Part shown: piece by piece, positions 1-32,000 of the stretch | How the letters are laid out: the number at the start of each line of letters is the position of its first letter | How positions within the stretch are numbered: the first letter of the stretch is position 1 | Source of the DNA: Mycolicibacterium smegmatis | GTDB lineage: Bacteria > Actinomycetota > Actinomycetes > Mycobacteriales > Mycobacteriaceae | Direction: 5' to 3' | DNA: 32,000 bases | Assembly (NCBI RefSeq): GCF_001457595.1 | Contig: NZ_LN831039.1 | Location: 6,390,001-6,422,000 of the forward strand | Made by a program: the position numbers and the translations under genes | The notes under the pieces: generated by a model | Told to the model about the DNA's origin: nothing | Seen by the model: the letters and a program-made list of their open reading frames with translations, nothing else | Database searches by the model: none

Positions 1-313
1 GCTCGTCACGCAGGTGCTCACCAGCGCGGGCGGCGTCGGCACCACGTACCCGGCACCCAAGGTGCTGGTGGTCTCGCCGCCACCGCTGGCGCCCATGCCG
101 CACCCCTGGTTCCAGTTGATCTTCGAGGGCGGCGAGCAGAAGACCACTGAGCTCGCCCGCGTGTACAGCGCGCTCGCGTCGTTCATGAAGGTGCCGTTCT
201 TCGACGCGGGTTCGGTGATCAGCACCGACGGCGTCGACGGAATCCACTTCACCGAGGCCAACAATCGCGATCTCGGGGTGGCCCTCGCGGAACAGGTGCG
301 GAGCCTGCTGTAA
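1..313 (+). CDS. SGNH/GDSL-family hydrolase, C-terminal fragment (5' end outside window)
   Basis: The frame is open from the window edge to TAA at 311-313. It contains the C-terminal 'DGIHFT' (D-x-x-H) block typical of SGNH hydrolases. Confidence 0.55.
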   Translation, partial: LVTQVLTSAGGVGTTYPAPKVLVVSPPPLAPMPHPWFQLIFEGGEQKTTELARVYSALASFMKVPFFDAGSVISTDGVDGIHFTEANNRDLGVALAEQVRSLL

Positions 314-323
314 GGCTGGGGGC

Positions 324-2102
324 ATGCACTTACGTCCCGCTCTGACGTGGCTCCTGGTTGTCGGTCTGTTCATATCGGTCGTCGGATGTTCGTCGTCCCC
401 GGATCCGGCCGACCGGTTCTCGGCGTTCGCCGAGGCGCTGGGCCGCAAGGATGCGGCCGCGGCGGCCGCCCAGACCAGCGATCCGGCGGCCGCGGAGGCG
501 GCCATCACCGCGATGCTGGCCGGGATGGGCGACGCCGCGAACGTCTCGGTGGCCGCCGAACCCGAGGAAGGCGACGACGCGGGCGCGACGCTGAAGTACA
601 CGTGGACCTGGGGTGAGGGCCGCGACTTCGGCTACGACACCACCGCGACGGCGGCCAAATCCGGTGACGACTGGCTGATCACCTGGTCCCCCACCGTGTT
701 GCACCGCGACCTCACCCCGGATCTGCGCTTCCAGTACAGCGAGGACAGCGAATTGCAGACCCCGGTGCTCGACCGCACCGGCCAGCCGTTGATGACATGG
801 CAGACCGTCGGTGTCATCACTGTCGAACGCGCACATCCGGAGTCGGCCGCACCGCTCGCCGCCCTGCTGGCGCCCTTCGATCCGACCACCACCACCGAAT
901 CGGTCACCGCACAACTCAATTCGACGACCGATGACCGCGTGACGGTGATGAAGCTGCGCGAGGACGATCTGGGTCAGGTGCGCGATCAGCTCGCGCAGAT
1001 CCCCGGCGTGACCGTGCGTGAGCAGGGTGAGCTGCTCACCGCCGACCGGCAGCTGTCCTCGCCCGCCATCAGCGGCCTGGACGAGCTGTGGCACGACCGG
1101 ATCACCGCCAACGCGGGCTGGTCGGTGTACCTGGTCGACGCCGACGGTGCACCCGCACAACAGCTCACGTCCACGCCGCCCAAGGACACCGGGCCCGTGC
1201 GCACCACGCTGGACCTGCGCATGCAACTGCTCGCGCAGCAGGCCGTGGCCAAGGAGACCCGCCCGGCCGTGGTGGTCGCGATCTCCGGATCGACCGGGGG
1301 CATCCTGGCCGCCGCACAGAACCCGGCCGCCGATCCGCAAGGTGCGATCGCGTTTTCGGGCCTGTACCCGCCGGGGTCGACGTTCAAGACCATCACCACG
1401 GCGGCAGCCCTCGACGCGGGCCTGGCCACCCCGGACACACCGGTGGCCTGCCCGGGTGAGCTCACCATCGAGAACCGCACGATCCCCAACGACGACAACT
1501 TCGACCTGGGCACCGTGCCGTTGTCGTCGGCGTTCTCGCACTCCTGCAACACCAGCATGGCCGCCCTGTCCGACGAGCTGCCGCCCAACGCACTGACCGA
1601 CATGGCAAAGGACTTCGGGATCGGCGTCGACTTCATGGTGCCCGGCCTGACCACCGTGACCGGCCGTGTCCCCAACGCCGACAACGCCGCCCAGCGTGTC
1701 GAGAACGGCATCGGCCAGGGCACCGTGACCGTCAGCCCGTTCGGCCTCGCCGTCGCCGAGGCCAGCCTGGCGCACGGTTCGACGATCCTGCCGACGCTGG
1801 TCGACGGCGAGAAGACCACGGCCGACACCCCGTCGGTGCCGTTGCCGCCCAACATCACCGACGCGCTGCGCGCGATGATGCGCGGAACGGTCACCGAGGG
1901 CACGGCCACCGCGTTGAGCGACATCCCCGACCTGGGCGGCAAGACCGGCACGGCGGAATTCGGCGACAACACGCACTCGCACGGCTGGTTCGCGGGCATC
2001 GCGGGCGACATCGCGTTCGCGACGCTGGTGGTCGGCGGCGACTCGTCGGCACCGGCCGTCGCGATCTCAGGAGACTTCCTGCGCCCCGCGCTCGCCGGCT
2101 GA
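324..2102 (+). CDS. Penicillin-binding lipoprotein (class B-like transpeptidase with N-terminal MecA/NTF2-like domain)
   Basis: ATG at 324. Signal peptide with lipobox 'VVGC'. Transpeptidase motifs are 'STFK' (S-x-x-K), 'SCN' in 'SHSCNTS' (S-x-N) and 'KTGT' (K-T-G). Confidence 0.85.
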   Translation: MHLRPALTWLLVVGLFISVVGCSSSPDPADRFSAFAEALGRKDAAAAAAQTSDPAAAEAAITAMLAGMGDAANVSVAAEPEEGDDAGATLKYTWTWGEGRDFGYDTTATAAKSGDDWLITWSPTVLHRDLTPDLRFQYSEDSELQTPVLDRTGQPLMTWQTVGVITVERAHPESAAPLAALLAPFDPTTTTESVTAQLNSTTDDRVTVMKLREDDLGQVRDQLAQIPGVTVREQGELLTADRQLSSPAISGLDELWHDRITANAGWSVYLVDADGAPAQQLTSTPPKDTGPVRTTLDLRMQLLAQQAVAKETRPAVVVAISGSTGGILAAAQNPAADPQGAIAFSGLYPPGSTFKTITTAAALDAGLATPDTPVACPGELTIENRTIPNDDNFDLGTVPLSSAFSHSCNTSMAALSDELPPNALTDMAKDFGIGVDFMVPGLTTVTGRVPNADNAAQRVENGIGQGTVTVSPFGLAVAEASLAHGSTILPTLVDGEKTTADTPSVPLPPNITDALRAMMRGTVTEGTATALSDIPDLGGKTGTAEFGDNTHSHGWFAGIAGDIAFATLVVGGDSSAPAVAISGDFLRPALAG

Positions 2103-3803
2103 TTCGGCGTACAGATGCACCAGACCTGAGGCCACCGCGAACCGTGGGCCGTGCACACCGTCGATGTTGGCGCGGCCCACCACAACCCCCGCGGTCCGCA
2201 GGGATTCACCGACGGTACGCAGCAATTCGTCGTCGAGGGCACCGCCGCCGGCCAGCACCAGCGCGGTCGGCGGTTTCTCGAACGCCTTCATGCAGCGCGC
2301 GATGTTGGCCGCCACGGTCTCCTGCTTGATGGCCAGCCGCAGGCTGCGCCACTCCTCTGCAGCCAGCCGGCTGGAGAACGGGACCAGACCTGCGGTGCCC
2401 CTGGTGCACAGGCGTCCGATGGCCTCGGCCGGTGCCGGGGCGTCGAGGAACAAGCGCCGCCCGTCCTCCTCGTGTGCGACGTGCGGGCCCTCGACCCGGA
2501 TGGCCGGTGTGCGCTTGACGCGCTCGGCCAGGGCCCTGGGGATGCCGAGCATCTTCGCGACCGCCACCGTGATGGTCTCGCCTGCGCCCGCCGCGGTGAC
2601 GGTCCGTTCGGCACCGACCAGATCGATTGTGCCGCCGCCGATATCGCACACCACCGAATCGGGTGGCAGGCCGGGTGTGGTGCGGGCGCCGCGCGCGGCG
2701 GCCTCGGGTTCGGAGGCGAGCGTGCGCGCCGGGCGCCCGGTGAGTTCGGCGAGCGTCGCCGCGGCGTCGGCGACGTGGTCGGCCGCCAGCAGTGCCACCA
2801 CGGTGCCACTCGCGTCGGCCACGCCGCGGCGCAGCCACGTGCCGTTGTCCAGCGCCGCCAGATCGGTGAAGAACGCGTCGTCGACGGCCATCTCGTGATC
2901 GGCTGTGGGCACCGACCGCAACCGGATCCTCACCACGCTGCCCGGCGGTTCGCGGCGCAGGATCGTGTGGGCTTGCGCGGGCGGGTACCGTACCTGCTCG
3001 CCGTCGCGCGCGAACTCGACGTAGTCGTCGTCGGGTGCGGGTGGTTGGGGCGGACGGGTGCGGGGTGTGAGGGCGATCGCCGGGGAATCCGCGAGCTCTC
3101 TGGTGAATTCGGCGATGTCGCGCAGGTTCTCGTGGCCGAGCTGCAGCGCGGCGCACACCGCGATCGGATCGGCCAGGGCGCGGTACGCACGCCCCTCGGC
3201 GACCACCTCGACCGCCACCAGCACATCAGGAGCCAAGCCGTCCAGGTCGACCTCGTCGACCACGGGAACGTCGATCGGGATGCGGTTGCGGATCAGCACG
3301 GCGTCGTCCTGGGCGGCCAGCACCCCGACGACGTTGGCGCCCTTGCCCACCGCGTCGGTGATCGCGGCCGCGGCGTCCTCGAAATCGGTTGTGGCGTCGA
3401 CCGAGACGATGACCGCGTCGTGGCGATCGTCGTGTTTGAGCGCCGCAAGCGGCACGTGGCGACCCACGGCGTAGCCGCTGCCCGCGGGCGTGCTGGCGTC
3501 GGGCCTGCGCAGGCTGCGCACCGGTGCGTGGGGTACGGTCGCCGGTGCCAGCGGTGCGGTCTCGGTGTCGACCGGGCGGATCGCCGAGAGCACGAGCATC
3601 TCGGCACGTACCTGTAGGTCCACCTCCAGACGGTGCAGCAGTGCCGCCGCGCCTTCGAGTGATTCGCGGGATCCCTTGCGTCCGCGGGTCGGCGCCTGTC
3701 CGTGCCCGACGGGGTGCACGGTTCCGTCGGTCACGCGGGCCAGCACGATCTCCGTGGTGTGGTTGCCGACGTCGATACCGGCGATCAGGCCGGCGGGGAT
3801 CAC
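2067..3803 (-). CDS. Diol/glycerol dehydratase reactivase, large (alpha) subunit, DdrA/PduG-like
   Basis: ASKHA/Hsp70-like N-terminus 'IAGIDVGNHTTEIVLARV' and 'VVCDIGGGTIDLV'. I chose the GTG at 3803 because it overlaps the upstream TGA (GTGA). The 720-aa ORF-track version is an Arg-rich 5' extension. It sits directly downstream of the dehydratase subunits. Confidence 0.75.
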   Translation of the reverse strand: MIPAGLIAGIDVGNHTTEIVLARVTDGTVHPVGHGQAPTRGRKGSRESLEGAAALLHRLEVDLQVRAEMLVLSAIRPVDTETAPLAPATVPHAPVRSLRRPDASTPAGSGYAVGRHVPLAALKHDDRHDAVIVSVDATTDFEDAAAAITDAVGKGANVVGVLAAQDDAVLIRNRIPIDVPVVDEVDLDGLAPDVLVAVEVVAEGRAYRALADPIAVCAALQLGHENLRDIAEFTRELADSPAIALTPRTRPPQPPAPDDDYVEFARDGEQVRYPPAQAHTILRREPPGSVVRIRLRSVPTADHEMAVDDAFFTDLAALDNGTWLRRGVADASGTVVALLAADHVADAAATLAELTGRPARTLASEPEAAARGARTTPGLPPDSVVCDIGGGTIDLVGAERTVTAAGAGETITVAVAKMLGIPRALAERVKRTPAIRVEGPHVAHEEDGRRLFLDAPAPAEAIGRLCTRGTAGLVPFSSRLAAEEWRSLRLAIKQETVAANIARCMKAFEKPPTALVLAGGGALDDELLRTVGESLRTAGVVVGRANIDGVHGPRFAVASGLVHLYAESAGERGAQEVS

Positions 3804-4144
3804 CGCAGCAGGCCCCGCCGCGCGTAGGCCTCGGCGGCCTGCCGCACGAGTTCGGCGCAGCGCGCCGCGCCACGCGATTCCAGTGACGCCTGCAGCGCGT
3901 CGAGATCCTCCGCGCTCGACCGGTACGGACGCAGCGCCTCGTAGAGCCGCATCACGTCCTCGTCGTCGATGGTCGCGAGTTCGGCTGCGCGCAGGAAGTT
4001 CTCGGCGAGTTGTGGGTTGCCGTTCTCCTCGGCGATCACGGCCTGGTGTGCCAGCACCGCGGGGTCCATCCGAAGATCGGACAAGTCGAGCTTGCCGTCG
4101 ACAGCGGCCGCCACGGTGTACTTGTCTGTGAACTTGTCGTTCAT
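3800..4144 (-). CDS. Diol/glycerol dehydratase small (gamma) subunit, PduE-like
   Basis: 114 aa. It has an ATGA overlap with the upstream large-subunit gene and a GTGA overlap with the reactivase. Size and position fit the gamma subunit of B12-dependent diol dehydratases. Confidence 0.7.
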   Translation of the reverse strand: MNDKFTDKYTVAAAVDGKLDLSDLRMDPAVLAHQAVIAEENGNPQLAENFLRAAELATIDDEDVMRLYEALRPYRSSAEDLDALQASLESRGAARCAELVRQAAEAYARRGLLR

Positions 4145-6414
4145 GGCCTGCGCACCTCCACCGTGACCGGCGCCTCGCCGGGTTCGCTGGCCTGACGTTC
4201 CAGCGCCACCAATGCGACCGCGCGGGCATGGTAGCGCGCCGAGATCGACTCGTCGGTGCCGCCGGTGAGGATCGGCACCGGGGCCATGCCCTTGGCGTGG
4301 CGTGCGGCGTTGCGGCCCAGTTCGCGGTAGTTGCGCGCGGTGAGCAACGGCGCGACGCTGAACAACTCCAGGTTGGCCAGCGGCGCCAGGTCGCGGCGGT
4401 GGATCAGTGCGGTGCCCTTGCCCTGCAAGCCGATTCCGATACCCGAGCCGGCCAGTTTGGCCGCGGTCAACCCGATCAGGCCGACATCGATGGTGGACCG
4501 CACACGCACGAACCGCGGCACGCAGCCCTCCTCCTCCAGGCCGGCCGAGATCTGGCGGATCACCTCACCGATCGGCAGGCCGCACAACGACAGCCACACG
4601 CTGCGCCCCAGCGCAGGCGACAGACCGATGCACACCTCGCGGGGATCGCTGCCTTGCCGCGCCGGTTCGATCTCGGTGACCGTGATGTGCCCGGCGTGCT
4701 CGGCCTGATCGGCGGTGAGTTCGGCGGCACTGCGCTGCTGGCGGATGTTGTCGATCTCGGCGCGGCGTTGCTCGCTGAGTGTGTAACCCGTTCCGGGCCC
4801 GGCGTAGTCGTTGGGATCGGTGATCTTCGACAACACCCGGAACTGCTCGTCGAAGATCGCTGAGGTCTGCAACTGGTCACCACGCATCCGCTCGGCCGTC
4901 AGCCGCATGATGGCCTCGGCCTCGGGATCGAAACCGGTGCGTTTGAGCGAGGCCACCACATCGAACACCGTGAGCTGCTTGGCCTCGATCGCGTTGGCGG
5001 CCTCCAGTACGGCCTTCGGATCCCCCGGCGGCAGGTCGCGGGATCCGTTGGCGGCCACCACGTTCTCGATGTGCTGATCGTCGAAGTCGGCGAGCCCGAG
5101 ATCGCGGTAGACGGCCTGTACCGCACGCGCCGCGCGCCTGCGCACCGCGGCGAGCTGATCGGCGGGCACCGTGCGCAGTCCACCGTCGGCGCCCCAGTCG
5201 CGCTGCAGTACCAGGAAGTCGTCCATGTCGTCGGAGTTGAAGTTCGACAGCGCGAACGCGTTGTCGTAGCGCGGGATCGAGCCGAATCCGGAGAAGATGA
5301 AGTCGGCGCCGGCCAGCAGCACGGGCAGCGTGTGGGCGCTGCGGCGGATGTCTGATTCCGAGATCAGGTTGTCGTTGCCCGCGCACGATTCGAGATCGCG
5401 CATCATCACCATGAGGTTCTCGGCGAGCAGCTCCTTCATGCCGTCGGGCACCGAGGCCACCACACCGACACCGTCGATGCCGCCGTTCTGCACGCCCTGC
5501 GAACCCAGCGCGCGTGCCAGTGAGACACAACGGGATTCGAGGTACAGGATCGAGCACTTCTCGGCCGCGCCCATGAGCACCTCGGCGCCGCCGCCGCTGG
5601 TGACGCGCATCTTGAGCCCGCGCGACGCGTACGCCGAGGTGAGGATGGCCTTGGAGAACGGGGTGTCGTCGCCGTCGACGAACACCTGCTCGGTGCCGTA
5701 GATCGAGATCGTCTCGGCGTAACTGGTCAGCCCGCGCAGGCCCAGGCGCAGTTCGAGGGCCTCCTCGATCGAGCACTGCGCCATCGCGCCGGGCACGCCT
5801 ACCTGTGAACCGATCAGCAGCGCAACGGCATTCGACGGCGCGTCGGCCAGCACCGGCACCGTCGTCTCGACCTCGCGGAACCCGTAGGCCACCGCGCTGG
5901 CGGCGTCTGCGGCGATCAGCAGCGGATCGTCGAGCTGGTTGGTGACGTGGGCCTGGTTGCTGGGCGTGCGGCGCGCCCGCATCTTGGCCATCGCGGCCTG
6001 CATCTCCACGGGCGTGAGCACCGCGATCACCTTGGCGAGCTTGGCCGGCGTCGTCCCCGCGATCAGGCGCACCACCTCGGCGCGCGGGACATTGATGTCG
6101 ACGGCCATGCGCGCCAGGTCGATGTCACTCATTGCCATGGCCTCGGGCGCCACGTCGAGGTCCAGCCCGTAGCGTGCGATGAACTCGTCGATGACGTCGA
6201 AGTCCTCGGCGGCCTTGCCGTCCATCTCGACCACGCGGCCGTCGCGGATCACCAGCGAAGGCTGCGGATCGTGGGGACTGCTCATCGCCGCGAGACCCAG
6301 ATCGGGGTCGGGGACGCTGAAACCGTCGAGGTTCACCGGTTTCGCGTCGAGGATCCGCATCCGGCCGAGTTCCGGCGACTGGCCCGGATCACCGCTTTCC
6401 GTCACGGCGACCAT
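4141..6414 (-). CDS. B12-dependent diol/glycerol dehydratase, fused large (alpha) + medium (beta) subunits
   Basis: 757 aa. The N-terminal ~550 aa resemble PduC/DhaB1 ('KPVNLDGF' start region, TIM-barrel core). The C-terminal ~200 aa resemble the beta subunit ('SGIGIGLQGKGTALIHRRDLAPLANLELF'). Alternative start ATG at 6360. Confidence 0.85.
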   Translation of the reverse strand: MVAVTESGDPGQSPELGRMRILDAKPVNLDGFSVPDPDLGLAAMSSPHDPQPSLVIRDGRVVEMDGKAAEDFDVIDEFIARYGLDLDVAPEAMAMSDIDLARMAVDINVPRAEVVRLIAGTTPAKLAKVIAVLTPVEMQAAMAKMRARRTPSNQAHVTNQLDDPLLIAADAASAVAYGFREVETTVPVLADAPSNAVALLIGSQVGVPGAMAQCSIEEALELRLGLRGLTSYAETISIYGTEQVFVDGDDTPFSKAILTSAYASRGLKMRVTSGGGAEVLMGAAEKCSILYLESRCVSLARALGSQGVQNGGIDGVGVVASVPDGMKELLAENLMVMMRDLESCAGNDNLISESDIRRSAHTLPVLLAGADFIFSGFGSIPRYDNAFALSNFNSDDMDDFLVLQRDWGADGGLRTVPADQLAAVRRRAARAVQAVYRDLGLADFDDQHIENVVAANGSRDLPPGDPKAVLEAANAIEAKQLTVFDVVASLKRTGFDPEAEAIMRLTAERMRGDQLQTSAIFDEQFRVLSKITDPNDYAGPGTGYTLSEQRRAEIDNIRQQRSAAELTADQAEHAGHITVTEIEPARQGSDPREVCIGLSPALGRSVWLSLCGLPIGEVIRQISAGLEEEGCVPRFVRVRSTIDVGLIGLTAAKLAGSGIGIGLQGKGTALIHRRDLAPLANLELFSVAPLLTARNYRELGRNAARHAKGMAPVPILTGGTDESISARYHARAVALVALERQASEPGEAPVTVEVRRP

Positions 6415-6454
6415 TTTGCGTGACCTTTCCTATTTGGTCTAGCCAAAACAGGTG

Positions 6455-7828
6455 TCAGGCGCCTGTGGCCGTCTCGAGGTCTTTCAGCGAGGTCTCCAGG
6501 TGGCCCAGCAGCCGCTGCAGATGCGGCACGCTGCGCCGGCAGCCCACCAACCCGAAATCCAGGTTGTGGGCGTTGCTCACCACGGTCATGTTGAGGGCCT
6601 GCCCGTCCAGCGCGATCGACAGCGGGTAGTTGCCCGCCAGGCGGGCCCCACGCCAGTACAGCGGCTTCTTGGGTCCCGGCACGTTGGAGATCACGAGGTT
6701 GAACGGCGGCGCGGTGGCGTCGACGAATCCGGGGAACGCCGTGGTGAGCCCGAGCGGGGCGATCAGCAGCGCCGACAACGCGAGCGCCTGCAGGCGCGGC
6801 AGTTCGGAGAACACCCTCTTGTTGTCGGTGATCGAGCGGCGGATCACCGCGAGCCGGTCGGCCGGATCCTCCACGTCGGTGCCCAGGCTGCACAGGATCG
6901 AGCCGACCATGTTGCCGCCGGCGTCGGCCTCGTGTTCACTGCGCATGCTCACCGGCACCATCGCGATCAGCGGCCGGTCCGGCAGCGCGTCCTGCTCGGC
7001 GAGATAGGCGCGCAGCGCACCCGCACACATCGCGAGCACGATGTCGTTGATCGTTGCCCCGGTGACCGCCTTGATGCGACGCAACCGCTCCAGCGGCCAC
7101 GACTGCGCCGCGACGCGGCGGGCCCCGCCGATCTTGACGTTGAACATGGTCCTTGGCGCACCGAACGGCAACGTGAGCTGCTGTTCGAGCAGCGCCGCAC
7201 GCGCCAGCCTGATCGTCGACGGCGCCAGCGCCGCCAGTGACGTCGCGGCGCCGGTCGCGGTGCGCGCCAACGACGACGAGCCCGCCCTGCGCGACGATTC
7301 GCGCCGCGGCAGGTTCCACGGCACCCGGACCGTGGTGTCGCTCGGGTCCTCGGACAGTGTGCGTTCGACGAGCTTCATCGCCGACACCCCGTCGATCAGC
7401 GAGTGGTGCACCTTGGTGTACACCGCGAAGCGTCCGTCGGCCATACCCTCGATGAGGTAGGCCTCCCACAGCGGGCGATGCCGGTCGAGCAGCGTGCCGT
7501 GCACACGTGAGGTCAGTTCGAGAAGCTCGCGCGGGCGTCCCGGCGACGGCAGCGCCGAACGCCGCAGGTGGTAGTCGAGGTCGACCTCGTCGTCGAGAGT
7601 CCAGCCCACGTTGGCGATACCCCCGAGCAGGGTCGCCGGATGCTTGCGGAACACCGGCTGGAAGTCGGTGTGCCTGACCATCTCTTCGTACAACTCACGC
7701 ACGAACTCCGGGCCTGCATCGTCGGGCGGGTCGTACAGCGCCAGACCGCCCACATGCATCGGGTGCTCCCGCGACTCCGCGATCAAGAACATGGAATCGG
7801 TCGGCGACATGAGCTGCATCCGGTTCAT
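6455..7828 (-). CDS. Wax ester synthase / diacylglycerol acyltransferase (WS/DGAT, Tgs family)
   Basis: 457 aa with the active-site motif 'HHSLIDGVS' (HHxxxDG) and the typical N-terminus 'SPTDSMFL'. Confidence 0.85.
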   Translation of the reverse strand: MNRMQLMSPTDSMFLIAESREHPMHVGGLALYDPPDDAGPEFVRELYEEMVRHTDFQPVFRKHPATLLGGIANVGWTLDDEVDLDYHLRRSALPSPGRPRELLELTSRVHGTLLDRHRPLWEAYLIEGMADGRFAVYTKVHHSLIDGVSAMKLVERTLSEDPSDTTVRVPWNLPRRESSRRAGSSSLARTATGAATSLAALAPSTIRLARAALLEQQLTLPFGAPRTMFNVKIGGARRVAAQSWPLERLRRIKAVTGATINDIVLAMCAGALRAYLAEQDALPDRPLIAMVPVSMRSEHEADAGGNMVGSILCSLGTDVEDPADRLAVIRRSITDNKRVFSELPRLQALALSALLIAPLGLTTAFPGFVDATAPPFNLVISNVPGPKKPLYWRGARLAGNYPLSIALDGQALNMTVVSNAHNLDFGLVGCRRSVPHLQRLLGHLETSLKDLETATGA

Positions 7829-7859
7829 TCAACGCTGATATCCACTGCGGCGTGCCGGA

Positions 7860-7883
7860 AAACGAGTAGCCGACTACTCGTTT
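7860..7883. promoter_or_regulatory. Perfect 10-bp inverted repeat (AAACGAGTAG-n4-CTACTCGTTT) in a divergent intergenic region; candidate operator
   Basis: Read directly. It lies between the tgs-like start (7828, minus) and the membrane-protein start (7943, plus). Confidence 0.35.
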
Positions 7884-7942
7884 GTCCCGCACGAGAAAAC
7901 GCCACGATCGAGCCACAACCGATCGACCACGGGAGGTGGCGG

Positions 7943-8353
7943 GTGCACAAGGGCACTGCTGCGCGCAAGACGCTCGCGGTGATCCGGATCGCCAACGGCG
8001 CGGCAGGGCTTCTGGCTCCCGAAAAACTGCTCGGACGCCTCGGCGTCGACACCGCCGTCGACCGCGCGGGCACCTACCCGTTCCGGATGTTCGGCATCCG
8101 CACGGTGCTGATCGGCCTCGACCTGCTCCTGCTCCGCGGCGCCGACCTCCGGCGGGCCGAGCGACTCGCTGTGCTGATTCATGCGTCGGACACTGTTGCG
8201 GCCGCTGTCACCACCGTGCGCGGTGACCTCGGTCGCAGGCCCGGCATCACGAGCATCGTCATCTCCGCGGTCAACACCGCGCTGGCCGTCACCGCCTGGA
8301 AAGGAGGCCGCAATGCGCGCACTGCTGATGCGGTCGTTCATCAAACTCAGTGA
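7943..8353 (+). CDS. Small hydrophobic membrane protein, function unknown
   Basis: GTG at 7943 is preceded by GGGAGG at 7931-7936. Hydrophobic segments include 'FGIRTVLIGLDLLLL' and 'ITSIVISAVNTALAVTAW'. The ORF-track 5' extension (7568-7942) overlaps the tgs gene on the opposite strand. Confidence 0.5.
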   Translation: MHKGTAARKTLAVIRIANGAAGLLAPEKLLGRLGVDTAVDRAGTYPFRMFGIRTVLIGLDLLLLRGADLRRAERLAVLIHASDTVAAAVTTVRGDLGRRPGITSIVISAVNTALAVTAWKGGRNARTADAVVHQTQ

Positions 8354-10100
8354 GACCGTCGACCGGCGGATCGGCTGGGACAAGCTGCCCGCGTGGCTCG
8401 GGATCAGTGTGCTGGTGGGGATCCGCGACGCGCTGCGCGAGCACAACCTCTTCGATTCCTACGAGGGCGACCCGCCGCGGCCTCAGACGCAGTACTCCCC
8501 GGCCGAGTACCTCACCAACCGCACGCCCGACGGCTCCTACAACGACCTGTCCGATCCGTCGATGGGCATGGCGAACACGCGCTTCGGCCGCAACGTCGCG
8601 CCGTCGAAGGGCCGCCCCGAGCAGATGCCGCACCTGATGGACCCCAACCCCCGGCTCATCAGCACCGAACTGCTGCTGCGCGACGAATTCCGCCCGGCCA
8701 CCACACTCAACGTGCTGGCCGCGGCGTGGCTGCAGTTCGAAACCCACGACTGGTTCAGCCACGGCACCGACGCCAATCGGATCCACAAGATCCCGGTGCC
8801 CGAGGGCGACCACGAGTGGAACGGCGCGACCATCGACGTACCCGCCACGCCTGCCGACCCGGATTCCGCGCCGGGCCACACGACGTTCATCAACCGCGAG
8901 ACCCACTGGTGGGATGCGTCACAGATCTACGGCAACAGCCCGCAGGCCCAGAAGCTGATCCGTACCGACTCGGACGACGGGAAGGTGCTCATCGACGGCG
9001 ACGGGTTCATCGGCGTCGCACCCGAGGTCATCAAGGCCTCCGGCGCGGCGGACGGCTGGTGGGTGGGCTCCGAGCTCATGGGCACGATCTTCATGCGCGA
9101 GCACAACGCGATCTGCGACCGGTTGCGTGCGGCGTACCCCGAGTGGACCGGTGAGCAGATCTTCAACAAGGCCCGCCTGATCAACGCGGCCCTGATCGCC
9201 AAGATCCACACCGTCGAATGGACCCCCGCGATCCTCGCCCATCCGACGCTGCACATCGGTATGCGCGCCAACTGGTTCGGCCTGGCCGGTGAAGCCGTCG
9301 GGAAACTGGTCGGACGGATCGGCACGAGCGATCTGATCAGCGGTATCCCGGGTTCGGACACCGAACACCACTCGGCCGCCTATTCGATCACCGAGGACTT
9401 CGTCACGGTGTACCGCATGCACCCGCTGATCCCCGACGACTACACCTTTTTGTCCCTGGCGGGAGATACTGCGCCACAAGAACTCTCGTTCACCGACCTG
9501 CACGGTGTGGCCAATGCCCGCGGTGTGCTCAAACGCCTGGGCATCGTGGACTGCCTGTACTCGCTCGGCGTCGCACATCCCGGCGCGGTCACGTTGCACA
9601 ACAGCCCGAAGTTCATGCGGCAGTTCCAGTCCGAGACGCACCTGATCGACCTGATCGCCGTCGACATCCTGCGCTCACGCGAGCGAGGTGTGCCGCGCTA
9701 CAACGAGTTCCGTCGTCAACTGCGCCTGAAGCCCGCGACGTCGTTCGAGGAGATCAGCGGCGGTGACCAGGCGACCGCGGACCGGATGCGCGAGATCTAC
9801 GGCGGCGACATCGAGAAGGTCGACACCATGGTCGGCATGTTCGGCGAGAAACTGCCGGCGGGCTTCGGGTTCAGCGACACCGCGTTCCGCATCTTCGTGC
9901 TGATGGCGACGCGCCGGCTCAAGAGCGACCGGTTCTACACCGTGGACTTCACACCGCAGGTCTACACACCCGAGGGCATGGCGTGGATCGCCGACAACAC
10001 CATGACGTCGGTGCTGCTGCGCCACTACCCCACGCTCGAACCGGTCCTGCGGAATGTGAAGAACCCGTTCGCGCCGTGGCCGCGGATGAGTCATGGATGA
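8313..10100 (+). CDS. Haem peroxidase / fatty-acid dioxygenase-like protein (animal haem peroxidase superfamily)
   Basis: ATG at 8313 with AAGGAGG at 8301-8307. Motifs 'WLQFETHDWF' (distal His region) and 'KIHTVEWTPAIL' (proximal His region) are typical of the peroxidase-cyclooxygenase superfamily. Confidence 0.75.
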   Translation: MRALLMRSFIKLSETVDRRIGWDKLPAWLGISVLVGIRDALREHNLFDSYEGDPPRPQTQYSPAEYLTNRTPDGSYNDLSDPSMGMANTRFGRNVAPSKGRPEQMPHLMDPNPRLISTELLLRDEFRPATTLNVLAAAWLQFETHDWFSHGTDANRIHKIPVPEGDHEWNGATIDVPATPADPDSAPGHTTFINRETHWWDASQIYGNSPQAQKLIRTDSDDGKVLIDGDGFIGVAPEVIKASGAADGWWVGSELMGTIFMREHNAICDRLRAAYPEWTGEQIFNKARLINAALIAKIHTVEWTPAILAHPTLHIGMRANWFGLAGEAVGKLVGRIGTSDLISGIPGSDTEHHSAAYSITEDFVTVYRMHPLIPDDYTFLSLAGDTAPQELSFTDLHGVANARGVLKRLGIVDCLYSLGVAHPGAVTLHNSPKFMRQFQSETHLIDLIAVDILRSRERGVPRYNEFRRQLRLKPATSFEEISGGDQATADRMREIYGGDIEKVDTMVGMFGEKLPAGFGFSDTAFRIFVLMATRRLKSDRFYTVDFTPQVYTPEGMAWIADNTMTSVLLRHYPTLEPVLRNVKNPFAPWPRMSHG

Positions 10101-10632
10101 CAAGCTCCACGGGATACCCCGCGTCGACCTGGAAACGCGGCCTCGCTGGAAACGCGACCTGGCCTGGTGGTTCGGCGGCAAGGTGCTGGCCACCGCGCGG
10201 GCGTCGGCGATCTGGCGCAAAATCGCGATGCCGTACGAGGTTCCGCTGATCAAGGCCACCGGTGGTCGGGCCCGCCTCAGCGTGGGAATCCCGATCGCCG
10301 TGCTGACCTCGACCGGTGCGCGCAGCGGCAAGACGCGCCAGACCGCGCTGGCGTACTTCACCGACGGTGACGATGTGGTGCTGATCGCGTCCAACTACGG
10401 TCAGGCCCGCCACCCCGGCTGGTATCACAACCTGCGGGCACACCCGGAGTGTGAACTGTATGTCGGGCGACGCGGTGGGCGGTTCGTCGCCCGCGAGGTC
10501 GATGGCCCTCAACGGGACCGGCTGTACGCGCTTGCCGCCAGCCGGCTGTATCCAGGCTGGGTTGCGTACGAGAAGCGGGCCGAGGGCGTGCGCCGCATCC
10601 CGGTCCTTCGGTTGACGCCCGCCGACCCATGA
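10093..10632 (+). CDS. Nitroreductase-family deazaflavin (F420)-dependent oxidoreductase, Ddn-like
   Basis: 'LTSTGARSGKTRQTALAYF..DGDDVVLIASNYGQARHPGWYHNLRAHP' matches the Ddn/FDOR-A family signature. The start overlaps the peroxidase stop (ATGGATGA). Confidence 0.75.
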   Translation: MDDKLHGIPRVDLETRPRWKRDLAWWFGGKVLATARASAIWRKIAMPYEVPLIKATGGRARLSVGIPIAVLTSTGARSGKTRQTALAYFTDGDDVVLIASNYGQARHPGWYHNLRAHPECELYVGRRGGRFVAREVDGPQRDRLYALAASRLYPGWVAYEKRAEGVRRIPVLRLTPADP

Positions 10633-10635
10633 AAA

Positions 10636-10660
10636 AACTCCCCACGTCAGGTGGGGAGTT
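10636..10660. terminator. Hairpin terminator (10-bp stem AACTCCCCAC / GTGGGGAGTT, 5-nt loop) flanked by an A-run on plus strand = T-run on minus strand
   Basis: Read directly. It lies 3 nt after the Ddn-like stop and 4 nt from the tRNA 3' fragment at attL. It would also terminate the minus-strand tRNA transcript in an uninterrupted locus. Confidence 0.6.
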
Positions 10661-10664
10661 CTTA

Positions 10665-10691
10665 TGGCGGTGGCGGAGGGATTTGAACCCT
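10665..10691. repeat. attL core: 27-bp copy of the tRNA-Ser 3' end (TGGCGGTGGCGGAGGGATTTGAACCCT)
   Basis: Identical to 21302-21328. The flanking bases differ on both sides. Confidence 0.85.
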
Positions 10692-10771
10692 ATTCAGCTA
10701 CCAGGTCAGAGGATCAAAAGCGTCTCTACCTGCATGCCGTCATAACTGGGGATCACCACGGTTACCTGTAA

Positions 10772-10802
10772 CCGTGGGCAAATTGTGGGCAGATTGTGGG
10801 CA
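10772..10802 (+). promoter_or_regulatory. Three 11-bp-phased direct repeats YYGTGGGCA (candidate arm-type integrase binding sites, attL arm)
   Basis: CCGTGGGCA (10772), TTGTGGGCA (10783) and TTGTGGGCA (10794). The same motif with the same phasing occurs at 21213-21243. Confidence 0.45.
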
Positions 10803-10829
10803 CGCGGCGTGTCGTCGACCGCTTGCCGC

Positions 10830-11258
10830 TCATACCCGTTCAGGCGCGCCCGGCTCGTACCGCATGACCACGGCGCGGTCGCGGCGCAGCGATAGCCACC
10901 ACGGGCCGTCGATTGCGGCCTGACGTTCGACGGCCTCCCATCGAGCAGTCAGCCTAACGAGCTGTTCCCAGGCTGGCCTTGTGCCGATGTCGCCGTGCAA
11001 GTGCACGGTTTTGAGCTTGTGTGTGATCGCAAGACTTGCCTCAGTCGGGCGGGTGCGGAGTCGCTTGTCATTGGTGACCACGATCCAACCCCGGTCACCG
11101 ACGACAGGTATCCAATGGGGATCCAAAATCCCGGCGTATAGAAGTTCATCCACTGGCGGGCGACTGAACCGCGCCGTGTCACGCCGCACCGCCACAAGCC
11201 CGTTACCTAGGCGCAGCAGGTTCTCGTCAACGACGTAGGTCACCTGGTCCAGGTCCAT
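10830..11258 (-). CDS. PIN-like / DUF5615-type putative toxin nuclease
   Basis: 142 aa. N-terminal acidic motif 'VVDENL' and 'WIVVTNDKRL', as in PIN-like Mut7-C/DUF5615 proteins. It starts 13 nt downstream of a DUF433-type gene. Confidence 0.5.
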   Translation of the reverse strand: MDLDQVTYVVDENLLRLGNGLVAVRRDTARFSRPPVDELLYAGILDPHWIPVVGDRGWIVVTNDKRLRTRPTEASLAITHKLKTVHLHGDIGTRPAWEQLVRLTARWEAVERQAAIDGPWWLSLRRDRAVVMRYEPGAPERV

Positions 11259-11271
11259 GCCCGTCGCCTGA

Positions 11272-11976
11272 CTACGCAGCCAGCTTGTACTTCTTGACGT
11301 AGTCGATGGCTGCCTGAACCTGCTCCATGCTCAGCCCGTAGTCGGCGGCGAGGTCTTCGTGGCGTTCCCCCGCGTTGGCCATCCCCGCGATTGTGGCCAC
11401 CGATACACGCCTTCCGATAAAGGTCGGCTGCCCGCTGTAGCGGTCGGGGCTGATCACGATCTCGGGGAAGTCACGATCAGGCCGTAGCTCGCTCACGACC
11501 TTCTCGCCCCGTTCGTCCTGCGCCAAGGAAGCGTGCAATATCAGCTCCCTGCCTGAGCCAAATAACAGCTGCTGGCCGGTGCGGACCACCATCTCATCCT
11601 CAGACAGACCGACCTCTTCGCCGCTGATCGTCAGGTCACGGGCATGGACGGCCAGATAGGGACGCAGGTGCGCTAGCGGATAGTCAAGGCCGTAAATACG
11701 GCGCAGCCCGTCGATAGCGGCGCGCAGCCGCGCAGTCGGGATGTTCAGGTTGCGGTACTCGGCGAGAATTCGCGTCTCCACGAACTCGCCCCACGTCGCC
11801 CATTCCGTGTCACGCGGCGCGACACGCAGAATCGGCGGGTAAGCGGTGCCGCTGCGCTGATAGCCGTTGATCCAGCGGCGGGCCGTGCCTGCCGAGAGGC
11901 CGATCAGCCTGTCTACCTCCGCATACAGGTAGACCTCGCGGTCGAGCATCGAGGTAACCGACATGCGCGCAAGCAT
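11272..11976 (-). CDS. HTH (MerR-like) + DUF433-domain protein, putative antitoxin/regulator
   Basis: N-terminal '[24 protein letters not shown]' (HTH). C-terminal '[46 protein letters not shown]' resembles DUF433. The start is uncertain (ATGs at 11976, 11964 and 11949). Confidence 0.55.
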
Positions 11977-12225
11977 GACACAGAGGTATCAGCCGAGACC
12001 GACAAAGATAGACAGAGGCGGACAACCCGCGTGTCAATGAAGCACAGTCACACCCACGTCGCGCCGTATGGGCCTGTGCTTGTCGGCTCCGCGACAAGCG
12101 CGCCGGTTGGGTCGCATGACCACCTCGTTGCACTTGCGAAAGCTGATGGAAACGACTGGCCAGAGAACGCTCTCGGAGGGCGGAGCGCCGTCGGGTAGCG
12201 GGCACGCAGTGCCTCGTCCCAGCGG

Positions 12226-15200
12226 CTACTCCCAGGCCCAATGGGGTACAGCCTCCAACCGCTTCTGTCGATCCCGACTCAGCTTCCCCTGGGCAAAAAA
12301 TCGCCGCTGGACATGAACCCATTGTCCGAGCTTCACGCCATTGACGACTTCCGAGCGGGGAATTCGGTCGGTCTTGTGCTGCTTCACATAGTTGACAAAC
12401 AACGCAAGATTGCCATCCCACACAGCAGCCTTGCTGTCCCATGCCCAGCCAGGCAACGCCTCCAGGCGCTCGCGTCGTTCCGGTGCAATTACGTCAGAGA
12501 CTGCGTCGTGTCGCTGGACACTGACCCATTGTCCGAGTCGTACTCCTTGTTCGACATGCCTCTGCGGCACACGCGCGTGTCCCTCCCGCGCAGTGAACTT
12601 CTCCAGCATCACGAACCTCTCCTCCCAGACATCGTGGGACAGGGTGGTCCAGGTCCACCCCGGCAGCTCCTCAAGCCTGCGCTGACGCGCGGGATCGAGC
12701 CGACCTTTGGCGTAGGTCCCCTTCTGGGTCGCAATCCAAAAACCGAGTCGGACGCCGTCGACGGTGTAACTCTGCGGGACCCGCGAGGTGCCATGTTCGG
12801 CGGTGTACTCCCGAAGGAGCATGAATGCTCGCTCCCATTTTTCGGCGTGCGGGTCCCAGGACCAGCCCGGCAGAGCCTCTAAGCGTCGCGCACGCTCTTC
12901 GCTAAGCGTCCCGGCCCGGTAGAAGTCCCGTTGCTTAGGCACCCATGAACCCAGCGGGTATCCGTCATGGTGATGCCTCGCGGGTACTTGAGCGGTGCCA
13001 TGATGCTCCGTGTAGTCGACAAGTTGGCGGAAACCCTCCTCCCACTTCGAATCGTTCACTGCCCACACCCAACCGGGGAGCGCCTCAAGCCGAGCTGCGT
13101 AGTCGGCGCGCAATTTGCCCTTGTTTTTCAGGGTGCGTTGCTGATTGACCCAGCCACCGATTCGAAAGCCGTCGGAATCCGAGGACTTTGTCGGTGCGCA
13201 GCTCCCATGTGCAGCTGCGTATTCCGCAAGCTTTTGGTAGTTGCCCTCCCACAAGGCATCGTGTATGCCCCATACCCAGCCAGGCAGTGCCTCCAAGCGG
13301 GCGGTCCGGTCCGGTCCTAACCGCCCCCTGGAAAACGACGAGCGCTGCGAGTAGGCCCACTTCCCGAGCTGGTATCCGTCCGCAGGGTCGACATATGTCC
13401 GCACCAATCGTGCCGTGCCGTGCGCCTCGGTGTACGCCTGAAGGCGTCGAAACCCTTCTTCCCAACGTGATTCGCGCGCTTCCCAAGCCCAGCCTGGTAG
13501 TGCCTCCAACCGTGCCTGACGTTCCTTGCTCATCTGGCCGTCGCGGTAGACCGTACGCTGGATGGTGGCCCATTGGCCTAGTTTGTAGCCCTCGGCGGAC
13601 TTGAACTTCTGCGCCACCATGGCGTCACCATGGCGCTGGACGTACTCCTGAAGGTGGCGGAAACCTTGCTCCCACTGGTCTGTGAGAGCGTCCCAAGTCC
13701 AGTCGGGGAATTCCTCAAGAAGGCGAGCACGAGCGGGATCAAGGTCGCCCCTATTGCGGTGGTATCGCTGTTGCGCCACCCACTGCCCAAGTCGGAGTCC
13801 GTCATATTTTTCCAATGCGGCTAATCGCGTATGGCCGTGCTCGGCGACGTACTTTTTCAGTTGCTCATACCAGAAGGGCCACTTGTCATCCCGCGTGCTC
13901 CACGTCCAACCGGGCAGTGCCTCTAACCGCTGTATCCGCTCTGCGGGGAGGCCCCCCTTCTTATATGCGGAACGTTGGGTAGTGACCCATGCGCCGACCT
14001 GAAATCCGTTGACCGTGGCGTCTTTTGAAATGAGAGCAGTACCGCTCTGCGCTACGTAATCTTGAAGCCTGGCGAAGCCTTCCTCCCACAGGTCGTCACG
14101 CGGATTCCACGTCCAACCAGACAGCTCCTCAAGTCGCAGTTGGCGTTCTTGCGATAGTTTCCCACTGTTGCGGTGTGATCTCTGCTTCGTCACCCAGGCC
14201 GCGAGCCTATTGTCGCCATCCAACGACGTGTACGAGGGACGGGCATGACCATGCTCAGCAACATGCTTTGTCAACAGCCCGAACCAGAACTCCCACGGTG
14301 CGGTGGTCGCATCCACCATATGGACCTTGAATGCGTTGACAAATTCTGTGCCCACAGTGGCTGGCACATCGAAGTGAATCTTGCTCGGAAGCCGAGGTTT
14401 GCTTCCCTTGCGTCCCATTTCCCGTCGCAGGGCGTCAAGATGCTCACCGAGTTCGGTGTCATGCGCTCTGAGAGCTTTGATGACATCCCAAACCGGTTTG
14501 AAGGCCGAGGAGTCCAGTGCGGCATCAGCATCTTCGTCGGGGTCGATAAACACAGGGATGACAACGGTGCCAATTGTTTTGGTCTCGGACTTTCGAATCG
14601 CGCGACCTACAGCCTGCACGATGTCCACCTCGGAGCGCCGCGGGTCGATGAAGGCCACGCCGTCGAGACTGGGCACATCAACGCCCTCGGCCAAACAGCG
14701 GGCATTGGCAAGCAGGCCGCGCTCACCGTCACCGAGTCTCTTCAGATGCTGGAGCAGGACATGGCGTTCGCCCGCCGACATCTCCCCCGAGGCGTGCTGG
14801 GACCACAAGCTACCTCTAGGGCGTTGCCGGGCAGGCATCCACTCCAGCACGCCGGGCATCGACTCAGCGAACTTTCTGGCCGCCCTGACGCGGCTGTGGA
14901 AGCTGATCAACCGACGCAGATCGTACTTGCGCATCGCCTTGGCCAAGCCGATTTGCCCCGCCAGTGAACGAGCATCCGTAGGCGTCTCGTCACTCAGCCT
15001 GACAGGTAGACCGCGTTTAGCCCAATCGCGGTAGGTCGCGTCATCGACACCGATGATTGCCACCTGATAATCAGTGAGTAGCTTGCGTTCGATGGCCTCC
15101 GCAAAGCTCAGCCGATGAAACACGTTCCCGAATTTGATCTGGTCGTCCATCGACGCGACCTCGTAGTCCGCCTCTTGAGCCTGGCGAAGTATGCGCCCGG

Positions 15201-16239
15201 TGAAGTAGCGCGGCGTCGCCGTCATGAATAGCCGCCGCTTCGCCCTGATCGCCTTGGGGTTGAGCACGGTGCCGAAGTCGGAGGACACCGGCCCAGCGAC
15301 TCGGTGTGCCTCGTCGGCGATCACTAGATCGAACTGGGGCACCCGGCCCAACTTGAAAGCGGCGGCGATCTGGGGTGAGGACTGGTAGGTGGCGAAGACG
15401 ACGCGTGGCCCCGACCGCTTCCGCAGAAACGCCGCGATAACTTCCGGGTCAGTGTCCGCTGGCTCTCCGAGATAGCTGGTGTGGGAAATCGCTGCGTCCT
15501 CGTCAAGCGCGACGGTCTCATCACTGCACACCGGCAGCGCATCGAAAGGACGTTTGATGTTGGCGGTTCGCCACTCCTTCATCGTCTGCTTCAGCAGCGA
15601 TAGTGATGGCACCAAGACGAGGGTGCGTGTGGCGGCCAATTCCTCTTTGATGAACCACGCCGTCAGGGTCTTGCCGGTGCCGCACGCCATGATCAGCTGC
15701 CCACGATCAGCGGTCTTGAACCCCTCGATCACGTCCCTGATCGCGTCCTGTTGGTAATCGTGTGGCTCGCGCGGCTCGGGCACTCTGGCTGGACGCAGGT
15801 CTGTCAGCTTGGCTGGCCACTCGGTGAAGTCCTCTAGTTCTGTCAGACCGATGAAGGTGACCCCGAGGTCCTCCATCGTGCGCTGTGCGGTTGGAGACAA
15901 CTTGTCGGTCGTCGCCATCAGCATTCGGTAAGCGAAGTCGAACCGGCCCGCTTCCGCGAGGAACTTGTTCACCTCGGTTCTGGTCACCGTGTTCTCGTAT
16001 GCTTTGGCCTGAATAGCCCACAGCCGGCCTTCGGTGTCTTCCGCAACGAGGTCGATGCCAGCATCGATACCCCAGTTACCTGGCCAGTCCTTCCACAACC
16101 ACACCCGACGCAGCAACTGCTTGTATTGGCCTGTGTCGTTTTCGAGGAACCATTTGCAGACGATCTCGAACTGATCGCCCTTCCTCTTCCGGTTGACCGG
16201 GTCGAACTGTGCCTTGAGATCGCTGAACGTCCCCCCCAT
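12226..16239 (-). CDS. Mrr-like PD-(D/E)xK nuclease + SF2 (ResIII/DEAH) helicase + 10 tandem helicase-associated (HA) domains
   Basis: ATG at 16239; the ORF-track 5' extension is Arg/Pro-rich and was rejected. Nuclease motif 'GIDLVAEDTEGRLWAIQAKAY'. Helicase motifs are I 'ACGTGKT', II 'VIADEAHRV', III 'MTATPR' and VI 'QAVGRAIR'. These are followed by 10 repeats of ~69 aa ending in 'RLEALPGWxW'. Confidence 0.85.
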   Translation of the reverse strand: MGGTFSDLKAQFDPVNRKRKGDQFEIVCKWFLENDTGQYKQLLRRVWLWKDWPGNWGIDAGIDLVAEDTEGRLWAIQAKAYENTVTRTEVNKFLAEAGRFDFAYRMLMATTDKLSPTAQRTMEDLGVTFIGLTELEDFTEWPAKLTDLRPARVPEPREPHDYQQDAIRDVIEGFKTADRGQLIMACGTGKTLTAWFIKEELAATRTLVLVPSLSLLKQTMKEWRTANIKRPFDALPVCSDETVALDEDAAISHTSYLGEPADTDPEVIAAFLRKRSGPRVVFATYQSSPQIAAAFKLGRVPQFDLVIADEAHRVAGPVSSDFGTVLNPKAIRAKRRLFMTATPRYFTGRILRQAQEADYEVASMDDQIKFGNVFHRLSFAEAIERKLLTDYQVAIIGVDDATYRDWAKRGLPVRLSDETPTDARSLAGQIGLAKAMRKYDLRRLISFHSRVRAARKFAESMPGVLEWMPARQRPRGSLWSQHASGEMSAGERHVLLQHLKRLGDGERGLLANARCLAEGVDVPSLDGVAFIDPRRSEVDIVQAVGRAIRKSETKTIGTVVIPVFIDPDEDADAALDSSAFKPVWDVIKALRAHDTELGEHLDALRREMGRKGSKPRLPSKIHFDVPATVGTEFVNAFKVHMVDATTAPWEFWFGLLTKHVAEHGHARPSYTSLDGDNRLAAWVTKQRSHRNSGKLSQERQLRLEELSGWTWNPRDDLWEEGFARLQDYVAQSGTALISKDATVNGFQVGAWVTTQRSAYKKGGLPAERIQRLEALPGWTWSTRDDKWPFWYEQLKKYVAEHGHTRLAALEKYDGLRLGQWVAQQRYHRNRGDLDPARARLLEEFPDWTWDALTDQWEQGFRHLQEYVQRHGDAMVAQKFKSAEGYKLGQWATIQRTVYRDGQMSKERQARLEALPGWAWEARESRWEEGFRRLQAYTEAHGTARLVRTYVDPADGYQLGKWAYSQRSSFSRGRLGPDRTARLEALPGWVWGIHDALWEGNYQKLAEYAAAHGSCAPTKSSDSDGFRIGGWVNQQRTLKNKGKLRADYAARLEALPGWVWAVNDSKWEEGFRQLVDYTEHHGTAQVPARHHHDGYPLGSWVPKQRDFYRAGTLSEERARRLEALPGWSWDPHAEKWERAFMLLREYTAEHGTSRVPQSYTVDGVRLGFWIATQKGTYAKGRLDPARQRRLEELPGWTWTTLSHDVWEERFVMLEKFTAREGHARVPQRHVEQGVRLGQWVSVQRHDAVSDVIAPERRERLEALPGWAWDSKAAVWDGNLALFVNYVKQHKTDRIPRSEVVNGVKLGQWVHVQRRFFAQGKLSRDRQKRLEAVPHWAWE
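12229..14295 (-). repeat. Coding tandem array: 10 HA-domain repeats (65-71 aa each, 689 aa total)
   Basis: I counted the repeats in the translated ORF. The consensus is W-E-x-x-F-x-x-L-x-x-Y-x-x-x-H-G ... G-x-x-L-G-x-W-V-x-x-Q-R ... R-x-x-R-L-E-A-L-P-G-W-x-W. Confidence 0.8.
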
Positions 16240-16454
16240 GGGGACGAGATTAGACGCGAAAACCGCAGACTTGTCCGAAAGGGAAGCCAGCGCGCAGCGC
16301 GCCCGCGACTCGATGGCGGGGGGAGGAGGTCTCCCCCGGGGCAAATGTCGGCTACAGGCACCGCTGCCCGCCGTTGGCGGGTGACCACGACGGGCAGCGG
16401 CACCACTGTCCCGGAGGGTTGGAGTAGCCGGTTGGCGACACCTCCGGGCAGGTC

Positions 16455-17318
16455 TTAGCTTCCCTCCATGCCGACGCGCACGACGGCCTGCTGATGGGGG
16501 AACCCGATGCCGACGCGCAGCACGCAGCGGATGCCCGTGCGGTCGCTGGAGAACGCGAACGAGCTGTCGGCGATCACCTCGGCGTCCTGCCGGATCACGA
16601 CGAAGCACTTGTCCCGGGGGATGAGCCACATTGCGCCAGCGGTGACGGCGGGCGAGCTGTACAGCGGCACGCCGAGCACGCTGCGGCCCGTGGCTCGCGT
16701 CGCGTCAGGTCCAAGTAGCGGCTGGTTGCTGTCGGCCGTGACTTTGCTTGTCGCCACGGCCAGGACATCGGTCGGGCTGCCGACCAAGGCCATGTTGGAC
16801 AAGCCGTCCACGACGTTGGTGGCGAGCACGCCGACGTTCTCGGCGAGGCTGACTGCCTCGGCGAACACGTCCAAGCTGCCGTCAAAGGTGAGCGTGGTCT
16901 CCTGCACGTTGGTCAAGCTTTCGACACCGTCCGGGCCGTTGGCCACGCTGTCACCGAAATAGGCCGCGTCCAGCTTGATGCGGAGGTCTCTCACCAGACC
17001 CTCACCGACCACCTGCAACGCGCTCGGATCGGAGTCGGCCAGGAGTTCGTTGGAGACCACAACGAGCGACTTGAGGCCGGCCGGAGTAACGACCAGCTCT
17101 TCCAAATCCGGGTCAGTGACCGGGATTTCCTGTCCTTCCGCTACCCAATTGTTCTGTGCGTCAGTGACAACGATGGGAAACCTTGTGCTGTGCGAAGCGG
17201 TCTCCACGACGGTGGAGACCTGCGTGGCGACAGACGCGCGGATGAGCGGCTGCACAACGAGGTCTTGGACATCTTGGGGCGCCAGTATGGCCGCGCCGTT
17301 AGCGGTGAGCAAGGGCAT
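16455..17318 (-). CDS. Phage major capsid protein, HK97-fold family
   Basis: 287 aa. It has the typical 'LKSLVVVSNELLADS' block, 'DAAYFGD' and a C-terminal region like Phage_capsid family members. RBS GGAGG lies 6 nt upstream of the ATG at 17318. Confidence 0.75.
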   Translation of the reverse strand: MPLLTANGAAILAPQDVQDLVVQPLIRASVATQVSTVVETASHSTRFPIVVTDAQNNWVAEGQEIPVTDPDLEELVVTPAGLKSLVVVSNELLADSDPSALQVVGEGLVRDLRIKLDAAYFGDSVANGPDGVESLTNVQETTLTFDGSLDVFAEAVSLAENVGVLATNVVDGLSNMALVGSPTDVLAVATSKVTADSNQPLLGPDATRATGRSVLGVPLYSSPAVTAGAMWLIPRDKCFVVIRQDAEVIADSSFAFSSDRTGIRCVLRVGIGFPHQQAVVRVGMEGS

Positions 17319-17447
17319 GAATGCCTCCGAAGGTGAGCGTGGTCTGATGTGACTTGCCCGGTGACCGCAGATCAGGCCGGGATGCCCTCGGGGCGTACGT
17401 GCAGCGGATGCGGGCCACGGGCCGGAACACCAACCGCGACAGCCAGT

Positions 17448-17948
17448 CTAGCGGCCTTTGAGTGCCTTACTCCAGGACGCTTTACCGGGCGGCTGTCCGC
17501 TGCCAGTGCCTTGCTGCCGGTTCGGTTGGGGCGGTCGGCCCTTGGGTGGCACGCGGAACTCTCGTGCGGTGGCTGTGACGGCCTCGGACAACTTGGTGCC
17601 GTCGATCAAACCGTCGTCACCGACGAGGCTGTCTACGGTGTGCCCGGCTGCTGTGAGTAAGCGCGGGTCTAGACCTGCTGCCTGCACAGCGTTCTCCACG
17701 ATGGCCGCGCGGGTGCGTTGCAGGGTGTCGCGCAGCTCGTCCAGCTCGCGGCGCGCCTCGTTGCGCTCGCGCCGATACCTGGCCTCCCGGTTCGCCCTGC
17801 CGCCCTCGTCCTGATTTTGCGTCGTCTCGTCAAGTTCGCTCGTCGGCGTATGGTCGTCATCGGTGCCGGTCGGTGCGTTTTCGCCGGCCGTGTGGCTGTC
17901 GGGCGGATTGTCTTGTCGTGCCGGCGTTTTCGTGTCAGAGATGGTCAT
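17448..17948 (-). CDS. Putative capsid scaffolding protein
   Basis: It lies immediately upstream of the capsid gene. It has a charged coiled-coil-like core 'REARYRRERNEARRELDELRDTLQRTRAAI' with low-complexity ends. The ATG at 17948 has GGAGGA upstream and an ATGA overlap with the preceding ORF. Confidence 0.5.
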   Translation of the reverse strand: MTISDTKTPARQDNPPDSHTAGENAPTGTDDDHTPTSELDETTQNQDEGGRANREARYRRERNEARRELDELRDTLQRTRAAIVENAVQAAGLDPRLLTAAGHTVDSLVGDDGLIDGTKLSEAVTATAREFRVPPKGRPPQPNRQQGTGSGQPPGKASWSKALKGR

Positions 17949-18247
17949 GGGTTTTGTTCCTCCAGGGTTGGCCATGTTCTGCGGCGGACGCCGTTGGACA
18001 GCCATTCCACGACGGTCGTCAGGTCGTCGGGCACCGTGTAGCCGATATGGCGCAGTAGTGCACGTTCGGTGGGCGTGGCGGGCCGCGTTCGGGTCACGCT
18101 GGCGCGGTAGTGCCGGTTCTCGTAGTCGGCATATGCCGTGGCATCCTCGGCACGCTGCACGGCGTCGGGCAAGTGAGCCAACACTAGTAGGCCGCGTCGG
18201 TGGTCGGGTCTGTGCTCGCCGACGCCGGTCAAGTCAATTTCGGTCAT
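17945..18247 (-). CDS. Hypothetical protein (element operon)
   Basis: 100 aa with ATGA overlaps at both ends (18244-18247 and 17945-17948). I recognised no motif. Confidence 0.45.
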   Translation of the reverse strand: MTEIDLTGVGEHRPDHRRGLLVLAHLPDAVQRAEDATAYADYENRHYRASVTRTRPATPTERALLRHIGYTVPDDLTTVVEWLSNGVRRRTWPTLEEQNP

Positions 18248-18666
18248 GGCAGAGCCTCCGCTACGGCTCGGTCTAGGTCGTCTTGCTGGTGATCGTGAAC
18301 CGCAACTTCTGGATGAAGCTGGACATCTCGACGAACTCCCCGGAGTTCATGGTCTGCAACTACTACCGCATGTTCGTCACGATCTTCTAGTTCTGCGCGT
18401 ACACCACCTCGGAACTCGCCCGCGACCACGCCGACAAGATCAGGCTCAGAGTCAGCCCACCGGCCACACTCGGCCTTAGCGGGACAACGGCGACACACGG
18501 CAATGCACTCGGCAATCCGAATCCGGCTGCCGCGCTCAGCCTCATGGAAACGGCCACGCACGCCGACACACGCGGCACCGTCCAAGCGCGGCACCCCGGT
18601 CAGCACAACGGCAAGTAGACCGACCACGCCCGACGCCGGGACGCGGGCCGGGTGAACACGGCTCAC
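18244..18666 (-). CDS. WhiB-like (Wbl) Fe-S transcription factor with acidic/His-rich C-terminal extension
   Basis: Four-Cys pattern C-x24-C-x2-C-x5-C in 'AACVG...VCRRCPAKAECGRWA', followed by 'GVVAGE' in place of the GxWGG turn. Its 5' end shares 18663-18666 with the end of the upstream ORF; the start is uncertain. Confidence 0.6.
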   Translation of the reverse strand: MSRVHPARVPASGVVGLLAVVLTGVPRLDGAACVGVRGRFHEAERGSRIRIAECIAVCRRCPAKAECGRWADSEPDLVGVVAGEFRGGVRAELEDRDEHAVVVADHELRGVRRDVQLHPEVAVHDHQQDDLDRAVAEALP

Positions 18667-19151
18667 GGTGCGCCCTCCAGCCCGTGACGCCGACGCAACA
18701 CCGCGAACAGCGCGCCGCTTTGGTCTCCGGCGAGATAGGCGACGACGTGCCCGGCGATGACAGCGGCGGCGTGCGCGATGTCCAGGTCTGCGAACTCGGC
18801 CATGCTCATCAGCTCGTTACAGCGTCCGATGGCACCGCGTTCGTACGCCTCGGCTAGGGCGATGGCGGCAAGGCTGAGGCGTGCTTGCTCGTCGGGTGCG
18901 CCGGTCGCGGTGGCCAGCGCGTGCACATCGGCGCGCAACTTGTCGAAGCGTACGGCGGCGTCGGGACCGGCCAACAAACCGGCCAGCGTGCGCACGGCGG
19001 CGATACGCAGCCACGCCGATTCACTTGCGGAGTCGGCCATGACGTTCGACGCTGCGTCAGCGAGGCCGTTGGCAGCAAGCTCAGCGGCACGGACGACAAC
19101 GGCGAACACTGCGGCCGGTGCCTCGTCGTCCCATCCCGGCTCAGTCCTCAT
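18663..19151 (-). CDS. Hypothetical Ala-rich protein (element operon)
   Basis: 162 aa. Its ends share 4 nt with each neighbouring ORF (19148-19151 and 18663-18666). No motif recognised. Confidence 0.45.
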   Translation of the reverse strand: MRTEPGWDDEAPAAVFAVVVRAAELAANGLADAASNVMADSASESAWLRIAAVRTLAGLLAGPDAAVRFDKLRADVHALATATGAPDEQARLSLAAIALAEAYERGAIGRCNELMSMAEFADLDIAHAAAVIAGHVVAYLAGDQSGALFAVLRRRHGLEGAP

Positions 19152-19693
19152 GCGTACTCCTCAAAGGGATTCGGTCCAGCGCCGCGCCACTTCGGCAACT
19201 CGGTGAGCGACGGAGGACCGTGCAAACCGGCAGCCGTTGGTACCCGCTCCCCTTCATTGCCTGCCTTCCTTCCTTCCTGTGCTGTCCCCGGGGACGCTTC
19301 CCCGGGACTGTCCCCGTCGTCATCCCCGGGACTGTCCTCGTCGTCGGCACCCCCCGCCAACTTCTCAGCGCGCTGCTTGGCCTTCTTCACCCGCTCCCGC
19401 TGCCGAATCCTCTCCAAGGTCTCCAGCTCGCTGCGGGCGGTCTGGGTGGCCGCGTAGTCGGTGATCAACCAGCCGTCCGACTGCGGGGTGAACAGTCCGG
19501 CGTCCACGAACGCCTTAGCGGCGTTGGCCGACCAATGCGGGATGAGTCCAACGTCCTCGCGTTCGATCCGGCCATCGGTGCGGTTGGTGACCGACCACAG
19601 CAGCGCGTTGACGAACGTCCTGTAGTGCTCGGCTGAGAGCCGTTGCAGGCGGCGGTCATTCAACCACCGTTCCGGAATTCGGGCGTCGGTCAC
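19148..19693 (-). CDS. Hypothetical protein with acidic low-complexity C-terminal half (possible DNA-binding / replication-organiser role, unproven)
   Basis: GTG at 19693 lies 4 nt after the Xis-like stop. The N-terminal ~100 aa are globular ('WLNDRRLQRLSAEHYRTFVNALLWSV'). A coiled-coil-like basic stretch and a D/E/G/P-rich tail follow. Confidence 0.45.
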   Translation of the reverse strand: MTDARIPERWLNDRRLQRLSAEHYRTFVNALLWSVTNRTDGRIEREDVGLIPHWSANAAKAFVDAGLFTPQSDGWLITDYAATQTARSELETLERIRQRERVKKAKQRAEKLAGGADDEDSPGDDDGDSPGEASPGTAQEGRKAGNEGERVPTAAGLHGPPSLTELPKWRGAGPNPFEEYA

Positions 19694-19697
19694 GGTG

Positions 19698-19901
19698 TCA
19701 GCGGCCCGCGTTCTGCACGTTGGCGGCGATGAACTCGTCCAGATCGGCGAGTCTGTAGCGGACGCTGCGGCCGATTCGCACGTACTTCGGGCCTTCACCC
19801 AAGTAGCGCATATTCGCCAAGCGCGCGGGGGTAGTGCTCAGGTACTCGGCGGCCTGGTCAGTTTTGATCAGCCCTGAGATTCGTTCTTCAGCCACGATCA
19901 C
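19698..19901 (-). CDS. Excisionase / AlpA-like helix-turn-helix protein
   Basis: 'TDQAAEYLSTTPARLANMRYLGEGPKYVRIGRSVRYRLADLDEFI' is the typical Xis/MerR-superfamily HTH_17 layout. The start is uncertain (GTG at 19901 or 19895; the ORF-track start at 19991 is a TTG). Confidence 0.6.
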   Translation of the reverse strand: MIVAEERISGLIKTDQAAEYLSTTPARLANMRYLGEGPKYVRIGRSVRYRLADLDEFIAANVQNAGR

Positions 19902-20065
19902 CAGCGTAATACCGAGCGTGGCACGCTTCCCGTGAGAGACGTTGCGCACGAACAGTTTTCGGCGCCTTCGTAGGTTGACAGTTGCTGACAATGGCTGCCA
20001 GAGATACGACAGACGCTGACAGCGAATCCGAGTGCGGCGACAGCGAAATTGGTTCGGCGTGTTGC

Positions 20066-21181
20066 TCAGTTCGGCGTGTCGCGCACTACCTCCGGGTCCG
20101 TCTTGTGCCCGCCACGCGCACGATCCAGCGCGGCCGCAACGTCGTCAAGGTCGGCGTCGAACAGGTCGGCGTAGGTGTCCAGCGTGACCTTGGCGGACTT
20201 GTGGCCAAGCATCCGCTGAAGCGCCAACACGTTCACGCCTGCCGAGACAGCCAGCGACGCGCAGGTGTGGCGGAGATCGTGCGGAGTGACGGCCTGCACC
20301 CCGGCGCGCTTCACGGCGGCAGCGAACCATCCCCCGTCCGACTTCGGGCGTGGCAGATACCCGTCACCGGCCGCGCTGAACACCAGATCGTTGGGAGTCT
20401 TGCCCGCGCACAGCACCGACAGCTCATCAAGTACGAACGCCGGAACCGGCACCGACCGCGCCGTACGGCCCTTGGTCGGCCCTACAGCGTGTTCTACGCC
20501 GAGCTGCACGGCGTTCTCGTGGATCGACAGCCGACGCCGCAGGAACTCCACGTCACGCACGCGCAGCGCGACAGCCTCACCCCACCGGATGCCCGTGTAG
20601 GCCAGCGTGAGCACCAGCGCGCGATGCTGGCCGCACTCGTCGGCCAGCCGCGCCACGTCGTCGGCTGACAAGTAGACGTGGCGGCGCGCCGTCTTACGCG
20701 GCAGATTGCCGACACCCTTGGCCGGGTTGGCCACCAACCGCCTGCCCTTCACGGCGTCGGCCAGGATGCCCGACAGGACGCCGTGCGCGCGCAGCACCGT
20801 GGTCGAACCCGCGCCACCGCGCACCATGCCGGTGATCCACGCCTCTACGCCGAGCTGGTCAATATCAGCGACGGTCGCCGACGCCCATCGCGGGGCGACG
20901 TGGACCCGCCACGCTGACTCCAGCATCCGGTAGTGAGAACGCGCGGTCGCGTGTTCCTTACGCGCCAACCAGTCGGCCGACAGCTCGCCCACCGTCACCC
21001 GTCCGAGCGACGGGGCGACGTACTCGCCGCGCATCTTGGAGACCTCCACCTCGGCGGCGAACGCCTCGGCCTCCCGCTTGGTCTTGAATCCGCGCCGGTC
21101 GGTCTGTCGGCGGTCGGGGGTGCGGTAGCGCACGCGGTACCGCTTGCCGTGCGCCGTCTGGTACTGGACAACCTGAGCCAT
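20066..21181 (-). CDS. int: Tyrosine recombinase (phage integrase family)
   Basis: ATG at 21181 ('MAQVVQYQTAHGKRYRVRYR', an arm-binding-type N-terminus). The C-terminal catalytic signature is 'TPHDLRHTCASL...LGHKSAKVTLDTYADL' (H-x-x-R ... H ... Y). It is adjacent to the tRNA. Confidence 0.9.
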   Translation of the reverse strand: MAQVVQYQTAHGKRYRVRYRTPDRRQTDRRGFKTKREAEAFAAEVEVSKMRGEYVAPSLGRVTVGELSADWLARKEHATARSHYRMLESAWRVHVAPRWASATVADIDQLGVEAWITGMVRGGAGSTTVLRAHGVLSGILADAVKGRRLVANPAKGVGNLPRKTARRHVYLSADDVARLADECGQHRALVLTLAYTGIRWGEAVALRVRDVEFLRRRLSIHENAVQLGVEHAVGPTKGRTARSVPVPAFVLDELSVLCAGKTPNDLVFSAAGDGYLPRPKSDGGWFAAAVKRAGVQAVTPHDLRHTCASLAVSAGVNVLALQRMLGHKSAKVTLDTYADLFDADLDDVAAALDRARGGHKTDPEVVRDTPN

Positions 21182-21212
21182 GCGCCGCACGGTACTCACG
21201 AAGCGCGACAAG

Positions 21213-21243
21213 TTGTGGGCAAAATGTGGGCAAACCGTGGTCG
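21213..21243 (+). promoter_or_regulatory. 11-bp-phased direct repeats TTGTGGGCA / ATGTGGGCA / CCGTGGTCG (candidate arm-type integrase sites, attR arm)
   Basis: Read directly. Motif, orientation and phasing match 10772-10802. The third copy is degenerate. Confidence 0.4.
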
Positions 21244-21301
21244 GACGGCTTGCCAGCAAACGCAAAAACCGCCCTTACCTGCGCTGGCAGGCGGGCGGCT
21301 T

Positions 21302-21328
21302 TGGCGGTGGCGGAGGGATTTGAACCCT
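21302..21328. repeat. attR core: 27-bp repeat forming the 3' end of the intact tRNA-Ser
   Basis: Identical to 10665-10691. Confidence 0.85.
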
Positions 21329-21392
21329 CGGTGGGGGGTTACCCCACACACGCTTTCGAGGCGTGCTCCTTAGGCCGCTCGGACACGCCACC
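21302..21392 (-). tRNA. tRNA-Ser (anticodon CGA), 91 nt with encoded CCA
   Basis: I folded the reverse complement by hand: acceptor GGTGGCG/CGCCACC, anticodon arm CACGC-CTCGAAA-GCGTG (CGA), long variable arm TGTGGGGTAACCCCCCAC, T-arm GAGGG-TTCAAAT-CCCTC, discriminator G, CCA. Confidence 0.9.
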
Positions 21393-21485
21393 GCGCAGTA
21401 GCTTACCGGGAGAGCGCCGGAGGCCATAATCGCGCTGCTCATCACGGTGATCACCGAGCGTGCGGCCACGGCGGAAAAATGGCCC

Positions 21486-21541
21486 GCAACCCGCCAAGAG
21501 TGCACACTCGATCGAGCAACCCGCCAAGAGTGCACACTCGA
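21486..21541. repeat. Two tandem copies (30-bp period) of GCAACCCGCCAAGAGTGCACACTCGA
   Basis: The 26-nt copies at 21486-21511 and 21516-21541 are identical. Each contains the near-palindrome GAGTG-CA-CACTC. The repeat lies between the tadA stop and the tRNA-Ser 5' side. Confidence 0.7.
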
Positions 21542-21552
21542 CCACACGAAAC

Positions 21553-22002
21553 TCAGCGCTGGCGCGCGAAGAACTCCTCGAGCAGAGCCGCGCACTCGTC
21601 GGCGAGCACGCCGCCGATCACCTCGGGCCGGTGGTTGAGCCTGCGGTCACGCACGACATCCCACAGTGAGCCGACCGCGCCGGTCTTCGGCTCCCACGCT
21701 CCGAACACCAGCCGCGACACACGCGCCAGGACCAGCGCGCCTGCACACATCGTGCACGGTTCCACGGTCACGGCCAGCGTGGCGCCCTCCAGGCGCCAGC
21801 CGTCACCGAGGACCTTGGCCGCCGCGCGCATCGCCACGATCTCGGCATGCCCGGCCGGGTCGCCGTAGGCTTCACGGACGTTGACCGCCCGCGCGAGTTC
21901 GGTGCCGTCGGCCGCGTAGACCACGGCCCCGATGGGCACATCGCGCGGTCCTGCGGTGCGGGCGGCCTCCAGCGCCGCACGGATCTGGGATTCCGGGGTC
22001 AC
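21553..22002 (-). CDS. tadA: tRNA-specific adenosine deaminase
   Basis: CDA zinc motifs 'HAEIVAMR' (H-A-E) and 'PCTMCAGAL' (P-C-x-x-C). 149 aa. The GTG start overlaps the upstream stop (GTGA). Confidence 0.9.
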   Translation of the reverse strand: MTPESQIRAALEAARTAGPRDVPIGAVVYAADGTELARAVNVREAYGDPAGHAEIVAMRAAAKVLGDGWRLEGATLAVTVEPCTMCAGALVLARVSRLVFGAWEPKTGAVGSLWDVVRDRRLNHRPEVIGGVLADECAALLEEFFARQR

Positions 22003-22505
22003 CGATTGAGGCGGTCCAGCACTGCCGACAGTTCCTCGGCGAACCCCATCTCGCGCGCGATCCGGCCGATCTGCTCGTCGGCGTACAGATCCGTCTCGTC
22101 GAGGATCACGCTGAGCACCGCGTCGGGCAGTCCGAGATCCGACAGCAGGCCCAGATCGCCCTCTTCGAAGGGGTCGGCGTCGTCGAGATCATCGGCCTCG
22201 ATGTCGGCGTCGAGCTTCTCGAGTGCCTCGGCGGCGATGTCGTAGTCCAGCGCCGCGGTGGCATCCGACAGCAGCAGTCGGGTGCCCGCCGGCGCCGGGC
22301 GCACGATCACGAAGAACTCGTCGTCGACATCGAGCAGGCCGAACACGGCACCCGCGCTGCGGATCTCACGCAGCTCGGTCTCGGCCGCGGACAGGCTGTT
22401 GAGCGCGCTCTTGCGCATGGGCGCGCATCGCCACTTGCCGTCCTCGCGGACAACGGCCACGCCGAAACCATCGGGCAGGTCTGCCGGCGCTCGCTGTGCT
22501 CCCAT
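21999..22505 (-). CDS. Acidic conserved protein, tRNA adenosine deaminase-associated (Rv3753c-like by position)
   Basis: 168 aa, translationally coupled to tadA. The family assignment comes from recalled synteny, not from a motif. Confidence 0.5.
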   Translation of the reverse strand: MGAQRAPADLPDGFGVAVVREDGKWRCAPMRKSALNSLSAAETELREIRSAGAVFGLLDVDDEFFVIVRPAPAGTRLLLSDATAALDYDIAAEALEKLDADIEADDLDDADPFEEGDLGLLSDLGLPDAVLSVILDETDLYADEQIGRIAREMGFAEELSAVLDRLNR

Positions 22506-22571
22506 GAGCGCCTACGGTAGTCGCCGACCAGCGATTTTGACCAGGGATCTCCCAGCCGCCGCGATGGGAGC

Positions 22572-23549
22572 GTGTGCCAACCTTGTGGGGTGACAACTAC
22601 TCCCGTGTGCGTGCTGGGTCTCGGCTTGATCGGTGGCTCGGTGATGCGCGCCGCCGCCGCGGCGGGTCGGGAAGTTTTTGGCTACAACCGGTCGGTCGAG
22701 GCCGTGCAGGCCGCCACGTTCGACGGGTTCGACGCCACCGCGAACCTCGACAAGGCGCTGGCCAGGGCCGCTGCCGACGATGCGCTGATCGTTCTGGCCG
22801 TGCCGATGCCCGCGCTCGGGCTCATGCTGGGCCACATCCGTGCCGCGGCAGCGAACTGTGCGTTGACCGACGTGATCAGCGTCAAGGGCGCGGTGCTGCG
22901 GGAGGTCGAGAAGTACGGCCTGCTCGAGAGGTTCGTGGGCGGCCACCCCATGGCAGGCACGGCGCACTCGGGATGGGCCGCGGGCAGCGTCGACCTGTTC
23001 GTCGGCGCGCCGTGGGTGGTGTCGGTCGACGATCACGTCGACGCGGGCGTGTGGACCCAGGTCGCGCAGCTTGCGCTGGACTGCCACGCAGTCGTGGTGC
23101 CCGCCCGCTCCGACGAGCACGACGCTGCCGCAGCGGCCATCTCGCATCTGCCGCATCTGTTCGCCGAGACGATGGCCGAGATCGCCGGCGAGGTCCCGCT
23201 GGCCTACGCGCTGGCCGCGGGCTCGTTCCGGGACGGCACGCGGGTCGCGGGCTCGGCGCCTGATCTGGTGCGCGCGATGTGCGAGGCCAACGCCGCGCAG
23301 CTGCTGCCGGCACTGGATCGCGGCATCGAGCTGCTGACCCGGGCCAGAGCTGCGCTCGCGGATACGGGTTCGGTGGCCGAGCTCGTGGAATCGGGCCACG
23401 CCGCGCGGATGCGCTACGACAGCTTCGCGCGGCCCGACATCATCGCGACCGTGGTGGGCGATGAGAACTGGCGTGACGAACTCGCGGCCGCCGGGCGGGC
23501 CGGCGGGGTGATCAGATCCGCTCTGCCAGTCCTGGGTAGTCGAGGATGA
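22572..23549 (+). CDS. tyrA: Prephenate dehydrogenase
   Basis: Rossmann motif '[12 protein letters not shown]' and 'FVGGHPMAG' (PDH catalytic His region). The start is either GTG 22572 or GTG 22590. Confidence 0.8.
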
Positions 23550-24114
23550 AACCTTCGGAGTCGACGGTGATGGTGGTCTCGGCCACCGGCGAGTGCAGCT
23601 TGATGCCGTCGGCGCCGCTGCTGTAGCTGATGTTTACGGTCTCGACCGACAGCTCGGGCAGCCGTACATAGGCCACCGGCAGCGAGACCGAGTCGGTGCG
23701 GGTGTGCAGCCCGACCCGGCGGATCGGCAGGGCGTTGAAGAACGGGCTGAAGATCACGTCGACGTCGAGTGCGCCGCCGAAGTCCGACTTCTTGGTCTGG
23801 GAGTGGTCCTGCACCAGCCACTGGCTCTCCTCGTCGCGCGCGATGGAGAGCTGACGCTCACGCTCGGCGAGGGTGACGGTGAGCGACAAGCGTTTGGTGG
23901 CCCCGGTTTCGTCGGTGACCAGGTCATAGGAGGCCGAGAACGCCGGGTGCGATTCGGTGGCGGCCGCCACGATCCGGCCGTAGGCCTTGATCCGCTTGCC
24001 CTGGAGCTGTACGCGAACCGATTCCATTCTGGGCTCGTCGTGGGCCCGCCAGGTCAACACCGCCGGCCAGGCGTCGTCGACGGTTTGCTCGCTGGAACGC
24101 GACTTGTCACTCAC
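23512..24114 (-). CDS. Conserved hypothetical protein (possibly glycolipid-binding-domain family; Rv3755c-like by position)
   Basis: GTG at 24114 overlaps the proZ stop (GTGA). The remaining 5' part of the 384-aa ORF is an Arg-rich shadow over proZ. The family name is from recollection only. Confidence 0.45.
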
Positions 24115-24917
24115 CCTTCTACCGTATGCGACGGCGCTCCGCCTTCGTAGCCGACTCCGGAACTCCTTGCAGATGCATTCGGTGTCCGCGATTCGAGGGC
24201 CACCTCGTCGCCCAGGAACGGCTGCGGCATCTGTCCGCGACCGGACCGGCGGCCCCGCAGGCGTCCGGCGCCGGGCACCGACAGCCACACCGCGAACGCC
24301 AGCGCGGCGTCGAGGATCAGCGCCAGCGCCGTCACCATGATGGCGCCGACCAGCGCGATGTGGAACTCGCGGATCTTGATGCCGTCGATGAGGTAGCGGC
24401 CCAGCCCGCCGAGGCTCGCGTATGCCGCGACCGTCGCGGTCGCGACGATCTGCAGGGTCGACGTGCGCAGACCACCGAGGATCAGCGGCAGCGCGTTGGG
24501 TACCTCGACGCGCAGCAGGATGCGGCTCTCGGTCATGCCCATCGACCGGGCCGCGTCCACCACGGTCCGTTCGACGTTGGCGACGCCGGCGTAGGTGCCG
24601 GCGAGCAGCGGCGGGATGCCCAGCAGCATCAGCGCGACCGTGGGCGGCACCAGGCCCAGCCCCCACAGCAGCACGCCGAGCAGCAGAACCCCCAGTGTGG
24701 GCAGGGCACGCAGCGCGTTGACGCCGGTGACCACCAGGAAGGTGCCACGGCCGGTGTGCCCGATGACCATGCCGAGCGGCACCGCGATCAGCGCCGAGAA
24801 GAACACCGCGACCGCCGTGTACTCCAGGTGTTCGACGATGCGCGCGCCCAGGCCCGACGGGCCGGCCCAGTTCTCGGCGGTGAAGATGAACGCCAGCGCC
24901 TGCTGCAGGAAGTTCAT
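24111..24917 (-). CDS. proZ: Glycine betaine/choline-type ABC transporter permease
   Basis: Starts at 'MNFLQQALAFIF' (ATGA overlap with proW). Multi-TM permease with the EAA-like loop 'AARSMGMTESRILLRVEVPNALP'. Confidence 0.8.
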   Translation of the reverse strand: MNFLQQALAFIFTAENWAGPSGLGARIVEHLEYTAVAVFFSALIAVPLGMVIGHTGRGTFLVVTGVNALRALPTLGVLLLGVLLWGLGLVPPTVALMLLGIPPLLAGTYAGVANVERTVVDAARSMGMTESRILLRVEVPNALPLILGGLRTSTLQIVATATVAAYASLGGLGRYLIDGIKIREFHIALVGAIMVTALALILDAALAFAVWLSVPGAGRLRGRRSGRGQMPQPFLGDEVALESRTPNASARSSGVGYEGGAPSHTVEG

Positions 24918-25558
24918 GCGGTGACCTCCGCCCGGTTCCAGGGTGCGATGAGCTTGCCCGCCAGCATGATCAGGGTGTCGACGACGATCGCGAGCACGAA
25001 GATCGCGATGATGCCCGCGATGATCTGGCTGCTCTTGTTGGACTGGTAACCCTCGGTGAACCACGTGCCCAGCCCGCCGATGCCGATCACCGAGCCCACC
25101 GAGACCATCGAGATGTTGGTGACCGCGACCACGCGCAGGCTCGCGACGAGCACCGGGATCGACAGCGGCAGTTCGACTTTGAGCATCCGCGTCAGCGGAC
25201 GGTAGCCGACGGCGGTCGCGGCGTCGCGTACGTGCTCGGGCACGGCGTCGAGGGCCTCGGGGACCGCGCGCACCAGCAGTGCGGTGGTGTAGAGCGTGAG
25301 CGCGACGATGACGTTGGCCTCGTCGAGGATCCGGGTCGGGATGATCAGCGGCAGCGCCACGAACAGCGCCAATGACGGGATGGTGAAGATGATGCTCGCC
25401 GCGACCGTGGTGAGCCGTCGCAACGTCGTGGTGCGCTGCACCAGCGCACCCAGTGGCACCGCGATCAGCAGGCCCAGCACGATCGGCACGAGCGACAACC
25501 GCAGGTGGATGACCGTCAGCTCCCACAGGTCGTCGAGGTGGGTGAGCAGGTACCGCAT
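24914..25558 (-). CDS. proW: Glycine betaine/choline-type ABC transporter permease
   Basis: Starts at 'MRYLLTHLDDLW' (ATG 25558, overlapping the proV stop by 1 nt). EAA-like loop 'AATAVGYRPLTRMLKVELPLSIP'. Confidence 0.8.
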   Translation of the reverse strand: MRYLLTHLDDLWELTVIHLRLSLVPIVLGLLIAVPLGALVQRTTTLRRLTTVAASIIFTIPSLALFVALPLIIPTRILDEANVIVALTLYTTALLVRAVPEALDAVPEHVRDAATAVGYRPLTRMLKVELPLSIPVLVASLRVVAVTNISMVSVGSVIGIGGLGTWFTEGYQSNKSSQIIAGIIAIFVLAIVVDTLIMLAGKLIAPWNRAEVTA

Positions 25559-26664
25559 CAGAGTTCGGGGATCTGTCGCTGCTCGGCGAGGGCGGCCAGG
25601 ACGTCGTCGGCGCGCACGCCGCCGATCACGTGGTCGTCGGCGTCGACCGCGACACCGAGACCGGACGGCGACGACAGCGCGGCGTCGAGCGCGTGGCGCA
25701 GCGTGCCGTCCGGACGGAACAGCGATCCGCCCGCGATCGTGCTGTCGTACAACGATTTTCCGCTGCGGTGCACCTCGACGCCCTCGGCGTTGATCCACGC
25801 GTATGGGGAACCGTCGGGTTTGGTCACCAGCACCCAGTCGCCGGGCGCGAGGTCGAGGGAGTCGATGAGAGGCTCGGCGACGTGCCGGATCTCGTGCAGC
25901 GGAAGGCCCGTCGCGTGGAAGAACTGCAGGCCACGGTAGCCGCGGTCGGCGCCGACGAACCCGGCGACGAACTCGTTGGCCGGGTTGGACAACAACCGCG
26001 CCGGGGCGTCGTACTGCTGCAGCACGCCGCCGCGGCCGAACACCGCGACCTTGTCGCCGAGCTTGATGGCCTCGTCGATGTCATGGGTGACGAAGATGAC
26101 GGTTTTGCGCAATTCGCCTTGCAGACGGATGATCTCGGCCTGCAGATCCTCACGTACCACGGGGTCGACGGCGCTGAACGGTTCGTCCATGAGCAGGATC
26201 GGCGGATCGGCCGCGAGCGCGCGGGCCACCCCGACGCGCTGCTGCTGACCACCGGACAACTGCGCCGGATAGCGGTCGGCGAGTTTGGGATCCAGCCCGA
26301 CGCGCTCCATCACGCCGATCGCGGCCTTGCGTGCGCTGCGCCGGGATTCGCCGCGCAGCACCGGCACGGTCGCGACGTTGTCGACCACCCGCAGGTGCGG
26401 CATGAGCCCCGCACTCTGGATGACGTAACCGATGCCGAGGCGCAGTTTCACCGGGTCGACCTGGGTGACATCCTCACCGTTGACCGTCAGCGTGCCCGAG
26501 GTGGGGTCGATCATCCGGTTGACCATGCGCATCGAGGTGGTCTTGCCGCATCCGGACGGCCCCACGAACGCCGCCAGAGTGCCTTGTGGCACTTCGAGGT
26601 TGAGGTTGTCGACCGCGACCGTGCCGTCGGGGTACTGCTTGGTGACGTCGGTGAAGGTGATCAT
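25558..26664 (-). CDS. proV: Osmoprotectant ABC transporter ATP-binding protein with C-terminal CBS-like region
   Basis: Walker A 'GPSGCGKTT', signature 'LSGGQQQRV', Walker B 'LLMDEPFSAVD'. Confidence 0.9.
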   Translation of the reverse strand: MITFTDVTKQYPDGTVAVDNLNLEVPQGTLAAFVGPSGCGKTTSMRMVNRMIDPTSGTLTVNGEDVTQVDPVKLRLGIGYVIQSAGLMPHLRVVDNVATVPVLRGESRRSARKAAIGVMERVGLDPKLADRYPAQLSGGQQQRVGVARALAADPPILLMDEPFSAVDPVVREDLQAEIIRLQGELRKTVIFVTHDIDEAIKLGDKVAVFGRGGVLQQYDAPARLLSNPANEFVAGFVGADRGYRGLQFFHATGLPLHEIRHVAEPLIDSLDLAPGDWVLVTKPDGSPYAWINAEGVEVHRSGKSLYDSTIAGGSLFRPDGTLRHALDAALSSPSGLGVAVDADDHVIGGVRADDVLAALAEQRQIPEL

Positions 26665-26674
26665 CTGCCCCCGC

Positions 26675-27616
26675 TCATCCGGTGATCGGTTTGTCGAACC
26701 CGTTGTCGGCCACCCACTTGGCCGCGGCCTCGTCGGGATCCACGCCGGCGTTGCCCTCGACCGCGGTGTTCATTTCGATCAGCGCCTCGGTGGTCAGCTT
26801 GGCGCTCACCGCGTCGAGCACGGTCTTGAGTTCGTTCGACATCTTCTGCGAGGCCACCAGCGGAACGACGTTGGCCGCGAGGAACACGTTCTTGGGGTCC
26901 TCGAGCACCACGAGGTGGTGCTGCTCGATTGCCGGGGACGTGCTGAAGATGTTGGCGGCCGTGATCGCTCCGCTGTTGAGTGCCTGCACCGTGGCGGGCC
27001 CGCCGCCGTCGCTGATCGCGACGAAGTTGGCCGGGGCGATGTCCAGACCGTACTTGGACTTCAGCCCCACCAGCCCGGTCTGCCTGGTCTGGAACTCCGA
27101 CGGCCCGCCGACTTTCACCTCGGCAGAGTGCTGCGCGAGATCCTCGATGGACTTCAGGTTCCACCGCTGCGCGGTCTCTTCGGTGACCGCGAGGGTGTCC
27201 TTGTCCTCGGCGGGTGAGGGATACAAGATCGACAGGTCACCCGGCAGCGCCTTGAACAGGCCGAGCAGCACCGCGTCCGGCGTGGTCGCGGGTGTCTCCG
27301 GCTCGAAGTACTGCAGCAGGTTTCCGGTGTACTCGGGGATCAGGTCGATCGAATGGTCCTGCACAGCCGGGATGTACGTCTCGCGACTGCCGATACCGAA
27401 CTGCCTGCCGATGTCAAAGCCGTTGGCCTCCAGCGCCTGGGCGTAGATCTCGGCGATGATCTTCGACTCAGGGAAATCGGCCGAGCCGACCCTGATGGTC
27501 TTGAGGTCACCCGAGATCTCGCCGCCGCCCAGGGGATTCGAACTGCCACAACCGGTCGCCAGCGGCGCGAACAGGGCCAGCACGAACAGAAGGACTGTCA
27601 GGGGTCGGTGCTGCAT
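26675..27616 (-). CDS. proX: Osmoprotectant (glycine betaine/choline) ABC transporter substrate-binding lipoprotein
   Basis: Lipobox 'LATGC'. OpuAC/OpuBC-type pattern 'IRVGSADFPESKIIAEIYAQALEANGF'. First gene of the proXVWZ operon. Confidence 0.85.
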   Translation of the reverse strand: MQHRPLTVLLFVLALFAPLATGCGSSNPLGGGEISGDLKTIRVGSADFPESKIIAEIYAQALEANGFDIGRQFGIGSRETYIPAVQDHSIDLIPEYTGNLLQYFEPETPATTPDAVLLGLFKALPGDLSILYPSPAEDKDTLAVTEETAQRWNLKSIEDLAQHSAEVKVGGPSEFQTRQTGLVGLKSKYGLDIAPANFVAISDGGGPATVQALNSGAITAANIFSTSPAIEQHHLVVLEDPKNVFLAANVVPLVASQKMSNELKTVLDAVSAKLTTEALIEMNTAVEGNAGVDPDEAAAKWVADNGFDKPITG

Positions 27617-27743
27617 TGAACGTCCTTCCGACGAGGGCAGCTTGACGGACAGCTTGCGTCGACCCTAACCGCAGACCCGACATGCCGCCTCGGTTTGTCG
27701 CCCGGTGGTTTGCTTTGTGGACATATCGAGCAAAGATGGCTAC

Positions 27744-28109
27744 ATGACCAGCGATCTCCCCGCATCGCCCGATCAGCCGGAGCCGACGCACGGTATGCCG
27801 CCACCGCCACCGGCGCCTGGCAAACCCAAGGAGCTGGCCGCCGAGCCCAAGCTCACGCGCGCGGGCGCCCTGTGGACCGCGCTCATCATGGGTTTTCTGG
27901 TGCTGATCGTGCTGCTGATCTTCATCGCCCAGAACACCACGTCGGCCGAGTTCGCGTTCCTCGGCTGGCACTGGTCGCTACCGCTCGGGGTGGCGATCCT
28001 CGGGGCCGCCGTGGCCGGCGGCCTGCTCACGGTCGCGGCAGGCACCGCCCGCATCTTCCAGCTACGCCGCGCCGCCAAGAAGAACCTCAAGGCCGCGATG
28101 CGCGACTGA
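27744..28109 (+). CDS. Small membrane protein, LapA/DUF1049-like (Rv3760-like by position)
   Basis: Pro-rich N-terminus, then two TM segments ('ALWTALIMGFLVLIVLLIFIA' and 'LPLGVAILGAAVAGGLLTVAA') and a basic tail. ATG at 27744; the alternative start at 27705 is less likely. Confidence 0.55.
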   Translation: MTSDLPASPDQPEPTHGMPPPPPAPGKPKELAAEPKLTRAGALWTALIMGFLVLIVLLIFIAQNTTSAEFAFLGWHWSLPLGVAILGAAVAGGLLTVAAGTARIFQLRRAAKKNLKAAMRD

Positions 28110-28135
28110 GCGCGCGGGCGCAGACCCGGTGACGC

Positions 28136-29149
28136 TCAGCCCAGCGCGGCAAGCCCCGCGGCGATCATCGGGGCGACGGCCTCGCCGACCTGCTCGGGTC
28201 CGTCGGCACCTTCGCGCCTGCGGTAGTCGATACCCGCGGCGATGATGGCCAGCTTGAAATAGGCCAGCGCCATGTAGAAGTCCCAGTGCGCGAGGTCGCG
28301 ACCCGACACCTTGGAGTACCGGTCGGCCAGTTCGTCGGCCGGCGGCACGAGATCCGACGACCAGGCCGCGTCGGTGTGGATGTGCCCGAACATCGGGTTG
28401 CGGTACACGCACATCAGCGCGGCGTCGCTGAGCGGATCGCCCAGCGTGGACATCTCCCAGTCCAGCACGGCGCGCACCACGGTCGCGTCCTCGGCGTCGA
28501 GGACCGTGTTGTCGATGCGGTAGTCGCCGTGCACGATCGACGTCCCGCTCTGCGGCGGGACCGCGTCGGCGAGCGCGGCGTGCAGGCGGCGCACGTCGTC
28601 GTCGCGCGCGTCGTCGGGAAGGCGTACGTGCTCCCACTGCGAGCCCCAGCGGCGCACCTGGCGCTCCAGGTAACCGTCGGGCTTGCCGAAATCGCCGAGG
28701 CCGACGGCGTACGGGTCCACTGCGTGCAGGTCGCTCAATGCCTTGATAAGCGCGTCGATGCAGTTGTCGATCACGGTCTGATCGCCGAGGGCGGCCAGCT
28801 CGGCGGCGGTGCGCACGACGCGGCCGTCGACGTGGTCGACCATCTGGAAGGGCGCGCCCAGGACGGAGTCGTCGTTGCGCATCGTGACCGCGCGCGCGAC
28901 CGGCACCGGGGTGCCTGCCAGGGCCGCGACGACGCGGTACTCACGCGCCATGTCGTGCGCCGACGGGGTGAGGCCGTGCAGCGGCGGGCGCCGCAAAACC
29001 CACTTCGAGGCGTCGTCGAACACCAGGAACGTCAGGTTCGACCGGCCGCCGGCGATCAGTTCGGCGCGCAGGTCGCCCGCTCGGGCGATTCCCTCGGCAC
29101 GGAGGTGGCGGTCGAGGGCGTCGAGGTCAAGGCCTTCCAGCGAAGTCAC
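28136..29149 (-). CDS. Aminoglycoside-phosphotransferase-fold kinase (APH/ACAD10-type; FadE36-like)
   Basis: Catalytic loop 'IVHGDYRIDN' (HxDxxxxN) followed by 'AVLDWE' (DxE metal-binding motif). Confidence 0.75.
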   Translation of the reverse strand: MTSLEGLDLDALDRHLRAEGIARAGDLRAELIAGGRSNLTFLVFDDASKWVLRRPPLHGLTPSAHDMAREYRVVAALAGTPVPVARAVTMRNDDSVLGAPFQMVDHVDGRVVRTAAELAALGDQTVIDNCIDALIKALSDLHAVDPYAVGLGDFGKPDGYLERQVRRWGSQWEHVRLPDDARDDDVRRLHAALADAVPPQSGTSIVHGDYRIDNTVLDAEDATVVRAVLDWEMSTLGDPLSDAALMCVYRNPMFGHIHTDAAWSSDLVPPADELADRYSKVSGRDLAHWDFYMALAYFKLAIIAAGIDYRRREGADGPEQVGEAVAPMIAAGLAALG

Positions 29150-29158
29150 GGAAACTGT

Positions 29159-29767
29159 TTACCACCGCGCGTTTCGCGGCAGGAGATCCCATACGTGTTC
29201 GGTGCTGTTGACCGAGGCCACCGACAGCCGCCCCGACCTCGAGGCCAGCACACGGGTGACCGAGGCGTAGTCGATGTGGAACGACAGCAACCGCTCGGTC
29301 TTGAGGATCCCGTGCAACGCCACGTTGATCACGCCGCCGTGGCTGAACACCGCCACGGTGTCCTCGTGGTTGCCCGCAGCCACCAGGTCGTCGAACGCGG
29401 CGCCGATCCGGCCCGCGAACTCCTCCTCGTCGACGCCGCTGGGCAGGTGACCGCCGGCCAGCCGGGCGAGTTCGGCGGGGTTCTCCTGCGCGATCTGTTC
29501 GATCGGCACGTAGTGCGACATGTCGCGGTCGTACTCGGCGAGCCGCTCGTCGATCTCCACGGGCAGCCCCAGCGCTCCGGCGAGCGGTTCACCGGTCTGC
29601 ACGGCGCGCCGTTGCGGACTGCTCACGACCCGCGTGACCGGGAATCGCTTGAGCGCGTCGGGCAGGCGAACGGCCTGTTGCAGGCCGATCTCCGACAGCA
29701 CGGGATCGGAACCCTGGCCGGGTTCGCTGCGCAGCGGCAGAGCGTGTCGGATCAAAAGCAGTTGCAC
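29159..29767 (-). CDS. Histidine phosphatase (phosphoglycerate mutase) family protein
   Basis: N-terminal 'LLLIRHA' (RHG-type motif) and 'VAVFSHGGVI' (second catalytic His). Confidence 0.75.
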   Translation of the reverse strand: MQLLLIRHALPLRSEPGQGSDPVLSEIGLQQAVRLPDALKRFPVTRVVSSPQRRAVQTGEPLAGALGLPVEIDERLAEYDRDMSHYVPIEQIAQENPAELARLAGGHLPSGVDEEEFAGRIGAAFDDLVAAGNHEDTVAVFSHGGVINVALHGILKTERLLSFHIDYASVTRVLASRSGRLSVASVNSTEHVWDLLPRNARW

Positions 29768-29840
29768 CGTGTCACCATATGGCAGTCTTCGTCCAACGAG
29801 TCAGCCGTGCCAGTCAGGCATACCAGGGACAGGAGCTGTA

Positions 29841-30596
29841 ATGGGTTACGCCGACCAGCTTTTCGACCTCACCGACCGCGTCGTGCTGATCACCGGCGGC
29901 AGCCGCGGCCTGGGGCGGGAGATGGCGTTCGGTGCCGCCCGCTGCGGTGCCGACGTGATCATCGCGAGCCGCAACCTCGATTCGTGCGTGGTCACCGCCG
30001 AGGAGATCGCATCGGAGACAGGGCGAACGGCGTTCCCGTACTCGGTGCACGTGGGCCACTGGGACGAACTCGACGGGCTCGTCGACGCCGCGTACGAACG
30101 GTTCGGCAAGGTCGACGTGCTGGTGAACAACGCGGGCATGTCGCCGCTGTACGAGTCGTTGAGCGCGGTCACCGAGAAGCTCTACGACGCGGTGTTCAAC
30201 CTCAACCTGAAAGGACCGTTCCGGCTCTCGGCGCTGATCGGTGAGCGCATGGTCGCCGACGGTGGCGGCCGGATCATCAACGTCAGTTCGTCGGGGTCGT
30301 TGCGGCCCGACCAGTACATGCTGCCGTATGCCGCGGCCAAAGCCGGGCTCAACGTGCTCACCGAGGGGCTCGCCAAGGCGTACGGCCCCACGGTGCGGGT
30401 CAACACGTTGATGGCCGGGCCGTTCCTCACCGACGTGAGCAGGGCGTGGAACATGTCCGGCGACCCGTTCTCGCACCTGGCGCTGCGGCGCGCCGGTGAT
30501 CCGCGCGAGATCGTCGGTGCGGCGCTGTTCCTGATGTCGGACGCCTCGAGTTTCACCACAGGCTCGATCGTGCGTGCCGACGGCGGCCTGCCCTAG
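29841..30596 (+). CDS. Short-chain dehydrogenase/reductase (SDR)
   Basis: ATG at 29841 with AGGAG at 29831-29835. Motifs 'ITGGSRGLG' (TGxxxGxG), 'NNAG' and the catalytic 'YAAAK' (YxxxK). Confidence 0.85.
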   Translation: MGYADQLFDLTDRVVLITGGSRGLGREMAFGAARCGADVIIASRNLDSCVVTAEEIASETGRTAFPYSVHVGHWDELDGLVDAAYERFGKVDVLVNNAGMSPLYESLSAVTEKLYDAVFNLNLKGPFRLSALIGERMVADGGGRIINVSSSGSLRPDQYMLPYAAAKAGLNVLTEGLAKAYGPTVRVNTLMAGPFLTDVSRAWNMSGDPFSHLALRRAGDPREIVGAALFLMSDASSFTTGSIVRADGGLP

Positions 30597-32000
30597 GGCG
30601 TGACGATGCTGAAGTTCGGGTCGGGCCGGTCGAGCACGCGCAGGAACGACTGCAGCACGTCAGGGGCACCGGTGACCTGAAGTCCGGGCATCGCGGTGTC
30701 GCCGATGAAGAAGGTCAGCAGCCGCATCCTGTCGGCGACGGTCACGCTGGCGTGCGCACTCGACGGATCCGGCTCGGTTCTGCGGTGCACCAGTACCCCG
30801 TTGCGCAGCGTCAGCCGGTAGGTATCGCCGGTGTCGGCGAACGTGACGTCGATGGCGAGGTCGAGATCCCATGCGCGCGGCCCGTTCACGTTGATGGCGA
30901 CCGCGTCGAAGATCTGCTCGGGTGTCAGCTGGGCGAGCAGTGTGGGCGAGGACGGCGCGGTCGGGGTGCCGAACTTGCCGTCACGCAACTCGGTGGCGCC
31001 GCCGAGGAAGAAGTTGCGCCAGACCGCGTTCTCGGCGCCGTAGGCGAGCTGTTCGAGCACCTCGGCGTACAGCGCGCGTGCGCCGCGATGGTGCTCATCG
31101 GTGAACACCGCATGGTCCAACAGCGTTGCCGCCCAGCGGTAGTCACCACTGTCGAAGGCGCGCCGCGCCAGCTCTACGACACGGTCGATGCCGCCCATCG
31201 CGTCGACGTAGCGCGGGCCGAGCGCCTCGGGCGGATGCTGCCACAACCGGCCGGGGTTGCCGTCGAACCAGCCCATGTAGCGCTGGTAGACCGCTTTGAC
31301 GTTGTGGCTGACCGATCCGTAGTAGCCGTGCGTGTGCCACGCGGCCTGTAACGCGGGCGGGAGCTCGAACTGCTCGGCGATCTCGATCCCGGTGTGCCCC
31401 TGGTTGATCAGACGCAACGTCTGGTCGTGCAGGTAGGCGTACAGATCTCGTTGCAGCGAAAGGTATTCGACGATGTTGTCGCGTCCCCACGTGGGCCAGT
31501 GGTGGGATGCGAACACCACGTCGGTGCGGTCGGCGAAACTGTCGATGGCCTCGGTGAGATATCCCGCCCAGCCGTGCGGGTCGCGCACCAGCGCGCCACG
31601 CAGGGTCAGGAGATTGTGCAGATTGTGGGTCGCGTTCTCCGCCATGCACAACGCCCGGAATTTCGGGAAATAGAAGTGCATCTCCGCAGGCGCCTCGGTG
31701 CCGGGCGCCATCTGGAACTCGATGTCGACACCGTCGATCGAGTGGATCTCCCCGGTTTCGCGGATGTCGAGGGTCGGCACGATCAGCGCCACCTCCCCCG
31801 TCGACGGCACCTGCCCCAGACCGCAACCCACCTGCCCCAGGGGCCCGCGGGCCAGCGCGGCGCCGTACATGTAGGCCGCGCGCCGCGCCATCGCCGTTCC
31901 CGCATACACGTTCTCCTGCACCGCGTGCGTGGTGAAGTGCTCGGGGGCGATCACCACGACCCTGCCCGCGTCCACGTCGGCCTGGGTTGTCACACCGAGC
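30593..32000 (-). CDS. Alkyl/aryl-sulfatase (MBL-fold, with dimerisation and SCP2-like C-terminal domains); N-terminus outside window
   Basis: 'GYYGSVSHNVKAVYQRYMGWFDGNPGRLW' is characteristic of SdsA1/YjcS-type alkyl sulfatases. The frame stays open to the window edge, so the ORF-track start at 31993 is probably internal. Confidence 0.7.
   Translation of the reverse strand, partial: LGVTTQADVDAGRVVVIAPEHFTTHAVQENVYAGTAMARRAAYMYGAALARGPLGQVGCGLGQVPSTGEVALIVPTLDIRETGEIHSIDGVDIEFQMAPGTEAPAEMHFYFPKFRALCMAENATHNLHNLLTLRGALVRDPHGWAGYLTEAIDSFADRTDVVFASHHWPTWGRDNIVEYLSLQRDLYAYLHDQTLRLINQGHTGIEIAEQFELPPALQAAWHTHGYYGSVSHNVKAVYQRYMGWFDGNPGRLWQHPPEALGPRYVDAMGGIDRVVELARRAFDSGDYRWAATLLDHAVFTDEHHRGARALYAEVLEQLAYGAENAVWRNFFLGGATELRDGKFGTPTAPSSPTLLAQLTPEQIFDAVAINVNGPRAWDLDLAIDVTFADTGDTYRLTLRNGVLVHRRTEPDPSSAHASVTVADRMRLLTFFIGDTAMPGLQVTGAPDVLQSFLRVLDRPDPNFSIVTP

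Follow-up and report, generated by a model that had tools for sequence, protein, structure and literature searches.

A tRNA-Ser(CGA) integrative element of Mycolicibacterium smegmatis, probably a capsid-encoding phage satellite of the candidate PICI type

A segment of about 10.6 kb in the chromosome of M. smegmatis lies between two identical short repeats, one of them part of a serine tRNA gene, and carries genes for an integrase and a capsid protein. What kind of element is it, and could it move between cells? The stretch of DNA analysed (the window) comprises 32,000 nucleotides of contig NZ_LN831039.1 (assembly GCF_001457595.1, positions 6,390,001 to 6,422,000), and the features of the segment are listed in Table 1. 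We put at about 0.7 the probability that the segment, 10,637 bp long, is a site-specific integrative element of the type known in mycobacteria as "candidate PICI", or capsid-encoding phage satellite. The evidence for this reading, and for the explanations that compete with it, is discussed below.

Table 1. Features of the element and its borders, in window positions
Feature	Position	Strand	Basis
Host bidirectional terminator hairpin, outside the element, directly left of attL	10637..10661		fold
attL core, orphan tRNA-Ser 3' end, 27 bp	10665..10691		repeat and tRNA search
Putative arm-type integrase sites, P' arm, three copies	10773..10802	+	repeat count
PIN_10 (PIN-like) protein, 142 aa, cargo	10830..11258	-	PF18478, E 1.2e-11
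DUF433/HTH protein, 234 aa, putative antitoxin or regulator of the PIN_10 protein	11272..11976	-	PF04255, E 5e-14
Cargo protein, 1337 aa: Mrr-type nuclease, SF2 (ResIII/DEAD) helicase, 10 HA repeats	12226..16239	-	Pfam
HK97-fold major capsid protein (MCP), 287 aa	16455..17318	-	PF05065, E 7e-23; phrog_10
Head scaffolding-like protein, 166 aa, predicted coiled middle	17448..17948	-	family PHROG matches, EPIP similarity
u100, conserved 100-aa core protein	17945..18247	-	in 8/16 delimited elements
WhiB-like ORF (maximal extent), absent from public annotations of the genome	18244..18666	-	PF02467, phrog_472
u162, conserved 162-aa protein, predicted all-helical	18663..19151	-	positional homologues
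Small replication-initiator-like (Rep-like) protein, 181 aa	19148..19693	-	phrog_2447, phrog_3926
HTH_17 Xis/AlpA-like protein, 83 aa (65 aa from the start at 19895)	19698..19949	-	PF12728, E 1.5e-9
Tyrosine integrase, 371 aa, N-terminal arm-DNA-binding domain	20066..21181	-	PF00589, E 3e-20; PF14657; phrog_1, E 6e-68
Putative arm-type sites, P arm: TGTGGGCA x2, 11 bp apart	21214..21232	+	repeat count
Element-borne terminator hairpin and U-run, abutting the tRNA CCA end	21261..21301	-	fold
Intact tRNA-Ser(CGA); 3' 27 nt (21302-21328) = attR core	21302..21392	-	ARAGORN, Rfam

Boundaries and insertion site

The 27-mer TGGCGGTGGCGGAGGGATTTGAACCCT occurs only twice in the window, at the two att cores, with 0 mismatches and a chance expectation of 0 for a second copy (100 shuffles). 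Identity stops at 27 bp on either side; the copies are spaced 10,637 bp start to start, and the element with both cores measures 10,664 bp. ARAGORN and Rfam find one tRNA, whose 3' end, including CCA, is the right repeat. Neither predicts one at the left repeat, so this repeat is an orphan fragment. The perfect repeat, complete on the right and orphaned on the left, is thus as the initial annotation had described it, and so is the empty site that it predicted, with the left flank fused to the tRNA. The comparison took assemblies carrying the identical left-flank gene, and most of those with an identical left flank have an empty site at the predicted junction. The left flank is joined directly to the tRNA 3' end in L001 and 17 similar places, in L003 and in L004, with 0 to 7 mismatches to the window (0 in L001). 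In the indexed collection this exact capsid protein turns up in only 36 blocks and the flanking gene in 667; the element with this protein always lies at the same tRNA-Ser site. The island is carried by a minority of conspecific assemblies. GC content is 58-62% at the 1337-aa cargo gene and 65-69% in the flanks.

The host hairpin left of attL folds at -20.0 kcal/mol (z -4.5) with a U-run on the minus strand, and at -18.7 kcal/mol on the plus strand; in the empty site of L001 the host terminator hairpin comes directly after the tRNA. The hairpin at the other border (GCCGCCCGCC...GGGCGG, then UUUUU; -28.7 kcal/mol) is the element's own terminator and stands in for the host terminator displaced by the insertion. 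The island is inserted precisely in the 3' end of tRNA-Ser(CGA), with the tRNA regenerated and a new terminator supplied.

The tRNA appears to have been used repeatedly. The 27-bp (or a 25-bp) core bounds related elements of ~10 kb in M. phlei, M. intracellulare, a MAG and Nocardia brevicatena; related elements at the site adjoin genes of the tadA/Rv3753c family, and the tadA neighbour in the window is a member of the Pfam family named Rv3753c. In M. persicum this tRNA-Ser site is taken by an element with related integrase and capsid genes, a DUF3631 replication protein and a ~450-aa capsid, and its layout presumably resembles that of phiRv2. The hot spot proposed at the outset is supported, the site being occupied in other species and in Nocardia. 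The accompanying statement about M. tuberculosis is partly borne out: Rv3751 is described as a probable phage integrase (PMC7276699), and the tadA neighbour is of the Rv3753c family. The excisionase label of Rv3750c found no confirmation; PMC5175181 treats this protein as the antitoxin that pairs with the PIN-domain protein Rv3749c.

Integration, capsid and cargo genes

The integrase has the Pfam domains Phage_integrase and Arm-DNA-bind_4 and all the catalytic motifs (GIR(W), TKGR, HDLRH, GH and Y(ADL)), with the R...K...HxxR...H...Y residues at 197, 236, 301, 326 and 335. Its homologues number more than 4000, and identity is 72-93% in the best 120. The HTH_17 protein encoded next to it matches phrog_66, "excisionase and transcriptional regulator", in agreement with the early identification of a tyrosine integrase adjoining the tRNA and of an Xis-like gene. 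The window has 8 copies of the putative arm site TGTGGGCA, where 0.96 would be expected, and they cluster at both ends of the element. On the P' arm the order is CGTGGGCA / TGTGGGCA / TGTGGGCA, 11 bp apart, and the TGTGGGCA sites of both arms share one orientation. L007, with an integrase 92% identical, has tandem arm-site pairs at equivalent positions in both arms; L090 and L092 have single exact copies. The Rep-like protein matches PHROG "replication initiation protein" families weakly (E 9e-11 and 1e-9), has no Pfam match, and contains no primase or helicase domain detectable by Pfam or PHROG, unlike relatives of the element, which carry primase/helicase genes.

All called genes are open, and those from HTH_17 to scaffold closely abut, as the initial annotation had argued: the xis/rep gap is 4 bp, rep/u162 and u100/scaffold overlap by 4 bp, and the uncalled WhiB-like ORF overlaps each neighbour by 4 bp. 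This ORF scores 25.1 bits with PF02467 against a cut-off of 23.6, and a WhiB gene is called at the same position in the relatives L079, L083 and L096. Homologues of u162 occupy the same position in L095, L096, L090, L083, L007 and L079; the protein matches nothing in Pfam, PHROG or PADLOC, and its single-sequence AF2 model (pLDDT 47) is too low for use. The u100 protein has 22 homologues, and its AF2 model (pLDDT 84) has no fold match in PDB or BFVD.

The MCP has 233 homologues, mostly of ~280 aa, and the scaffold-like family has 478 cluster representatives, nearly all of ~150-190 aa. Among 50 scaffold-like members scanned, ~11 match PHROG "head scaffolding protein" families; the window protein itself has no such match. 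Searches with Pfam, PHROG and PADLOC found no terminase, portal, protease, tail or lysis gene in the element, so that the phage structural genes first proposed are confirmed in part, by one clear structural gene, that of the MCP, and a scaffold-like gene. Identity as a prophage was considered and rejected, these two being the only detectable structural genes.

The remainder of the element is cargo. The 1337-aa protein has ten HA domains (E 1e-161) with Mrr_cat_2, ResIII and Helicase_C in Pfam, and its N-terminal 600 aa match the PADLOC models for type IIG (442 bits) and type I REase-MTase (299 bits). These models are matched in the nuclease-helicase half only, the methyltransferase part being absent, and the protein is a candidate restriction-like defence protein. 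The pairing of the two genes near attL suggests that the PIN_10 protein is the putative toxin of a two-gene module. No complete PADLOC-defined system is present in the cargo, and DUF433 and PIN_10 have no PADLOC match; the island probably carries anti-phage cargo. Relatives carry ShosA, a type II restriction-modification pair, a capP/RmrA-like M78 peptidase, AbiV-HEPN and PycTM. The M. phlei element at the same site has a backbone 89% identical in nucleotides, as against 80% for the host flank, and a wholly different cargo, in which alignment is confined to the last ~150 bp beside attL. Among the delimited elements, nearly every gene beyond the MCP is a singleton, and the slot after the capsid gene is variable and often holds defence genes.

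An element family and its known counterparts

Capsid loci of this kind number 74 across Actinomycetota, and 15 of them, in addition to that of the window, are delimited by repeats derived from tRNA or tmRNA genes. The delimited elements span 8.1-10.7 kb (mean 9.77 +/- 0.74 kb), and the universal core of the 16 is integrase, scaffold and MCP. The capsid/scaffold module defines a family of ~8-11-kb tRNA/tmRNA-bounded elements in Actinomycetota. Metagenome contigs of 10-11 kb were considered as free forms of the element and rejected, since their ends are att repeats or host genes.

Gram-negative PICIs and SaPIs are site-specific islands of 10-15 kb that carry, in one direction, int, an AlpA/Xis-like HTH gene, replication, morphogenesis and accessory genes. 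Classical PICIs have genes for a small terminase and for proteins that redirect capsid size but no MCP of their own, whereas the M. smegmatis element has an MCP and a scaffold without detectable terS or primase-helicase. The core by which SatelliteFinder recognises PICIs is int, alpA, pri-rep, terS and a capsid-morphogenesis gene; int and an alpA-like gene (HTH_17/phrog_66) are present in the element, and neither a Pfam or PHROG terminase match nor a homologue of the EPIP terS (see below) was found. The cfPICIs encode an HK97-fold MCP, from which they form small capsids of their own, and take the remaining functions from a helper; they also encode portal, protease or scaffold, connectors, terminases and HNH, and of this full head and packaging set the element has the MCP and scaffold-like genes only. 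The phiRv elements have long (~475 aa) capsid proteins with protease and terminase genes, and phiRv1 has a serine integrase. In gene order, site-specific integration and a defence-rich accessory region the element is like the PICIs (de Sousa et al. 2023, PMC10085698), a study in which the cfPICIs were named. The phiRv1 and phiRv2 elements of M. tuberculosis, regarded as PICI-like (PMC10085698, PMC10654092), resemble it by description in being ~10 kb with integrase, Xis, replication and capsid genes.

[quoted passage not shown] Those with a tyrosine integrase lie in tRNA genes with attL/attR junctions, some carry helicase or scaffold genes, and those with a divergent capsid escape SatelliteFinder; the survey gave four examples with a capsid tree and did not show mobilisation (PMC10654092). 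The element has all that this operational definition names: integrase and MCP, no terminase, portal or tail, and a length of 10.6 kb. The island is thus of an already described kind of small "integrase + capsid" element. Independently of that survey, the present analysis describes the M. smegmatis element with its tRNA-Ser(CGA) site, the spread of the 280-aa capsid/scaffold module across Actinomycetota, and the defence-cargo slot.

Extracellular Prophage-Inducing Particles (EPIPs) of Mycolicibacterium aichiense were isolated as free small-capsid particles that depend on a helper prophage (bioRxiv Dec 2025, PMC12822802; GenBank OR387110-OR387121). Their genomes are 10.9-11.1 kb, against 10.6 kb for the window element, which is known in integrated form only. 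Adjacent scaffold (~160 aa) and capsid (~275 aa) genes lie in the same order in both, about two thirds along the integrated map. The 161/156-aa proteins encoded directly upstream of the EPIP capsid genes are 34% identical to the window scaffold (E 2e-5), and EPIP MCPs are ~40% identical to other members of the window capsid family. With the window MCP itself the identity is only 26% (blastp E 2e-19; tblastn against the phage collection E 2e-13), a low value that counts against the satellite reading. The EPIPs differ in having a serine integrase; their small terminase, head-to-tail adaptor, stopper and 651-aa "tape measure" protein have no homologue in the window, and the WhiB-like, u100 and u162 proteins of the window have none in EPIPs.

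Competing explanations and significance

The satellite-type reading is favoured because the att repeats are perfect, the empty site is exact, and the genes run from integrase to MCP with no other virion gene detected. It draws further on the recurring family backbone and size, the swapping of cargo, the conserved arm-site pairs and the supplied terminator, as well as on the EPIP particles (PMC12822802) and on the bioinformatic definition of the same class (PMC10654092). In such an element, integrase, phased TGTGGGCA arm sites and the HTH_17 protein would excise a 10.6-kb circle, on which the small Rep-like protein would begin replication. Scaffold and capsid protein would form small heads fit for ~10 kb, and a helper phage would provide portal, terminase, tail and lysis functions. 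The region that separates the capsid gene from the far att site would serve as a swappable cargo bay, whose Mrr-nuclease/helicase/HA protein and DUF433/PIN_10 pair probably guard host and element from other phages. The data are consistent with an intact island, which would depend on a helper and may be currently active. Several findings count against the satellite reading: a small terminase, HNH, head-tail adaptor and recognisable pac/cos site, found in some relatives, were not found in the element; its replication gene is a weak PHROG match of 181 aa where relatives have primase/helicase genes; no repressor was identified; and no sequenced phage resembles it in nucleotide sequence, hence no pointer to a helper. 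Nor was an excised, circular or packaged form observed.

Capsid-assembly interference is a known strategy of satellites (PICIs, P4). It lends some weight to an alternative that we consider unlikely, though less so than the others: a defence island that moves, or once moved, by its integrase alone, with capsid and scaffold proteins that no longer package and may poison phage head assembly or have another non-transfer role. The missing terS, pac or cos signal fits such an island, as does the share of cargo with defence-like domains, which makes up about half of the element. However, the tight sizes of ~10 kb and the universal retention of intact MCP and scaffold in distant taxa argue for a packaging constraint, the higher conservation of backbone (89%) than of host flanks (80%) between M. 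smegmatis and M. phlei suggests horizontal spread, and the EPIP relatives form their own small particles (PMC12822802).

Decay of a full-size temperate prophage at tRNA-Ser, with terminase, portal, tail and lysis genes deleted, is improbable. It would account for the one or two remaining virion genes and the small replication gene, but the att repeats are perfect and every gene is open. At least 16 elements, each delimited independently, have the same compact order and ~8-11 kb size although they come from different genera and occupy different tRNA/tmRNA sites, a pattern that random decay would not yield. A backbone shared by M. phlei and M. smegmatis with different cargo, the lack of nucleotide similarity to known phages, and the packaging of related 11-kb genomes as such (PMC12822802) also speak against it. 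That the 27-bp identity is a chance or duplicated tRNA fragment, unrelated to the integrase and enclosing ordinary chromosome, can be dismissed: the exact empty-site junction in conspecifics rules it out, no match is expected by chance, related elements elsewhere in other species have this core at their borders, and GC content falls inside the element.

The satellite-type reading can be carried further, to a proposal that we regard as possible and advance tentatively. The family may be distinct, Actinomycetota-wide, minimalist capsid-forming satellites whose own virion parts are a ~280-aa capsid and a ~160-aa scaffold only; u100 and u162, which are lineage-specific and lack a known fold match, and the WhiB-like regulator would capture helper portal and terminase and reprogramme the host, and the M. 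smegmatis copy would be active and mobilisable into the empty attB of laboratory strains by one among thousands of sequenced mycobacteriophages.

Mycobacterial satellite-like islands have been catalogued, and their experimental study consists of one preprint, of 2025, in M. aichiense. The bearer of the present copy, M. smegmatis, is also the standard host for the very large collection of mycobacteriophages, and in most of its assemblies examined the attB is identical and empty. It could be tested in this host which phages help the element, whether capsid protein and scaffold alone give small heads, and how DNA is packaged without a small terminase of the element's own. The integrase/attP pair could give a new integration vector for tRNA-Ser(CGA), a site whose conservation reaches from Mycobacterium to Nocardia. 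With a bearing on phage host range, the Mrr-helicase-HA protein and the DUF433/PIN_10 pair are candidates for determinants of phage resistance, and the variable slot after the capsid gene is a hunting ground for new actinobacterial defence genes.

An island at tRNA-Ser(CGA) that is absent from most assemblies

The 27-mer TGGCGGTGGCGGAGGGATTTGAACCCT occurs in two exact copies in the window, at 10665-10691 (attL) and 21302-21328 (attR), spaced 10,637 bp apart; 100 shuffles gave 0 matches. ARAGORN and Rfam both find tRNA-Ser(CGA) (21302-21392, minus strand) as the sole tRNA. The right repeat lies inside this intact gene and is therefore its T-arm, acceptor and CCA end, and the left copy is an orphan fragment, as the initial annotation had described. 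Sequence identity of the copies ends exactly at the repeat edges. GC content is 0.58-0.65 in the element interior, against about 0.67-0.70 in the flanks.

Empty sites were sought through the left-flank gene (10093-10632, F420H2-dependent reductase), looked up by exact protein sequence. One locus (L002, CP082846.1) is identical to the window. In most other places the left flank is joined directly to the tRNA (L001 and 17 similar loci, L003, L004), and the junction reads ...GGTGGGGAGTTCTTA/TGGCGG...CCCT/CGGTGGGG.... The left flank differs from that of the window by 0 mismatches in L001, 1 in L003 and 7 in L004. Collection blocks that index the exact capsid protein number 36, versus 667 for the flank gene; all of the 24 contigs read have it at tRNA-Ser(CGA), together with the same cargo. 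The empty-site variant that the initial annotation had proposed to look for thus exists, as a presence/absence polymorphism, and its overall interpretation, a real integrative element at tRNA-Ser, was correct. It is essentially certain that the island is mobile, site-specific and polymorphic within the species.

Excision would restore attB as ...GGTGGGGAGTTCTTA-core-CGGTGGGGGGTTACC..., and the excised circle would carry attP as ...GGCAGGCGGGCGGCTT-TGGCGGTGGCGGAGGGATTTGAACCCT-ATTCAGCTACCAGG.... No excised form was seen among the 10-11-kb contigs of the capsid search. Two of these contigs, L083 and L079, were rejected as excised circles, having no terminal overlap: the two tRNA-Met fragments in which L083 ends show that its assembly broke at the att repeats, and L079 ends in host genes.

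Repeats of TGTGGGCA with 11-bp phasing cluster about 80-100 bp inside both element ends (8 in the window versus 0.96 expected). Tandem pairs stand at equivalent positions in both arms of L007, a MAG element whose integrase is 92% identical, and single exact copies occur in elements of M. intracellulare. These repeats are putative arm-type integrase sites. In empty strains a bidirectional hairpin terminator follows the tRNA; insertion displaces it, and the element has its own strong hairpin and U-run directly after the tRNA CCA. The arm-site-like repeats and the element-borne terminator fit an element adapted to tRNA insertion. A promoter/terminator consensus scan within the element did no better than shuffles.

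To the right of the tRNA lie genes for a homologue of TadA and for a protein of the Rv3753c-named Pfam family, an arrangement that agrees with synteny to Rv3752c/Rv3753c of M. tuberculosis. The corresponding M. tuberculosis position was initially thought to carry an excisionase gene and an integrase fragment (Rv3750c/Rv3751). This is supported in part: the literature gives Rv3751 as a probable phage integrase (PMC7276699). An excisionase function of Rv3750c could not be confirmed; it is treated as the putative antitoxin partner of the PIN-domain protein Rv3749c (PMC5175181). This pairing may loosely echo the HTH-plus-PIN ends of the window element and of its M. persicum relative. Between tRNA-Ser and tadA (21456-21545), a unit of ~24-30 bp, AACCCGCCAAGAGTGCACACTCGA, is present in two copies in the window, and the empty site L001 (10700-10880) has three copies and ~60 extra bases; copy number therefore varies between strains, independently of the island. 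The left flank (2067-10632) codes for a diol/glycerol dehydratase, whose large and medium subunits are fused, and its reactivase, as well as for a WS/DGAT wax-ester synthase and a protein of the animal-haem-peroxidase family. At its 3' end the peroxidase gene runs 8 bp into the start of the F420H2 reductase gene.

Backbone and cargo genes

Every gene of the element is on the minus strand, ordered from the tRNA inward; gene limits in the window were taken from public gene calls. The integrase next to the tRNA and the Xis-like gene noticed initially are there. The claim of phage structural genes holds for the major capsid and scaffold-like proteins and goes no further: terminase, portal, protease, tail and lysis genes were not detected in the element.

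Genes of the island in the window, from the tRNA inward
Feature	Coordinates	Strand	Remark
Tyrosine integrase with arm-binding domain	20066-21181	-	domain match
HTH_17 Xis/AlpA-like protein	19698-19949	-	
181-aa protein	19148-19693	-	match to phage replication-initiator PHROGs
u162, conserved unknown, 162 aa	18663-19151	-	
WhiB-like ORF	18244-18666	-	absent from public annotation
u100, conserved unknown, 100 aa	17945-18247	-	
Scaffold-like protein, 166 aa	17448-17948	-	
HK97-type major capsid protein, 287 aa	16455-17318	-	
Mrr-nuclease / SF2-helicase protein, ten HA repeats, 1337 aa	12226-16239	-	
DUF433 protein	11272-11976	-	
PIN_10 protein	10830-11258	-	

Four Cys residues of the WhiB-like ORF are spaced as in WhiB, and its score exceeds the Pfam gathering cut-off. 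The ORF occupies a 415-bp gap that is uncalled publicly in the M. smegmatis and M. phlei copies, and is annotated in relatives. A single-sequence AF2 model of u162 was discarded (pLDDT 47). The C-terminal part of the Rep-like gene contains a near-perfect tandem 23-bp repeat (19299-19345, 24-bp spacing), which encodes an acidic SPGDD-type repeat and could equally be an iteron-like DNA feature.

The cargo, between the capsid gene and attL, is dominated by the 1337-aa protein. Over its N-terminal 600 residues it scores 442 bits against the type IIG REase-MTase model of PADLOC and 299 bits against the type I model. The match is to the nuclease-helicase half, and the ten HA repeats replace the methyltransferase part. 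It is taken here as a candidate restriction-like enzyme, possibly modification-dependent. In the nucleotide sequence the HA repeats give a period of about 207-210 bp, and their part of the gene (12230-14150) has the lowest GC of the window (0.58-0.61); low GC and periodicity suggest an origin separate from the backbone. DUF433 and PIN_10 resemble a two-gene module of toxin-antitoxin type; the pair matches no PADLOC model. Among plasmids, a single HA-domain gene fragment was the only near match to the cargo half.

A family with exchangeable modules in Actinomycetota

An element of 10,371 bp in M. phlei (L095) has the shared backbone, the tRNA-Ser site and the 27-bp core. Its integrase-to-capsid half is 89.0% identical to the window in nucleotide sequence, versus 80.2% for the adjacent chromosomal genes. 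The cargo half does not align except for the last ~150 bp by attL, and encodes an NYN protein plus two proteins that each have a partner: a type II methylase and a capP/RmrA-like M78 peptidase. The core of the window recurs in L007, which has a ShosA-like gene (E 2e-56), and in M. intracellulare (L090-L092), where a 9.74-kb element with an AAA_25 replication gene carries an SDH-protease and a GAF protein as cargo. At the tadA-proximal tRNA-Ser of M. persicum, the integrase is 75% identical, the replication gene is of the DUF3631 type and the capsid protein is longer (~450 aa). Since related elements lie at tRNA-Ser(CGA) in several taxa, the site is a recurrent target across genera, the hot spot envisaged in the initial annotation.

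M. obuense (L096) shares the morphogenesis block of the window, with an 87% identical capsid protein, and has a type II restriction-modification pair as cargo. Its integrase is a serine integrase, and it is inserted in a Tad ATPase gene; integration modules have therefore been exchanged within the family. The capsid/scaffold/u100/WhiB block and the serine integrase lie at 4240-14636 (L096/L097), and the Tad-pilus T2SSE ATPase gene is split into 196-aa and 206-aa halves. The slot after the capsid gene behaves as defence hot spots do in other satellites.

Capsid homologues number 233, mostly of ~280 aa. The capsid alignment, scanned against one genome from each species, gave 74 loci, in hosts that include Mycobacterium, Mycolicibacterium, Nocardia, Rhodococcus, Dietzia, Corynebacterium, Saccharomonospora, Isoptericola and Actinomyces. 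Exact repeats that derive from a 3' tRNA or tmRNA segment (Ser, Arg, Met, Val, Pro, Leu, Tyr) delimit 15 of the 74; these and the window measure 8.1-10.7 kb (mean 9.77 +/- 0.74 kb). Protein clustering, the only step to use a GC3-based gene caller, gave a universal core of integrase, ~160-aa scaffold-like protein and capsid protein. Frequent additions to it are u100, an Xis-like protein and a primase/helicase, and genes downstream of the capsid gene are nearly all singletons. Pfam and PHROG were used to scan 132 non-core proteins. Among the 25 commonest families listed are replication genes (AAA_25, DUF3631, Prim-Pol), regulators (HTH_31, HTH_3, HTH_17, WhiB), occasional HNH and head-tail adaptor genes, and cargo (HEPN_AbiV, PycTM, DNA methylase); a rare virion gene may lie beyond these 25 in a single element. 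Two capsid-gene matches and integrases less than 7 kb apart in L049 (a MAG contig, 3100-10900) and in L073 suggest tandem or adjacent family elements.

The PICI-type elements reported in Mycobacterium by de Sousa et al. (2023; PMC10085698) are mainly phiRv1/phiRv2-like, and a prophage survey by the Hatfull laboratory explicitly defines "candidate PICIs" as regions with an integrase and a capsid gene (PMC10654092). When the window capsid was compared with phage records by tblastn, twelve "Mycolicibacterium phages" of 10.9-11.1 kb were found. These are EPIPs, M. aichiense satellites that were obtained as particles with small capsids and that depend on and induce prophage HerbertWM (December 2025 preprint, PMC12822802). 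Like the window, EPIPs have adjacent scaffold-like and capsid genes, and both are homologous (scaffold 34%, E 2e-5; capsid 26%, E 2e-19); EPIP capsids are ~40% identical to other family members. Unlike the window, which has a homologue of none of these, EPIPs have a serine integrase, terS, adaptor, stopper and "tape measure" gene. The u100 and u162 families gave hhalign probabilities of <=3% against each EPIP protein, terS, adaptor and stopper included. EPIP small terminase homologues are found in six loci (L047, L044, L033, L066, L046, L020) and not in the window. In L033 (11123-11386) the small terminase directly follows the capsid gene, the position of EPIP terS, and in L023 (10834-12480) a large 548-aa gene, likewise right behind the capsid gene, has the position of the EPIP "tape measure" gene. 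The family thus forms a gradient from minimal to better-equipped satellites. The island is a further example of an already described kind of element.

A helper-dependent satellite as the best-supported reading

We consider the best-supported reading, with a probability of roughly 0.7, to be a satellite that depends on a helper and packages itself in small heads of its own making. It is supported by the gene content, the narrow size range, the capsid/scaffold pair that remains intact across taxa, the mosaicism of backbone and cargo, and the precedent of the EPIPs. It is weakened by the minimal replication gene and the lack of an observed excised form, and because no terS, pac or cos was found in the element and neither a repressor for it nor a helper was identified; when 50,697 phage records were searched with the backbone by blastn for hints of a helper or of cos, short integrase patches were all that matched. 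The main rival is a defence island, in which the capsid genes would serve interference and not transfer. A decayed prophage is unlikely.

As a candidate satellite the island is tractable, with an empty attB in most assemblies of a model mycobacterium, and it points to a widespread actinobacterial family with a slot for defence cargo.

Follow-up and report, generated by a model that had tools for sequence, protein, structure and literature searches.

Mrr nuclease-helicase protein with ten HA repeats, carried by a capsid-encoding tRNA-Ser island of Mycolicibacterium smegmatis: a candidate defence nuclease related to Type ISP restriction enzymes

In the analysed stretch of the Mycolicibacterium smegmatis genome (32,000 nucleotides, the window below), a 10.6-kb capsid-encoding island is integrated at tRNA-Ser and carries a large gene for a 1337-aa protein. 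This gene is an accessory cargo in a variable slot of the island. By homology, the N-terminal 605 residues of its product are a nuclease-translocase unit, specifically that of Type ISP restriction-modification enzymes, and they are followed by an array of helicase-associated (HA) repeats. Homology and genomic context together make the protein a strong candidate for a single-gene defence nuclease of a new type.

Table 1. Features of the island and of its large cargo gene (window coordinates)
Feature	Position	Strand	Basis or remark
Distal att repeat, exact 27-bp copy of tRNA-Ser 3′ end	10665..10691	.	direct repeat
Swappable 5.5-kb cargo cassette: large gene + DUF433 + PIN_10	10815..16291	.	blastn breakpoints vs M. 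phlei L166
PIN_10 domain protein, 142 aa	10830..11258	-	PIN_10 1.2e-11 (Pfam)
DUF433 / HTH protein, 234 aa	11272..11976	-	DUF433 5e-14 (Pfam)
Large gene, 1337-aa Mrr nuclease / SF2 motor / 10xHA protein	12226..16239	-	stop codon 12226-12228
Ten HA (PF03457) repeats, each a three-helix unit, aa 643-1336	12232..14313	-	Pfam, AlphaFold2
Motor-array linker, aa 606-642	14314..14424	-	family recombination junction, sliding-window identity
SF2 helicase-like ATPase motor, Type ISP dsDNA translocase homologue, aa 150-605	14425..15792	-	4XQK/5FFJ, PADLOC
Mrr-family PD-(D/E)xK nuclease domain, aa 1-149	15793..16239	-	Pfam, alignment to LlaBIII 4XQK
TAATCT, possible -10 element	16247..16252	-	7 nt upstream of ATG; read from sequence
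HK97-family major capsid protein	16455..17318	-	Phage_capsid 7.4e-23 (Pfam)
Tyrosine integrase	20066..21265	-	Phage_integrase 3.4e-20 (Pfam), phrog_1 6.4e-68
tRNA-Ser(CGA); its 3′ 27 nt (21302-21328) are the integrase-proximal att repeat	21302..21392	-	

The carrier island and its cargo slot

The island lies between two exact 27-bp direct repeats (Table 1) and has an integrase gene (its public annotation starts at 21181), a Rep-like gene (phrog_2447), the capsid gene and a scaffold-like gene. Searches of Pfam and PHROG found no terminase, portal or tail genes in it, which implies dependence on a helper. Mycobacterial candidate PICIs have been defined in PMC10654092, and the features used there are all present here: a small att-bounded island, an integrase together with a major capsid gene, and a tRNA site. 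The carrier is thus a candidate mycobacterial PICI.

Does the large gene belong to the working backbone of this island? The sister island of M. phlei (L166) occupies the same att site and has 89% DNA identity over the backbone (blastn). The similarity ends 53 bp upstream of the large-gene ATG and starts again beside att. The capsid gene, a conserved backbone gene directly upstream of the slot, is 97% identical in M. phlei, but the large gene is missing there, and exactly that slot contains a Type II MTase with an unknown ORF, a CapP/RmrA-like peptidase with another unknown ORF, and an NYN gene. The M. obuense island has both parts of a Type II R-M system in the slot, the REase (1.2e-33) and the MTase (1.5e-56), and the system is complete. 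Because sister islands fill the slot with Type II R-M or other genes, the large gene is cargo and not the replication enzyme of the island. The initial annotation had described it as island cargo lying between the structural genes and attL, and both points hold: it lies between the capsid gene and the distal att, with the DUF433/PIN_10 pair intervening. The PIN_10 protein is probably a toxin-like nuclease and the DUF433 / HTH protein its antitoxin-like partner; the latter was not linked to homologues of the large gene elsewhere. No MTase gene was found in the cassette. The GC content noticed earlier as low is indeed so, with 60.6% in the large gene versus 66.6% in the island backbone and 68.5% in the flanking chromosome, and this deficit of 6-8 points relative to the surroundings counts in favour of a cargo or defence gene.

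Domain composition and kinship with Type ISP enzymes

The 1337-aa product is 100% identical to an M. smegmatis protein annotated as 'Helicase associated domain protein'. The ATG start ('MGGTFSDLK') agrees with the N-termini of 21 homologues, whose consensus is MGxFxDL. The longest reading frame, from a GTG at 16629, was rejected since it would overlap the capsid gene. There is no Shine-Dalgarno sequence before the ATG, and the transcript is possibly leaderless.

Pfam confirmed the three-part architecture proposed from the open reading frame, with Mrr_cat_2 at aa 38-137 (3.6e-25), ResIII at aa 158-344 (2.5e-21), Helicase_C at aa 482-550 and HA (PF03457) in ten stretches (3.7e-162). The nuclease motif quoted in the initial annotation, GIDLVAEDTEGRLWAIQAKAY, was found at aa 61-81. 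All four helicase motifs listed there are also present, namely I (GTGKT, 187-191), II (DEAH, 309-312), III (TATP, 340-343) and VI (QAVGRAIR, 542-549), and they are invariant across the family.

LlaBIII (4XQK, E=4e-90) and LlaGI (5FFJ, E=1e-65) both align with the protein over the full length of residues 4-605. The PADLOC model REase_MTase_IIG was matched over model positions 17-644 (8.6e-133), which corresponds to the first ~645 positions of Type IIG/I REase-MTase fusion models. In the alignment, E25, D59, D63, Q77 and K79 correspond to LlaGI E38, D74, D78, Q92 and K94, and they are invariant or at least 90% conserved among 22 homologues. Mutation of D74, D78 or K94 abolishes LlaGI cleavage (PMC2790908), and each of these residues is kept across the 22 homologues, as are the equivalents of the motif III Thr and motif V Arg studied in the LlaBIII motor (PMC7049714). 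The motor is 40-41% identical to those of true Type ISP enzymes. Such enzymes combine ATP-driven translocation on dsDNA with collision-dependent cleavage (PMC7049714), and we infer that the island protein would act in the same way. The initial annotation, which saw a nuclease plus a helicase, had missed the Type ISP identity of this part.

True Type ISP relatives have ISP_coupler, N6_Mtase and Type_ISP_C domains where our protein has HA repeats. Pfam gave no match in it to the coupler PF22240 at E<=0.01 (1e-45 to 1e-52 in relatives L040, L058 and L067), to N6_Mtase/Eco57I, which the true relatives possess, or to Type_ISP_C PF18135 (1e-87 to 1e-102 in relatives).

The ten HA repeats are 69-71 aa long, the protein ends one residue past the tenth, and the array DNA shows a 207-nt periodicity. 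AlphaFold2 gave a pLDDT of 85.8 for the array, and 92.2 with a pTM of 0.71 for two repeats. Repeat number ranges from 2 to 15 among homologues, and the array evolves much faster than the motor (44% versus 68% mean identity). Sliding-window comparison with two homologues gave opposite pictures: P0060 is 88-90% identical to the window protein in the nuclease and 38-56% in the array, while P0002 is 46-60% identical in the nuclease and 94-100% in the array, with the shift at about aa 600-650 in both. Arrays and motors therefore recombine independently, as restriction specificity domains do. Hypervariable array positions fall on one face of helix 2, and in these respects the array behaves like a specificity module.

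The view that HA repeats have no known function has been overtaken: for a single HA domain there is an NMR structure (2KTA), which later papers cite as DNA-binding. According to 10.1101/2024.11.13.623437, HA arrays also occur in Streptomyces TtrA and in TniQ target selectors of transposons, which makes a DNA-targeting role for HA likely. With a net charge of +14 the array is no more than mildly basic, and no structural analogue of it was found, so its ligand may also be a protein instead of DNA. On balance, the HA array is most likely a targeting module that binds DNA.

Homologues and possible role

The initial annotation had considered uniformly core-genome housekeeping homologues, unlinked to mobile elements, as evidence against its proposal. 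The homologues found are instead patchily distributed (Actinomycetota, Betaproteobacteria, Chlamydiae, Prochlorococcus, Planctomycetota and others) and occur on plasmids and integrative elements. The family is matched by 797 plasmid records; in 50,697 phage genomes there were only 3 weak matches. One homologue belongs to a different integrative element that occupies the same tRNA-Ser site. Another adjoins DRT UG33 (1.6e-172), one lies near IS21/TrwC and one near ParDE/Fic/IS110/TrwC, one adjoins a NACHT gene on a linear plasmid, and one adjoins RES/DUF2971. The initial annotation had asked about enrichment in prophages or defence islands; the homologues are seen on plasmids and integrative elements and beside DRT, NACHT and toxin-antitoxin genes, and the family is nearly absent from sequenced phages. 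Among 123 pooled neighbours there was no conserved partner gene. It counts against a defence reading that the neighbours, in raw counts pooled across phyla, are mostly ordinary or unknown genes, and that no methyltransferase recurs near the homologues.

A PADLOC check, proposed earlier, gave a divided answer. REase-MTase fusion models match the nuclease-motor part, but no system model of PADLOC-DB v2.0 covers the whole protein, the best reaching aa 4-604 within 1600-aa REase-MTase fusions, and none covers the HA array. Neither PADLOC, NCBIfam nor the literature consulted yielded a characterised system of Mrr-helicase-HA-array architecture, as the initial annotation had supposed.

In the mechanism that we propose, the HA array would engage a target, most likely DNA, whereupon the motor would hydrolyse ATP and translocate along dsDNA, and the Mrr nuclease would cut, like those of LlaGI and LlaBIII, on stalling of the motor or on collision between two enzymes. 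With no methyltransferase, self-protection cannot be methylation by the same protein; it must come either from limited expression or from the array's choice of target, which would be DNA that is foreign by its modification, its structure or some other feature. The role would lie in conflict between mobile elements, with phage or other incoming DNA restricted to the benefit of island and host. We lean modestly towards this joint reading of an HA-targeted Type ISP-type motor nuclease that restricts foreign DNA. A bolder extension, which we regard as rather unlikely, is that HA arrays form a modular nucleic-acid code, in which each ~69-aa three-helix repeat reads a short piece of DNA through the hypervariable face of helix 2, repeats are gained, lost and exchanged as whole units, and the array alone directs a methylase-less, translocating Type ISP-type nuclease against foreign DNA. 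If so, the protein would represent a new class of innate immune nucleases encoded by one gene, and its array a new repeat-based DNA-targeting scaffold common to TtrA and transposon target selectors.

Nucleases of other satellites favour packaging of the satellite's own DNA. Our protein might likewise be a helper-interference nuclease, expressed as a late gene after helper induction, degrading or nicking helper (or host) DNA so that island DNA is preferentially packaged, and forming no constitutive barrier in uninfected cells. The large gene lies 215 bp downstream of the capsid gene on the same strand with no terminator-like site predicted between them, an island with capsid and scaffold-like genes but without terminase, portal and tail needs a helper, and expression limited in this way would keep a nuclease that has no methylase from harming its own cell. 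Nevertheless, the close sister island works without the gene and fills the slot with ordinary R-M genes, the homologues come from many settings other than satellites (plasmids, relaxase-bearing elements, chromosomal islands), the gene may have its own promoter inside the cassette, and no helper phage is known for the island, which leaves this reading improbable. The presence of HA in TtrA and TniQ target selectors makes a DNA-mobilisation role a serious non-defence rival: the array would recognise a specific DNA end or site on a mobile replicon, motor and nuclease would process DNA for transfer or establishment, and the gene would spread its carrier without attack on foreign DNA. Streptomyces TtrA is presented in 10.1101/2024.11.13.623437 as a sub-telomeric conjugation helicase or telomere recognition protein with tandem HA domains, with a cited report of a role of ttrA in conjugal transfer. 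Tandem HA domains are common to TtrA and the TniQ target selectors of telomeric transposons and, as far as that source goes, TtrA is the only HA-motor protein studied functionally, acting in DNA transfer and not in defence. Plasmid records with nuclease-less motor+HA proteins number 412 for Streptomyces and 115 for Pseudomonas, our motor shares 35% identity with that of a TtrA-like Streptomyces protein (L171), two Mrr-HA homologues of Rhodococcus are, like ttrA, close to a replicon end (at a distance of 12-19 kb in Rhodococcus), and TrwC relaxases are near two mycobacterial homologues. However, TtrA-like L171 (749 aa) and L172 (885 aa) begin with ResIII at residue 1-8 and have no Mrr domain, whereas the Mrr active site here is intact and strongly conserved, and the motor is slightly nearer to Type ISP motors. 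The small host island has no conjugation genes, its sister dispenses with the large gene, and rapid array turnover is hardly to be expected if the array recognises one fixed site on its own element. We consider mobilisation unlikely, too.

Two further readings are much less probable. A host housekeeping helicase-nuclease for DNA repair or recombination would agree with the weak family-level similarity of the motor to those of RadD, UvrB and XPB and with one Nocardia homologue that adjoins an mce operon and has no obvious mobile genes nearby. These motor matches are far under family cut-offs, though, the gene is strain-variable, of atypical GC and situated in att-bounded DNA, and a patchy, plasmid-rich distribution with hypervariable repeat arrays hardly fits housekeeping, so we see little chance for it. 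Least probable is the alternative of the initial annotation, a replicative helicase or DNA-processing enzyme of the island itself. PHROG 'DNA helicase' families do match the motor (phrog_16, 5.1e-41), and helicases in mycobacterial candidate PICIs are drawn as replication genes (PMC10654092). Yet the M. phlei island without the gene largely refutes this idea, the window island already has its Rep-like gene, the homologues in 80 other species come without any of the island's backbone genes, sequenced phages are essentially free of the family, and the motor belongs to a restriction-enzyme translocase lineage.

Comparison with known systems

Phage satellites (P4, PICIs), mycobacterial candidate PICIs and phiRv1-like elements have defence hotspots. 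The island, known here from sequence, resembles them as a small att-bounded element with integrase and capsid genes and a conserved backbone around an interchangeable slot for defence-type cargo; this likeness is that of the carrier, not of the protein. SauUSI-type ATP-dependent Type IV enzymes also unite a nuclease, an SF2 motor and a C-terminal DNA reader in one polypeptide without a methyltransferase, but the nuclease of SauUSI is of the PLD type and its reader for 5-methylcytosine is DUF3427, and the similarity is weak and limited to the motor (7CLG, 4.5e-6 over aa 483-560; PADLOC mREase_IV, 1e-6).

TtrA-like proteins of Streptomyces linear plasmids and Pseudomonas megaplasmids share the SF2 motor sub-family followed by tandem HA repeats, as well as a plasmid or mobile location. 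Those examined have no nuclease, and their repeats number 4-6, against 10 here. The role reported for them, so far as the source cited above describes it, is conjugal transfer or telomere recognition of linear replicons and not restriction, and unlike sub-telomeric ttrA on a linear replicon, the large gene sits in a tRNA-integrated chromosomal island.

The likeness to Type ISP enzymes covers a single polypeptide with an N-terminal Mrr-family nuclease (D-x3-D...QxK) and then an SF2 helicase-like ATPase, the ~600 aa that are homologous from end to end and keep the catalytic and motor residues, the location on mobile DNA, and a C-terminal specificity part that recombines independently of the motor. 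The protein differs from them in having ten HA repeats instead of the coupler, the N6-adenine methyltransferase and the Type_ISP_C target-recognition domain; with this replacement there can be no self-methylation, and the mode of DNA recognition must differ.

Nuclease-motor half and its Type ISP relatives

The large gene of the island is a real open reading frame and encodes a protein of 1337 aa (here, the window protein). Translation starts at the ATG at 16239: 21 homologues also open with MGxFxDL, and the alternative GTG at 16629, which we rejected, overlaps the capsid gene. The product is 100% identical to an annotated M. smegmatis "Helicase associated domain protein", and its exact sequence is present on only 27 contigs, CP082846.1 among them. 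The initial annotation described a three-part protein (Mrr nuclease, SF2 helicase and ten HA, or helicase-associated, repeats) encoded by a gene of low GC content. Pfam recovered all three parts, and the GC content is indeed 60.6%, vs 66.6% in the island backbone and 68.5% in the flanking chromosome. The ten HA repeats are 69–71 aa long each, and the protein terminates one residue past the last of them.

Features of the island, of the window protein and of the adjacent DNA (nt, window positions; aa, window protein)
Feature	Position	Strand	Support
Direct repeat, distal copy	10665-10691		exact, 27 bp
DUF433/PIN_10 pair	10830-11976	-	
Large gene	12226-16239	-	
Mrr_cat_2	aa 38-137	-	Pfam 3.6e-25
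ResIII	aa 158-344	-	Pfam
Helicase_C	aa 482-550	-	Pfam
HA (PF03457), ten stretches	aa 643-1336	-	Pfam 3.7e-162
HK97-type capsid gene		-	
Scaffold-like gene		-	
Small unknown genes, one WhiB-like		-	
WhiB-like ORF, candidate gene	18244-18666		Pfam 2.6e-5; phrog_472 5e-10
Rep-like gene		-	
Tandem pair TCCCCGGGACTGTCCCCGTCGTC, in Rep-like ORF	19299-19345		near-exact, 23 bp
HTH_17 excisionase-like gene		-	
Tyrosine integrase		-	
Direct repeat, tRNA-Ser(CGA) 3′ end	21302-21328		exact, 27 bp
Two copies of GCAACCCGCCAAGAGTGCACACTCGA, 30 bp apart	21486-21541		exact, 26 bp

Residues 4–605 align without large gaps to residues 14–656 of LlaBIII (4XQK, E=4e-90) and also to LlaGI (5FFJ, 1e-65). According to two papers (PMC3553950; PMC7049714) these are Type ISP restriction-modification enzymes which protect lactococci from phage, with Mrr nuclease, SF2 ATPase, coupler, adenine methyltransferase and target-recognition domain in one polypeptide. 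Mutagenesis of LlaGI showed that D74, D78 and K94 are essential for cleavage and that E38 and Q92 contribute (PMC2790908). The corresponding residues are D59, D63, K79, E25 and Q77; among 22 homologues each is either invariant or conserved to at least 90%, and the same holds for the residues of Walker A, DEAH, TATP and motif VI and for the Arg of motif V.

In true Type ISP relatives from genomes (~1600 aa) the motor is followed by ISP_coupler, N6_Mtase and Type_ISP_C. A Pfam search found none of these three in the window protein, where the start of the HA array occupies the position of the coupler. The window protein thus combines a nuclease-motor derived from Type ISP enzymes with a C-terminal module of another kind, and it lacks a methyltransferase. 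With three defining features missing, it should not be filed as Type ISP.

No characterised system of this architecture had been known to the initial annotation, which proposed a PADLOC check. PADLOC holds no model spanning the whole protein: the first ~645 positions of its 1600-aa restriction-methylase fusion models match aa 4–605 only (8.6e-133). NCBIfam has no model near cut-off, and our literature search returned no paper on the Mrr-motor-HA combination in a defence context or on the assembly accessions, so the statement holds for these sources.

Other C-terminal ends occur on the same chassis. Three Planctomycetota MAG loci (L022, L023, L027) have ~450 C-terminal residues without Pfam match and represent a third type of module; in L022 and L023, the two compared, the motor is 55% identical to that of the window protein. 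Two 11-kb "Listeria phage" records (OR848216.1, OR846882.1) encode a Type ISP-like nuclease-motor with 33% identity over aa 4–605 and, judging by their size, may be satellites with restriction cargo, parallel to the island.

Structure and variation of the HA array

The AlphaFold2 model of the whole array is locally confident (pLDDT 85.8), but its global shape is undefined (pTM 0.34); a two-repeat unit reached pLDDT 92 and pTM 0.71. In the predicted repeat, a helix of 20 residues and a short hairpin loop precede a 13-residue helix with LGxWVxxQR, and a helix of 8 residues closes the unit. In 1184 repeats, taken from 120 homologues, a near-invariant scaffold (W7, L14, G22, L37, G38, W40, Q44, R45, R57, L61, W67, W69) was found, and positions 39, 42, 43, 46 and 47 were among the most variable; these lie together on one side of helix 2, with the conserved face on the other.

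The only solved HA structure is a single domain (NMR, 2KTA), which later papers cite as DNA-binding. Foldseek found nothing significant in PDB for the 704-aa array model (best E 0.02); a TAL effector (E 0.69) was among its weak matches to helical repeats. For the confident two-repeat model it returned zero matches and missed 2KTA itself, so the search is of limited sensitivity for small helical domains. The net charge of the array, only +14, does not discriminate between DNA and protein; we therefore infer, rather than observe, that the ligand is DNA or possibly protein.

How has the array changed relative to the enzyme half? Repeat number is 5–15 in the closest 120 homologues and 2–13 across phyla. 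Repeats correspond by position only in the nearest subclade, and even there arrays differ by whole repeats. Mean identity is 44% in the array vs 68% in the enzyme half, so the array changes much faster. Against the homologue P0060 the nuclease is 88–90% identical and the array 38–56%; against another, P0002, the nuclease is 46–60% and the array 94–100% identical, with the change-over at ~aa 600–650 in both. The two halves have separate histories. Type I and Type ISP specificity domains behave in the same way, fast and independently of the motor; PMC3553950 gives >95% sequence homology between LlaGI and LlaBIII over the first three domains.

The carrier island and the mobility of the gene

The island (10.6 kb) lies between two copies of a direct repeat at tRNA-Ser, and carries genes on the minus strand only. 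"Candidate PICIs", as described in a survey of Mycobacterium genomes (PMC10654092), have an integrase, a capsid gene and tRNA integration, and the whole island, 10665–21328, fits this class. It contains no terminase, portal or tail genes, although capsid and scaffold-like genes are present. Public annotation of the identical locus does not call the WhiB-like ORF, whose GC3 is unusually low (0.56). The tandem pair within the Rep-like ORF is possibly iteron-like, and the GCAACCCGCCAAGAGTGCACACTCGA copies sit immediately beyond the island, in the stretch from tRNA-Ser to a deaminase gene.

M. phlei has an island with the same backbone at the same tRNA-Ser site and a 97% identical capsid protein. 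Its DNA is 89% identical to the window from the tRNA past the capsid gene to 16292, 53 bp upstream of the ATG of the large gene, and homology returns at 10814–10663 beside the distal att. These breaks delimit a 5.5-kb cassette at 10815–16291. The M. phlei slot instead holds an NYN gene and two genes that each have an unknown partner: a Type II methyltransferase (1e-49; partner 370 aa) and a CapP/RmrA-like M78 peptidase (1.8e-22; partner 399 aa). A complete Type II pair (REase 1.2e-33, MTase 1.5e-56) fills the slot in M. obuense (capsid 87%), and an HNH gene plus an unknown gene that of M. murale. Thus the large gene is cargo, as initially proposed, and occupies a slot whose content varies. This gives mycobacterial candidate PICIs a defence-cargo slot, as in P4 and other satellites. 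The DUF433/HTH and PIN_10 genes form a toxin-antitoxin-like pair inside the swapped cassette; an obligatory linkage to the large gene was rejected, as the pair is absent beside homologues.

In the one-genome-per-species collection there are >588 relatives, and proteins with the full Mrr-motor-HA architecture are present in Actinomycetota, Betaproteobacteria, Chlamydiae, Prochlorococcus, Planctomycetota, Chloroflexota and Gemmatimonadota. Matches were found in 797 plasmid records and, weakly, in 3 of 50,697 phage genomes, none of them an actinophage. An alignment-based scan of viral contigs gave matches where single-sequence queries (capsid; window protein) gave none. Two IMG/VR contigs labelled as giant-virus MAGs (L094, L165) have HA-array helicase relatives with 25–31% identity over most of the query.

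In M. colombiense (L174, QMEU01000007.1 2731–12840) a 71% identical homologue belongs to a distinct, capsid-less integrative element at the same tRNA-Ser, adjoining Rv3753c-like and deaminase genes. The site is therefore a hotspot for integration, and the gene passes from one type of element to another. Other homologues lie beside an excisionase-like gene, AAA_25 and an adjacent defence reverse transcriptase, DRT UG33 (1.6e-172); beside IS21 and a TrwC relaxase; with ParDE, Fic, IS110 and TrwC; in Rhodococcus, on a linear plasmid with a NACHT gene; with RES, DUF2971 and TerD near a replicon end; and, in Nocardia, at one site that appears chromosomal. No partner, methyltransferase included, recurred among the 123 neighbours pooled from 23 loci across phyla. 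TIR_2 (twice), AbiH and DUF2397 appeared among many ordinary neighbours in this plain tally, which is not an enrichment test and which, listing the 25 commonest Pfam families, would not show integrases or transposases present once.

Possible functions and comparison with known systems

We moderately favour a defence nuclease, on the basis of homology and context. The HA array would engage a target, the SF2 motor would translocate along double-stranded DNA, and the Mrr nuclease would cleave upon stalling or collision, by analogy with Type ISP enzymes. If so, the question arises: How does a translocating nuclease without a methyltransferase spare its own genome? It may recognise modified or otherwise foreign DNA, as do SauUSI and END nucleases, or its expression may be confined to island induction. 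The ATG has a TAATCT hexamer 7 nt upstream and lacks a ribosome-binding site, which suggests a leaderless transcript starting within the cassette. No terminator-like site was predicted on the gene strand between the capsid gene and the large gene, and expression from within the cassette or together with the capsid gene are both possible.

Helper interference by the satellite we hold to be rather improbable. The initial annotation also offered the element's own replication enzyme. We rejected this, because the sister island does without the gene and because island backbone genes are found beside none of its homologues in 80 other species; repair or replication in general deserves little credence. 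The main non-defence rival is DNA mobilisation, to which we likewise give a low probability. In its favour, TtrA, the Streptomyces sub-telomeric conjugation helicase and telomere recognition protein, also has tandem HA domains (10.1101/2024.11.13.623437). Many plasmid matches begin at query residue ~155–161, and the Streptomyces (749 aa) and P. aeruginosa megaplasmid (885 aa) examples have ResIII, Helicase_C and 4–6 HA repeats with no nuclease domain. The window motor shares 40–41% identity with true Type ISP motors and 35% with those of such TtrA-like proteins.

The P. aeruginosa form with six HA repeats (L172) is conserved on megaplasmids, in ~115 Pseudomonas plasmid records. Mrr-motor-HA homologues of R. 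qingshengii (L173, linear plasmid) and R. wratislaviensis (L175, CP150489.1) lie 12–19 kb from a replicon end, resembling the reported near-end position of ttrA.

Should the Mrr-motor-HA proteins restrict phage or plasmids, they would be a widespread, methylase-independent, single-gene type of defence, missing from current catalogues. The family is large and uncharacterised and ties together several questions on HA repeats; direct testing is possible in M. smegmatis, the standard host of the largest phage collection.

Some TniQ target selectors also carry tandem HA domains, according to the same telomeric-transposon preprint (10.1101/2024.11.13.623437), and together with TtrA they support DNA targeting by HA arrays. 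The link between Type ISP enzymes, HA repeats, TtrA and TniQ suggests that these arrays are interchangeable targeting modules. It joins three subjects treated separately so far: the Type ISP enzymes, the uncharacterised HA repeat of thousands of bacterial "helicases", and the TtrA/TniQ target selectors. Compared with these known systems, what is new here, as far as sequence indicates, is that a translocating nuclease of the restriction type carries a new targeting module and lacks modification activity.

Follow-up and report, generated by a model that had tools for sequence, protein, structure and literature searches.

The closest described counterparts of the locus analysed here are the Extracellular Prophage-Inducing Particles (EPIPs; GenBank OR387110-OR387121), 11-kb satellites of Mycolicibacterium aichiense that are reported to make small-headed tailed particles with the helper prophage HerbertWM and that have a scaffolding protein listed among their genes (Qian et al., bioRxiv Dec 2025, PMC12822802). 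PICIs in Mycobacterium had been predicted by SatelliteFinder (de Sousa et al., NAR 2023, PMC10085698), and in the same year Mycobacterium 'candidate PICIs' were defined by the combination of an integrase with a major capsid protein, some of them also having scaffold genes, replication genes and tyrosine integrases at tRNA genes (Abad et al., mSystems 2023, PMC10654092). The view of the first-pass annotation that such families were not known from mycobacteria is therefore outdated, although it should be mentioned that the 'candidate PICIs' are a bioinformatic and heterogeneous category of which no member has been shown to be mobilised. The same annotation stated that the phiRv1/phiRv2 elements of M. 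tuberculosis encode terminase and protease, and this agrees with the literature, in which the terminase and the prohead protease of phiRv1 are Rv1578c and Rv1577c and its integrase is of the serine type.

Outside the mycobacteria, a satellite capsid homologue in a TerS-less cos island has a precedent in Ccm of SaPIbov5 (Carpena 2016; Hawkins et al., Nat Commun 2021, PMC8569155). SaPIbov5 is packaged by the helper's own terminase and small capsids result, and Ccm contains a delta domain, lacks a separate scaffold, forms pentamers only, with the hexamers contributed by the helper capsid protein, and makes no capsids alone (PMC8569155). The cfPICIs make their own capsid protein and steal tails, and they encode portal, protease, head-tail connectors, HNH, TerS and TerL. 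P4 is about 11 kb long and resides at a tRNA gene, and the helper terminase acts on its satellite-borne cos site; its particles are made from the helper capsid protein and the external scaffold Sid.

In the window, by which we mean the whole 32,000-nucleotide stretch of Mycolicibacterium smegmatis DNA that was analysed, positions 10665-21328 constitute an intact element of 10,664 bp with a 27-bp att repeat at each end (Table 1). The integrase-proximal att core is the 3' 27 nt of tRNA-Ser(CGA), exact TTGTGGGCA matches are confined to the two putative arm-site pairs, and the integrase-distal 150 bp are about 80% conserved in the M. phlei and L004 elements despite differing cargo. From the integrase end the gene order is int, xis, replication gene, small genes, scaffold, capsid and then cargo. 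An integrase with a site-specific att, as asked of a PICI (SatelliteFinder / Penades), is thus present, and an HTH_17 excisionase/AlpA-like gene, a candidate for the regulator of a PICI, lies beside the integrase. A divergent cI/Stl-like repressor was not found in the element, and one is present (c3) in many relatives. The putative replication module consists only of a 181-216-aa initiator-like protein, which matches the replication initiation proteins phrog_2447 (E 9e-11) and phrog_3926 (E 1.4e-9) and has no primase or helicase domain, unlike the relatives, whose corresponding slot is occupied by AAA_25, D5_N or Toprim/DUF3631 primase-helicases. The WhiB-like gene, homologues of which are called in the related loci L085 and L145, probably starts within the ORF listed in the table.

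Table 1. Features of the M. smegmatis element and its integration site, in coordinates of the window
Feature	Position	Strand	Basis and remarks
att core repeat, integrase-distal end (TGGCGGTGGCGGAGGGATTTGAACCCT)	10665..10691	.	exact copy of 21302-21328, spacing 10,637 bp
two TTGTGGGCA repeats, 11 bp apart	10783..10802	+	putative arm-type integrase-binding sites
PIN-like protein, 142 aa	10830..11258	-	PF18478 PIN_10, E 1.2e-11
HTH + DUF433 protein, 234 aa	11272..11976	-	PF04255 DUF433, E 5e-14
Mrr-type nuclease + ResIII/DEAD helicase + 10 HA repeats, ~1337 aa	12226..16239	-	
conserved non-coding two-hairpin element, loop motif GGCTACTCC	16357..16451	-	directly 3' of capsid stop codon
HK97-fold major capsid protein without delta domain, 287 aa	16455..17318	-	PF05065, TIGR01554, phrog_10
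predicted head scaffolding protein, 166 aa	17448..17948 (ORF extendable to 18005)	-	phrog_4708 family, EPIP homology
o100, conserved 100-aa protein	17945..18247	-	always immediately upstream of scaffold gene
WhiB-like transcription factor	18244..18666	-	PF02467, E 2.6e-5; phrog_472, E 5e-10
o162, all-alpha 162-aa protein	18663..19151	-	restricted to near clade
putative replication initiator, 181 aa by public call	19148..19693 (ORF extends to 19798)	-	PHROG matches
excisionase/AlpA-type HTH_17 protein	19698..19949	-	PF12728, E 1.5e-9; phrog_66 excisionase and transcriptional regulator
tyrosine integrase, 371 aa, arm-DNA-binding domain	20066..21181	-	PF00589, E 3.4e-20; PF14657; phrog_1, E 6e-68
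second TTGTGGGCA-type repeat pair, adjoining integrase start	21213..21232	+	putative arm-type sites
tRNA-Ser(CGA)	21302..21392	-	ARAGORN; Rfam tRNA, 53 bits

The 287-aa protein that had been taken for an HK97-type capsid is indeed one, since it matches Pfam PF05065 Phage_capsid (E 7.4e-23, 81.8 bits with a cut-off of 24.2, profile positions 3-277 of 280), TIGR01554 major_cap_HK97 (E 1e-21, 77.6 bits with a cut-off of 27.5) and phrog_10 major head protein, and the full-length match of the PF05065 / TIGR01554 type above the curated cut-offs places it in the HK97-fold capsid family. The TIGR01554 match spans profile positions 111-382 of 385, and the protein therefore corresponds to the mature domain without a delta domain. 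Its dN/dS against relatives is 0.14-0.33. In the phage database its only relatives are the EPIPs, at 26% identity, and distant Firmicutes phages, and no mycobacteriophage capsid in that database is found at E <= 1e-3, none thus being similar enough to suggest co-assembly.

The first-pass annotation was likewise right in placing a separate scaffold gene before the capsid gene, and 16455-17948 is exactly this pair. Public gene calls start the scaffold at 17948, so that the protein has 166 aa and the gene overlaps the stop of the preceding one by 4 nt. On its own the scaffold sequence yields a weak, sub-threshold match to phrog_8865 (E 0.058), but 18 of 46 homologues in the same position (family A2) match the head scaffolding protein family phrog_4708 with a best E of 4.4e-9, and the family alignment has a conserved charged helical stretch, REAAKYRxQLRExExERDxL, and a C-terminal SW motif. 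The profile of the family found chance coiled-coil matches only among PDB sequences. Homology to an annotated family, together with the position upstream of the capsid gene, argues for a head-scaffolding function, and the gene has a dN/dS of 0.22-0.37 against relatives. Both proteins align by hhalign with their counterparts in the EPIP Alyssa1, the capsid with a probability of 99.9 (E 4e-33) and the scaffold with a probability of 98.9 (E 2.2e-17), the latter counterpart being encoded directly upstream of the Alyssa1 capsid by a gene that is without a name in the GenBank record.

No other part of a virion was recognised. Run over every ORF of 50 aa or more in the six frames (79 in all), the PHROG scan revealed neither a portal nor a terminase, protease, connector, tail or lysis gene, as had been supposed from the letters for most of these functions, and what it matched was limited to integrase, helicase, major head protein, replication initiator, WhiB and excisionase. 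Pfam, NCBIfam and PADLOC scans of the element added no further virion genes, and no homologue of Sid, Psu, Delta or the alpha-primase appeared in any scan of it. The ORF list agrees with the earlier remark that no ORF other than the nuclease-helicase exceeds 400 aa, and none is accordingly of portal or TerL size. A tblastn search of the element detected no remnant of the HNH, TerS or primase genes of its relatives. A TerS, HNH or Rpp-like match is missing in every frame, and in the place of the packaging-hijack gene (TerS, Rpp, Ppi) or capsid-size redirection gene that characterises PICIs there is a capsid with its scaffold. A cryptic portal or terminase among the small ORFs, a caveat of the first-pass annotation, did not emerge either, for the AlphaFold (AF2) model of o100 (pLDDT 84) has no Foldseek match in PDB or BFVD, that of o162 (pLDDT 92, seven helices) has no fold match in PDB, in neither case with anything below E 0.4, and the PHROG scan was negative. 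Sequence comparison gave no family matches for o162, and a profile of o100 run over 1.84 billion representatives retrieved 271 clusters, all of them stand-alone proteins of about 100 aa and with no informative fusions among them.

Att-bounded elements of 8-10.7 kb with the scaffold-capsid pair are spread across Actinomycetota. The order int, xis, replication gene, small genes, scaffold, capsid is kept across 80 actinobacterial loci, and dozens of genera have elements of the same compact architecture and size. A flanking direct repeat was seen in 50 of the 80, and some 35 of these repeats are at least 23 bp long, many being tRNA 3' ends, and all but one are spaced 8.0-10.7 kb. Of the 80 loci, 24 have a recognisable o100 gene upstream of the scaffold, and BLAST finds o100 homologues in 25 loci with the window's own included. 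The dN/dS values of capsid, scaffold, o100 (0.05-0.21) and o162 (0.24-0.31) together range from 0.05 to 0.37, which indicates purifying selection. About a tenth of the 80 relatives sampled have HNH and/or TerS after the capsid gene. The elements of M. phlei, M. obuense and two metagenomic contigs share the core of the M. smegmatis element with other integrases, att sites and cargo, and all are without HNH/TerS. Stand-alone metagenomic contigs of about 10 kb (L144, L145 and many others) were rejected as excised or packaged forms, since att repeats are points at which de Bruijn assemblers break, and so were the circular IMG/VR contigs L100 and L119, in which the capsid identity is only about 32% and the gene layout is different.

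In M. smegmatis and its nearest relatives a swappable, defence-like cargo follows the capsid gene in place of HNH/TerS. Here it includes a gene unique to this element among the relatives, whose GC content of 0.58-0.62 compares with 0.67-0.70 in the flanks and whose product has the Pfam domains Mrr_cat_2, ResIII, Helicase_C and HA (ten times). PADLOC aligns the first ~600 residues (17-600) to the nuclease-helicase portion of its type IIG REase_MTase model (E 8.6e-133), which makes the protein a candidate restriction-like defence protein. The PIN-like protein is probably the toxin of a DUF433/PIN pair and the HTH + DUF433 protein probably its partner, judging from their domains, and both genes are absent from all relatives.

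Between core and cargo lies the two-hairpin element, with a predicted RNA fold of -69.4 kcal/mol (z -3.9). It occurs in 7 of 9 near-clade elements, in which the stems differ yet stay complementary and the loop is conserved, and the core homology to the M. phlei element stops at 16292, shortly beyond it. Rfam has no family for it, the mir-3937 and snoRNA matches being sub-threshold noise. It is a candidate terminator or mRNA 3' structure or a candidate packaging (cos/pac) site, and it could be a transcription terminator and nothing more.

Compared with the EPIPs, the M. smegmatis element is of like size (about 10.6 kb against 10.9-11.1 kb), comes from the same host family, has a homologous scaffold gene directly 5' of a delta-less HK97 capsid gene and likewise misses portal, large terminase, protease and tail-tube genes. 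It differs in having no TerS, head-to-tail adaptor, stopper or tape-measure-like gene, in its tyrosine integrase at tRNA-Ser where the EPIPs have a serine integrase, in the low capsid identity given above, and in o100 and o162, which are without EPIP counterpart. Furthermore, it is known solely as an integrated copy, whereas EPIPs were isolated as free particles. The definition of a 'candidate PICI' (Abad et al. 2023) fits it exactly, its want of any terminase component marking a specific sub-type, and it does not appear in the entries examined from Data Set S4 of that study (PMC10654092). With phiRv1/phiRv2 it shares a length of about 10 kb, integrase, excisionase, replication gene, an HK97-type capsid and the lack of portal and tail, but by described gene content it differs in its separate scaffold and in lacking the protease and terminase that accompany their capsid. 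It resembles the SaPIbov5-type cos SaPIs in being TerS-less with an HK97-fold capsid homologue, though these belong to another host phylum and have no sequence relationship to it, and P4 in size and tRNA integration. The first-pass annotation had proposed a satellite that makes its own shell and borrows portal, terminase and tail, and the comparisons support this part, but the suggested likeness to cfPICIs does not stand beyond an own capsid protein and stolen tails, since in cfPICIs the capsid comes with portal, protease, connectors and both terminase subunits.

On balance we consider it probable that 10665-21328 is an intact integrative phage satellite of the 'candidate PICI' class of Abad et al. 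and a distant relative of the EPIPs. Conserved synteny, tight element size, purifying selection and the scaffold-capsid homology to EPIPs favour a helper-dependent satellite over a decayed prophage, and we infer that the element depends on a helper. It counts against this reading that TerS, an Rpp/Ppi-like factor, a connector and a recognisable master repressor are all absent from the element, which leaves the steps of induction and packaging wholly inferred. Int and Xis would excise the element from tRNA-Ser, as the intact att core and the arm-type repeats at both ends imply, and the small initiator protein may replicate it, a role assigned from its PHROG match. The delta-less capsid protein, the scaffold and o100 would then make up a small shell with room for about 10 kb, to judge from the tight 8-10.7-kb family size and the small capsids reported for EPIPs. 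A dedicated scaffold is present and a similar capsid protein is lacking among mycobacteriophages, which suggests that the satellite may make its whole shell, unlike the mixed shell of Ccm. Since the element encodes no portal, no large or small terminase and no head-completion, tail or lysis functions, these would have to be provided by a helper siphophage. As the sub-clade is without HNH/TerS, packaging specificity is placed, speculatively and by analogy with P4 or the cos-type SaPIbov5, in a cis site read by the helper terminase, and the two-hairpin element would be the sole candidate seen for such a site. The stretch from there to the distal att would be the cargo slot, here taken up by the Mrr-helicase-HA gene and the DUF433/PIN pair.

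A search of phage genomes for capsid and scaffold relatives, which had been expected to nominate helpers, nominated none, since scaffold, o100 and o162 have no tblastn match in 50,697 phage records and the capsid has only the phage-database relatives given above. That no helper phage is identified by homology speaks against the satellite reading, as does the fact that its experimental precedent is one preprint on elements having TerS, adaptor, stopper and a tape-measure-like gene.

More tentatively, the TerS-less sub-clade of M. smegmatis, M. phlei, M. obuense and the metagenomic elements may represent a distinct strategy, in which the satellite makes nothing but the shell (capsid protein, scaffold and o100), this is put together on a stolen helper portal, and an unmodified helper terminase packages the element through the conserved structured cis element next to the capsid gene. 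The size-quantised family of 8-10.7 kb, found over much of Actinomycetota, would have a capsid lineage of its own, confined to satellites and not taken over from present-day phages. This is possible but doubtful.

It seems unlikely that the locus is instead an interference or defence island whose capsid and scaffold do not package it but are decoys that poison or divert the capsid assembly of infecting phages, next to the restriction-like and toxin-antitoxin cargo, and which spreads by its integrase, generalised transduction or other routes. Such a function would account for the joint absence of TerS, portal and connector and for the defence-like cargo in the variable slot here and in relatives, and Ccm is an example of a satellite capsid homologue whose main action can be to disturb helper assembly. 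A decoy has however no need of its own scaffold, the tight size across distant hosts is left unexplained, the homologous EPIP module is associated with small-headed, element-carrying particles, and the phage database, as described, offers no mycobacteriophage capsid with which to co-assemble.

We hold it to be equally improbable that o162, o100 or the HTH_17 protein is a packaging-specificity factor of unrecognised fold that redirects the helper large terminase in the conventional PICI/EPIP manner, in which case the element would not mimic a cos site. The conservation of o162 and o100 under purifying selection is in agreement with this notion, and the TerS-like genes of about a tenth of the relatives imply that the lineage uses TerS redirection, but neither o162 nor o100, both confidently modelled, matches a TerS or another solved structure, and o100 is no TerS replacement because L003, L005 and L007 have it alongside the c10 TerS-like gene. 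A decayed, immobile prophage remnant stripped of its portal, terminase and tail genes is highly improbable, for although all but 2 of roughly 20 virion genes are missing and no helper is known, the 27-bp att repeat is exact and arm repeats remain at both ends, the core genes are all intact with dN/dS well below 1, the compact architecture and size are shared by dozens of genera, cargo and integrase modules have been swapped while the core stayed constant, and no fragment of the relatives' other genes is detectable.

The M. smegmatis element is most likely an unusually stripped-down, TerS-less form of the capsid-encoding satellites that were catalogued earlier in mycobacteria, near the minimum imaginable for a capsid-making satellite. 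As such it would show which head parts can be stolen, namely portal, terminase and connectors, and which are matched to genome size, namely shell and scaffold. M. smegmatis is the standard isolation host of mycobacteriophages, for which very large phage collections exist. Isolates of the species with the element include those of DRR207751 and CP082846.1. An intact satellite in its isolates would thus give a tractable model of mycobacterial satellite-helper biology, work on which consists at present of one preprint on M. aichiense; no MSMEG-type accession was among the search matches, which is no proof of absence from strain mc2 155. In addition, with defence-like genes in their cargo slot, these elements may influence how susceptible their hosts are to phages, a point that matters for phage therapy against non-tuberculous mycobacteria.

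The insert in the tRNA-Ser(CGA) gene is delimited at 10,664 bp, since the 3' 27 nt of this tRNA recur exactly at 10665-10691 as found by a direct-repeat search, and the GC content of this high-GC actinobacterial DNA is 0.58-0.65 within the element, against about 0.68-0.70 in its flanks. The pairs of TTGTGGGCA repeats near its ends have the layout expected for putative arm-type integrase sites; the nonamer at 21224 carries one mismatch and no further exact copies occur elsewhere in the window. Outside the element, just upstream of the tRNA gene, two exact copies of a 26-bp repeat, GCAACCCGCCAAGAGTGCACACTCGA, lie 30 bp apart (21486-21541). The flank at 21400-23000 is furthermore taken to hold genes like Rv3752c and Rv3753c, and the syntenic tRNA-Ser locus of M. 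tuberculosis presumably retains Rv3750c/Rv3751, an excisionase and a fragment of an integrase, in which case this attB would have served in the M. tuberculosis lineage too. The proteins have identical counterparts annotated in M. smegmatis isolates, the capsid protein being identical to CKI51601.1 and others and near-identical to UAK58456.1, and the exact locus is present in CP082846.1. In the large cargo protein, residues 17-600 are covered by the nuclease-helicase portion of PADLOC models for type IIG and type I restriction enzyme-methyltransferases (E 8.6e-133), and its HA (helicase-associated) repeats are visible as a 207-bp DNA periodicity at 12230-14150 (direct-repeat families D1-D6).

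Features of the element and its tRNA gene; every element gene lies on the minus strand
Feature	Window coordinates	Strand	Order	Remarks
Tyrosine integrase		-	1	PF00589 and arm-binding domain
HTH_17 excisionase		-	2
Small putative replication initiator		-	3	PHROG replication-initiator match, E 9e-11
o162, 162-aa protein	18663-19151	-	4	no family match
WhiB-like protein		-	5
o100, 100-aa protein	17945-18247	-	6	no family match
Scaffold-like protein	17448-17948	-	7	directly before capsid gene
Capsid protein, 287 aa	16455-17318	-	8
Mrr-nuclease/ResIII-helicase protein, 1337 aa		-	9	ten HA repeats
DUF433 protein, then PIN_10 protein		-	last
Hairpin pair	16357-16451	-		two GC-rich hairpins directly 3' of capsid stop codon
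tRNA-Ser(CGA)	21302-21392	-		tRNA gene call
Paired TTGTGGGCA repeats, 11 bp apart	10783-10802 and 21213-21232			just inside each element end

The first-pass annotation described an HK97-type major capsid protein preceded by a scaffold-like protein in an element with no portal, terminase, protease or tail, and this description holds. The capsid assignment is solid: the protein matches PF05065 over the whole profile (E 7e-23) and TIGR01554 over positions 111-382 of 385 (E 1e-21), and since the latter match starts only at position 111, the protein is a mature HK97 fold lacking the N-terminal delta domain, which fits with a separate scaffolding protein. The scaffold-like protein by itself gives only a weak scaffold match and is recognized through a family of 46 proteins found in the same position beside related capsid genes, 18 of which have matches, with E values down to 4e-9, to phrog_4708 'head scaffolding protein'. 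The alignment of this family shows an acidic N-terminus that varies, a charged helical segment that is conserved, and an SW motif at the C-terminus. When the 79 ORFs of 50 aa or more in all six frames were scanned against PHROGs, matches were confined to the integrase, helicase, major head, replication-initiator, WhiB and excisionase families, and tblastn with the gene clusters of relatives (HNH, TerS-like and others) found no trace in the window. The AlphaFold models of the two conserved unknowns, o100 (pLDDT 84) and the all-alpha o162 (pLDDT 92), are confident, and since Foldseek returned no PDB match for either, nor any BFVD match for o100 (best E 0.4-2), neither can be recognized as part of a portal, as a protease or connector, or as a small terminase. 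It is possible that o100 or o162 is a packaging factor of an unrecognized kind, but o100 occurs together with a TerS-like gene in three relatives (L003, L005 and L007), which speaks against o100 in this role.

Homologues of the capsid protein number in the hundreds, and 80 genomic loci sampled from one-per-species genomes span Mycobacterium, Mycolicibacterium, Nocardia, Rhodococcus, Microbacterium, Brevibacterium, Corynebacterium, Actinomyces, Pseudonocardia and others. Home-made gene calling followed by clustering gave a recurrent layout of integrase (in many cases accompanied by a divergent repressor), HTH excisionase, replication protein (350-900 aa; AAA_25, D5_N primase-helicase or Toprim/DUF3631), one to three small genes, scaffold and capsid. 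Flanking direct repeats are present at 50 of the 80 loci; about 35 of these are at least 23 bp long, many being the 3' ends of tRNA genes, and with a single exception this longer set is spaced 8.0-10.7 kb apart. The relatives are thus compact elements rather than prophages, and their size looks constrained; a packaging limit would be the obvious cause. In Microbacterium and Brevibacterium the repeats lie about 8.2-8.7 kb apart, against 9.5-10.7 kb in Mycobacterium and Nocardia, sizes that appear quantised. Among IMG/VR contigs, terminal overlaps of 123-127 bp in L100 and L119, which carry distant capsid homologues (about 32% identity), imply circular genomes of about 10.1-10.2 kb, and many further capsid matches are contigs of 9-11 kb. 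The notion that the capsid acts as a decoy or defence factor and packages nothing of its own is possible as well, but leaves both the dedicated scaffold and the size constraint unexplained.

What follows the capsid gene varies among the relatives. About one locus in ten has an HNH endonuclease and/or a small TerS-like protein there, the latter clustering with the annotated terminase of Alyssa1, one of the M. aichiense satellites known as EPIPs (Extracellular Prophage-Inducing Particles), or matching TerS PHROGs. Immediately upstream of the scaffold-capsid pair, at about 7.4-9.5 kb in locus coordinates, six relatives from Microbacterium, Brevibacterium, Brachybacterium and one MAG (L027, L036, L038, L044, L046 and L056; elements of 8.2-9.5 kb) have a large-terminase-like gene (weak Pfam matches to Terminase_6N/Terminase_6C) together with a small gene, and they show no obvious portal. 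Adaptor, protease or tape-measure matches are found in a few relatives. Among the post-capsid genes scanned (L001 8355-10310 and A6 members), three match phrog_305 'tail length tape measure protein' very strongly (best E 1e-186); as the set included the EPIP Alyssa1 gene annotated as tape measure, at least two of these matches are from genomic relatives.

The element of M. phlei, with a 97% identical capsid, is integrated at the same tRNA-Ser site. Between the tRNA and window position 16292, some 160 bp beyond the capsid stop, its DNA is 89% identical; its cargo differs (NYN nuclease, DNA methyltransferase, M78 peptidase) and homology returns over the final 150 bp. In the M. obuense element, whose capsid is 87% identical, the integrase is of the serine type, the insertion site and the cargo are different ones and the replication gene is of the AAA_25 kind; the block o162-WhiB-o100-scaffold-capsid is retained. 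This element apparently halves a Tad-locus T2SSE ATPase gene (L085 3650-4240 and 14636-15256), and would thus be integrated within a protein-coding gene rather than a tRNA. Two metagenomic contigs (capsids 74% and 66% identical) follow the same pattern. The cargo slot, from the post-capsid hairpins to the distal att arm, spans 10692-16292 in the window, 11027-16212 in M. phlei (L084) and 10974-14600 in M. obuense (L085), and its contents are unrelated: Mrr-helicase-HA and DUF433/PIN in the window, HTH_31 and methyltransferase in M. obuense, and pentapeptide-repeat and SDH-protease genes in metagenomic L144. Since HNH and TerS are absent from all four of these nearest relatives, the terminase-free state is a stable configuration of the sub-clade and not a one-off deletion. 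Pairwise dN/dS values (capsid 0.14-0.33, scaffold 0.22-0.37, o100 0.05-0.21, o162 0.24-0.31) furthermore indicate purifying selection and argue against decay; taken with the findings above, this makes a decayed prophage an unlikely reading of the element.

Within the actinobacteriophage database the capsid is related only to twelve genomes of about 11 kb named 'Mycolicibacterium phages' (OR387110-OR387121, 26% identity). These are EPIPs, which a December 2025 preprint (PMC12822802) describes as satellites obtained on M. aichiense, found together with the helper prophage HerbertWM and having long tails and smaller heads (about 32-51 nm). They are annotated with TerS, adaptor, stopper, serine integrase, scaffold, capsid and a tape-measure-like gene, and with neither portal nor large terminase. 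Their capsid matches all 80 relatives by BLASTP at no more than 39% identity, and in profile comparisons it is homologous to the window capsid family (probability 99.9, E 4e-33), as is the gene just upstream of it to the scaffold family (probability 98.9, E 2e-17). Since both families are homologous to the EPIP pair, the window's morphogenesis module belongs to a lineage with reported helper-dependent particle formation.

The idea that such satellites are uncharacterized in mycobacteria must be given up in view of the EPIPs, of the PICI-type elements, including phiRv1/2-like and other types, that SatelliteFinder reports in Mycobacterium (PMC10085698), and of the Mycobacterium 'candidate PICIs' of Abad et al. 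2023, defined by an integrase together with a major capsid protein (PMC10654092). Among the latter, tyrosine integrases at tRNA genes were noted, as were replication, terminase and scaffold genes, and their mobilisation was said to be untested; in a part of the accompanying Data Set S4 the element's locus was not found (PMC10654092). The element fits this broad definition, but it is neither a cfPICI, an EPIP sensu stricto nor phiRv-like, since it has no portal, protease, connectors or terminases. SaPIbov5 offers a precedent for a TerS-less island with a capsid homologue, Ccm, but Ccm replaces pentamers only and has no scaffold of its own (PMC8569155).

The element combines an intact integration module with a constrained capsid and scaffold pair, has no other virion gene and exchanges its cargo as a module. 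Following excision it would be replicated by its own small putative initiator, and its capsid and scaffold would build small shells on a helper-supplied portal, to be filled by the helper terminase and joined to helper tails. As the element lacks TerS and HNH, packaging specificity would have to come, speculatively and by analogy with P4 or cos-type SaPIs, from a cis site recognized by the helper enzyme. The hairpin pair (-69 kcal/mol, z -3.9), just beyond which the M. phlei core homology stops, is the one non-coding feature found to be conserved. It is kept in seven of nine near-clade elements with varying stem sequences, preserved complementarity and a conserved loop motif, GGCTACTCC, and it matches no Rfam family. 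It may simply be a terminator or mRNA-stabilising structure; for a packaging site, too, it is the leading candidate. The element is notable as a minimal, terminase-free variant of already catalogued candidate PICIs, resident in M. smegmatis.
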